Below, one piece after another: positions 1-64,000 of a DNA stretch of 64,000 bases. The stretch is from the NCBI GenBank assembly GCA_011390955.1, contig JAABRM010000001.1:238694-302693 (forward strand), in the 5' to 3' direction. This DNA is from Oscillatoriales cyanobacterium (GTDB lineage Bacteria; Cyanobacteriota; Cyanobacteriia; Cyanobacteriales; Laspinemataceae). Both the position numbers and the translations under genes were made by a program. The first letter of the stretch is position 1; the number at the start of each line of letters is the position of its first letter. The notes under the pieces were generated by a model that was not told where the DNA came from, did not search any database, and was given only the letters and a program-made list of their open reading frames with translations.

Positions 1-296
1 TATTTACGTTTAACTGCATCGTCAAAAATTGCCATTTGATCGGGAGTAAACGATTCACCAATTTTTCCCAACAGTTCTATTGCCATTATTGAGCTACTAT
101 ACTCTTTTAATTCATCATTTGACATAGCATTAAATTCTTCAAAAGACAAGTTATTTTGGCAACGTTTAACTAAATCTTGTACCATTTCTGAATAATTCAG
201 ATCCTCTTTGAATAAAGGATCCTCTTCCATCAAAATGGAAACGATATTTTCAATTCTTTTAATCATTGATTCTTGTCTGATATCTGTTGATAACAT
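1..296 (-). CDS. VapB-like antitoxin paralog (third copy; stop codon truncated by window edge)
   Basis: Minus strand from ATG (294..296) translates in frame to a 98-aa protein MLSTDIRQESMIKRIENIVSILMEEDPLFKEDLNYSEM...FTPDQMAIFDDAVKRK. This is collinear with 1947..2243 and 2850..3146. Nucleotides 160..360 are near-identical to 2100..2330. Confidence 0.6.
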   Translation of the reverse strand, partial: MLSTDIRQESMIKRIENIVSILMEEDPLFKEDLNYSEMVQDLVKRCQNNLSFEEFNAMSNDELKEYSSSIMAIELLGKIGESFTPDQMAIFDDAVKRK

Positions 297-367
297 AATT
301 AGTACCTCGCTTTGATGACTATTGTATCATATTTTTGAATTTTCGGCCATATAATGCGATCGCTCAT

Positions 368-883
368 CTATACTAACACTGTTGAATCACTAAAAGCCGG
401 TTTAATAAACTCATTCTTATCCGCTAAACTAATATAGCCCAGATTAACAGCAAGTTCCATTAATTCAGTTAAAAATCGTTTTAATTCATCTAAAACTTGT
501 TGTTTGTTTAACATAAATATTTTTTCATCATTTGAATAACCAAACTCCCTTAAGTAACATTTAATCTCCTTAGCAATAGGTACAAATTTAATAATTATCC
601 AACAACTTTCAGCAAACTCTAACTCAATCGCTTTACCTGCGTCTAGATCGGCAATTAATTGAGGTAAATTATCCTCTAATATCATGCAAATATCAGGATC
701 TAAAAAAACAAAAATTTCCTGATTTTCCACCCTAACTAAAACTTTACGATCGGATTCATAACAAAAACGTCTGATTCCTAACTCAAAATCAGATAATTCT
801 CTTAAAGGATCATTGGGTGGTGGGGCTAAATTTTCTAGATTACGTTCTTGTAATCTAATTTCAAACTGCTTATTAATATTCAT
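368..883 (-). CDS. hypothetical protein (171 aa), second gene of a two-gene operon; possible immunity/partner protein
   Basis: Long ORF on the minus strand. Its start overlaps the stop of the upstream ORF (ATGA-type coupling at 880..883). No recognisable motif. AT-rich and no HIP1 inside. Confidence 0.4.
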   Translation of the reverse strand: MNINKQFEIRLQERNLENLAPPPNDPLRELSDFELGIRRFCYESDRKVLVRVENQEIFVFLDPDICMILEDNLPQLIADLDAGKAIELEFAESCWIIIKFVPIAKEIKCYLREFGYSNDEKIFMLNKQQVLDELKRFLTELMELAVNLGYISLADKNEFIKPAFSDSTVLV

Positions 884-1326
884 ATTTCTCTCCTTAAAGT
901 GTAAGATTTTGTAACTGGATAAGCATATCTCAAAGTACCATCAGGTTTTCTTTTAATATTAATGCGACTAACATTTTCTGTAATAGTTCCATCTCGATGA
1001 TACACCTTACCGACAGGACGCTTAAAATCAATAATATATCTACCTGAATATTTAGGAGTTATTCTTTCAGCTAAAATTATATCGTCATCATTTAACCATT
1101 GTCCCTGATCTCGATTACTACTGGCTAATCTTCCCTTAATTTCAGAAAGTTTAAGCCGTGAACCATGATGTCGTAAAATATGATCGTAAACTTTAGTACA
1201 TTTAAGATTATGCCATTGCGGTTCTTTGCCAGTACCTTGCCACTCACAACCACTTCCTACCTTAATTGTATAATCAATAATCTCAGATTCAACGATTTCG
1301 ATAGATTCTAATTCATCAAACGACAA
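880..1326 (-). CDS. hypothetical protein (148 aa), first gene of a two-gene operon; toxin-like candidate
   Basis: ORF is translationally coupled to 368..883. Basic protein with no motif I can name. Sits inside a toxin-antitoxin-dense neighbourhood. Confidence 0.4.
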   Translation of the reverse strand: MSFDELESIEIVESEIIDYTIKVGSGCEWQGTGKEPQWHNLKCTKVYDHILRHHGSRLKLSEIKGRLASSNRDQGQWLNDDDIILAERITPKYSGRYIIDFKRPVGKVYHRDGTITENVSRINIKRKPDGTLRYAYPVTKSYTLRREI

Positions 1327-1534
1327 TCAATTTAACCTCCTGATAAATTAAGATAATCTGATTATAGTCTGAAATGAGCCTAGAAACTTAGGTAAGGGTC
1401 GATATTACCCAAGGATGGACGCTTTATTGCCACATTTCCCCCCAATATTCTTGCGCTTACACTTCTTGCGCTTACACTTATCACTAATTACCATTATTAA
1501 TAAGAGAATTTTTAGGGTTAGGGGTGCGATCGCT

Positions 1535-1939
1535 TTATAAGTCTGACCAATTCTCTAAATTCAAACCTTCAACCCTAGCTAAGTCAGTATCATTAGAAAC
1601 CACAATTAAATCTTTGACCATCGCAGTCGCCGCAATTAAAATATCCTCAGTTTGAATCGGTAAACCCCTTAATCTCAGATTAGCGTGAATTTCGGCAGCT
1701 TTTTCTAATATTGCCAAATCATCTAAAAGAATAATCGGATATCTTTGACACAATCTGTTAAATCTTTCCCTTTGTTTTGGCGCATCAACTGCTAAAAAAC
1801 CTCGTCTAATTTCAAAATAAGTAATACAGCTAATACAAATATCTATACCTCGAAATTCAATTGATTGTAGTTTAGCTTTCATTTTTAAATTATCTCTGAC
1901 AGCTAAAGAGACAATATTAGTGTCTAATAAATAACTCAT
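1535..1939 (-). CDS. vapC: PIN-domain ribonuclease toxin VapC
   Basis: YLLDTNIVS...ISCITYFEIRRG...LIAATAMVKDLIVVSNDTDL is a PIN-domain signature. The probable start is MSYLLD, 7 nt downstream of the antitoxin stop. The ORF track's longer start (1972) overlaps the antitoxin. Confidence 0.8.
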   Translation of the reverse strand: MSYLLDTNIVSLAVRDNLKMKAKLQSIEFRGIDICISCITYFEIRRGFLAVDAPKQRERFNRLCQRYPIILLDDLAILEKAAEIHANLRLRGLPIQTEDILIAATAMVKDLIVVSNDTDLARVEGLNLENWSDL

Positions 1940-1946
1940 ATATCTC

Positions 1947-2243
1947 CTATTTGCGTTTAATTGCATCTTCAAAAATTGTCATTTGTTCAGGAGTAAAATC
2001 TCGACCAATTTTTGACAATATTTCTATTGACATCACCCCTTCACAATGTTTTTTTAACTCTGTATCTGGCATACTATTAAACTCTTCAATAGTCAAATTT
2101 TCTTGAGCAAGATTAACTAAGAGATTTACCATTTCTGAATAATCCAGATCCTCTTTGAATAAAGGATCCTCTTCCATCAAAATGGAAACGATATTTTCAA
2201 TTCTTTTAATCATTGATTCTTGTCTGATATCTGTTGATAACAT
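1947..2243 (-). CDS. VapB-like antitoxin (98 aa)
   Basis: Small acidic ORF immediately upstream of a PIN toxin on the same strand. Paralogous to 2850..3146 and 1..296. Confidence 0.65.
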   Translation of the reverse strand: MLSTDIRQESMIKRIENIVSILMEEDPLFKEDLDYSEMVNLLVNLAQENLTIEEFNSMPDTELKKHCEGVMSIEILSKIGRDFTPEQMTIFEDAIKRK

Positions 2244-2438
2244 AATTAGTACCTCGCTTTGATGACTATTATATCATATTTTTGAATTTTCGGCCATATA
2301 ATGCGATCGCTCATCTATCCTAACATAGACATCTCCAAATATCCGCTTACAATTATCACTAATTACCATTATTAATAAGAGAATTTTTAGGGTTAGGGGT
2401 GCGATCGCTTTTTGAGGGGAGTTAGATGTGCGATCGCT

Positions 2439-2849
2439 TTATAACTCTGACCAATTCTCTAAATTCAAACCTTCAACCCTAGCTAAGTCAGTATCATTAG
2501 AAACTACAATTAAATCTTTGACCATCGCAGTTGCCGCAATTAAAATATCCTCAGTTTGAATCGGTAAACCTCTTAATCTCAGATTAGCGTGAACTTCGGC
2601 GGCTTTTTCTAATATTGCTAAATCATCTAAGAAAATTATTTGATAATTTTGGTAAAATTCTTCAAATTTCTTCCTTTGTTTAGGGGCATCAACCGCTAAA
2701 AAACCCCGTCTAATTTCAAAATAAGTAATACAGCTAATGAAAATAAGTTCTTCCTTAGCTTTAACTAACTCAATTTTTTGCAAAATTATCGAATTTTGTT
2801 TTACAGCTAAGGAAACTATATTAGTATCTAATAAATAATTCATAATCAC
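2439..2849 (-). CDS. vapC: PIN-domain ribonuclease toxin VapC (paralog)
   Basis: MIMNYLLDTNIVSLAV...CITYFEIRRGFLAVDAPKQR...LIVVSNDTDLARVEGLNLENWSEL. About 85% identical to the 1535..1939 product. Confidence 0.8.
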   Translation of the reverse strand: MIMNYLLDTNIVSLAVKQNSIILQKIELVKAKEELIFISCITYFEIRRGFLAVDAPKQRKKFEEFYQNYQIIFLDDLAILEKAAEVHANLRLRGLPIQTEDILIAATAMVKDLIVVSNDTDLARVEGLNLENWSEL

Positions 2850-3146
2850 CTATTTGCGTTTAATTGCTTCATCAAAAATTGCCATTTGTTCAGGAGTAAA
2901 ATCATCACCTATTGTTGCCAAAAGTTGTAGTGACATAATGCTACTACAACGATTTTTTAAACTTTCATCTGAAATATTATTAAATTCTTCAAAAGATAAA
3001 GCTTTTTTAAAAACTTCAGCTAGATGTGTCACCATTTCTGAATAATCGATATCTTCTTTATATATCGGACGTTCTTCCATGATGACAGATACAATTTGCT
3101 CAATTCTTTTAACCATTGATTCTTGTCTAATATCTGTTGATAACAT
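2850..3146 (-). CDS. VapB-like antitoxin (98 aa, paralog)
   Basis: Abuts the start of the PIN gene. MLSTDIRQESMVKRIEQIVSVIMEE... is a paralog of 1947..2243. Confidence 0.65.
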   Translation of the reverse strand: MLSTDIRQESMVKRIEQIVSVIMEERPIYKEDIDYSEMVTHLAEVFKKALSFEEFNNISDESLKNRCSSIMSLQLLATIGDDFTPEQMAIFDEAIKRK

Positions 3147-3254
3147 AATTAGTACCTCGCTAACGTTTATGACTATTATACCATATTTTTGAATAGCTTC
3201 AGCAACCGGGGTTCTGATTTGTCAGCGGTTTTCTTTCTTACTGAACCACGGTAG

Positions 3255-3440
3255 TATTTATATTGTAGGGTGGGCAAAAGTCTATCATCATATATGGTAG
3301 GGTGGGTAAAATTTTTGCCCACCCTACGAATGTTATGGGCTTATAGCGGTTTTTCTTGGATGAATTACAGAGGTTTTCTGGATTCTAGCGGGCGCGGTTC
3401 GGGACAGGTTTTTTTCTACTTCATAAATCCGCAAATTGCT
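3255..3440. repeat. Composite MITE-like repeats: GGGTGGGCAAAA/TTTTGCCCACCCTAC family plus 'cagaggttttctggattc...gggaatgac' family
   Basis: 'tgtagggtgggcaaaag...ggtagggtgggtaaaatttttgcccaccctacg' inverted repeats recur at 13818, 27195, 44762 and 57328. The second part matches units at 15485, 34265, 42445 and 60117. Confidence 0.7.
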
Positions 3441-3446
3441 AGATTT

Positions 3447-5636
3447 CTAATGATTATCCAAGGGTAACGATGGAGGAGTCGGCGGTGCTACGGGACAAGA
3501 CAATGTAACTTTATGACTTTCTCGTTCGGTCTGCATTTCCACCGCGATCGCATCTAACTCAATTTCCACCGTCCCATAAGGAATAAGCAACTGCATGGTT
3601 GCTTCCATATCTCCCATGCCGGTAGCCCAAAAATCAGTAATCCAGTGGGGACCATCAAGCAGAGTGCGAGTTTGTCGGTCATGCAGCCATAATTTCACAT
3701 AAATACGCGGTTCCAGTTCTGGTAATCGCACCATCAACTTAACCGGACGACCGGCAATTAATTCCCCTGGGGGCACCTCTAGATATGGGTTGGGTACGGG
3801 CTCATCTTCGGGCAAAACCAATCCGGCAGTCGCTAGATCGGCGTTCTTGCCCGCTAAAAGCTGACTTCCGCTAGTGGCTTCCGTTTCCAGTTCATCATCC
3901 ACCACAATCTCTCGATCTTCCCAAGCGATCGCCTCTTCCTCTGGCTCATATTCCATCGGATCTGCCGCATTTGCTTCCGTTTCCAATGGTTTGGGTTCTA
4001 ATGGTTTGGGAATTTCTAGCTCAGAAAAATGACTCTTTAACCATTGAGATAAGTCACCATCACTCGCCAAAGCATTAAGGCGAGATAAAAATCTTTGTTG
4101 TAAATTTAGCTTTTGAAAAGCCGTTTCTAACACAGAAGGTTTGCGGGGTTCTGGGATAGAAATTTCCGGGGCTGTTTCAATTTCATCTGACGGAAACGAC
4201 TCAAAAGATCGATCTTTTTGCTTGGCTTTTTGCTGAATTTTTTTAGTAAAATCAATCACATTAGTCGCCTCGGCAGTCGTCTCCTCTGGCAATGGCGTCT
4301 CCTCTACCGACTCAGGGGAATTGGCCGGATTTTCTGGGGGCTGCTGATTTTGAGGGGTAAACTGTGGTGGACGAGAAAAGACGGGAAATTCGATCGCTTT
4401 AAATGGTGAAGGGCGATCGGTCGGCGTTGGCAGGTCAATTTTGGGAGGAATTGCCGGTTTTTTCACCCGTTGAAATGAGAGCGGCTCAGGATTTTTTAAG
4501 GTTTCGACAATATTGAGAAATGTCTCATCAATACTGGTTAAATTATGTTTAATCTCAGCTTCTCGCGAAAAGTCTAAGAGTTGTTCATCAATCAAATTAT
4601 CAGAAATTTCTGCCATCAACTGATTCACATCGGCAGTAATAGAAAAAGATGCACTGGCTAACGTCACTGGGGTATCCTGTGACGTTGATTCCCCTGGTGC
4701 ATAGAGGTTGACTTCTCCTAGCAGTAAACTGGTGTTACAATTTAAGGGAATATCCACGTCACAGGAGAACGGGACTGGCAATTTCTGGGCTAATAAGGGT
4801 TGCTGTACTTGGGCTAACCATTTGCCGTTTTCTGGATTGCGTAGACCAATATGCAGTTGACCTGTGACGGCAAACTGACCTTGCAAGGTGGTGTCGGCTT
4901 CAATTCGACCGGAGAGGGTAAACCGTTCGCCGCAATTCACCACAAAAGTGGGCCGCGCTAGGGTCAATTTGACTGCTGGGGCTGCCAAAAATTTTGTGGC
5001 CTGGGGCGTTGGGGCATTCCCGGATGGGTGGCTGGTTTCTGGATCGGGATTGGGATCGGAGAATGAGTCTTCAGGGCTGCTGCTTAGGGCTGTGTCTGGC
5101 CGATCGCTAGTTCGATCGTCTCGATCGCTTTGATAATTTTGATAATTTTGATAATTGCGATCTTGATAATTTTGATAATTTTGCTCCGTTGCCGGTGTTG
5201 CAGCAGATTCAGCCAAGACCGTGGGGGGCTGTTTTGTCAGATTTTGAACTGGGGCGATGTCTTCTTCGGCGTCTGCATAATCATCAATGGGTAAAACCTC
5301 TAGACGCACCGATTCTTGCCAGGTTTCTTCCTGACTATCGGGGTTGACATCACCGACGCAGCGCAGTTCCCAAATGCCCGGTTTGAAGCGCATAAATGGA
5401 ATAACTACCATTAATCCTTCGGGACTGGTGCGGTTGGTGCGTTTTTGCACGCCACGTTTTGGGGGGAATTCTTCCGGGGGAGTTTGGTAGGTAATCCGAA
5501 TTTCTACCGGCGCGTTGATCCGACTCGATCGCGCAACCAGCCGATATCTGCCTTCTAAAATTTCCACATCAGCGGTTTCTAGAGGCAGCCAGGAGCGATC
5601 GCCCTCTTTTTGTATCAGAAATTCCCAGTATTCCAT
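3447..5636 (-). CDS. hypothetical Pro/Gln-rich protein (729 aa) with internal NYQ tandem repeat
   Basis: Uninterrupted 2.2-kb ORF containing HIP1 sites. The central low-complexity region includes NYQNYQDRNYQNYQNYQ, encoded by a (ttgataatt)n tandem repeat at ~5140..5190. No catalytic motif recognised. Confidence 0.6.
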   Translation of the reverse strand: MEYWEFLIQKEGDRSWLPLETADVEILEGRYRLVARSSRINAPVEIRITYQTPPEEFPPKRGVQKRTNRTSPEGLMVVIPFMRFKPGIWELRCVGDVNPDSQEETWQESVRLEVLPIDDYADAEEDIAPVQNLTKQPPTVLAESAATPATEQNYQNYQDRNYQNYQNYQSDRDDRTSDRPDTALSSSPEDSFSDPNPDPETSHPSGNAPTPQATKFLAAPAVKLTLARPTFVVNCGERFTLSGRIEADTTLQGQFAVTGQLHIGLRNPENGKWLAQVQQPLLAQKLPVPFSCDVDIPLNCNTSLLLGEVNLYAPGESTSQDTPVTLASASFSITADVNQLMAEISDNLIDEQLLDFSREAEIKHNLTSIDETFLNIVETLKNPEPLSFQRVKKPAIPPKIDLPTPTDRPSPFKAIEFPVFSRPPQFTPQNQQPPENPANSPESVEETPLPEETTAEATNVIDFTKKIQQKAKQKDRSFESFPSDEIETAPEISIPEPRKPSVLETAFQKLNLQQRFLSRLNALASDGDLSQWLKSHFSELEIPKPLEPKPLETEANAADPMEYEPEEEAIAWEDREIVVDDELETEATSGSQLLAGKNADLATAGLVLPEDEPVPNPYLEVPPGELIAGRPVKLMVRLPELEPRIYVKLWLHDRQTRTLLDGPHWITDFWATGMGDMEATMQLLIPYGTVEIELDAIAVEMQTERESHKVTLSCPVAPPTPPSLPLDNH

Positions 5637-5806
5637 TGCTTGCCGTGGAGATAGTGTCTGCCTGACAGACGATCAAAATTTTCCTGAAGTCAGTTTAACC
5701 TAGTTTTGCCTGATTTTGCCTGCAACCAGATTCTTTTTCTCGATTCCAGAAAACATCTTTCGAGAAAGGGAAGTCTTTAATATAAGAAGAATAAGAGGTG
5801 ACGGTT

Positions 5807-7522
5807 ATGAAACCTATTTTTTGGCATTCTTTAATAATTACGCTTAGTTTACTGTTTTCGGGGACTGTGGGCAAACCGCCGTTCGCCCCCGCACCCTTGT
5901 TGGCGGCCCCTGCTGGCACAGAGGATGGGGCTACGGAGAATGTTACGGAGAATGTTACGGAAACAACGGTTGATGGGGAAATTGATGGAGAAATTGATGG
6001 GGAAGTTGAGGCTAACCCAGAAAATTCCGCAGAAATGGAGGGGGAGGGGGAAACTTCTGAAACCTTAGAAACAGAGGAAACTACCGAGGAGAAACCTGTA
6101 GAGGATGTTTCGGCGGAAGCGGAAGAAGATGCGGCAGAGAAAGCGGCAGCAGAACAGCGACGGCAGGTTTTAATTGAGGCGGATAAATTATATGTGGCGG
6201 GAGATTATGCGGCGGCTAAGACATTGTATCAGCAGGTGAAACCGCCTTTTTCTGGGGATACATTACCGGATGAGTTTCGCGATCGCCCTGAACCGATTTA
6301 TGACCCGGAACTATTGGCCCCAGCGGGACAAGTGTATTGGCGTGAGGGCAATGCGGGAGTTGAGCAAAAACTGGAAACGCGGATTTTTATTCCCTTGGAG
6401 TTATTGGTAGAAAAATATCCCGAATTTATTCCCGGTCATTTACTATTGGCGCAGGCTTTCCAGGATTATGAAAAACTGCCACAAGCGGTGGAAGTGTTGA
6501 ATCGGGCTACCACCCTTTATCCCCAACAAACGGATCTGCTACGGGCGCAAATTGATGTTTTGATGAAAAGCAGACAGTGGTTAGAAGCATCGATCGCGGC
6601 CCGTCAATTTGCTTTACTCAACCCAGATCGTCCGGAGGCGGCAGAATTTGCGGTCTTGGCAGAAGAAAACTATGACAAGTTTCGGTCTTATCTGAAAAAA
6701 TTGATCGCCGGAAACGCGATCGCCAATGTGATTACTGGGGCGGTCAGTGTCGCCCTCACCGGCAATCCTTTGGGTGCCCTCTCGGCGGTGGAAACATTGG
6801 TATTACTCGCCCAGGGTGAATCCGGTCTGGGCGATCGGATCGCCAACAATGCGATCGAGAACCTGGAAATGGTGGAAGATGAAGAAATCGTTGCCTATAT
6901 TAATGAATTAGGCCAAAACCTGGCCAAAGTATCGGGCCGCGACGATTTTACCTATGAATTTCATGTGGTCTTAGATCCCAACTTAAACGCCTTTGCTCTC
7001 CCTGGGGGCAAAGTCTTTGTCAATGCTGGGGCGATTTACCACACCGAGTCAGAAGCGGAACTAGCTGGTTTACTCACCCATGAATTAGCCCACGCTATTT
7101 TATCCCACGGATTTCAAATGGTGACTCATGGCAACCTGGTGGAAAGTATGACCCGCTTTGTCCCCTTTGGCGGCACCATTGGCAATTTATTAGTCTTAGA
7201 TTATAGCCGGGAAATGGAACAGCAGGCGGATCTTTTGGGCACTCGAATGCTGGCAGCAGCGGACTATGCGGCGGATGGTTTACGCAATTTAATGGTGACA
7301 TTAAATGAGCAATATGGCGATAATAGTCCGGTGTTGAAAGCCTTATCCTCTCACCCCCCGACGAAAGAACGAATTGCTTATTTGGAAAGTTTGATTACTC
7401 GCGGTGGCTATAATCGTTATGCTTACGAGGGAGTAGAACGCCATCAGCAAATCCGCCAGCGGGTTGCCAAATTACTCGAAGAAGAAAAGGTCGATGATGA
7501 GGATATCCTAGAAATTGAATAA
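5807..7522 (+). CDS. M48-family Zn metallopeptidase (BepA/YfgC-like) with signal peptide and TPR-like region
   Basis: HELAHAILSHG HExxH motif followed by ...EQQADLLG. N-terminal hydrophobic signal. ATG at 5807 is preceded by AAGAGG. The ORF track's start at 5798 is a GTG. Confidence 0.85.
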   Translation: MKPIFWHSLIITLSLLFSGTVGKPPFAPAPLLAAPAGTEDGATENVTENVTETTVDGEIDGEIDGEVEANPENSAEMEGEGETSETLETEETTEEKPVEDVSAEAEEDAAEKAAAEQRRQVLIEADKLYVAGDYAAAKTLYQQVKPPFSGDTLPDEFRDRPEPIYDPELLAPAGQVYWREGNAGVEQKLETRIFIPLELLVEKYPEFIPGHLLLAQAFQDYEKLPQAVEVLNRATTLYPQQTDLLRAQIDVLMKSRQWLEASIAARQFALLNPDRPEAAEFAVLAEENYDKFRSYLKKLIAGNAIANVITGAVSVALTGNPLGALSAVETLVLLAQGESGLGDRIANNAIENLEMVEDEEIVAYINELGQNLAKVSGRDDFTYEFHVVLDPNLNAFALPGGKVFVNAGAIYHTESEAELAGLLTHELAHAILSHGFQMVTHGNLVESMTRFVPFGGTIGNLLVLDYSREMEQQADLLGTRMLAAADYAADGLRNLMVTLNEQYGDNSPVLKALSSHPPTKERIAYLESLITRGGYNRYAYEGVERHQQIRQRVAKLLEEEKVDDEDILEIE

Positions 7523-7692
7523 TTTTTGTTGTTTGTTGTTAGTTGATGGTTGTTAGTTGATGGTTGTTGTTTGTTGTTTGTTCATTGTTGTTTGTTCATT
7601 GTTCATCAACAACCAACCACCAACAAACAACAACCAACCAACAACCAACAAACAACAACCAACCAACAACCAACAAACAACAAGCAACAAAA
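7505..7692. repeat. Long imperfect palindrome (TTGTTG)n...(CAACAA)n between convergent genes; probable bidirectional terminator
   Basis: ttgttgtttgttg...gttcatcaacaaccaaccaccaacaaacaacaacc: a T/G-rich arm followed by its reverse complement. Confidence 0.6.
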
Positions 7693-8397
7693 TTAACTAA
7701 GATTTGCTTGAATAATGTTCTGACATTCTGCCACGGAAGCCCGTTGTTCCATTGCGGTGACCAGGGCTTCATAAGCTTTTAAGTTAGCTTCAATTAGGGT
7801 ACGCGCTTGTAAAGCAGCCCAACGCGCTTTTAATTGAGCATTCATCGGGGTGCTAATTTGACTTAAAACCCCTTGCAATTTCAGCCGGTCTTCTGCCCCT
7901 CCAGTGGCGTTATTGTATGCGATGGTTTCTGCGGCAATGCCAGCCATCCAAACGATGCAATAGCGATCGAGCATCTGAGCAGTAATTTGCCCTTTTTGCA
8001 GTTGTTCGTTGAGTTGGCAATCGTCAAATTGTACCCCGCCTTGGGCTGCCTGTCCTTGTTGGAAAGCTTCCCAAGCATTCAGGGCATAGCCGCTAATGGG
8101 AATATCCAATAAGTAGGCGACCAAAAAGTGACCGGCTTCGTGCTTGATAATGCGTTCGCGAAGCGGCGCGGATGCGCTATCGCGATGTTCTGCCGAAGTC
8201 ATTCTCGCCAACCAATCTAATATTAAAGTCCCCCCTTGACCTTGCCAGGTAAAGCTGTCTACGGTGGCAAGTCCCAACAGGGTAAAAGTAGCAACTGCCG
8301 GAATTGTGGGAGATAAATTGACCAGTGGGCCAAGTAGGACAGAAAAAGTAGTCACAAAAACAGCGATCGCTGCTAAATTTATGGAAAGTTGGTTCAT
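7693..8397 (-). CDS. Membrane-anchored protein with FtsH-type (M41-like) peptidase motif
   Basis: N-terminal TM helices, then IKHEAGHFLVAYLL, which resembles the HEAGHA zinc-binding motif of FtsH. No AAA module. Confidence 0.55.
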   Translation of the reverse strand: MNQLSINLAAIAVFVTTFSVLLGPLVNLSPTIPAVATFTLLGLATVDSFTWQGQGGTLILDWLARMTSAEHRDSASAPLRERIIKHEAGHFLVAYLLDIPISGYALNAWEAFQQGQAAQGGVQFDDCQLNEQLQKGQITAQMLDRYCIVWMAGIAAETIAYNNATGGAEDRLKLQGVLSQISTPMNAQLKARWAALQARTLIEANLKAYEALVTAMEQRASVAECQNIIQANLS

Positions 8398-8540
8398 TTT
8401 TGGATAATTTCAGAGTATTTGTTAACTTTTATAACATTTGCGCCTGTCCCCGACAAGGCTGAATGGCGATCGCTGCCAGTTTCTTTATTTCCCCTCTCTC
8501 CTCTGTGTGGAAATTGGGTGAAAACAACTCGTCGATTTCT

Positions 8541-8975
8541 CTAATTTTTGGGAGGATGCCAACCCGCCATCACCCAGAACCGTCTGACTCTAAGTGCATC
8601 CAGGTCACTACTCAATTTTAATGCGGCAACTGTTGCCCGACCAATTGCAGTTTTACCCATAATTATCACCCCGTCTTCTGCCCATTCAAAATGGTCAGAC
8701 CAGTTTTGATGACGAGGGTTGAACAGAGGAACAGACTCATTAGTTTCCGGGTCAATTCCGATTATTTTATCACTTTTATGTCCGTTACAAATTGGGCAAG
8801 CCAGCCATAGATTATCTTCTTGATCCGATCCACCTTTAGATCGGGGGATAATATGCTCAATCTGTAAACGAGCCATAACTAAATCTTGTGGACTCAAACA
8901 ATATCCACAGCGATTTTTGGCGACTTGACGGACTCGCTGTTCTAAGGCGATCGGGATATAATAATTACCAGCCAT
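8541..8975 (-). CDS. HNH endonuclease
   Basis: CGYCLSP...EHIIPRSKGGSDQEDNLWLACPICNGHK has the HNH C-x2-C...H...N...C-x2-C...H architecture. Confidence 0.8.
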   Translation of the reverse strand: MAGNYYIPIALEQRVRQVAKNRCGYCLSPQDLVMARLQIEHIIPRSKGGSDQEDNLWLACPICNGHKSDKIIGIDPETNESVPLFNPRHQNWSDHFEWAEDGVIIMGKTAIGRATVAALKLSSDLDALRVRRFWVMAGWHPPKN

Positions 8976-8990
8976 AATTAACAGTTTTAA

Positions 8991-9356
8991 TTAACAGTTT
9001 AACGGTGGTCTTAATCCCCGTTCAACGGCTATCTTAAGTGCCTCAGCTTTACGCAACATCCCCTGTCGATATTGTTGCATCAGTTCAGCGAGTTCAATCT
9101 GTTCCGAGGGGCTAATCGTTTGTTCTTGCTGGGCTGTAAGAAGTTCCGAGAGTCGTTCTTGTTGATCCGGTGCAAGTTGCAATTCACAAAGTTGTATAAT
9201 TTGCTCATCAGCCAGCAATTCTACAGGCAATTCAGCAGCCGCACGGGTCAACCAATCAAGCAATACTTCTTGCCAAGATTGCTGAGTCTGGTTAGCAAAG
9301 GCTTGTATTTGTTTCGCCAGGGATTCTGGTAGTTCTAGGGTGACTTGTGTCGTCAT
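8991..9356 (-). CDS. hypothetical acidic protein co-transcribed with the HNH endonuclease
   Basis: ORF 15 nt upstream of the HNH gene on the same strand. Gln/Glu-rich helical protein. Confidence 0.5.
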   Translation of the reverse strand: MTTQVTLELPESLAKQIQAFANQTQQSWQEVLLDWLTRAAAELPVELLADEQIIQLCELQLAPDQQERLSELLTAQQEQTISPSEQIELAELMQQYRQGMLRKAEALKIAVERGLRPPLNC

Positions 9357-9666
9357 AGTTTTTTCTGCATTGTTCCTGCCGAGGCTTAACCGCCGATTAC
9401 CCGATTATAACCTTTATATTTGAATTGTACAATAAAAATCATTTGGCATTGTCAAATAAAACAAACAAATAAAACAAATTAAGCAACCAAGAAATCAAGA
9501 ATTTGGCGATCGCCTTTGGGGGGAAGCTGAAGGTATTTGGACTCATGGGGTGAAACAGCGATCGCTGCCAGTTTCTTTGTCTCTTTGTGTCCTCTGTGTC
9601 TCTGTGGTAAAAAAATCTCTACATTCGCTATGATAAAAACAATTATCAATATACCAGCCCTAATAT

Positions 9667-12600
9667 ATGACTGAATTTTACCATGCCTTTATTTCCTACG
9701 GACGTGCGGACAGCAAAGAGTTCGCCCAGACACTATGCGATCGCCTCACAAACGCTGGGTTTAATATCTGGTTCGATCAAAATGATATTCCATTAGGAGT
9801 TAATTTCCAGAATCAAATCGATGATGGCATTGCCAAATCCGATAACTTCATATTTATCATTGCCCCTCATGCGGTGAATTCCCCCTATTGCCGCAAAGAA
9901 ATTAGCCGAGCCGTGCAGGATCGCAAACGCATCATTCCTGTACTTCATATTGAACAAATCAGCCAAGAAAATTGGCAACAACGTCATCCCCAAGGCACCG
10001 CCGAAGAATGGCAAGCATACCAAGCCAAAGGACTAAATTCTAGCTTTGCCAATATGCCCCCAGAAATTAGCCAAATTAACTGGGTATATTTCCGGGAAAA
10101 TATCGATAACTTGGAAATATCTTGCACCGGATTAATCGAACTATTGCACCATCATGGTGATTATATCAGACAGCATACAGAATTACTAGCCAAAGCCCTC
10201 AAATGGGAAGAAAAGCAAAAGCAAAATCGTTATCTTTTAACTGGGGAAGAACGACACCAAGCAGAAACTTGGTTAGAAGTGCGCTTTGACCATGAACAAC
10301 CCCCTTGTCTGCCCACAGACTTACATTGTGAGTATATTTGTGAAAGCATCAAAAATGCTAACAACCTAATGACCCAGGTATTCCTGAGTTACTCAGAACA
10401 AGACCGAGAAATTATGCAAAAATTTTCTCGAACATTGCAACGAGAAAAAATTACCTTATGGACAAATAAAACAGATATTAAAAGTGGGACAAATTTTCAG
10501 CAAGAAATCAACCGAGGAATTGCGGCGGCTGATAACTTAGTTTACCTAGTTTCTTCTAGCGCATTAAATTCTCAATATTGTCAGCAAGAAATTGAGTTAG
10601 CTTTAGCTTACCAAAAGCGGATTATTTGTTTAATTGTCGAACCGACGGATCTGGCAGAAATACCTGAGTTTTTGCGAGCATTACAATTTATTGATTTAAC
10701 CAAGGGGGAAAATCCAGAGATTTACCGTGAGCAAACCAATCAATTAATTAAACAACTGAAAGAAGAAGAAAATTATTATTATCAGCATAAGGTTTTGCTG
10801 GTCAAAGCCCTGAAATGGCAGGAACAAAACCGCAACCCTAGCATCCTGCTCCGGGGATATAATTTACAACATTTTCAGGCATGGCTGAAAATCGCCCAAA
10901 GTCGCCAGCAGCATCTACCTATTGCCTTACAAATCCAGTTTATTCAAGCCAGCGCTACTCAGCCAGATACTTTATCCCTAGAGGTTTTTATCTCTTATTC
11001 TCGCACGGATTCTGATTTTGCCCGCAAATTAAATGATGCGCTGCTGAATCAAGGAAAGTTAACCTGGTTTGACCAGGAAAGTATCGCCTATGGGACAGAT
11101 TTTCAAGAAGAAATATATCGAGGAATTGAAAATTCCGATAACTTTTTATTTGTGATTTCTCCTAGTTCGATTAATTCGCCCTATTGTGCCGCAGAGGTGG
11201 AATATGCCCAAAAGTTAAATAAGCGCTTGGTGACGGTGTTGTATCGCCCGGTGGAAACGGAGCAGTTGCACCCAGAATTAGCCAAAGTCCAGTGGATTGA
11301 TTTTCATCAAGATCGCGGACAATTTTATAGTTATTTTAGCGAGTTAATTAGAACTCTGGATACAGACAGAGACCATGTTCGTCAGCATACTAAGTGGTTG
11401 CAGCGATCGCGCGATTGGGAACAAAAAGCTCAAAGCCCTGATTTACTCTTACGGGGCAGTGAATTTGCTGTAGCGGAAAGTTGGTTAGAGGAGGCGATCG
11501 CGGCCAATAAACAACCATTGCCAACGGAATTACAACAAGCATTTATTACCGCCAGTCGTGATGCCATCCAAGCGGAAAATCAGCAGAAAAAACGCCAAAC
11601 AATGGTGCTGCGATCGCTCCTTGGTTTAGTCACCGTTGGCCTAATCATTTCCATTGCCATTGGCATAGAAGCAGTGCGACAACGGCGCCGCGCCGAAACC
11701 GTTCAGGAAGGACAAATTTATGCCCTAAGTCAATATTCCTTATCTCTCACCAACTCCGATCGCGAATTTGATGGATTAATCGAAGCCATTCGCGTCGGAC
11801 AACTGATGAAACATCGAGATAATTTACAACCAGAAACCCAACGACAATTTAGCCGCGCACTTCGGGCAGCGGTCTATCGAGTTAGAGAACAAAATCGACT
11901 CCAGGGCCATGACCATGAAGTTTGGGACGTCACCTTTAGCCCGGACGGTCAAATAATTGCCACAGCCAGTTATGACAATACGGTGAAACTCTGGAACCGT
12001 AACGGTCAAATCCTCAGTACCTTATCGGGTCATACCGACGGCATTCGCAAAGTAGATTTTAGCCCCGACGGTCAAACCGTACTCACCGCCAGCTTTGACC
12101 AAACCATCAAACTTTGGCGACTTGATGGCACCATCATCGCCAGTTTTCCTGCCCATGAAGCCCCAATTTTAAGCGTCAGTTTCAGTCCTGACGGGCAAAT
12201 CATTGCCTCTGGGAGTCAAGATCGCACGGTCAAACTCTGGAACTTAGACGGCACATTAATCACAACCCTCAGCGGACATACCAGAGAAGTCAACAGCGTC
12301 ACCTTTAGCCCGGACGGACAAACCATTGCCTCTGCCAGCGACGACAAAACCATCAAACTTTGGTCTCGTGATGGCCAACTCCAGCACACCCTCACCGGCC
12401 ATCAAAATTTAGTTTTTGATGTCACCTTTAGCCCGGACGGACAAACCATTGCCTCCGCAGGGCGAGATCAAACCGTCATCCTCTGGAGTCCCCAGGGTCA
12501 ACTCCTCAAACGTTTCGTCGGCCATGATGCTTCCATCTACAGCGTCAGGTTCAGCCCGGACGGTCAAATGTTGGCAACTTCCAGTTATGACAAAACCATC

Positions 12601-13758
12601 AAACTCTGGAGTCGCCAGGGTCAAGCACTGCAAACCCTGATTGGTCATAATGCCCAAATTCGTCGGGCTAGTTTCAGTCCTGACGGTCAAACCCTCGCCA
12701 GCGCTAGTCACGATAAAACTGTCAAACTCTGGACATTAGATACTCAAACCCGACAAACCCTGACCGGGCATCAAGATGAAATCAACAGTCTCCGCTTGAG
12801 TCCTGACGGCCAAACCATTGCCAGTGCCAGTTATGACAAAACCGTGAAGCTGTGGACTCGCGACGGTCGCATATTACAAACTCTCGCGGGACATAATGAT
12901 ATTGTCTGGGATGTGAGTTTTAGTCCTGATGGGCAGTTGGTTGCCAGCGCTTCTGAAGATGGCATGGTGCGTCTCTGGGACTTACAGGGGAAACTGTTGC
13001 AAGAGTTTCAAGACCCTACAGAGGCATCCAGTCCGGCGAATAGTGTGGATTTTAGCGCTGACGGTCAGACTTTGGTTGCCGCTTATATGAATGGAAGCTT
13101 AAAACTTTGGCAGCTTGATGGCAAATTGATTAAAACGGTTAAGGGAGATCGAGGGGCGATTTATCGAGTGCGTTTTAGTCCCGATGGTCAGATAATTGCT
13201 TCCGGGAATTACAACAATACTGTTACTCTTTGGAGTGCAACGGGGGAAAAATTGCATCTGCTCACTGGACATACAGAGTCGATTTATAGCGTGCAGTTTA
13301 TTGCCGATAGTCAGTCCCTTGTTTCTGCCAGTAAAGATGGCACGATTAAAATTTGGACTCGTGACGGGGAAGAACGGCAAACCCTGATTGGCCATAGCAC
13401 GATTACTTGGGATGCTACTTTTAGTCCTGATGGCCAAATTATTGCTTCCGGGGATGATAATCATTTAATTAAACTGTGGAATCAAAACGGGGAAGAATTA
13501 CAAACTTTATTGGGACATACTGCTAAAGTTAATGGGCTTCAATTTAGTGCCGATGGTCAGAAGATTATTTCTGCGAGTGCCGATAAATCAATTATTATTT
13601 GGACTTTAGATTTAGACAAATTAGCAACTTTGCAAACATTAGATATTAATGACCTGATGGTACGGGGTTGTGATTGGGTGGCAGATTATTTGCAGTATAA
13701 TCCATTCGTGAATGAGCGCGATCGCCAAATTTGTGAAGGCATGATTATGGAGGAGTAA
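9667..13758 (+). CDS. Three tandem TIR domains, single transmembrane helix, ~14 WD40 repeats (1363 aa)
   Basis: TIR-like blocks FISYGRADSKEF...SPYCRKEISRA, VFLSYSEQDREI...SQYCQQEIELA and VFISYSRTDSDF...SPYCAAEVEYA, each retaining the conserved Glu. TM segment MVLRSLLGLVTVGLIISIAIGIEAV. Then repeated GH...SPDG...ASxDxT(V/I)KLW WD40 units. Confidence 0.85.
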   Translation: MTEFYHAFISYGRADSKEFAQTLCDRLTNAGFNIWFDQNDIPLGVNFQNQIDDGIAKSDNFIFIIAPHAVNSPYCRKEISRAVQDRKRIIPVLHIEQISQENWQQRHPQGTAEEWQAYQAKGLNSSFANMPPEISQINWVYFRENIDNLEISCTGLIELLHHHGDYIRQHTELLAKALKWEEKQKQNRYLLTGEERHQAETWLEVRFDHEQPPCLPTDLHCEYICESIKNANNLMTQVFLSYSEQDREIMQKFSRTLQREKITLWTNKTDIKSGTNFQQEINRGIAAADNLVYLVSSSALNSQYCQQEIELALAYQKRIICLIVEPTDLAEIPEFLRALQFIDLTKGENPEIYREQTNQLIKQLKEEENYYYQHKVLLVKALKWQEQNRNPSILLRGYNLQHFQAWLKIAQSRQQHLPIALQIQFIQASATQPDTLSLEVFISYSRTDSDFARKLNDALLNQGKLTWFDQESIAYGTDFQEEIYRGIENSDNFLFVISPSSINSPYCAAEVEYAQKLNKRLVTVLYRPVETEQLHPELAKVQWIDFHQDRGQFYSYFSELIRTLDTDRDHVRQHTKWLQRSRDWEQKAQSPDLLLRGSEFAVAESWLEEAIAANKQPLPTELQQAFITASRDAIQAENQQKKRQTMVLRSLLGLVTVGLIISIAIGIEAVRQRRRAETVQEGQIYALSQYSLSLTNSDREFDGLIEAIRVGQLMKHRDNLQPETQRQFSRALRAAVYRVREQNRLQGHDHEVWDVTFSPDGQIIATASYDNTVKLWNRNGQILSTLSGHTDGIRKVDFSPDGQTVLTASFDQTIKLWRLDGTIIASFPAHEAPILSVSFSPDGQIIASGSQDRTVKLWNLDGTLITTLSGHTREVNSVTFSPDGQTIASASDDKTIKLWSRDGQLQHTLTGHQNLVFDVTFSPDGQTIASAGRDQTVILWSPQGQLLKRFVGHDASIYSVRFSPDGQMLATSSYDKTIKLWSRQGQALQTLIGHNAQIRRASFSPDGQTLASASHDKTVKLWTLDTQTRQTLTGHQDEINSLRLSPDGQTIASASYDKTVKLWTRDGRILQTLAGHNDIVWDVSFSPDGQLVASASEDGMVRLWDLQGKLLQEFQDPTEASSPANSVDFSADGQTLVAAYMNGSLKLWQLDGKLIKTVKGDRGAIYRVRFSPDGQIIASGNYNNTVTLWSATGEKLHLLTGHTESIYSVQFIADSQSLVSASKDGTIKIWTRDGEERQTLIGHSTITWDATFSPDGQIIASGDDNHLIKLWNQNGEELQTLLGHTAKVNGLQFSADGQKIISASADKSIIIWTLDLDKLATLQTLDINDLMVRGCDWVADYLQYNPFVNERDRQICEGMIMEE

Positions 13759-13817
13759 AATAATCATTTAGCATCAATCATTTAGGGTTAAAATATAATA
13801 TTTCAAGAAATCATCCA

Positions 13818-13950
13818 AGATCCCCTAACATTCTTCGGGTGGGCAAAAAATTTTACCCACCCTACCATATATAATCGTGTAATTTTGCCCACCCTACAAT
13901 ATCTTATGTTCTCAATTCCTCTAATCGGGTGGGAATTTCCCACCCGATCG
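13818..13950. repeat. MITE-like element of the GGGTGGGCAAAA family
   Basis: ctaacattcttcgggtgggcaaaaaattttacccaccctaccatatat...ttttgcccaccctacaat...gggtgggaatttcccacccgatcgcc contains nested inverted repeats. Homologous copies are at 44762 and 57328. Confidence 0.7.
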
Positions 13951-13966
13951 CCTGCCAAAAAAGCCC

Positions 13967-14710
13967 CTAAGAAAGTAACTGAATATTACTCAAATTAATC
14001 TCAACCGTGCTTTCTGCTCCTGCCTCAATATGGCGAATCACTTGACGATTAGGAATATAGTAATTCCCCACTTTTTCATAAGTATCTTCAAAATCCGCCT
14101 CAGCGATCGCCTCACCCGTATCTGGGGTCTTGAAAAAAGCGTGATAGCGAGTCCCCAAATAACCCATCGGAGTTGGTTCCGACGCTAACAAATCAACCGT
14201 CACACCCCCGGTAGGCATTAACCGATTCACCTGAGTAATTTTCCCATCCTGAACTAAATAAAATGACGGCGTTTCACCGCCTGCTTGGTCAATTTCTACC
14301 GCCCCATTCTCTTGGACTGGGCCAAAGCTAAAAGTATGCTCTTGGTGGAGCAAATCAAAGGGGACAGAACGGCGGTGAATCACTAACATTTGTAACCCAG
14401 AATACACCGACTGATAGGCATCTTCATCATCAATCCCCACCACGGTAATTTCTAAATTAGAATCAATTTCCATTTCGCCTTTATAAGTTGCCCCATCTTC
14501 GGTTACATCTACCGTTGCCGAAACCCCTGGAAAATCACTATCCCAGACATAGCGGCTATCATAAGCATCGCGAAATACTTCTAAAGCCGATGGAGTGGTT
14601 GCAGTTGCCAGGGTTTCAGCCCGGACTGGGGTAGCCACAGTCCAGCCAGCTAAGGTAAAAATTACCGTGAAACTCCAGAGGAAAATTTTCCGAGTGAGTC
14701 GGTTTTGCAT
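13967..14710 (-). CDS. hypothetical secreted protein (signal peptide)
   Basis: MQNRLTRKIFLWSFTVIFTLAGWTVATPVRA is a signal-like N-terminus. Contains HIP1 sites. No motif recognised. Confidence 0.55.
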   Translation of the reverse strand: MQNRLTRKIFLWSFTVIFTLAGWTVATPVRAETLATATTPSALEVFRDAYDSRYVWDSDFPGVSATVDVTEDGATYKGEMEIDSNLEITVVGIDDEDAYQSVYSGLQMLVIHRRSVPFDLLHQEHTFSFGPVQENGAVEIDQAGGETPSFYLVQDGKITQVNRLMPTGGVTVDLLASEPTPMGYLGTRYHAFFKTPDTGEAIAEADFEDTYEKVGNYYIPNRQVIRHIEAGAESTVEINLSNIQLLS

Positions 14711-14775
14711 GATTTCTTTAAAAGTCCTGAACAATATTATCCTTAACATAACTTAACAAATATCCCGGAAATGTC

Positions 14776-15483
14776 ATGGCAGAGTATCCCACCCAAAAGG
14801 CGATCGCCTACTCCCGAATCATTCATCTGAGTCACATCATCCACCCCCAAATCCCCCAATGGCCCGGAGATCCAGCCGTAGAACTGGAAAAAGTCGCGGA
14901 TATCGACTCAGACGGCTATTATCTGCGGCGGTTTTCCCTGGGGGAACATAGCGCCACCCATATCAACGCCCCAAATAGTTTTTTTGCCGACAGTCCGGGC
15001 ATTGATGCCTACTCTGCGGAGTCCCTAGTCGTTCCCGCCGTAGCGATCGATATTGTCAATTTAGCGGCCAAAAATCCTGATTATTTGCTCACCTTAGATG
15101 ATGTATTTTCTTGGGAAGAAACCTACGGCAGAATTCCCCCAGAAACGGTGGTGCTGCTATACACAGGTTGGCAGGAAAAATGGGCAAAACCGGATGATTT
15201 TATCAATCAACAACATTTTCCCGGATTTGGGGCAGAAACAACCAAATTTTTACTAAATGAGCGACAAATCGCAGGGGTGGGCATTGACACTCACGGGGTA
15301 GATTCTGGTCAAGATATGACTTTTGCCACCAATAAACAAGTGCTATCCCGCCGAGGAATTGTCCTGGAAAATCTCACCAATTTAGACCAGTTGCCGCCCG
15401 TTGGCACCACATTGGCGATCGGCATTTTGCGCTTACAAAATGGCTCCGGTTCTCCCGCAGCGGTGATGGCATTTGTCCCATAA
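14776..15483 (+). CDS. Cyclase-family protein (kynurenine formamidase-like, PF04199-type)
   Basis: GEHSATHINAP and GVGIDTHGVDSG blocks are typical of the putative cyclase/arylformamidase family. Confidence 0.7.
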   Translation: MAEYPTQKAIAYSRIIHLSHIIHPQIPQWPGDPAVELEKVADIDSDGYYLRRFSLGEHSATHINAPNSFFADSPGIDAYSAESLVVPAVAIDIVNLAAKNPDYLLTLDDVFSWEETYGRIPPETVVLLYTGWQEKWAKPDDFINQQHFPGFGAETTKFLLNERQIAGVGIDTHGVDSGQDMTFATNKQVLSRRGIVLENLTNLDQLPPVGTTLAIGILRLQNGSGSPAAVMAFVP

Positions 15484-15817
15484 ATAGGTTATTGTCCCAA
15501 TGAAGTACAGAGGTTTTCTGGATTCCCGCCTGCGCGGGAATGACAGTTTTTTTGTCCTTCATAACTATGACATTTGCTATAAATAGTTTCAGCTAAAATT
15601 AGCCTTAATTTATGATTTAAAATGTAAATTTTGTCCACAAATTAAAAAACTTGGCCAGAATCCCGCCAAGCTTAATATTTTATAGATTTTATAATTTCTT
15701 TATGCAGGCGATCGCCCGATCGCAAATTATTGCAAATTAAAGTGATTTACGGGATTTTTTCATCGATATATGACAGTAAAGGTATATTTAATTTTCTGTC
15801 TATTCGACTCTCAAAAT

Positions 15818-16018
15818 CTATTCGGCAACTTGTAACCAACCCCGCCGAACCGCATAGAGCAAACGGTTAATTGCAGTTTGCTCTTCTTCGCTGACCTGCT
15901 CTTTTAATAGAGTTGCTCTCAGGTGTTGCCTGTGATTTCTATCGATTCTACCTTGCTGATAGACTTGAAAAAAGACTTCAGCTAATGTGAGTTCGGAGTT
16001 GAATGATTTTGCGTACAT
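15818..16018 (-). CDS. small hypothetical protein (66 aa)
   Basis: Isolated short ORF in an otherwise gene-free interval. Weak support. Confidence 0.25.
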   Translation of the reverse strand: MYAKSFNSELTLAEVFFQVYQQGRIDRNHRQHLRATLLKEQVSEEEQTAINRLLYAVRRGWLQVAE

Positions 16019-16626
16019 TTAAGTCACCTTGAATTCCCTATTTTTAATATGAAGCTTTTTTAAAGAAAAGAGTGTGATTGTAAACTTAATATAAAGTGAT
16101 ATTTATCATAATTACCTGTGATATAGAACTACTTAGCTTAGTGACAAAAGTCCGAAGAAAATGTGATTTAAATCACTAAGTAGGGTGATTTTTTCCAGAA
16201 AAGCTCCAAGGAAATTCAGATAAATCAATCCGGGGAATCAGAAATCACTTTTCTTGATAGAGGTTTCAGCCAGAATCTCGGCGTTTCTGCGGGACAGAAT
16301 CCCGGATAAATTAGCTCGGTTTGAGGAGTTACAAAGAATTTCTGGCGATCGCATCCGGGGGGAAAGGATTTTGGTGAAGATCGGGAAGTAAATTCTGGAA
16401 AAATTAAGGACTGGTGACATTTCCGGGCATCATATCGTATCCCAGATGGCAGATTTCTCTCTTTTTTTTGCTGTGTAAAATCAAACAGTCTGGGGCGAAA
16501 AAATTTTCATCACAAGAATGCTCAGAAAAGATGTACGATCTTAACTCTGTCTTGAAAAAAGAACAAACGAACAGGTGCAGAATTTCTGTCTATCTTTAAA
16601 GCACCTTGTAGGAGAAACATCACGAT

Positions 16627-18018
16627 ATGGCAAATTTGACCCCCAACTCTAGTTTTAGTTTAACTATGCGTTTGCAGCTTCCAAATCGCCCCGGAATGCT
16701 GGCTCAAGTAACGCAGGCGATCGCTTCAGTAGGAGGCATCTTGGGTCAAATAGACTTGATTTCCCAAGACCGAACGACCGTCGTCCGGGATGTCACCGTG
16801 GATGCGGCAAGCTGCGATCACTCCCAAGAAATTACTCAAGTGGTCAAGAACCTACCCGATATTAAAGTTATCAATATATATGACCGCACCTTTAATATGC
16901 ATCGGGGTGGCAAAATTCGGATTGAGAACAAAATTCCTCTCACCACCCAAGCGGATTTAGCGATGGCTTACACCCCTGGAGTGGGGCGAATTTGTCTGGA
17001 AATTAAGGAAAATCCCGAACAAGTACATAATCTCACCATTAAAAGCAATACGGTGGCGATCGTCACCGATGGCTCTGCGGTGTTGGGATTGGGAAACCTT
17101 GGCCCAGAGGCAGCTTTGCCCGTCATGGAAGGTAAAGCGATGCTGTTTAAAGCCTTTGCCGGAATCGATGCGTTTCCCATTTGTCTGGACACCCAAGATA
17201 CGGATCAAATTGTCCAAACCATCAAAAATATCGTCCCGGTATTTGGTGGCATCAACCTAGAAGATATTAGCTCTCCCCGGTGTTTTGAGATTGAATCCAG
17301 ATTACGGCAGGAGTTAAAGATTCCGGTGTTTCACGATGACCAGCATGGCACGGCTATTGTGTCTTTGGCGGCTTTAATTAATGCCTTGAAAGTCGTACAT
17401 AAATCAATTGACGAAGTACGGATTGTGATGAATGGCGCCGGAGCGGCAGGAGTCTCTGTCGCCCGTATGCTGCGTACTTATGGAGCCAAATATATTTCTA
17501 TGTGCGATTCTAAGGGAATAATTTCTCGCGATCGCCCCAGTTTAACCGACGAAAAACGGGAATTCGCCGTAGAAAAAGGCGGCAGTCTGGCTGACGCATT
17601 AGTTGGTGCGGATGTCTTTATTGGCTTAAGTGTGCCGGGAGTTCTCACCCCAGAAATGGTCGGAACAATGGCCAAAGACCCCATTGTCTTTGCTATGGCG
17701 AACCCCATTCCGGAAATTCAGCCGGAATTAGTGGCGGAACAAGTGGCTGTCATGGCCACCGGACGGAGTGACTATCCGAATCAAATTAACAATGTCCTAG
17801 CATTTCCCGGAATTTTTCGCGGCGCCCTCGATTGTCGCGCCATCACAATTACTGATTCCATGTATTTAGTGGCTGCTGAGGCGATCGCGGCTTTAGTCTC
17901 TCCTTCTGAATTAAATCATGAGTATATTATTCCATCGGTATTCGACCAGCGAGTAGTCCCCGCCGTCTCTGCCGCTGTGCAACAAGCGGCCCGTCAAGAA
18001 GGCATCGCTCGCGCTTAA
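16627..18018 (+). CDS. me: NAD(P)-dependent malic enzyme with N-terminal ACT domain
   Basis: ACT-like N-terminus (VTQAIASVGGILGQIDL), then the malic-enzyme core ADLAMAYTPGVGRICLEI...DGSAVLGLGNLGPEAALPVMEGKAMLFK...VMNGAGAAG. Confidence 0.9.
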   Translation: MANLTPNSSFSLTMRLQLPNRPGMLAQVTQAIASVGGILGQIDLISQDRTTVVRDVTVDAASCDHSQEITQVVKNLPDIKVINIYDRTFNMHRGGKIRIENKIPLTTQADLAMAYTPGVGRICLEIKENPEQVHNLTIKSNTVAIVTDGSAVLGLGNLGPEAALPVMEGKAMLFKAFAGIDAFPICLDTQDTDQIVQTIKNIVPVFGGINLEDISSPRCFEIESRLRQELKIPVFHDDQHGTAIVSLAALINALKVVHKSIDEVRIVMNGAGAAGVSVARMLRTYGAKYISMCDSKGIISRDRPSLTDEKREFAVEKGGSLADALVGADVFIGLSVPGVLTPEMVGTMAKDPIVFAMANPIPEIQPELVAEQVAVMATGRSDYPNQINNVLAFPGIFRGALDCRAITITDSMYLVAAEAIAALVSPSELNHEYIIPSVFDQRVVPAVSAAVQQAARQEGIARA

Positions 18019-18167
18019 TCGATTAGGGATTACCTCCCGTAGGCTATGCGATCGGCTTCAGGGGCTTCAGGAAATCAGGAGGCTGCCCAGAGGCGATCGC
18101 CCACCCACCCCGTCTTGGTGACATTCTTTCCCCAAGGCGGGGTAATACTTTATTGACAAACTAAGTT

Positions 18168-18245
18168 TCGGTAGGGTGTGTTAGGCGGGGTCAAACCTGG
18201 GAATTTTTACAGAAAGTAAAAAACCCGCCGTAACGCACCATAATT
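18168..18245. repeat. Dispersed ~75-bp repeat (ggtagggtgtgttaggcggg...cccgccgtaacgcacc), left copy flanking the TA cassette
   Basis: Direct-repeat partner at 19120..19215. A further partial copy is at 63935..63990 and an inverted fragment at 18300. Confidence 0.65.
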
Positions 18246-18492
18246 TTGAGAAAAAAAGGTACTCTGCGGCGGCTCGGAATATTGTTTATTTGAACTATAA
18301 TTTTTATGCCCGCCTAACGCAACCTACCACTGCTGCCATGAGAAACCGGGTTTCTGCGTAGATATCGCGGTTCGTGACAACAATTTTTCAAAGAAACCCG
18401 GTTTCTTGGCTTTTCGGCCTGGAAAAGCTAAGTAGGATTTTCTAGTATGATAATATAATCCTACTAAAAATATTCAATAAATCCTTAAGATT

Positions 18493-18717
18493 ATGAGTAA
18501 GAAAGTCAGTATTACCTTAGACGACGAGGTTTTAGAGTTTGTCGATCGCATCGCCACGAACCGGAGTAGCTTCATCAATGATGTTTTGTGGCAGGAGAAA
18601 AAAAGAATTTTTATGAAAGAGTTAGCCGATGCTTACAAAGAGCAAGATCGTGACCCAGAGTTTCGTGAAGAAATGTCTGTTTGGGATATTACATTAGGTG
18701 ATGGACTCAATGCCTAA
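18493..18717 (+). CDS. Ribbon-helix-helix (CopG/MazE-like) antitoxin
   Basis: MSKKVSITLDDEVLEFVDRIA... RHH N-terminus. Stop overlaps the start of the MazF-like gene (ATGCCTAA). Confidence 0.7.
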   Translation: MSKKVSITLDDEVLEFVDRIATNRSSFINDVLWQEKKRIFMKELADAYKEQDRDPEFREEMSVWDITLGDGLNA

Positions 18718-19078
18718 TGGAATTTTGACTTACAAGCGAGGAGATATCTGGTGGGTTGATTTGAACCATGTGGTGGGTAGTGAAACAGGTAAAGAACGCC
18801 CTTGCTTGATGCAAGCAAAATGATATTGGCAACCAAAATGGGGCGACGACAATCGTTGCCCCATTCTTACCGGGTAAAAAGACATATCCATTTGTTGTCA
18901 ATGTAACACCAACTCCCCAAAACGGATTGGATATGGATCGACATATAAATTTGAGTCAAATCAGAACTGTAGATTTTCAAAGTATCAAAAATCAGCAGGG
19001 TGTTTTGGAGGAAAGTTATTGGCCCGCAATTGAGAAAGCTGTATGTATTGAACTAGGTTTTAGTGATGTGTTTACATA
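18710..19078 (+). pseudogene. mazF: MazF/PemK-family toxin, frameshifted
   Basis: N-terminal frame MPNGILTYKRGDIWWVDLNHVVGSETGKERPCLMQAK stops at 18821. The +1 frame continues IGNQNGATTIVAPFLPGKKTYPFVVNV...GLDMDRHINLSQIRTVDFQSI (MazF core). The shift coincides with an AAAA run at ~18817..18820. Confidence 0.7.
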
Positions 19079-19119
19079 GATTTTGTAACCAACAAGGTTT
19101 ATGCGTAGATTATCTAGTT

Positions 19120-19215
19120 TTTCGGTAGGGTGCGTTAGGCGGGGGAAAACTTGGGAATTTTTACAGAGATTAAAAAGCCCGCCGTAACGCACCTTTCTTT
19201 CTAAAAATTATGGTG
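19120..19215. repeat. Dispersed ~75-bp repeat, right copy flanking the TA cassette
   Basis: cggtagggtgcgttaggcgggggaaaacttgggaatttttacagagattaaaaagcccgccgtaacgcacc, in the same orientation as 18168..18245. Confidence 0.65.
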
Positions 19216-19227
19216 CGTTATGCCTTG

Positions 19228-40346: not shown

Positions 40347-41597
40347 TTATTCAACCAATACCCAACTTTTCATGGCGGTGTTTTTTCCTTTTAATTGATG
40401 GGTTCGGCAATGCTTAACTTCAAGCTGTTGGTTTAATCTTTGATAAACAATATCTGACACGGTAATTTCTCCGGCTAAAGTGGCACCTTCTAAACGCTTG
40501 GCGGTATTGACTACATCACCAATTACTGTATAAGTACGGACATCTTCCCCGCCAAATAATCCCTCAACTACTTCTCCGCAGTGAACCGCACAACCCGCCC
40601 CAAGCTGATAGGATGAGAGTGCTTCTTTGGCGGCTTTTTGCATGGCTTTGGCGGCGGCGATCGCTTGTTCTGGGGTTGCATAAATGGCCATAACTTCATC
40701 GGCGGTAAATGTAAGGCGTAAGGGGTGAAAATTATAGGCGGCTAATTCAGTTTTTTGATAATAATTGTTGAGAATATTAGCTACAATATCTGGTTGACTT
40801 TCTTCACACCAGGTGGTGAAGCCGCGAATATCCATAAATAATACGGATCGATCGCACCTTTGAAATTTTAATCCTTGGGGATTTTTGACCAATGTTTCTA
40901 CTACATGAGTTCCCATGCCCCACTCGGCTAAATTTCGCATAAATTCGTATGTTTTATTCAGTTCTTCCTGCTGCATAACAATTTGCAATCGCTGAAATCC
41001 TAGTAATAGCCCAATTAATACTAGACTGCTAGTTAGAAATACATGGGTATTTTTATCCGTAAACCAATCGATCATTTTTGTGTCGATCGAGTACCCGGCA
41101 TTTTCTCCCGATCTAACCACTAAATAAAATGCTAAAACCATCAGCATTCGCACTACACTTTCTAAGGGAATAATCCAGCGTTGTAGGGCATTTTTCCAGC
41201 GATCGCGGGCAAATTGAAGTCCGGCAATGGCTAAAGAAAACAGCCAAAATACTACATGGGATGATTCTTGAAAAAATTCACTACCATCAACAGGCAAATC
41301 AACTAATGTGTAAATAGTCACGCCGATTAAATTACCCAATAGCGGGAAAGAATTCGGCCTCGATAAGTAAGCAGTTTGAATCAGCATTGCCACAATCAGC
41401 AGATAATCTGTTGGGTCATGGAGGAAATCCTGCCAACCGTAAATAGCAATATCTGATAAATTTTTCAAGACCAAAAAATGTCCGCTGTTGCCTAGAAATT
41501 CCCCTATAAAAGCAGATAAGCGATCGCTGCACTTTGCCGGGAGATGAATTTTTTGGATAATTTGGATAATTTGGCTAAATTTGGCAATTTTAGGCAT
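40347..41597 (-). CDS. cya: Membrane-anchored class III adenylate/guanylate cyclase
   Basis: N-terminal multi-TM region, then a CHD domain: VLFMDIRGFTTWCE...GDEVMAIY...VHCGEVVEGLFGG...YTVIGDVVNTAKRLEG. Confidence 0.8.
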   Translation of the reverse strand: MPKIAKFSQIIQIIQKIHLPAKCSDRLSAFIGEFLGNSGHFLVLKNLSDIAIYGWQDFLHDPTDYLLIVAMLIQTAYLSRPNSFPLLGNLIGVTIYTLVDLPVDGSEFFQESSHVVFWLFSLAIAGLQFARDRWKNALQRWIIPLESVVRMLMVLAFYLVVRSGENAGYSIDTKMIDWFTDKNTHVFLTSSLVLIGLLLGFQRLQIVMQQEELNKTYEFMRNLAEWGMGTHVVETLVKNPQGLKFQRCDRSVLFMDIRGFTTWCEESQPDIVANILNNYYQKTELAAYNFHPLRLTFTADEVMAIYATPEQAIAAAKAMQKAAKEALSSYQLGAGCAVHCGEVVEGLFGGEDVRTYTVIGDVVNTAKRLEGATLAGEITVSDIVYQRLNQQLEVKHCRTHQLKGKNTAMKSWVLVE

Positions 41598-41697
41598 TGA
41601 TAAATCCCCTGAACCCCATGAAATATCCCTGAACCGAAAAAACTGAATATTTTTAGATGCATCGTCCTAAAAGATAGTAATTTTTGGATAATTTTGC

Positions 41698-42369
41698 TTA
41701 AATTTCGACCCATTGCCGCAGTAAGTTGGCGTGGGTTTTGCAGAGTAAATCAAATTCTACGGTTTTGCCATATTGCTCAAATATTGACTTTCTCACCGTA
41801 TCGAGTTCAAAGAGAATTTCTCGTTGTTGAACATCACGAACCAAACTTTGAACCCAAGTGACCGCAGCGAAACGAATTCCCTGGGTTACTTCAGTAACTT
41901 GATGGAGAAATGTAGAAGGATAAACAATCATTGACCCAGCTTGTAGTTTAAAAGATTGTTCTCCAAGACTGGTATCGATGACTAATTCACCGCCTTGATA
42001 GGTGTCTGGATCGCTGAGAAATAAAGTTAGAGATACATCCGATCGCACCAATTCTCGATCGCCCATAATGGCATTATCGGTGTGCCAACCATAAGACATT
42101 CCCGGTTCATAACGACTAAATAAAATTGGCCGAATTGTTTTGGGACGAACGGAGGCTTTAAATAGGGGATTTTGGGCGATCGCATTATGCACAATTTCCC
42201 TCACCTTTTTGGCGGCATCCGTATCTCCTTTCAATTGATAGTTATCTTTAACGGTTTTCGCATACATCCCAGCGGTGAATTTACCATCAACAAACTCAGC
42301 ATCTTTGAGAATGCGATGAATTTCTTCTATCTGTTCTGGGTTGAGAACGCGATCGATACATAAAATCAT
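41698..42369 (-). CDS. PKHD-type Fe(II)/2-oxoglutarate hydroxylase (YbiX/PiuC-like)
   Basis: YGWHTDNA...GGELVI...YPSTFLHQVTEVTQGIRFAAVTW is a HxD...H 2OG-oxygenase jelly-roll pattern. Confidence 0.7.
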   Translation of the reverse strand: MILCIDRVLNPEQIEEIHRILKDAEFVDGKFTAGMYAKTVKDNYQLKGDTDAAKKVREIVHNAIAQNPLFKASVRPKTIRPILFSRYEPGMSYGWHTDNAIMGDRELVRSDVSLTLFLSDPDTYQGGELVIDTSLGEQSFKLQAGSMIVYPSTFLHQVTEVTQGIRFAAVTWVQSLVRDVQQREILFELDTVRKSIFEQYGKTVEFDLLCKTHANLLRQWVEI

Positions 42370-42664
42370 GGGATTAATGCCAAATTTAGCTAAAAAAGAT
42401 TGATGATTTTATCTGGATTAATGATTTGAAAATATAGGTAGGGATACCCTAGCCACGATATAGCGGTTATGATCCCGATGAAGTACAGAGTTTTTCTGGA
42501 TTCTAGCGGGCGCGGGAATGACTTTTTTTGTACTTCATAACTCTGCCAAGTGCTATATCGGATTCAAGACTAGGAAAATCCCCAAGCAAATCAAATTGTT
42601 GTTATCAAATGATGGTTAAGATGGTTCAATGGTTGCCACGAAACAAAACAAAAGTGGCAATGCA

Positions 42665-43012
42665 CTAAGATTCACCACCTTCGCCATCTTGGTCATCTTC
42701 GTCGTCTTCGCCATCTTGGTCATCTTCGCCATCTTCGCCATTTTGGTCATCTTGGCCATTTTCGCCATTTTCGCCACCCCCTTGAGGACTGGTAGAACCG
42801 GGCGCAGTTTGAGGGGTTCCCCCGGTTGCACCTGGATTGGGAGTGGTAGAAGCTGGGGCGGTTGGATCCCCTCCTTCTTCGCCACCATCTTGAGTGGTAG
42901 AAGCTGGGGAAGTTGGTTGTCCTTCTGTCTGACCACCGGGCTGACTGGAACAGGCCGCCACGGTTGTCGCTAGGCCAAGACTGAGAAATAGTGCAACTGC
43001 TTTAGATTTCAT
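42665..43012 (-). CDS. Putative lipoprotein with acidic low-complexity tail
   Basis: MKSKAVALFLSLGLATTVAAC has a lipobox-like VAAC, followed by a Gly/Glu/Asp/Thr/Pro-rich sequence. Chosen over two overlapping alternative-frame ORFs (42616..42936, 42629..42973). Confidence 0.45.
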   Translation of the reverse strand: MKSKAVALFLSLGLATTVAACSSQPGGQTEGQPTSPASTTQDGGEEGGDPTAPASTTPNPGATGGTPQTAPGSTSPQGGGENGENGQDDQNGEDGEDDQDGEDDEDDQDGEGGES

Positions 43013-43316
43013 AGCCAATTTGTGAACGTGATTATTACTGGTCATACCAAATCCGGTTGTTAAAACCCGTTTATCAGGTCAGATGTCATTCCCGCGAAGG
43101 CGGGAATCCACAAGCGTTTTAGGTAACGATCATAGTCAGTATATGAGAACCGGATTTGGTATCAGAAGCGATCATAAGGTAATTGTAGAAAACAAATAGT
43201 AAAAATCTGGGAAAGAAAGAAAACGGGTTTCTGGGATAACTTCTGGGGTAAAACCGAGATTTAATTAAGAAACCCGGTTTCTAGACCCCGCGCCGGTTTT
43301 TGGGCGATCGCTCTGG

Positions 43317-44768
43317 TCACGGTAGGGGGATTTTCACCTGAAAACAGCTTCCTTGACCGAGTTGGCTATGTACGGTGATGTCGCCGCCATGAGTCTGGGC
43401 GATGGTTTTGGCGATCGCCAGTCCCAAGCCCGATCCTCCTTGATGTTGGCTTCTGGCTTGGTCTGCCCGCCAAAAGCGATCGAATATATGGGGCAATTGG
43501 TTGGAGGCAATACCAATGCCGGTGTCTTCAATGCGAATTAGGGCATGGGTGCGGCTGCGCTGCAATGAGACGGTGACGGTGCCCCCAGATGGGGTGTATT
43601 GCAAGGCATTGGCTAACAAATTGGTGAATAGACGAAATAACTGAGAGGGATCCGCATCGACCTCTAGGTTGGGGACAAGCAGAGATTGCAGTTTGAGGTT
43701 TGCCTCCTCTGCCCGATCGCTGTACAAATCTACCAAGTCTTCTAATATTTCATCCAGGGGAATTTGTCGCCATGCCGCGCGATCGGGGGCTTGGCGATCC
43801 ATGCGAGCCAATAATAGCAAATCGTCAACCAGTTGGCTCATTTGGGCTGACGCAGAGGCGATCGCCTTCAGCTTGTCCACGTCAGCAGGATGAACTCGTT
43901 CTGGGTGACTTTGCATCACCGCGATCGATGCCCGAATTGCCGTCAATGGGCTTCGCAATTCATGAGAAGCATCCGAGGTAAATTGTTTCAGTTGCTCAAA
44001 ACTTTGCAAAATTGGCTTGAGTGACTCGCTCACGAGCCAAAAGCCGCCCACTGTCACCAGTCCAGAAACAATCGCGACTCCAGCCATTAACCCTTGCTGA
44101 AACCGACGCAACTCAGCGTTTAACGAATCCATTGATTTGGTGGCTCGCACATAGCCTAATAATTGCTCTGGTTTTGATTGCTCTGATTTTGCCGCCGCAT
44201 AAACCGGCAAAATGAAACTACGAGTATTTCCCTGTTCAATAATTTGTCCTTTTGGGGATACAATTTTCGGCAAAGATTCTGGGGGTAAAAAGTTCCCTTC
44301 CCGCACCATTAACTCTTGTTTGCGATCGAACCATTCGACCCCTTGCTCGGTCGATATTAGGGGATTAGTCACAAAATCGGGAATGGACTTGGCTTGATAT
44401 TTATCCATCAGTTGAGATAAGCTAATGGGCAGAAAATTGCCATCAGCATCCCTGGGAATATATCCTTTATATTCCTCTTCTGTGGTTAGTTCTTCATATT
44501 CATGTTCAATAATTTCTAAGGTGCTGGCAGATGCAGCCGCAATCTGACGCAAAGAGGCATTTAATTGTTCATGGCGATCGCGGGCAACGAGAGCATAAAC
44601 CGCCGTAGAAAATGCCCCTAAAATCGTGGCAATTACCAACAAATACGACAGCAGCAGCCGAGTTTGTAATTTGCTAAACTGTTCTTTAGAGATTTGCTTA
44701 GAAATTTGCTTAGAGATTTGCTTAGATATTTGCTTAGATATTTGCTTATACCATTTACAAAAATTCAT
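43317..44768 (-). CDS. Sensor histidine kinase (HisKA + HATPase_c), N-terminal (QISK)n repeat
   Basis: FTSDASHELRSPLTAIRASIAV is an H-box. C-terminal N/G1/G2 boxes (LANALQYTP...EDTGIGI...GGSGLGLAIAK). Start uncertain: the ORF track's Met at 44810 lies inside a MITE. Confidence 0.8.
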   Translation of the reverse strand: MNFCKWYKQISKQISKQISKQISKQISKEQFSKLQTRLLLSYLLVIATILGAFSTAVYALVARDRHEQLNASLRQIAAASASTLEIIEHEYEELTTEEEYKGYIPRDADGNFLPISLSQLMDKYQAKSIPDFVTNPLISTEQGVEWFDRKQELMVREGNFLPPESLPKIVSPKGQIIEQGNTRSFILPVYAAAKSEQSKPEQLLGYVRATKSMDSLNAELRRFQQGLMAGVAIVSGLVTVGGFWLVSESLKPILQSFEQLKQFTSDASHELRSPLTAIRASIAVMQSHPERVHPADVDKLKAIASASAQMSQLVDDLLLLARMDRQAPDRAAWRQIPLDEILEDLVDLYSDRAEEANLKLQSLLVPNLEVDADPSQLFRLFTNLLANALQYTPSGGTVTVSLQRSRTHALIRIEDTGIGIASNQLPHIFDRFWRADQARSQHQGGSGLGLAIAKTIAQTHGGDITVHSQLGQGSCFQVKIPLP

Positions 44769-44900
44769 CCCACAGCCCCTAACATTCTTCGGGTGGGCAA
44801 AAATATTCACCCCACCTTACCATATATGATGGTGGATTTTTGCCCACCCTACAATATAAATCCTTAGATATTTGCTTAGATATTTGCTTAGATATTTGCT
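44684..44900. repeat. (TTGCTTAGATAT)n 12-bp tandem repeat interrupted by a GGGTGGGCAAAA-family MITE (44762..44858)
   Basis: The 12-mer repeats ~6 times at 44684..44750 and ~4 times at 44862..44900. The MITE lies between them. Confidence 0.8.
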
Positions 44901-45577
44901 TAGATATTAACATTGAGTCGATATCCCAAACCATAAACGTTTTCAATAAAATTTGCCGGAGCCCCAGCCGCCTTCAGCTTTTGGCGCAAACTGCGTAAAT
45001 GCACTTTCACGGTTTCTTCTCCGGGCATATCTTCAAAAGCCCAGACTCGTTCTAAAATTACACTACGGCTGAGAACGCGACTGCCATTGCGTAAAAATAA
45101 CTCTAACAAAGCATATTCTTTCGGTGTTAAAGTTAATGGTTTATCTTCGTAGATTACCTGACATTCATTGGGATTTAGCCTTAATTTTTCCCACTCCAAA
45201 ATCGGCGAAAATTTGACCGTTTCCCGGCGTAACAGCGCCCGAATTCTCGCTAACAATTCAGGCAAATCAAACGGCTTGACCACATAGTCATCAGCCCCCA
45301 CATCTAATCCTAACACTTTATCGCTGCTAGTATCTCTGGCAGTCAGCATCAAAATCGGGGTTTTATTTCCGGCGTTTCTTAGCTGCCGACATAAGGAAAT
45401 TCCATCGAGTTTGGGCAGCATTAGATCGAGAATAATTAAGTCAAAAGCGTTGGTTTCCGCAAAAGTCAACCCCAATTCACCATCGCTGGCAATTTCTACT
45501 ACATAGCGGCGATCGCTTAAAGCTTCGGCGATCGGCCCCGAAATCCGCACGTCATCTTCAATTAACAGGATTTTCAT
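44900..45577 (-). CDS. OmpR-family response regulator
   Basis: MKILLIEDD...DLIILDLMLPKLDG...ILMLTA receiver domain, plus a winged-helix C-terminus (VHLRSLRQKL...YGLGYRL). Confidence 0.9.
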   Translation of the reverse strand: MKILLIEDDVRISGPIAEALSDRRYVVEIASDGELGLTFAETNAFDLIILDLMLPKLDGISLCRQLRNAGNKTPILMLTARDTSSDKVLGLDVGADDYVVKPFDLPELLARIRALLRRETVKFSPILEWEKLRLNPNECQVIYEDKPLTLTPKEYALLELFLRNGSRVLSRSVILERVWAFEDMPGEETVKVHLRSLRQKLKAAGAPANFIENVYGLGYRLNVNI

Positions 45578-45802
45578 AAGCGATAATTTTCACAGGAAAA
45601 AGAAACTGGGTTTCTGCGATAATTTTGACATAAAAGCAGAGGTTTAATTAAAAAACCGGGTTTCTGTGGTGCTAACTACCGTTAACTTTTGTTGCCAATA
45701 AGAAACCCGGTTTCTGGATCCTTTCAATCAGAAACCCGGTTTCTGACGAATCGGGTTTATTCTGGTGAGTTATAATTTAGTTGACAAATTACAAAAAACA
45801 CT

Positions 45803-46012
45803 ATGACTGAAATCACCATAGACGAAACTAAACTGAAAGAATTACTCAAAGCCGCAATCGTTGAGTTACTCCAAGAACAACAAGAAGAGTTTTCGGAAAT
45901 TTTAGCGGAAGCCCTAGAAGATATTGCGATGAAAAATGCGATTAAAGAAGGCGAAAATAGTGAGACAGTCAGCCGCGATGCTATTTTTAAAATACTCCAG
46001 AACAAACCATGA
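45803..46012 (+). CDS. Antitoxin-like small acidic protein
   Basis: 69-aa ORF whose stop overlaps (ATGA) the RelE/ParE-like gene start. Confidence 0.5.
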   Translation: MTEITIDETKLKELLKAAIVELLQEQQEEFSEILAEALEDIAMKNAIKEGENSETVSRDAIFKILQNKP

Positions 46013-46275
46013 AAATTGAGTTTAAAAAAAGTTTTGAAAAAGATTTGCTCAATATTCTTGAGGCAGATTTATATCAAAGAATTCAGCAAGTAATTGCCGA
46101 AGTTGAAACCGCCGAAAACTTGAGGGAAATTAGGAATGTAAAAAAACTTAAAGGCGAGGAAGACTACTATCGTATTAGAGTAGGAGATTATCGAGTAGGT
46201 ATTAAACTCAACGATGGGGTGGCTTATTTTGTCAGAATACTGCACCGAAAAGAGATTTACCGAAACTTTCCGTAA
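46009..46275 (+). CDS. RelE/ParE-family toxin
   Basis: ...DYYRIRVGDYRVGIKLNDGVAYFVRILHRKEIY is a RelE/ParE C-terminal signature. Confidence 0.7.
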   Translation: MKIEFKKSFEKDLLNILEADLYQRIQQVIAEVETAENLREIRNVKKLKGEEDYYRIRVGDYRVGIKLNDGVAYFVRILHRKEIYRNFP

Positions 46276-46413
46276 ACTGGAGAAAAGAAACCGGGTTTCT
46301 GTTCTGCTAATGTAGGGGCGTTAGGCGAAGCCCATGCCGTCAGGCTATATGGCCATTCGCCCCTACGTTTTCAAAAAAGAAACCCGGTTTCTGGATTCAG
46401 TGATGGCGATCGC

Positions 46414-46784
46414 TTAAGGATCAATCATTCTTTTAAGTCCCGTTAAAATGGGCTCGTATTCTTCGGGAGTTAGTCTTCCCCAATACTCTGTAATTCTGGT
46501 GACATCTAAAACCCCGATCTGATCTAATAACGCAATAGATGGCTGACGTAATCCATTCCGGCGGTAAATTTAGGATATAAATCAGGAGAATCATTCGCCC
46601 ATGCTTGCCCTCGATCGCTGGTAATTGGCACCAAAATGACTAATGGAAAACGTGGATTTCCGATTCGATTGGGCAACCCAACTACAATTGCCGGTCGTTG
46701 TCCTTCTTGTTCATGGGCTTGAGGATTTTGTTGGGGAAATCGCGCCGTAACAATATCGCCAATTTGTAAAGATAAAATGCTCAT
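46414..46784 (-). pseudogene. PemK/MazF-family toxin, frameshifted
   Basis: MSILSLQIGDIVTARFP...QRPAIVVGLPN...PLVILVPITSD...DLYPKFTAG then stops. The adjacent frame continues NGLRQPSIALLDQIGVLDVTRITEYWGRLTPEEYEPILTGLKRMIDP to a stop at 46414. The shift is consistent with a 1-nt loss in an A-run at ~46528. Confidence 0.6.
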
Positions 46785-47053
46785 TCTTCTCCTATAACTA
46801 AGCCAACACCTTCCACATAATTCACCGGCTGACCCGATCCTAATTCTCCCGGTTGCCATTCGTAAGCATCGTATTCACTTAGCCGAGATAAATCTTGATT
46901 TAACCAAGCATCTTCCGCGTCTGATTCGAGGATTTGGTCTAAACCGAATTTAGAAATTAATTGCTCGATGCGTTCAAATTCAGCAATGGGAATTTGCACG
47001 GCGATCGCCTGTTGATTTTCATCAACCACATAACTTTTATTGATTTTTAACAT
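46781..47053 (-). CDS. Antitoxin-like protein upstream of the PemK-like pseudogene
   Basis: 90-aa ORF (MLKINKSYVVDENQQAIAVQIPIAEFERIEQLI...) abutting the toxin start. Confidence 0.5.
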   Translation of the reverse strand: MLKINKSYVVDENQQAIAVQIPIAEFERIEQLISKFGLDQILESDAEDAWLNQDLSRLSEYDAYEWQPGELGSGQPVNYVEGVGLVIGEE

Positions 47054-47099
47054 CAGACAAAATGCTCCTTAACTTATGGGAAAAAACTGAGTCTGCTTA

Positions 47100-47250
47100 A
47101 GCCAAAAAAAACTGGTTTTTGCTATGGAGAAAAAAAACCGGGTTTTTGGAGAAAAGAAACCGGGTTTCTGTGGTGCTAATTACAGTTAACTGTTGTTGCC
47201 AAAAAGAAACCCGGTTTCTGAAACCCCAAAAATAAACCCGGTTTCTACCC
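47100..47250. repeat. GAAACCCGGTTTC-family MITE copies (includes the ~65-bp 'tgtggtgctaattacagttaac' variant)
   Basis: agaaaccgggtttctgtggtgctaattacagttaactgttgttgccaaaaagaaacccggtttctg. Near-identical elements at 45650..45720, 50205..50265, 50340..50410, 55975..56040 and 56563..56630. Confidence 0.8.
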
Positions 47251-47261
47251 GGTGTCTGGGT

Positions 47262-48551
47262 CTATTTAGGCACTCCAGAAGTTAAAATATCATGGCCTTC
47301 CGCAGTGACTAAAACATCATCCTCAATCCGAATACCAATGCCGCGCCAACGGTCAGGGATTTCCGGTTGCCCTTCCACGGGTTTTGTGGTCGCCCCGATA
47401 TAAATTCCCGGTTCTACAGTGAGCACATTTCCTGGTTGTAAAGGATAGGGATTTTCGCCATATTGATAAACCCCTACATCATGCACATCTAGCCCTAACC
47501 AATGACCAGTCCGATGCATATAAAATGGTTTATATTTTTCCTCTTTAATAATTTCTTCTATGTCACCCATTAAGAGCCCTAAATCTAGCAATCCTTCTAC
47601 TAATATTCTCACCGCTGTTTCGTGGACTTGATTGTAAGGATTGCCCGGTTTTACTTGAGCGATCGCCTTTTCTTGGGCTTCTAAAACGATGTCATAGATG
47701 ATTTTTTGTTCGGGAGTAAATTGGCCATTTACCGGAAAAGTGCGAGTAATATCCGCATTGTAATAATTGTATGCACAGCCCGCATCAATTAACAATAAAT
47801 CCCCGTCTTGGAGTTGGCGATTGTTTTCCACATAGTGCAAAATACAGCTATTTTGCCCAGAGGCAATAATCGAAGGATAAGCAGGGCCATTGCCGCCATG
47901 TTTGCGAAAAATATAGTCCATTTCCGCTTGAATTTCATATTCATAGCGTCCGGGTTTAGCAAATTCGCGGGCATGGTTATGGGCCTCTACGGAAATAGCC
48001 GCCGCTTTTCGCATTAATTCTAATTCCGCCATACTTTTAATTTGGCGCATGGGGTTAAGAATTGTGCCAGAGTCTTGAATGGCGATCGGGCCTGTACCCC
48101 GCTTGGGATAAGTGGTCATTAACCGTTGCCAAATTTTGACAATGGTTTCATTAAAGTTGCGATCGCGGCCAAAATGATAATAAATGCGATCGGCTTCCAG
48201 CAAATATTGGGGCAATTTTTCATTTAATTCGCTAATGGGATAAGCTTCATCAGCCCCATAACGTTCTTTAGCCCCTTCCACCCCTGTGCGGTATCCCGTC
48301 CAGACTTCTTTATCCGGGTCTTTTGGTTGGACAAACAGGACAAAACGGTGCTCTTTGTGGTGTGGCGCCAGCACAATTACCGCCTCTGGTTCATCAAACC
48401 CGGTCAAATAGAAAAAACTACTATCCTGCCGAAAAGTATATTCCACATCATTGTGCATCACCGCCAGGGGCGCACTATGAAATATAGCAGTTCCTTGACC
48501 GATTTTTTCCATCAATTGCTCGCGACGCTGACGATATTCTATAGCTACCAT
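47262..48551 (-). CDS. pepP: Xaa-Pro aminopeptidase (M24B)
   Basis: LLIDAGCAYNYYNADITRTFPV...HRTGHWLGLDVHDVG...GNVLTVEPGIY are metal-binding blocks of aminopeptidase P. Confidence 0.85.
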   Translation of the reverse strand: MVAIEYRQRREQLMEKIGQGTAIFHSAPLAVMHNDVEYTFRQDSSFFYLTGFDEPEAVIVLAPHHKEHRFVLFVQPKDPDKEVWTGYRTGVEGAKERYGADEAYPISELNEKLPQYLLEADRIYYHFGRDRNFNETIVKIWQRLMTTYPKRGTGPIAIQDSGTILNPMRQIKSMAELELMRKAAAISVEAHNHAREFAKPGRYEYEIQAEMDYIFRKHGGNGPAYPSIIASGQNSCILHYVENNRQLQDGDLLLIDAGCAYNYYNADITRTFPVNGQFTPEQKIIYDIVLEAQEKAIAQVKPGNPYNQVHETAVRILVEGLLDLGLLMGDIEEIIKEEKYKPFYMHRTGHWLGLDVHDVGVYQYGENPYPLQPGNVLTVEPGIYIGATTKPVEGQPEIPDRWRGIGIRIEDDVLVTAEGHDILTSGVPK

Positions 48552-48791
48552 AGGATGAGATGATAAATTTAATCACAAACTAATCATAAACTAAAATTTA
48601 GTTGCTCAAGTTTACAAAATCCACTCCTAATCCTGAAAAAAAACCCCGTTTCTGCTATAACTCCTGGTTTCTCGTCCAGATTTTGCGATCGATATCACCG
48701 ATAAAAGTGCTGAAAATCACCAATTTAGCGGATATAACTCAACCACTCAAGAGCAAAATTATGTTATATAGGAAGAAATTGATTTCCCAGG

Positions 48792-49010
48792 GTGCGTGTT
48801 TGTATGATGATTCATAAATTAGTTCAGTCAGCATTTCTGACTGGGGTTATGAGTGTGGAGTCCGAAGCACTTATTCGCCAAGTCTTAGCTTGGAAAGTCT
48901 ACCAGCCTTCAGATTTAACAGCCCTGCATAAGTTGTATCAAGCTATTAACAATGGCGCGATCCAACGCGAGGCTAATGGCATTTTTAATCTTCAATTACC
49001 GGCGATTTAA
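48792..49010 (+). CDS. small hypothetical protein
   Basis: 72-aa ORF. Weak support. Confidence 0.25.
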   Translation: MRVCMMIHKLVQSAFLTGVMSVESEALIRQVLAWKVYQPSDLTALHKLYQAINNGAIQREANGIFNLQLPAI

Positions 49011-49019
49011 AAAGGTTGA

Positions 49020-49340
49020 TTAAACCGTAATTAACATAATTCGGGTGGGCATTTTCCACCCTGTTTTTTTGGTAATGAATTATAGCAATTGTCTGATTTA
49101 TGAGGTACAAAAAAAACTGTCATTCCCGCGCAGGCGGGAATCCACTACGATTAACATAATTCGGGTGGCCATTTTCCACCCTGTTTTTTTGGCAATTAAT
49201 TATAGCAATTGTCTGATTTATGAAGTACAAAAAAACTGTCATTCCCGCGAAGGCGGGAATCCACTACCGGCGATTTAGCAAGGTTGATTAAACCGTAATT
49301 AACATAATTCGGGTGGGCATTTTCCACCCTGTTTTTTTGG
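49020..49340. repeat. Tandemly duplicated ~115-bp MITE-like units (2.5 copies)
   Basis: cgtaattaacataattcgggtgggcattttccaccctgtttttttgg...actgtcattcccgcgaaggcgggaatccactac is repeated. Confidence 0.75.
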
Positions 49341-49354
49341 CAATTAATGATTGA

Positions 49355-50095
49355 TTAATCATTGACGCATAAATCAGCAAATCCCAAAAATTTTACCCCA
49401 AGGGGACTAGGTTCAAACCGACAGGGTAATATTTCCATTCCACAGGCGATCGCCTCTCGTAATTTAGCGCCATAAACCGGATCGATGCTATCCCCTGGGG
49501 CAAAATGAGTGCAATCATTTCGGTTAATAAAATATAAAGTCACCGCCCGTCCCCCCGCAGCGACAATTCCCATTAACTCCTGTAAATGTTTCTGTCCTCG
49601 GGTCGTCACCGCATCAGGAAACCGGGCAATATTCCCATCAGCCCAAGTCACATTTTTTACCTCTACATAAATAGGAGAATTACCTGAATTTCCGGTCAAC
49701 AAAAAATCCACGCGACTCTTATTATCCTGACCATAACGTACCTCTGGCTTCACCGTTGTATAATCTCCTAACTGGGGAAAAATGCGGTTTTCTAATGCCA
49801 GCTTAATCACCTGATTTGGTAAACTCGTATTCACCCCCACCCAGGTAGCTTGGTGCTGATTTTTTGCCTCCACCAACTCCAAACTATAAGCTAACTTTCT
49901 CTTAGGATTATCACTGCGGGAAACCATCACCCGAACCCCCGGTTCTGATAATCCCAACATTTTCCCAGGGTTAGCACAATGGGCGGTAATTTTTTCGCCG
50001 GTTGTCAACTCAATATCAGCTAAAAAACGTTTATAGCGTTTAATCAGAATACCGGGAAATAAGGGCGGAAACGGGTAAAAAAAATCGGTCATCAT
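49355..50095 (-). CDS. sfsA: Sugar fermentation stimulation protein SfsA
   Basis: GILIKRYKRFLADIEL...AHCANPG...VYVEVKNVTWADGNIARFPDAVTTRGQKHLQEL is collinear with SfsA. The ORF-track N-terminal extension (PKRNPVSE)x3 is read-through of MITE repeats. Confidence 0.8.
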   Translation of the reverse strand: MMTDFFYPFPPLFPGILIKRYKRFLADIELTTGEKITAHCANPGKMLGLSEPGVRVMVSRSDNPKRKLAYSLELVEAKNQHQATWVGVNTSLPNQVIKLALENRIFPQLGDYTTVKPEVRYGQDNKSRVDFLLTGNSGNSPIYVEVKNVTWADGNIARFPDAVTTRGQKHLQELMGIVAAGGRAVTLYFINRNDCTHFAPGDSIDPVYGAKLREAIACGMEILPCRFEPSPLGVKFLGFADLCVND

Positions 50096-50139
50096 CAGGG
50101 TATTTTTATTAATTGATTGGTTGATTATATCACAATGTT

Positions 50140-50440
50140 CAGAAACCGGGTTTCTTTTTGGGGGTTCAGAAACCGGGTTTCTTTTTGGGGGTTCAGAAAC
50201 CGGGTTTCTTTTTGGCAAAAACAGTTAACCGTAATTACCACGACAGAAACCCGGTTTCTTTTCTCCACGAGAAACCCGGTTTCTTTTCTCCACGAGAAAC
50301 CCGGTTTCTTTTCTCCACCACAGAAACCGGGTTTCTTTTTGAGGTTCAGAAACCGGGTTTCTTTTTGGCAAAAACAGTTAACCGTAATTAGCACCACAGA
50401 AACCCGGTTTCTTTTCTCCACGACAGAAACATCGAGAATA
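50140..50440. repeat. Dense cluster of GAAACCCGGTTTC-family MITEs
   Basis: At least 10 copies of agaaaccgggtttct, including two full ~65-bp elements. All three listed ORFs here (50117..50527, 50125..50448, 50158..50391) are repeat read-throughs. Confidence 0.85.
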
Positions 50441-50444
50441 ATTT

Positions 50445-50765
50445 TCATGGTTCGCCAAACAGGGTTTCGTCAACTCGGATGGGCTGGCGTGGTTCGATCG
50501 CAATTTCGCCCGGTTCGATCGCGCTGAAGTGTCGGTCAAAGACGGCAGTAAGCCACTGGCCCTCGTTGGGAAAGTTTCCAGGTTGGAGTTCTGGGGCTGG
50601 TGTGTAGGGGGTTGGGTGTAGTTCGAGATCGAGCATCTCGAATAGTTTTTGTTTGTCAGTCGGGTTGAGTTGATGAATGGCTGGCAAGAGTTCGTTAAGT
50701 GTCATCTCTGACTCCCGTTGTGCTGTATCTAATGCTGTATCTAATATTTTACCTTCTGGAAACAT
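50445..50765 (-). CDS. hypothetical protein
   Basis: 106-aa ORF with HIP1. Weak support. Confidence 0.3.
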   Translation of the reverse strand: MFPEGKILDTALDTAQRESEMTLNELLPAIHQLNPTDKQKLFEMLDLELHPTPYTPAPELQPGNFPNEGQWLTAVFDRHFSAIEPGEIAIEPRQPIRVDETLFGEP

Positions 50766-51011
50766 GGCTGAGACAATTTCCCAGCATCAGGTTGAGGCTT
50801 TGATCAAATCGTCCCAGCAACCTAGAGCCCAGAAACCCGGTTTCTTTTTTTAGACCCAGAAACCGGGTTTCTTGGGGTTTCTTGGGGTTAACTGTGAGGT
50901 TCAGAAACCGGGTTTCTTTTATGAAAACAACCGTAGGGGCGATTCGCGAATCGCCCCTACATTACCACCACAGAAACCCGGTTTCTTTCCCCAACCCAGA
51001 AACCGGCTTTC

Positions 51012-53624
51012 TCACTCCCCTAACAACGCCCGAAATCGAATATCCCCGCGAATCCTATCAAAGTGCCTGTCAGTTTTCGCCATCTCGCGACATTCTGAAT
51101 TTAACGAAATCGCCCGTTGTAAGTTTTCAACCGCTAAATCCACATCCCCTTGCAATTCATAAAGACAAGCAATATTATAGTAAGCACTCTCACAATCAGA
51201 GTCCAACTCTAAGGCTTTTTGGTAACTCGCCATTGCCTCCTCATAGCGACCTAAACTAAACAAAGCATAACCGCGATTACTCCAAATATAAGCGGCATCG
51301 GGTTGTAACTTTAAGGCAGTTTCATAACTAGACAGTGCTGCTTCTGCATCCCCAGAACGGCGCTGTGACGCTGCCAAATAATGCCAATATTCGGCGTTTT
51401 TGGGTTGCAGTTTTACCGCCCCTTGAAAACAACGCACCGCCCCTTCATAGTTTTCGGCTTCCCACAGCGCCTTGCCTTGCTTCTCCAGGGCTTTTCCCCC
51501 GTTCCCCCCAATCATCGCGGCAGCCTCTGGTCGAAGTTTGATCGCTTTTTCCCAACAGGACATCGCCTCCTCCTCCCGTCCCTGCTGTACCAGAGATAAC
51601 CCCTCAGAGAGTAAACTCAAGGGACTTTCAGAAGGCAAGGTTAAGGGGACATTTCTCTCCAACGTCAGGAAATCCACCCCCTCCAACCGCAGAAAATGCA
51701 CCACCCCCGACTCATCCCCCGCCACCGTCACCCCATCCGGTGCAACCGCACAGGAACTCATCCCAGCCTCCCCGGTAAAGGTGGCTAACTCTTCCCCCGT
51801 AGCCAAATCCCACAGTTTCAGGGTGTTATCCCAGGATGCGGAAACCGCTTGAAGGCCGTCCGGGGTGATGGCGACTGCATTTACCCAGCTACTATGCCCC
51901 CTGAAGGTGGCCAGTTCCGACCCCGTAGCCAAATCCCACAGTTTCAGGGTTCTCCCGGATACGGAAACCGCTTGCTTGCCGTCTGGGGTGATGGCTACTG
52001 CTTTCACCGTGCTACTATGCCCCGTGAAGGTGGCCAGTTCCGACCCCGTAGCCAAATCCCACAGTTTCAGGGTTTTATCATCGGATGCGGAAACCGCTTG
52101 TTTCCCGTCCGGGGTGATGGCTACTGCTGTCACCTTGTCACTATGCCCCCTGAAAGTGGCCAGTTTCTTCCCCGTAGCCAAATCCCACAGTTCCAGGGTG
52201 TTATCCAATAAACTAAAGAGCGACCCGGATGCGGAAACCGCTTGAAGGCCGTCCGGGGTGATGGCCACTGCATTTACCCAGAAACTATTGAAGGTGGCCA
52301 GTTCCGACCCCGTGGCCAAATCCCACAGTTTCAGGGTGTGATCAGAGGATGCAGAAACCGCTTGTTTCCCGTCTGGGGTGACGGCTACTGCTTCTACCAC
52401 GCGACTATGCCCGGTGAAGGTGGCCAGTTCCGACCCCGTAGCCAAATTCCACAGTTTCAGGGTGTTATCCCCCGATGCGGAAACCGCCTGTTTCCCGTCC
52501 GGGGTAATGGCTACTGCTGTTACCGAGTTACTATGCCCCGTGATGGTGGCCAGTTCCGACCCCGTAGCCAAATCCCACAGTTTCAGGGTGTGATCCTCGG
52601 ATGCGGAAACCGCTTGAAGGCCGTCCGGGGTAATGGCTACTGCATTTACCCAAAGACTATGCCCCGTGAAGGTGGTCAGTTCCGACCCCGTAGCCAAATC
52701 CCACAGTTTCAGGGTGCTATCCTCGGATGCGGAAACCGCTTGAAGACCGTCCGGGGTAATGGCTACTGCATTTACATCGCGACTATGCCCCGTGAAGGTG
52801 GCCAGTTGCGACCCCGTGGCTAAATCCCACAGTTTCAGGGTTTTATCAGAGGATGCGGAAACTGCTTGTTGACCGTCCGGGGTGATGGCTACTGCATTTA
52901 CCCAGCCACGATGCCCCCTGAAGGTGGCCAGTTCCGACCCCGTAGCCAAATCCCACAGTTTCAGGGTGTTATTAGAGGATGCAGAAACCGCTTGAAGACC
53001 GTCCGGGGTAATGGCTACTGCTTCTACCGGGCGACTATGCCCCGTGAAGGTGGCCAGTTCCGACCCCGTAGCCAAATCCCACAGTTTCAGGGTGTTATCC
53101 CAGGATGCGGAAACCGCTTGTTTGCCGTCCGGGGTGATGGCTACTGCTTTTACCGTGCTGCTATGCCCAGTGAGGGTGCGAATCAGTGGCCCGCCGGGAG
53201 GGGTGAGGTTGGCAGTAAGGGGACGAAACCAGGTGTTTCCGCGCCATTGTTTAGCTTGTTCCAGTAAAGCGACAATCTCTGGATTCTCAAAGGACAACAA
53301 CCGCCCCAGAAGTTGCTCCGCTAGTTTGGTTTTATCCGGTTCTAAAATATGCGCCGATAGCCGCAACGTCCCCGCGATTAATTGCAGGGTTTCCGTCTGT
53401 TCCGGGTTCAGCAAGACATCGGAACTCATCGCCAAATTGTAATCTTCAATTAAGGCTTGCACCCCGCACTCCGCCAGTTTTGCCTGCATGAAGTCAAAAT
53501 CCGTGAGCAATTGGTGCAGCCGTGCAGTTTGGGCGGTGCTGACGAGATGACCGGGCAGGGTATCCAGGGCATAGCGCCGCTTTTCTGGGGATAGTTTATT
53601 GAGTTTTTGGCTGAAGTCGGTCAT
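51012..53624 (-). CDS. WD40-repeat (~14 blades) protein with N-terminal NACHT-WD40-type linker helices and C-terminal TPR repeats
   Basis: The N-terminus (LHQLLTDFDFMQAKLAECGVQALIEDYNL) matches the helical linker usually found between NACHT and WD40 in cyanobacterial STAND proteins. Then TGHS..V.AVAITPDG..AVSAS.D.TLKLWDLATG repeats. The C-terminal AYYNIA/AWSNRGYAL-type helices are TPR-like. Confidence 0.85.
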   Translation of the reverse strand: MTDFSQKLNKLSPEKRRYALDTLPGHLVSTAQTARLHQLLTDFDFMQAKLAECGVQALIEDYNLAMSSDVLLNPEQTETLQLIAGTLRLSAHILEPDKTKLAEQLLGRLLSFENPEIVALLEQAKQWRGNTWFRPLTANLTPPGGPLIRTLTGHSSTVKAVAITPDGKQAVSASWDNTLKLWDLATGSELATFTGHSRPVEAVAITPDGLQAVSASSNNTLKLWDLATGSELATFRGHRGWVNAVAITPDGQQAVSASSDKTLKLWDLATGSQLATFTGHSRDVNAVAITPDGLQAVSASEDSTLKLWDLATGSELTTFTGHSLWVNAVAITPDGLQAVSASEDHTLKLWDLATGSELATITGHSNSVTAVAITPDGKQAVSASGDNTLKLWNLATGSELATFTGHSRVVEAVAVTPDGKQAVSASSDHTLKLWDLATGSELATFNSFWVNAVAITPDGLQAVSASGSLFSLLDNTLELWDLATGKKLATFRGHSDKVTAVAITPDGKQAVSASDDKTLKLWDLATGSELATFTGHSSTVKAVAITPDGKQAVSVSGRTLKLWDLATGSELATFRGHSSWVNAVAITPDGLQAVSASWDNTLKLWDLATGEELATFTGEAGMSSCAVAPDGVTVAGDESGVVHFLRLEGVDFLTLERNVPLTLPSESPLSLLSEGLSLVQQGREEEAMSCWEKAIKLRPEAAAMIGGNGGKALEKQGKALWEAENYEGAVRCFQGAVKLQPKNAEYWHYLAASQRRSGDAEAALSSYETALKLQPDAAYIWSNRGYALFSLGRYEEAMASYQKALELDSDCESAYYNIACLYELQGDVDLAVENLQRAISLNSECREMAKTDRHFDRIRGDIRFRALLGE

Positions 53625-53689
53625 GGCTACAGGTTAAAGCGGAATAGGGCGTTCTTGCTCCTTACTATACAGCGATTTTCTATTAAATA

Positions 53690-53990
53690 AACCACAATGA
53701 AAACCACGGCGGATTTGTAGGGGCGAAGCATTCCGGCAGATAACCTATTGCTTAGAATATTGTAGGGGCGAATGGCCATTCGCCCCTACTACCGGAATGC
53801 TTCGCCCTTACTATTGGAACGTTTCGCCCGATCCTGGTTTACAGCGGTTTTCTTTCTTACTAAACTACGATCGGGCGAAGCATTCCGGTATTCAAATTAA
53901 TATTTTCAGCAATGATTTATTTGCCGGAATGCTTCGCCCCTACAGGTGTTTGTGGTAGATTTAATAGAAAACCGCTGTAACCTGGCTGTG
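53690..53990. repeat. Cluster of 'ccggaatgcttcgcccc / gtaggggcgaa' family palindromic repeats
   Basis: gtaggggcgaagcattccgg...gtaggggcgaatggccattcgcccctac...ccggaatgcttcgccc, four or more copies. Also at 37440..37570, 46310..46370 and 50925..50965. Confidence 0.75.
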
Positions 53991-54029
53991 GTTTGATTTT
54001 TGTTGGGTTTCCTGCGTCAACCCAACCTA

Positions 54030-55823
54030 CTAATTATTCTCATTTTTTCCATATAAATCTTCCCACAAATTATCCGCGATCGCCTGTTCAATATCCCGCA
54101 AAGATATCCCCGCCTTTTGTACCGTTTGCTTCTTGAATAAAAAGTCCTGAAAACTCTTGTGGTAAATACTATAAACCTCCTCATTCTCCACAGAACGATG
54201 GCGTAAAAATTGCTCCCATTCATCCAAAACATCCTGCACCGTTAACGGGTCTTCCTCGGCAAAATCTGCCAACAAATCGCAGGACACAGGCTTACGAGTT
54301 TTGGACAATAAATAGATAATTTTTAACTTCGTCCGAGGTAACGGCTTCGTCATCATCCCCATACGCTGCCAATGTTGCTCATAATATTGCTCCAAACCCT
54401 TGGGCAAATTTGCCAAGTTCAAATCCGCATATTTTTTCTTGTCAATATCCCACTTTTCAATATCATCGAGAACATACTTTAAATACATAAAATTATTCTC
54501 GCTATTCTCTGCCAAAACTTCCGTAAATTCCGCCTCTGTCACCTCTTGGGCAGTTAGCCAGCGTTGGATCGGTTCCCGTTGGCAGCGATACCGAATAAAC
54601 CCTTGAATATCCGCTAAATTCTCTTGATAATAGTCAGGGGACATCATATCAAACTCCTGCTGCGGTGCCGATACCACAAAAGGCAAAGGCTTCGGGCGTT
54701 TGGTCAGGATAAAATAGACCCCATTGGGTAAAGTTGCCGGGAGATAAAGCACATTTACCCCCGGATTTTGGGTGTTTACATCCACCTCATCCAAGGCATC
54801 CACCGCAATCACTAAACGGTCAGTTTTTGCCGCCGCTTCCGTTAATAACTTGCTCAAAAAATTGCCATTGCGGGTATTATCAGGATGCAGGGGTAAATCA
54901 TAAGCTAACCCATAGCGATAAATCAGTTGACCGCAAATATTTTTCAGGAAATCTTCCGTGCTGGTGCGATTTTCTGACAGAATATTAAAATAAGCCAAAC
55001 ATCCGGTTTGCTGCACATATTGGGCTAACAACGCACTTTTACCCACGCCGGGGTCAGCTTCTATGATAAAATAACCCTTGGCTTGTTTCTGGACAAATTG
55101 ATTAATTTCCTCAAAGACAAATTCTCGACCAAAAAATTCCTGGGTTTTTTCCTGAATAAAAGCCGCAAAATCCGCCGGAACGGGACTCGTCCCTTTTAAG
55201 GTTTTCAGCAATTGATTAAACCGTTCATCTAACCCCTGACAAGAGGCGATAAATGTATCCACACCCTCATCAATTCTCACCCGAATTTGCTGGAGTTCTC
55301 GGTCGATATTGCCGACTTTCCCGCCAATTTCGGTGAGCAAATCGTGGGTTAAAGTATGAAAAACCACGGGATTATATTTAATTTCTAAGCGGAAATAATG
55401 CACTAACTCCGGTAAATATAAACTCCGAAATGCCCGCACTAATACCGGAGGGGCTTCTCGCAACCACTGATGTTCTTGTTCTAGGCGCTGCGTCAATTGT
55501 TGGGCAATTTCCTGCTGTTGGGGTTGCCCCAAACCGCCCTCAACTCCCGGAGACTGCCCCGCCTCCACCATGCCTAGTATGACTTCACCATCTTGCTTTA
55601 GCTTATTTATCTGTGCGAGAATGTGACCCTGACTCCGCTCCCACTCTGGTGTACCCTGACAATAGCCGCAAACTTCTTCTAAAGCCCGGTGGTGGGCTTT
55701 TAGCAGGGCTGTCTCAATGTCGTGATTTCGTTCCCCGGCTTTCTTCTGTGCCCAGTGGCGATATTCCCCTGCGGCTTGTCCCAATCCAGCGCTGGCAAAT
55801 AACATTAAAATATCAACTAGCAT
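54030..55823 (-). CDS. NACHT-family STAND NTPase with ~220-aa uncharacterised N-terminal domain
   Basis: Walker A IIEADPGVGKSALLAQY, then Walker B-like RLVIAVDALDEVD. Positioned immediately upstream of the WD40/TPR gene on the same strand. Confidence 0.8.
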   Translation of the reverse strand: MLVDILMLFASAGLGQAAGEYRHWAQKKAGERNHDIETALLKAHHRALEEVCGYCQGTPEWERSQGHILAQINKLKQDGEVILGMVEAGQSPGVEGGLGQPQQQEIAQQLTQRLEQEHQWLREAPPVLVRAFRSLYLPELVHYFRLEIKYNPVVFHTLTHDLLTEIGGKVGNIDRELQQIRVRIDEGVDTFIASCQGLDERFNQLLKTLKGTSPVPADFAAFIQEKTQEFFGREFVFEEINQFVQKQAKGYFIIEADPGVGKSALLAQYVQQTGCLAYFNILSENRTSTEDFLKNICGQLIYRYGLAYDLPLHPDNTRNGNFLSKLLTEAAAKTDRLVIAVDALDEVDVNTQNPGVNVLYLPATLPNGVYFILTKRPKPLPFVVSAPQQEFDMMSPDYYQENLADIQGFIRYRCQREPIQRWLTAQEVTEAEFTEVLAENSENNFMYLKYVLDDIEKWDIDKKKYADLNLANLPKGLEQYYEQHWQRMGMMTKPLPRTKLKIIYLLSKTRKPVSCDLLADFAEEDPLTVQDVLDEWEQFLRHRSVENEEVYSIYHKSFQDFLFKKQTVQKAGISLRDIEQAIADNLWEDLYGKNENN

Positions 55824-55939
55824 GACTTAACCCTCACCTCAACGCACCTTAAACCTTTGATTAAATATTCTAATAGACATATTGCTTTCATACCGGATCG
55901 ATCCCCCCAACCCCCCTTAAAAAGGGGGCTTTCGTCAGC

Positions 55940-56100
55940 CAAGCCGCCAACCCTAATTCGCGGCCCAGAAACCGGGTTTCTTTTTGGCAACAACCGTTAA
56001 CGGTAATTAGCACGACAGAAACCCGGTTTCTTTTCTCCACGACAGAAACCCGGTTTCTTTTTCGCAGCCCAGAAACCCGGTTTCTTTTCTCCACGACAAT
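55940..56100. repeat. GAAACCCGGTTTC-family MITE cluster
   Basis: cccagaaaccgggtttctttttggcaacaaccgttaacggtaattagcacgacagaaacccggtttcttttctccacgacagaaacccgg... Confidence 0.8.
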
Positions 56101-56163
56101 TACGCTATAATTAAATTAACTTACTCAACCAAACCATGAATATTACTCTTAGGAAAAAGTTAA

Positions 56164-56502
56164 ATGACTACTAAAATAAGCGATCGCAAAATTTACGATC
56201 GCCTAGGAATTACCCCTGAACAACTGGCTGAATTTTGCCACCGTTGGCAGATCGTCGAAATGGCCTTATTTGGCTCCATTCTCCGAGATGACTTTAACGC
56301 CAATAGTGACGTAGATATTTTAGTCACATTTCAGCCTAATCACTCTTGGGGTTTAGAGTTTATTCAAATGCGAGAACAACTCTCTACTTTGTTTAATCGT
56401 CCTGTGGATCTAATCACCCAACAAAGTATTGTCAATAGTCACAACGTTCTCCGTCGCCAGACCATTCTCAATTCAGCCGAGGTCATCTATGGTAAAGGAT
56501 AA
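56164..56502 (+). CDS. mntA: Minimal nucleotidyltransferase (MntA-type antitoxin of HepT/MntA modules)
   Basis: ALFGSILRDDFNANSDVDILV is a GS-x9-DVD nucleotidyltransferase motif. 112 aa. Confidence 0.75.
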   Translation: MTTKISDRKIYDRLGITPEQLAEFCHRWQIVEMALFGSILRDDFNANSDVDILVTFQPNHSWGLEFIQMREQLSTLFNRPVDLITQQSIVNSHNVLRRQTILNSAEVIYGKG

Positions 56503-56608
56503 ACAGGCATTAATAGATATTCTGAAGGCTATCCAGCAGATTATTAGTTATGTTTTGGGGACTCAGAAACCGGGTTTCTTTTTGGCAACAACCGTTAACG
56601 GTAATTAG
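56489..56608 (+). pseudogene. HepT/DUF86-like toxin remnant truncated by MITE insertion
   Basis: The ATG overlaps the mntA end. MVKDKQALIDILKAIQQIISYVLG resembles DUF86 N-termini. From ~56558 the frame runs into a GAAACCCGGTTTC-family MITE and stops. Confidence 0.4.
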
Positions 56609-56663
56609 CACCACAGAAACCCGGTTTCTTTTTCGCAACCTAAATTATCAATGGTATAACTAT

Positions 56664-57356
56664 ATGATTTTGCCGATTATCGATACGATCGCCTCTCAGG
56701 GTTCATTCCTTTCTCACCAGTCAGCGATATTAGTAGCAATATCTGGAATTGATGCATCGGGAAAAGGCTATTTAGCGGAAAAAATTGTCACGATGCTACG
56801 ACAAAGAAATCTCCGAGTAGCCAGTATTAATATTGATGGCTGGCTGAATTTACCCAACCAGCGATTTAGCCAGACCAACCCCGGAGAACATTTTTATCAT
56901 CATGCTATTCGCTTTGATGAATTATTCACTAAATTAGTCTTCCCACTCCGCCAATTTCGCTCAATTTCCCTGGAAATGGATTATGCCGAAGAAACCGCTA
57001 CTAAATATCGCCCCCACCGCTACGATTTTGCCGATATTGATATTATTATCTTAGAAGGAATTTTTTTGTTAAAAACCGAGTTTCAATCCTATTATGACCT
57101 GTCTTTTTGGGTGGAATGTAGCTGGGAAACTGCCTTAAACCGAGCGATCGCGCGATCGCAAGAAGGATTATCTCCCGAAGCAACGATTCAGGCTTATCAA
57201 ACTATCTACTTTCCCGCCCAAAAAATTCACCTGAAACGAGACAACCCCAAACCAGCGGCTACGGCAATTATTGATAACGATCGCGCCGATATAAATGATA
57301 TAATGTTGATTCAACAAACAGACCCTAACATTCTTCGGGTGGGCAAAAAATTTTAG
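56664..57356 (+). CDS. P-loop kinase-like protein (uridine kinase/phosphoribulokinase-family fold; atypical Walker A)
   Basis: VAISGIDASGKGYLAEKI is a P-loop with Gly after Lys. ...DIIILEGIFLL. The ORF-track N-terminus (RNRVSFWQQ...) is MITE read-through, so the start is placed at MILPIID. Confidence 0.5.
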   Translation: MILPIIDTIASQGSFLSHQSAILVAISGIDASGKGYLAEKIVTMLRQRNLRVASINIDGWLNLPNQRFSQTNPGEHFYHHAIRFDELFTKLVFPLRQFRSISLEMDYAEETATKYRPHRYDFADIDIIILEGIFLLKTEFQSYYDLSFWVECSWETALNRAIARSQEGLSPEATIQAYQTIYFPAQKIHLKRDNPKPAATAIIDNDRADINDIMLIQQTDPNILRVGKKF

Positions 57357-57412
57357 CCACCCTATCATATATGATAGTGGAGTGCTTGCCCACCCTACTG
57401 TTGCTTATTGAA
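57328..57412. repeat. GGGTGGGCAAAA-family MITE
   Basis: cctaacattcttcgggtgggcaaaaaattttagccaccctatcatatatgatagtggagtgcttgcccaccctactg. Confidence 0.75.
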
Positions 57413-57421
57413 GATAAATTT

Positions 57422-58387
57422 ATGCCTTTTTCCTCCTTAATCGGCCAACCCCAAGCGATTGAATTACTCACTCAAGCCGTAGCCAAAAATCGCATTGCCC
57501 CGGCTTATTTATTTGCTGGCCCTGATGGAGTAGGACGGGCTTTAGCGGCGCGATCTTTTGCTCAATTAATCTTTGAAGTAACCGCCACTAAATCACACAA
57601 ACATCGGAACTTGAAAAATCACCCGGATTTTCTTTGGGTCGAACCTACCTATATGCATCAAGGGCAAAGATTAACCGCTGCGGAAGCGGAGGAAACTGGC
57701 CTAAAACGCAAGGCGCCGCCACAAATTCGCTTAGAACAAATTAGAGAAATTAGTCAATTTTTGGGTCGTCCTCCTTTAGAAGCAAGTCAAGCGGTGGTGG
57801 TAATTGAACAAGGGGAAACAATGGGCGAAGCCCCCGCAAATGCGCTGCTGAAAACCCTGGAAGAACCGGGACGGGCAACGTTAATTTTAATCGCCCCGTC
57901 GGTGGATTCCCTGCTGCCTACCCTGGTTTCCCGGTGTCAGCGCATTCCCTTTTATCGTTTGGAACATGAGGCAATGGTGCAAGTTTTGCAGTCCGTGGGC
58001 AAGGGGGAAGTTGCCCAAGATAAAGCAGTGATGGCAATGGCCCAAGGTTCTCCCGGTCGGGCGATCGCCTCTTGGGAACAATTGCAAGAAATTCCCGAAG
58101 ACTTGTTAAAAGCGATCGCCCAGAAACCCTCCACCGTCAAACAAGCCCTAGAAGTCGCCAAACAAATTGACAAAACCTTAGATACCCCCGCCCAATTATG
58201 GCTAATTGACTATTTACAACAGTTATACTGGCAGCAACAACAGCGCGATCGCTACCGGGATATTTTACCGATTCAAAAACTAGAAAAAGCCCGCAGCTAT
58301 TTATTAAGCTATGTGCAGCCGCGTCTAGTTTGGGAAGTCACCATGATGGAAGCGATCGCGGAGGATAACCATTTTATTAGCCGGTAA
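57422..58387 (+). CDS. holB: DNA polymerase III delta' subunit
   Basis: MPFSSLIGQPQAIELLTQAVAKNRIAPAYLFAGPDGVGR...HPDFLWVEP...ATLILIAPSVDSLLPTLVSRCQRIPF. Confidence 0.85.
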   Translation: MPFSSLIGQPQAIELLTQAVAKNRIAPAYLFAGPDGVGRALAARSFAQLIFEVTATKSHKHRNLKNHPDFLWVEPTYMHQGQRLTAAEAEETGLKRKAPPQIRLEQIREISQFLGRPPLEASQAVVVIEQGETMGEAPANALLKTLEEPGRATLILIAPSVDSLLPTLVSRCQRIPFYRLEHEAMVQVLQSVGKGEVAQDKAVMAMAQGSPGRAIASWEQLQEIPEDLLKAIAQKPSTVKQALEVAKQIDKTLDTPAQLWLIDYLQQLYWQQQQRDRYRDILPIQKLEKARSYLLSYVQPRLVWEVTMMEAIAEDNHFISR

Positions 58388-58422
58388 TTGTTAGCCGGTA
58401 AAAAAGCTGGATAAAATTATGT

Positions 58423-59445
58423 TTATCTAAGGCTGACAAAACCGGCTTTTCCGATCAGGGCTTGTCCTTGATCCGTCAACATAAAATTAGCATAAGCTTC
58501 TCCCGCAAATTGATCCAATTGACCATTTTCTTTCACCACCACAAATAGGCGGCGACTCCAAATATATTCCCCACTTCTAAATACTTCCACATTGACTTCG
58601 TTGCGTCGATTAGGGCATTGGGAAAGGGGGATAAACGGTTCTTTATATGGGGCAACCAATCGATCGGCGGTCTTACCAATTGGTATTGTTTTTACCGTAC
58701 ATTGAGGCACAAGTAATGTGGCTGAAGACCAATAAATCCCCCCCGGATCTGCGGCTACATTTCTAATAGCTTCAGTGGTTGTGCCGGTTAATATTGCGTA
58801 ATCGGGATTATCTCGGCCTATTTTGCCATAAGGTTGGATGTTTAGATCCGGCCCACCCACTTGACTCCAGTTGGTAATTTTGCCCGCATAAATATCATCA
58901 TGTTGTTGAATAGTTAAACCGGGAATATCTAAACTGGGGTGAACGGCAATGGCAATTCCATCAATGCCCACCGCAATTTCTTTAATTTTAAATCCTCGTC
59001 TTTCGGCGGTTTCATATTCATTCTTAGAAATCGATCGGGAAGATAAAGCAAAAGCCAGTTCATTATTTAATAACATAGCGATTCCCGTACCCGTACTGGG
59101 GGCTTCTCGGATGGGATCGGTATAACGCAGTTGAAATTGTGGCCAAACTATTTGAATTGCCGGGTCAATTTCTGACCGAATTGGCGCCCAAGTGGTACTG
59201 CCACCATGACTAAATAATCCTTTAGGAACATTTTGCACTTGGGCAAAAGTTTCTGGATATTGGGTTAAAGTTTGGTTTGGGGAATCTTTGGCCGAATTGT
59301 CATTATTTTCTGACGTTTTTTCTCCGGTTGGAATGAATGAAATACTTCCCGATCGCGTCACAAAAAAGTATCCCATTCCCAGGATGGCTAAAACGATCGC
59401 CAGAGTGAGGAGAAGAATCTTAGTTTCTTTTGAATTCTGAGACAT
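58423..59445 (-). CDS. Membrane-anchored periplasmic substrate-binding protein (PstS/PBP-like fold)
   Basis: N-terminal TM anchor, then GGSTTWAPI...GTGIAML...AVGIDGIAIAVHP, typical of phosphate-binding PBP-like domains. Start placed at MSQNSK. Confidence 0.55.
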   Translation of the reverse strand: MSQNSKETKILLLTLAIVLAILGMGYFFVTRSGSISFIPTGEKTSENNDNSAKDSPNQTLTQYPETFAQVQNVPKGLFSHGGSTTWAPIRSEIDPAIQIVWPQFQLRYTDPIREAPSTGTGIAMLLNNELAFALSSRSISKNEYETAERRGFKIKEIAVGIDGIAIAVHPSLDIPGLTIQQHDDIYAGKITNWSQVGGPDLNIQPYGKIGRDNPDYAILTGTTTEAIRNVAADPGGIYWSSATLLVPQCTVKTIPIGKTADRLVAPYKEPFIPLSQCPNRRNEVNVEVFRSGEYIWSRRLFVVVKENGQLDQFAGEAYANFMLTDQGQALIGKAGFVSLR

Positions 59446-59480
59446 AGCTGATTCACCGATCGATAAATCTATTGATAAAT

Positions 59481-60044
59481 CTATTTTAAACCTAATTTTT
59501 TCCGAATCCAAGTGGCGGTCATAAATAATAGGGGGGTGACAACCAGCCCCGTCAGAATCAGATGCCCCGGAAACTGAAAATAAAAATACCACAAAAGTAA
59601 CGTACCATAAGGGGAATCGCTATGATCCACGAAATAAAATAGCAGACTACTTTCATCCCCTGGGGGAATTCCCAAACGACGTTTGATGAAAGAGTTGGGT
59701 AATTCTGATAAATTAAAAATGAAACCAACCAGTAACCCATACTCTAACCAGTTGAGGGATGATAAAGATATCCAATTAGGGAGAGGTTCTTTAATGATCC
59801 AAGGTTCTAATATTTGGAATAACCCGACGCTGACCGCATGGGTTAAGGGAAGACTGACTAACCCGCGCCATTTTTTATTCGCCCCAAATAGTGACTCGTT
59901 AATGGGAAAGTTTAACGGTTCAAATAGGGCGGTTTTCCAGAGGAACGCTTCGAGAATTCCGGCTAAAAATAATGGACAAATTAGCCAGAGTATATTTGAT
60001 GTATCCTGGAAAAAGATTTGGCAAATATCTACAATAGGTGGCAT
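59481..60044 (-). CDS. CDP-archaeol synthase-like (DUF46/CarS family) membrane protein
   Basis: 5 TM helices. SFIKRRLGIPPGDESSLLFYFVDHSDS resembles the KRRLG...D.xD block of CarS-family enzymes. Tentative. Confidence 0.45.
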   Translation of the reverse strand: MPPIVDICQIFFQDTSNILWLICPLFLAGILEAFLWKTALFEPLNFPINESLFGANKKWRGLVSLPLTHAVSVGLFQILEPWIIKEPLPNWISLSSLNWLEYGLLVGFIFNLSELPNSFIKRRLGIPPGDESSLLFYFVDHSDSPYGTLLLWYFYFQFPGHLILTGLVVTPLLFMTATWIRKKLGLK

Positions 60045-60116
60045 GGCTAGAAAAACTTGGCTATACTTCTAGTTTGATTATATCCCATTTTTGAGTTAAG
60101 TTAATTAAATGGTCAT

Positions 60117-60385
60117 TTGGCCATTGATTACCAGATGGCGGTTATTATCTGGATTACAGAGGTTTTCTGGATTCCCGCATTCGCGGGAATGACAGGTTTT
60201 TTTGTAATAATTAGGTGGGCAGAAATAAATGGACCACAGACCCCATTAGAAGAAAAACTGTCATTCCCGCCGATGGCGGCCTTCGCGGGGGTAAACTCCG
60301 ACGGGAATCCAAGGATTTACGGTGGGGAACGAAAAGTGCAATTAATTATGTTCACCTACTTAACTCTGACAAGTGCTATATAAAT
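60117..60385. repeat. MITE-like element (ggattcccgc...gcgggaatgacag family) with a nested second palindromic insertion
   Basis: cagaggttttctggattcccgcattcgcgggaatgacagg ... tgtcattcccgccgatggcggccttcgcgggggtaaactccgacgggaatcc ... aactctgacaagtgctata. Confidence 0.7.
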
Positions 60386-60399
60386 TTTAGGAAAAAATC

Positions 60400-61842
60400 A
60401 TGGTGCAGGAAAGCATATTTAGCGATCGCCTCTGGTTTAGCGATCGCGCAAATCAGCCCGAGGACAATTCCCCAGACTATTCTCTAGGCTATTTGACGGA
60501 AAATTCTCTGGTATTTTATCACCATAGCCAAGCCCAATATATCAAATTAGAGGATATAGTTGGGGTATTTCCCGGCGATCTAGCAGAAAATATTGATCCC
60601 GCATATTTTCACTTAAAAGCTTATCCTCTGGTAGAATTATCAGGATGGTTTGGTTTAGGAAAAAAGCAGCATCGCCGGTTAAAAACCTATCACTTTGCTT
60701 GTCCAAATACTGAGGTGCGATCGCGCTGGATTAGGGCAATTCAAAACCTGATTCGCGGTTTACCCATTGATAGCCAAACTCCGGCGGTTAAGCATCGTTT
60801 ACAGATATTTCTCAATCCCATCAGCGGCAAAAAAAAAGGGCGGATAATTTTCGAGCAAATTCGGCCATTATTAGATCATAGTCATCTAGAATATACCTTA
60901 ACAGAAACCACCCGTCCCGGTCAAATCAAAGACACCTTGAGTCAAATTGACCTGTCAGAAATTGATGGGATTATCTTAGTCGGGGGAGATGGCAGTATCC
61001 ACGAAGCCATTAACGGATTAATGCATCGTTCTGATTGGCAAACAGCCATACTTAAACCTATTGGGATTATTCCTGCGGGAACCGGCAATGGTTTAGCCAA
61101 AACTTTATTAGAAATTTCTGGCGAACCGGAAGATCCCGTGAGTGCGGCTTTTCTGATTGTCAAATCCATTGCCCAGGGAAAATATCGCCCTTTGGATATT
61201 GCCAAAATCGAGCAGAATGGACAAATTTACTACAGTTTTCTCTCCTTCAGTTGGGGTATTATTAGCGATGTAGATATTGAATCGGAAAAATTAAGATTTC
61301 TGGGCAGTCTCAGAACCGATATTTATGCCCTAATGCGGATTTTGAAATTGCGTTCTTATTCGGGGATATTTTCTTATTTACCCGCTAATTTATCAGAACC
61401 AGACGCGATCGCTGCTGCTAAAACTGAATGCCAACCTTTCGATCGATGTCCTATTTGTAGTTTTGACAATGCTCAAACCCTTGAAGCAGATCGGCAAGTT
61501 TGGCCGGTGATTCAAGATAATTTTGTCCTAATTTGGGCGATGAACATCAGTTATGCCACCCACAACATCAAAGCAGCCCCATACGCCCATTTATCCGATG
61601 GGAATATGGATATTATTTTAGTTCGCAAGGGTATTTCTAAATTTAACTTACTTTTAGCCTTCTTAAAGTCTGCCCGGGGGCAGCATCTCTCCTTACCGGG
61701 AATCGAATTTTATCGCGTGCGCGGTTTTCGGTTGGAACCCTTAACTCCCCAGGGAATTTTAGCGGTAGATGGCGAAAAAGTCGAGTATTTACCTATAACA
61801 ATGGAGGTAAAAAGAGGACTGGCGCGGGTAATTTCTCCGTGA
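60400..61842 (+). CDS. Diacylglycerol-kinase-catalytic-domain lipid kinase (sphingosine/ceramide-kinase-like) with ~130-aa N-terminal domain
   Basis: LQIFLNPISGKKKGRIIF...IDGIILVGGDGSIHEAINGL is a DAGK_cat signature. C-terminal CPICSF Cys-motif. The N-terminal extension is reminiscent of the PH domain of ceramide kinases. Confidence 0.7.
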   Translation: MVQESIFSDRLWFSDRANQPEDNSPDYSLGYLTENSLVFYHHSQAQYIKLEDIVGVFPGDLAENIDPAYFHLKAYPLVELSGWFGLGKKQHRRLKTYHFACPNTEVRSRWIRAIQNLIRGLPIDSQTPAVKHRLQIFLNPISGKKKGRIIFEQIRPLLDHSHLEYTLTETTRPGQIKDTLSQIDLSEIDGIILVGGDGSIHEAINGLMHRSDWQTAILKPIGIIPAGTGNGLAKTLLEISGEPEDPVSAAFLIVKSIAQGKYRPLDIAKIEQNGQIYYSFLSFSWGIISDVDIESEKLRFLGSLRTDIYALMRILKLRSYSGIFSYLPANLSEPDAIAAAKTECQPFDRCPICSFDNAQTLEADRQVWPVIQDNFVLIWAMNISYATHNIKAAPYAHLSDGNMDIILVRKGISKFNLLLAFLKSARGQHLSLPGIEFYRVRGFRLEPLTPQGILAVDGEKVEYLPITMEVKRGLARVISP

Positions 61843-62074
61843 AAAATGCGATCGGCCCTCGGAAAGATATTCCTGTAGGGTCAGGAACTTGTTGACCGGG
61901 TAAATGGATCTAGACACTTAAGAAACCGGCAACCGACTAAGGTTCTAGGGCATTGTTCGCAGGTTATATAAAGATCGGGCGTCTGGGGTGCAAATAAATC
62001 ATAGAACCATAACAACTCTAAATCTTGCCCTAGAACCCGCTTTGGACCACTTCGGAAATAAGGAAAAAGGCAAA

Positions 62075-63628
62075 ATGAAAAGACTAAGAAAATTCCGTTG
62101 GGTGGCGCTAGGATTAGCTGTATTTCTCAGCGTCAACCTGTTGAGTTTTGGCTTCCCTCTGGGGGTTCAGTCAAAATTACCACCCGCCCCCAGCCAAACC
62201 AGCAGCCAAACCCCCGGTTCGGCTTGGACAAACAGCAACCTACCCAGTCTTGAGGAAGTTTTCCAACTAGCCCAAGACCCGGATCGAACCCAATTACAAA
62301 GATTAGCAGAGGGCGATCGCCTTTATCGCGAGGGAAATTTTGCTGAGGCGGAACGAATTTATCGCGAAGTCAAATCATCTTACACCTCAACCTTGGGCAG
62401 AAGCAATGATGTGCCTGAACCTGTGTATGATGCGGATCGACTGGGAGGGGCAGCGCGAGTTTATTGGCGTGAAGCCCAAGCCGGGTTTGAACAAAAAATG
62501 CAAAGCCGACTGTTTATCGCCCTGGAAGAATTAGTAGAAGACTATCCGCAATTTATCCCCGGTCATTTACTATTAGTGGATGCTTTGAACCAATACGATC
62601 GCCAAGAAGAAGCGATCGCTGCCCTAGAACGCGCCACTAACCTTTATCCCAATGAACCCTCATTAATTGCGGCGGAAATTAAAGTCTTAGCTGATGACAA
62701 ACAATGGCTAGAAGCCTCAATTTCTGCTCGTCAATTTGCCCTACTATTTCCCGATGATGAAAAAGCTGGTGAATTTACCAAAATCGCTGATGAATACCTG
62801 AAAAAATATCAAGGAGGAATGAAGCGGAGATTAATCGGTCAAGCCATTCTCAGTGGCGCGATTAATATTGGAGATTATCTCCTCACCGGCAATGCTGCTG
62901 GTGGCATTCCCACCCTACAGCTAACCATGCTTTTATTACAAGGAGAATCCTCTTTTGGCAAGCAATTTTCCGAAGCCTATAAACAAGAGTACAGAAGCCG
63001 AGATATGCTGGTCGAAGACCCACAAATTTTAGAATATGTGGATACATTAGGCCAAAAAGTTGCCGGATTAATGGGACGGGATGAATTTGAATATGAATTT
63101 AACGTCATTGCCGATGATTCTCTCAATGCCTTTGCCATGCCAGGAGGTAAAATATTTATTCATACCGGGGCATTAATGCAACTCAACTCTGAAGCCGAAT
63201 TAATCGGATTAATCGGCCATGAAGTCGGCCACGCCGTACTTTCCCACGGTTATCAACGGATTGCCAAAGGAACACTATTATCCAACTTAAATCGGGTTTT
63301 ACCCTTAGGGGATGTCATTGCTGAACTATTAAATCGGGCTTATTCTCGTCAGAATGAACGTCAAGCAGATATTTTAGGAACGCGGGTTTTAGCTGGGACA
63401 AAATATGCCGCAGATGGAGTCAGAAATGTGATGGTCAGACTCGATAAACTTTACGGAGATAAAGCCCCACCCCCGTGGTTATCAACTCACCCACCTTCCG
63501 CCGAACGGGTGCGATATTTAGAAGAAATGATTGTGGAAAATAGCTATAACCCCTACGCTTATGAAGGGGTCGATGAACTTGCCGCCATTCAATCGCGAAT
63601 CAAAGAAATCATCCCGGAAAAGAGTTAG
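62075..63628 (+). CDS. M48-family Zn metallopeptidase (paralog of 5807..7522)
   Basis: MKRLRKFRWVALGLAVFLSVNLL signal. GHEVGHAVLSHG HExxH motif ...RQADILG. Same domain order as the first paralog. Confidence 0.85.
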   Translation: MKRLRKFRWVALGLAVFLSVNLLSFGFPLGVQSKLPPAPSQTSSQTPGSAWTNSNLPSLEEVFQLAQDPDRTQLQRLAEGDRLYREGNFAEAERIYREVKSSYTSTLGRSNDVPEPVYDADRLGGAARVYWREAQAGFEQKMQSRLFIALEELVEDYPQFIPGHLLLVDALNQYDRQEEAIAALERATNLYPNEPSLIAAEIKVLADDKQWLEASISARQFALLFPDDEKAGEFTKIADEYLKKYQGGMKRRLIGQAILSGAINIGDYLLTGNAAGGIPTLQLTMLLLQGESSFGKQFSEAYKQEYRSRDMLVEDPQILEYVDTLGQKVAGLMGRDEFEYEFNVIADDSLNAFAMPGGKIFIHTGALMQLNSEAELIGLIGHEVGHAVLSHGYQRIAKGTLLSNLNRVLPLGDVIAELLNRAYSRQNERQADILGTRVLAGTKYAADGVRNVMVRLDKLYGDKAPPPWLSTHPPSAERVRYLEEMIVENSYNPYAYEGVDELAAIQSRIKEIIPEKS

Positions 63629-63631
63629 ATT

Positions 63632-63790
63632 TATTTGTTGTTGGTTGTTGGTTGTTTGTTATTTGTTGTTGGTTGTTGGTTGTTGGTTGTTTGTTGTTTG
63701 TTGTTTGTTGTTTGTTATTTGTTGTTTCAGCAACATAACAAGTAACAAATAACAAATAACGAATAACCAATAACGAATAACCCAAAAAAA
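63632..63790. repeat. Long (TTGTTG)n...(CAACAA/AATAAC)n palindrome downstream of the second M48 gene
   Basis: gttgttggttgttggttgtttgtt...tttcagcaacataacaagtaacaaataacaaataacgaataacc. Confidence 0.6.
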
Positions 63791-64000
63791 CTTAGCAGAA
63801 ATTTGTGAAAAACTTTCCGGATATAAGCTTTAGTCTCCAGGAAAAAGGAATGGTAGATGCACCCTGATTGACGTTTCCCGGCTTGCTAGTCAAGCTGGGA
63901 TTTTTTTTTCTTTGGTAAACAGGAATTACGCATCAACGCTATTGGTAGGGTGTGTTAGCGAAGCGTAACGCACCAATCCCCCATATATCTAGAGTCGTTG

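What the first reader, a model, noticed from the sequence alone, without database searches (positions are those of the whole stretch)
9667..13758. Three tandem TIR domains, a single transmembrane helix and a 14-blade WD40 propeller in one 1363-aa protein
Three consecutive TIR-like modules each keep the Cys-x-x-Glu position (SPYCRKEIS, SQYCQQEIEL, SPYCAAEVEY) that carries the catalytic Glu in NAD+-cleaving TIRs. A predicted TM helix (LLGLVTVGLIISIAIGIEAV) then separates them from a long WD40 array. This would place the TIRs and the WD40 sensor on opposite sides of a membrane. That topology differs from described TIR-STAND or Thoeris/CBASS TIR effectors and lacks any NTPase module. It could be a trans-membrane signal-to-NADase (cell-death or defence) device. 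Alternatively the TIRs could be purely scaffolding.
Basis: partly seen in the sequence, partly recalled or inferred. Interest (0 to 1): 0.6.

Follow-up and report, generated by a model that had tools for sequence, protein, structure and literature searches.

The report
Triple-TIR membrane receptor with WD40 sensor
This cyanobacterial gene encodes a single-pass membrane protein with three TIR domains, predicted to cleave NAD+, on the cytoplasmic side and two WD40 propellers predicted on the outer side; this Toll-like-receptor-like layout belongs to a large, dispensable and uncharacterised family that looks like an immune or cell-death sensor.

Summary
Window 9667-13758 (+) is an intact 1363-aa ORF. 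It holds three TIR units, one hydrophobic helix (res 646-670), 14 WD40 repeats and a short tail with a conserved Cys pair.

All three TIRs keep the Glu at the catalytic position. Family-wide it is kept in 222, 201 and 210 of 225 proteins for TIR1, TIR2 and TIR3.

The helix behaves as a real membrane span with the N-terminus inside. Only its hydrophobicity and length (21.7±2.1 residues) are conserved. Flanking K+R averages 5.2 on the N side and 2.8 on the C side (p=8e-22). In sister proteins the WD40 part is replaced by CHASE2, GIFT, FGE-sulfatase or DM9 modules.

The "14-blade propeller" is most likely two 7-bladed propellers (55% identical to 2YMU).

The gene is not unique. At least 315 clusters (50% identity) share the module, nearly all named sources being cyanobacteria. 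It is not housekeeping either. It stands alone, has no conserved neighbours, and is absent from the same locus in two related contigs.

Best reading: an NTPase-free receptor in which binding to an outer-side sensor clusters cytoplasmic TIRs and switches on NAD+ cleavage for defence or cell death. Activity, topology and trigger are all untested. I rate it a new variant of a known kind, with moderate to high interest.

The parts
9667..13758 (+). Whole gene: 1363-aa TIRx3-TM-WD40x14 protein including the stop codon. It is monocistronic, diverging from the gene on its left and converging with the gene on its right.
   Evidence: neighbours are on the opposite strand
9673..10152 (+). TIR unit 1 (res 3-162). 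Glu78 (9898-9900) is at the catalytic position. A conserved 40-aa insert specific to TIR1 spans res 96-135 (9952-10071).
   Evidence: Pfam TIR_2; E78 aligns to the AbTIR/BtTir Glu; E78 is invariant in A1 and kept in 222/225 proteins family-wide; AF2 pLDDT about 90
10153..10362 (+). Post-TIR helical domain 1 (res 163-232), motif RQHTxLLxKALxWE...LLxG...AExWL, ending in the conserved C214/H220/C221 cluster
   Evidence: internal alignment of the three units; invariant columns; helices 164-182, 193-204 and 218-231; no Pfam family
10363..10764 (+). TIR unit 2 (res 233-366), Glu308 (10588-10590). This is the least conserved of the three TIRs.
   Evidence: Pfam TIR_2; aligns to the Cat1 TIR with E308 on the Glu of WCWDE; Glu kept in 201/225, mostly replaced by Gln when lost
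10765..10971 (+). Post-TIR helical domain 2 (res 367-435)
10972..11364 (+). TIR unit 3 (res 436-566), Glu510 (11194-11196)
   Evidence: Pfam TIR_2 best stretch 440-549; aligns to the TLR15 TIR WCQYE; Glu kept in 210/225
11365..11586 (+). Post-TIR helical domain 3 (res 567-640), running straight into the transmembrane helix
   Evidence: profile A3 gives 3, 5 or 7 matched stretches per protein in relatives
11602..11676 (+). Predicted transmembrane helix (res 646-670; uncharged core 651-667), N-terminus inside and C-terminus outside
   Evidence: hydropathy; conserved position, non-conserved sequence and positive-inside bias; part of one 76-residue helix 621-696 in the AF2 model, with pLDDT dipping to 50-64
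11677..11892 (+). Juxtamembrane helical linker (res 671-742) leading into the first WD40 blade
11893..12753 (+). WD40 repeats 1-7 (res 743-1029), predicted first 7-bladed propeller, Cys-free
   Evidence: Pfam WD40; 41-aa register; AF2 model; 2YMU match
12754..13620 (+). WD40 repeats 8-14 (res 1030-1318), predicted second 7-bladed propeller, Cys-free. Repeat 10 is atypical and modelled with low confidence.
13621..13755 (+). C-terminal helical tail with the conserved Cys pair C1335 and C1356 (CDWVxDYLxxN...D..xC), the only cysteines after the membrane helix
   Evidence: conserved tail in A2; two Cys in all 26 complete tails; exactly 2 Cys after the TM in 24/26 homologues
8993..13926 (.). Segment carrying the gene (plus the 121-aa ORF) that is missing from the same locus in a contig about 90% identical
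   Evidence: blastn of the window against L014; no tblastn hit in L014 or L016; junction sequences

Best explanation
The gene encodes a stand-alone, dispensable, single-pass (type II: N-terminus in, C-terminus out) inner-membrane receptor.

The cytoplasmic part is a rigid array of three TIR-plus-helical-domain units. Each TIR keeps the catalytic-type Glu.

The extracytoplasmic part is a helical stalk, two 7-bladed WD40 propellers of the WRAP type, and a tail probably stapled by one disulfide.

Proposed mechanism (inferred):
1. The propellers bind a periplasmic or envelope ligand, such as a phage component, a foreign-cell or kin molecule, or an envelope-damage product.
2. Binding changes the oligomeric state or packing of the receptor through the TM helix and the continuous 621-696 helix.
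3. TIR units from one or several chains are brought into the head-to-tail contacts that known TIR enzymes need for activity.
4. The TIRs then cleave NAD+. This either depletes it or makes an ADP-ribose-derived signal, giving growth arrest or death of the affected cell.

The TIRxN-TM module is the constant effector and the C-terminal domain is an exchangeable sensor. The architecture, domain identities, Glu conservation, family-level topology signals and accessory status are shown here. Enzyme activity, the actual location of the WD40 part, the ligand and the biological role are not shown.
For: Anatomy.

Catalytic-type Glu: it aligns with the Glu of AbTIR, BtTir and Cat1. E78 is invariant and E308 and E510 are at least 90% conserved in 56 sequences. 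Family-wide counts are 222/225, 201/225 and 210/225.

TIR similarity: the TIRs score best against defence-type TIR models (Thoeris ThcB4, ThsB, SAVED-TIR, pAgo-TIR), though below the curated cut-offs. Foldseek hits TIRs only, including AbTir, SARM1 and SPARTA.

Membrane span:
- It is the only hydrophobic segment in the protein.
- It is present at the same place in nearly all homologues, with a non-conserved sequence.
- In 138 representatives at 50% identity the uncharged length is 21.7±2.1. K+R averages 5.2 on the N side against 2.8 on the C side, N>C in 123 and N<C in 7, Wilcoxon p=8e-22.

Sensor swapping after the same TM: CHASE2 followed by C-terminal TM helices, DUF4350/GIFT, WG repeats plus FGE-sulfatase, DM9, and divergent WD40.

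Cysteine pattern: exactly two Cys after the TM, both in the conserved tail pair, in 24/26 homologues. The TIR half has 5-10 Cys, and a TM-less WD40 protein in the same window has 7.

Export is feasible: related WD40 propellers occur with signal peptides or lipoboxes.

Accessory, single-gene status:
- No conserved neighbours in 11 loci.
- Its 90% cluster has 2 members, against 20 for the neighbouring malic enzyme.
- The gene is absent at the syntenic site in L014 (about 90% nt identity) and L016.
- Several homologues are named from one MAG, Symploca sp. SIO2E9.
- TIR copy number varies from 1 to 7.

Prior literature links WRAP-type propellers to bacterial innate immunity (PMC9218822).
Against: - No experiment exists on any member that I could find.
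- A Glu at this position also occurs in TLR TIR domains (TLR15 WCQYE). To my knowledge TLR TIRs are not known to cleave NAD+, so the Glu is necessary but not sufficient.
- The top Foldseek hits are receptor-type TIRs (Hydra TRR-2, TLR6).
- The query's own TM flanks are nearly balanced (4 K/R on each side, with RQRRR right after the helix), so its individual topology is ambiguous.
- Three of the 120 listed close homologues, and a few representatives, lack the TM but keep the WD40 array. The membrane is therefore not indispensable for every member.
- The closest solved propeller (2YMU) belongs to a STAND ATPase protein and folds when expressed in E. coli (PMC6805158, PMC9218822). The Cys-free blades could partly reflect descent from a Cys-free blade rather than location.
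- No defence island signature is specific to this gene, and PADLOC has no model for the whole architecture.
Confidence: 0.5

Rival explanations
1. Signal-generating TIR receptor. The TIRs are active but do not kill by depleting NAD+. They make a cyclic or modified ADP-ribose messenger, as Thoeris ThsB does, which activates an effector encoded elsewhere in the genome.
For: The best NCBIfam and PADLOC matches for the TIRs are Thoeris ThsB/ThcB4-type models. In L007 and L008 the TIRx3-CHASE2 paralogue sits next to a TPR-CHAT caspase-like protease, and TIR-to-caspase signalling is described for type IV Thoeris (review PMC13434031). The window also holds an AAA_35-GUN4-Macro protein 16 kb away, and AAA_35 is fused to a TIRx3 module in P0087.
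Against: No conserved partner gene lies next to the WD40-type members in 11 loci. All Thoeris matches are far below the curated cut-offs (125 bits against 220). No ThsA-like SIR2/SLOG gene was seen in the flanks annotated.
Confidence: 0.2
2. Non-enzymatic scaffold receptor. The TIRs act as homotypic interaction platforms, as in animal TLRs and their adaptors. They would serve signalling, adhesion or development in cyanobacteria rather than NAD+ chemistry or defence.
For: The top structural matches are receptor TIRs (TRR-2, TLR6, TLR1). TIR3 aligns best to TLR15/TLR2. TIR2 and TIR3 lose the Glu in 7-11% of members. The three units form one confidently predicted rigid array (pTM 0.70).
Against: The Glu is retained in 89-99% of units across clusters below 50% identity, which is hard to explain without catalysis. 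No other stand-alone TIR adaptor gene is linked. Presence/absence polymorphism, paralogy and sensor swapping fit conflict systems better than core signalling.
Confidence: 0.15
3. Wholly cytoplasmic protein. The hydrophobic helix is a peripheral anchor or an oligomerisation helix, and the WD40 array senses a cytoplasmic ligand as in STAND-WD40 proteins.
For: TM-less relatives exist with the helix cleanly missing. The query has RQRRR directly after the helix. The nearest solved propeller comes from a STAND ATPase protein and folds in the E. coli cytoplasm (PMC6805158, PMC9218822). The uncharged core in the query is only 17 residues.
Against: The family shows a positive-inside bias (p=8e-22) and a uniform hydrophobic length of about 22 residues with no sequence conservation. 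The same helix precedes CHASE2 and other typically extracytoplasmic modules. Exactly one conserved Cys pair follows the helix. Two of the three TM-less variants have gained extra Cys in their blades.
Confidence: 0.12

Closest known systems
Animal Toll-like receptors / IL-1 receptors
   Same: The logic is the same: a repeat-built ligand-binding domain outside, one transmembrane helix, and TIR on the cytoplasmic side. TIR3 and TIR1 align to TLR TIR domains and Foldseek ranks TLR-type TIRs at the top.
   Different: The orientation is opposite (N-in/C-out, no signal peptide). The sensor is a WD40 propeller rather than an LRR solenoid. There are three to seven TIRs per chain, each with an extra helical domain. 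The TIRs keep a Glu pattern typical of NAD+-cleaving TIRs. No MyD88-like adaptor is linked. The resemblance is probably convergent assembly from shared domains, not orthology.
Bacterial and other NAD+-cleaving TIR effectors (AbTir/BtTir, SARM1, Cat1, TIR-SAVED, SPARTA, ThsB)
   Same: Same TIR fold, with the Glu at the catalytic position. The expected activation is by induced TIR-TIR assembly, from established knowledge of these enzymes.
   Different: Those proteins are soluble and are triggered by cytoplasmic signals (cyclic nucleotides, guide-target duplexes, NMN/NAD ratio, phage proteins). This protein is membrane-anchored, has tandem TIRs in one chain, and has a predicted outer-side sensor. 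Activity was not tested.
TIR-STAND-WD40/TPR proteins and the WRAP propeller protein Npun_R6612 (2YMU) of cyanobacteria
   Same: The WD40 subfamily is the same (55% identity to 2YMU over 575 columns). The taxa and the proposed innate-immunity context are shared (PMC9218822).
   Different: There is no STAND or any other NTPase. A membrane helix separates effector and sensor, so the intramolecular NTPase switch of STAND proteins cannot operate. The blades here are diverged (45% aa, 54% nt identity), not recently amplified.
Receptor kinases with an extracellular beta-propeller (e.g. M. tuberculosis PknD) and CHASE2 receptors
   Same: The plan is the same: cytoplasmic catalytic module, one TM, then an extracytoplasmic propeller or CHASE2 sensor. 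True TIRx3-CHASE2 sisters exist.
   Different: The output is TIR instead of a kinase or cyclase. PknD has an NHL propeller, not WD40 (this comparison is from my own knowledge and was not tested here).
Membrane-tethered TIR NADase TirC of Dictyostelium (PMC13142454)
   Same: A TIR held at a membrane by a single hydrophobic helix. Tethering is proposed there to restrain a toxic NADase.
   Different: TirC has an N-terminal anchor only, one TIR and no sensor domain. It is eukaryotic and derived from TIR-STING.

Membership tests
TIR domain superfamily (Pfam TIR_2, PF13676) | Significant match to the TIR_2 profile above the gathering score | tested here: met
   276 bits against a cut-off of 28, three stretches; Foldseek probability 1.00 to many solved TIR domains
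NAD+-cleaving (enzymatic) TIRs | Glu at the catalytic position of the alpha-C region (SARM1 E642 / AbTir E208 equivalent) | tested here: met
   E78, E308 and E510 align to the Glu of AbTIR, BtTir, Cat1 and TLR15 motifs; conserved in 222/225, 201/225 and 210/225 proteins. The residue numbers of the reference enzymes are from my own knowledge.
NAD+-cleaving (enzymatic) TIRs | Measured NAD+ hydrolase or cyclase activity that depends on the Glu and on oligomerisation | not testable with these tools
   Needs a biochemical assay
Thoeris (ThsB TIR sensor plus ThsA-type effector) | Score above the curated cut-off for a ThsB/ThcB model, and an adjacent effector gene (SIR2/SLOG, Macro-TM, caspase-like) | tested here: not met
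   ThcB4 scores 125 bits against a cut-off of 220. No conserved neighbour was found in 11 loci, and none in the window flanks.
TIR-STAND / NLR-like (Avs, TIR-NB-ARC-WD40) | Central STAND NTPase (NACHT/NB-ARC/AAA) between effector and repeats | tested here: not met
   No NTPase family was found in Pfam, NCBIfam or PADLOC scans of the protein. The inter-TIR regions match no Pfam family.
WD40 beta-propeller, WRAP branch | Tandem WD40 blades of about 41 aa folding into 7-bladed propellers, with close similarity to Npun_R6612 WRAP | tested here: met
   14 Pfam WD40 stretches; 41-aa register; about 56 strands in the AF2 model; 2YMU at E 1.8e-60 and 55% identity
WD40 beta-propeller, WRAP branch | Recent amplification (near-identical blades) | tested here: not met
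   Blades are 45% identical at protein level and 54% at DNA level, with a maximum of 67%
Single-pass type II membrane receptor | One hydrophobic helix of membrane-spanning length, with positive-inside bias placing the N-terminus in the cytoplasm | tested here: met
   Met at family level: length 21.7±2.1, K+R 5.2 against 2.8, p=8e-22. For the query alone the charge bias is inconclusive (4 against 4 K/R).
Single-pass type II membrane receptor | Experimentally shown extracytoplasmic location of the C-terminal domain | not testable with these tools
   Only indirect support: CHASE2, GIFT, FGE-sulfatase and DM9 swaps, the Cys-pair pattern, and exported WD40 relatives
Anti-phage defence system | Protection against phage on expression, or consistent placement in defence islands | tested here: inconclusive
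   The gene is accessory and variable, and the window holds other STAND, NACHT and PtuB-like HNH genes. There is no conserved island context and no functional data.

The most novel reading that the evidence does not exclude
Cyanobacteria may carry a large, modular family of receptors that need no NTPase and have a Toll-like-receptor-like layout. An exchangeable extracytoplasmic sensor (WD40 propellers, CHASE2, FGE-sulfatase/WG, DM9, GIFT) would detect phage or foreign-cell molecules in the periplasm. It would transmit this through one TM helix to a pre-organised array of three to seven TIR NADases. That would be a bacterial immune receptor sensing outside the cytoplasm and executing with TIR chemistry, a direct functional analogue of TLRs built in the opposite orientation.
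Probability: 0.3. Interest if true: 0.85.

Novelty: new variant of a known kind. Interest (0 to 1): 0.6.

Why it matters
All characterised bacterial TIR systems that I know of sense infection inside the cytoplasm. They are gated by a nucleotide signal, a nucleic-acid guide or an NTPase switch.

A TIR effector wired through a membrane helix to an outer-side, exchangeable sensor would differ in two ways. It would extend TIR immunity to surveillance of the cell envelope. It would also be the closest bacterial counterpart of the TLR layout.

The tandem TIR-plus-helical-domain array (3 to 7 units in one chain) is a natural test case for how TIR-TIR geometry controls NADase activation.

The family is large (at least 315 clusters at 50% identity at E<=1e-30). 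It occurs in genera with genetically tractable members (Anabaena/Nostoc relatives), so the idea can be tested directly.

If the TIRs prove inactive, or the WD40 part proves cytoplasmic, the finding reduces to one more multidomain TIR-WD40 protein of the kind long catalogued in multicellular bacteria.

Tried and rejected
- **Post-TIR3 + TM + linker as a single query**. It returned only 3 proteins because of the word index. A profile search replaced it.
- **Last seven blades plus tail as query**. The aim was to compare TM-containing and TM-less WD40 architectures. It returned only short, mostly fragmentary WD40 proteins. It showed that exported relatives exist but gave no clean cytoplasmic control for the Cys statistic.
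- **Finding the source genome or syntenic genomes.** The genome-contig scan gave 11 loci, none identical. The exact-product look-up found no record for the gene and only two 3.7-kb contigs for the malic enzyme. The organism therefore remains unnamed, beyond being a cyanobacterium with HIP1 repeats and 43.6% GC.
- **AFDB Foldseek library.** It was unavailable. Model coordinates are not exposed, so TIR-TIR interfaces and the C1335-C1356 distance could not be measured.
- **Conserved operon partner.** Rejected for the WD40 type.
- **HNH + 121-aa pair upstream as part of the system.** Rejected. It is not found next to homologues and is bracketed by its own direct repeat.
- **One 14-bladed propeller.** Rejected in favour of 2x7 (PMC6805158).
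- **Recent blade amplification or hypervariability as in WRAP.** Not supported. Blades are 45% identical, and the variable positions are the usual post-GH and pre-Asp positions.
- **Literature searches** for this architecture. None found a description. Dunin-Horkawicz et al. 2014 (J Mol Biol), the most likely place for one, is not held.

Full report
**1. Observation**

Window 9667-13758 (+) is a single uninterrupted ORF of 1363 aa starting at ATG.
- Pfam gives three TIR_2 stretches (E 5e-83) and fourteen WD40 stretches (E 1e-161).
- Residues 646-670 hold the only strongly hydrophobic segment in the protein. Its Kyte-Doolittle 19-residue mean is 2.31. A position-independent Hessa-type sum gives -2.1 kcal/mol for the uncharged 17-residue core, against at least +9.9 elsewhere (scale values are from my memory of Hessa et al. 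2005).
- No NTPase domain is detected by Pfam, NCBIfam or PADLOC.

First, the repeated N-terminal unit is a TIR plus a conserved helical domain of about 70 aa. Its motif is RQHTxLLxKALxWE...LLRG..L..AExWL...P.P..LQ..FI..S, and it matches no Pfam family. TIR1 additionally carries a conserved 40-aa insert (res 96-135).

Second, the 14 blades most likely form two 7-bladed propellers. The AF2 model of res 621-1363 (pLDDT 81.6, pTM 0.52, about 56 strands) matches 2YMU best (E 1.8e-60, 55% identity over 575 columns). 2YMU is the 14-blade WRAP domain of Nostoc punctiforme Npun_R6612, which folds as two 7-bladed propellers (PMC6805158).

**2. The TIR half**

An AF2 model of res 1-745, built on 56 homologues, is confident (pLDDT 86.3, pTM 0.70). 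It shows three alpha/beta TIR folds, each followed by three helices. A single 76-residue helix (621-696) then runs through the hydrophobic segment, where pLDDT falls to 50-64. Foldseek against the PDB returns only TIR domains: Hydra TRR-2, TLR6, AbTir, BtTir, SARM1, SPARTA, MyD88 and plant TIRs.

Sequence alignments place each Glu on a known motif:
- E78 on the Glu of AbTIR WTNYE and BtTir WTEYE
- E308 on the Glu of Cat1 WCWDE
- E510 on the Glu of TLR15 WCQYE

From established knowledge, this is the catalytic Glu of SARM1, AbTir and other NAD+-cleaving TIRs.

In a 56-sequence alignment E78 is invariant and E308 and E510 are at least 90% conserved. Over 225 three-TIR proteins, drawn from the close homologues and from representatives at 50% identity, the Glu is present in 222 (TIR1), 201 (TIR2, mostly replaced by Gln when lost) and 210 (TIR3).

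The Glu is necessary but not sufficient for activity, because TLR TIRs also carry it. Enzymatic activity is therefore likely but not shown.

**3. The hydrophobic helix**

Nearly all homologues have one hydrophobic segment at the same place, about 75-110 residues after TIR3. Its sequence is not conserved; only its hydrophobic character is.
- In 66 non-redundant WD40-type homologues, the 15 residues before the helix hold 5.4 K+R and 1.9 D+E. The 15 residues after it hold 2.95 and 2.06.
- In 138 representative clusters at 50% identity, the uncharged stretch is 21.7±2.1 residues long. K+R is 5.2 before and 2.8 after, with N>C in 123 and N<C in 7 (Wilcoxon p=8e-22).

This is the signature of a membrane span with the N-terminus in the cytoplasm. 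It is not the signature of a buried or coiled-coil helix.

The query alone is ambiguous, with four K/R on each side and RQRRR directly after the helix.

**4. What follows the helix in relatives**

The same TIRxN-helix module is joined to several different C-terminal parts:
- WD40 arrays, in the majority
- CHASE2 followed by C-terminal TM helices (P0021, P0054, P0073 and others; TIRx5-CHASE2 in P0001)
- DUF4350/GIFT (P0117)
- WG repeats plus an FGE-sulfatase domain (P0220)
- DM9 repeats (P0258)
- divergent WD40 (P0256, P0264)
- multi-TM blocks (P0259, P0288)

CHASE2 is by convention an extracytoplasmic sensor, and the other domains are typical ligand-binding modules. The pattern is a constant effector with a variable sensor.

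Among the 150 best representatives I counted these architectures:

| Architecture | Count |
|---|---|
| TIRx3-TM-WD40 | 65 |
| TIRx1, 2, 4, 5 or 7-TM-WD40 | about 38 |
| TIRxN-TM-other (no WD40 or CHASE2 matched) | 31 |
| CHASE2 types | 5 |
| Without a detectable TM | 9 |

The TIRx4 classes include TIRx3 proteins whose TIR1 was split into two hits by its insert, so the TIRx3 share is an undercount.

L001 and L002 are TIRx5-TM-WD40.

**5. Cysteine pattern**

The query has nine Cys before the helix. After it there are only two, C1335 and C1356, both in a conserved C-terminal tail (CDWVxDYLxxN...D..xC).

In 24 of 26 non-redundant complete homologues, the region after the helix (189-693 aa) has exactly these two Cys. 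Cys frequency is 0.43% after the helix against 1.04% before it. A TM-less WD40-TPR protein in the same window has seven Cys.

Three close homologues (P0009, P0017, P0019) lack the helix cleanly, and two of them have gained extra Cys in their blades.

This fits an exported domain with one disulfide. It is indirect, though, because the blades may descend from a Cys-free ancestor. I could not assemble a proper cytoplasmic control set.

WD40 relatives with signal peptides or lipoboxes do exist, so export of such propellers is feasible.

**6. Distribution and genomic status**

The N-terminal 745 aa finds 942 proteins at E<=1e-5. All of those listed with a source name are cyanobacterial, spanning Dolichospermum/Anabaena, Coleofasciculus, Symploca, Microcoleus, Scytonema, Rivularia, Okeania, Planktothricoides, Waterburya and Crocosphaera. 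None is more than about 62% identical.

A profile of the post-TIR3 domain plus helix plus linker finds 9200 representatives at E<=1e-3 among clusters at 50% identity. Of these, 3861 are at E<=1e-10 and 315 at E<=1e-30.

The gene is monocistronic here, with neighbours on the opposite strand on both sides. Eleven loci from other genomes share no neighbour with it.

Its 90% cluster has two members, against twenty for the malic enzyme 3 kb away.

A metagenome contig (L014) is about 90% identical to the flanks (window 5056-8470 and 13926-18142). In place of window 8993-13926 it has about 43 bp, it keeps only a remnant of the upstream HNH gene, and it has no tblastn hit to the protein. A more distant syntenic contig (L016) also lacks the gene.

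Several homologues are named from a single MAG, Symploca sp. SIO2E9 (P0030, P0061, P0108, P0116).

The family is thus widespread but accessory, variable in copy number and domain content, and not housekeeping.

**7. Mechanism proposed**

- *Shown:* the architecture, the TIR identity with conserved catalytic-type Glu, the family-level N-in topology signal, the exchangeable C-terminal modules, and the accessory stand-alone status.
- *Inferred:* the WD40 propellers lie outside the cytoplasmic membrane and bind a ligand. Binding alters receptor packing through the TM and the long continuous helix. This brings TIR units into the head-to-tail contacts that known TIR enzymes need. NAD+ is then cleaved, leading to growth arrest or death, or to a diffusible signal.

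The small-residue patterns in the TM helices are compatible with helix-helix packing, but I did not test this.

Confidence by step:

| Claim | Confidence |
|---|---|
| Single-pass membrane protein with cytoplasmic TIRs | about 0.8 |
| TIRs are enzymatically active | about 0.6 |
| Role in conflict or cell death | about 0.5 |
| Whole chain | about 0.5 |

**8. Rivals**

- (a) A Thoeris-like signal generator acting on an unlinked effector. Support comes from the ThsB/ThcB4-type best matches and from the TPR-CHAT neighbour of the CHASE2 paralogue. All scores are below cut-off, however, and no partner is conserved.
- (b) A non-enzymatic scaffold receptor. Support comes from the TLR-type top structural hits. 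The 89-99% Glu retention argues against it.
- (c) A wholly cytoplasmic protein with a peripheral or oligomerising helix. Support comes from the TM-less variants and from the STAND-linked origin of the nearest solved propeller (PMC9218822). Sections 3-5 argue against it.

**9. Comparison with what is known**

*What it works like.* It resembles a Toll-like receptor in reverse orientation (sensor repeats, one TM, TIR). It also resembles receptor kinases with extracellular propellers or CHASE2 receptors, with the output replaced by TIR.

*Membership.* It is a member of the TIR superfamily and of the WD40 (WRAP-branch) propellers. It is not a member of Thoeris: its scores are below cut-off and no effector gene is linked. 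It is not a TIR-STAND/NLR-like protein, because it has no NTPase.

*Literature.* The open literature I could search describes TIR-NBD-WD40/TPR proteins in bacteria (PMC9153377) and WRAP propellers linked to STAND and TIR proteins (PMC9218822). It also covers many conflict systems of multicellular bacteria (PMC7159879, PMC8195603) and membrane-associated phage sensors such as Kiwa, Zorya and SNIPE (PMC13434031). I found no description of an NTPase-free multi-TIR-TM-sensor family. The paper most likely to mention it, Dunin-Horkawicz et al. 2014, is not held.

**10. Verdict**

This is a real and well-defined feature. It is not unique to this genome, since the family is already in databases under a generic name. 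As an architecture, however, it is undescribed and mechanistically suggestive.

I rate it a new variant of a known kind, namely TIR-based conflict or cell-death proteins with repeat sensors. Interest is 0.6. It would be higher if outer-side sensing coupled to TIR NADase activity were demonstrated.

Noticed in passing
window 34739-37351 (+): An 870-aa homologue of the eukaryotic Major Vault Protein, with Vault repeats (E 3e-67), the MVP shoulder domain (E 1e-51) and Vault_2, Vault_3 and Vault_4. To my knowledge vault proteins are rare in bacteria.
   Followed up: no
window 29843-32326 (+): An AAA_35-GUN4-Macro fusion protein of 827 aa, with a PADLOC PD-T4-6 hit over the GUN4 part. AAA_35 is also fused N-terminally to a TIRx3 module in P0087, which hints at a link between AAA_35 proteins, ADP-ribose-binding Macro domains and this TIR family.
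   Followed up: partly
window 51012-55823 (-): A STAND ATPase (597 aa, weak Avs1b/STAND_TPR hits) lies immediately upstream of a TM-less WD40-TPR protein (870 aa, AITPDG-type blades, 7 Cys). This is a split NLR-like pair in the same window.
   Followed up: partly
window 18142-27411: This 9.3-kb block is absent from the roughly 90%-identical contig L014. It holds an eCIS_core/DUF4157 protein (20305-22218), an 864-aa protein with no family match (22421-25015) and a NACHT/NB-ARC protein (25636-27129). It is a second variable segment next to the first.
   Followed up: partly
window 8466-8486 and 9558-9578 (+): An exact 21-bp direct repeat containing the HIP1 palindrome (GCGATCGCTGCCAGTTTCTTT), extended by similar CT-rich sequence. 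It brackets a PtuB-like HNH endonuclease gene (8541-8975, -) and a 121-aa helical ORF (8991-9356, -). Chance expectation is 0.01 matches. L014 keeps one copy and only a remnant of the HNH 5' end.
   Followed up: partly
window 13836-13947: Three GGGTGGG...CCCACCC hairpin-type repeats lie just after the stop codon. The last one coincides with the point where similarity to L014 resumes. They could be a terminator or a recombination site.
   Followed up: no
L007 1136-9946 and L008 199-8709: The TIRx3-CHASE2 paralogue sits in a cluster shared by an Anabaena azotica contig (L007) and a Leptolyngbyaceae MAG contig (L008). The order is ShlB/FhaC-type POTRA outer-membrane protein, TPR-CHAT caspase-like protease, TIRx3-CHASE2, DUF928.
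   Followed up: partly
P0009, P0017, P0019, P0065 (homologues): Natural deletion variants. Three TIRx3-WD40 proteins lack the TM helix exactly. One 676-aa protein joins the pre-TM region directly to the Cys-pair tail, with no TM and no WD40.
   Followed up: yes
window 9952-10071 and 10306-10341 (protein res 96-135 and 214-225): A TIR1-specific conserved insert rich in Trp and His, and a conserved C214/H220/C221 cluster (plus C225 in the query) at the junction of units 1 and 2. This could be a regulatory or metal/redox site.
   Followed up: no
window 28540-29712 (+): A photosystem II reaction-centre family gene (Photo_RC, E 2e-89) lies between the NACHT and AAA_35-GUN4-Macro genes. The listed ORF starts at TTG, giving 390 aa, so the true start is probably further downstream.
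   Followed up: no
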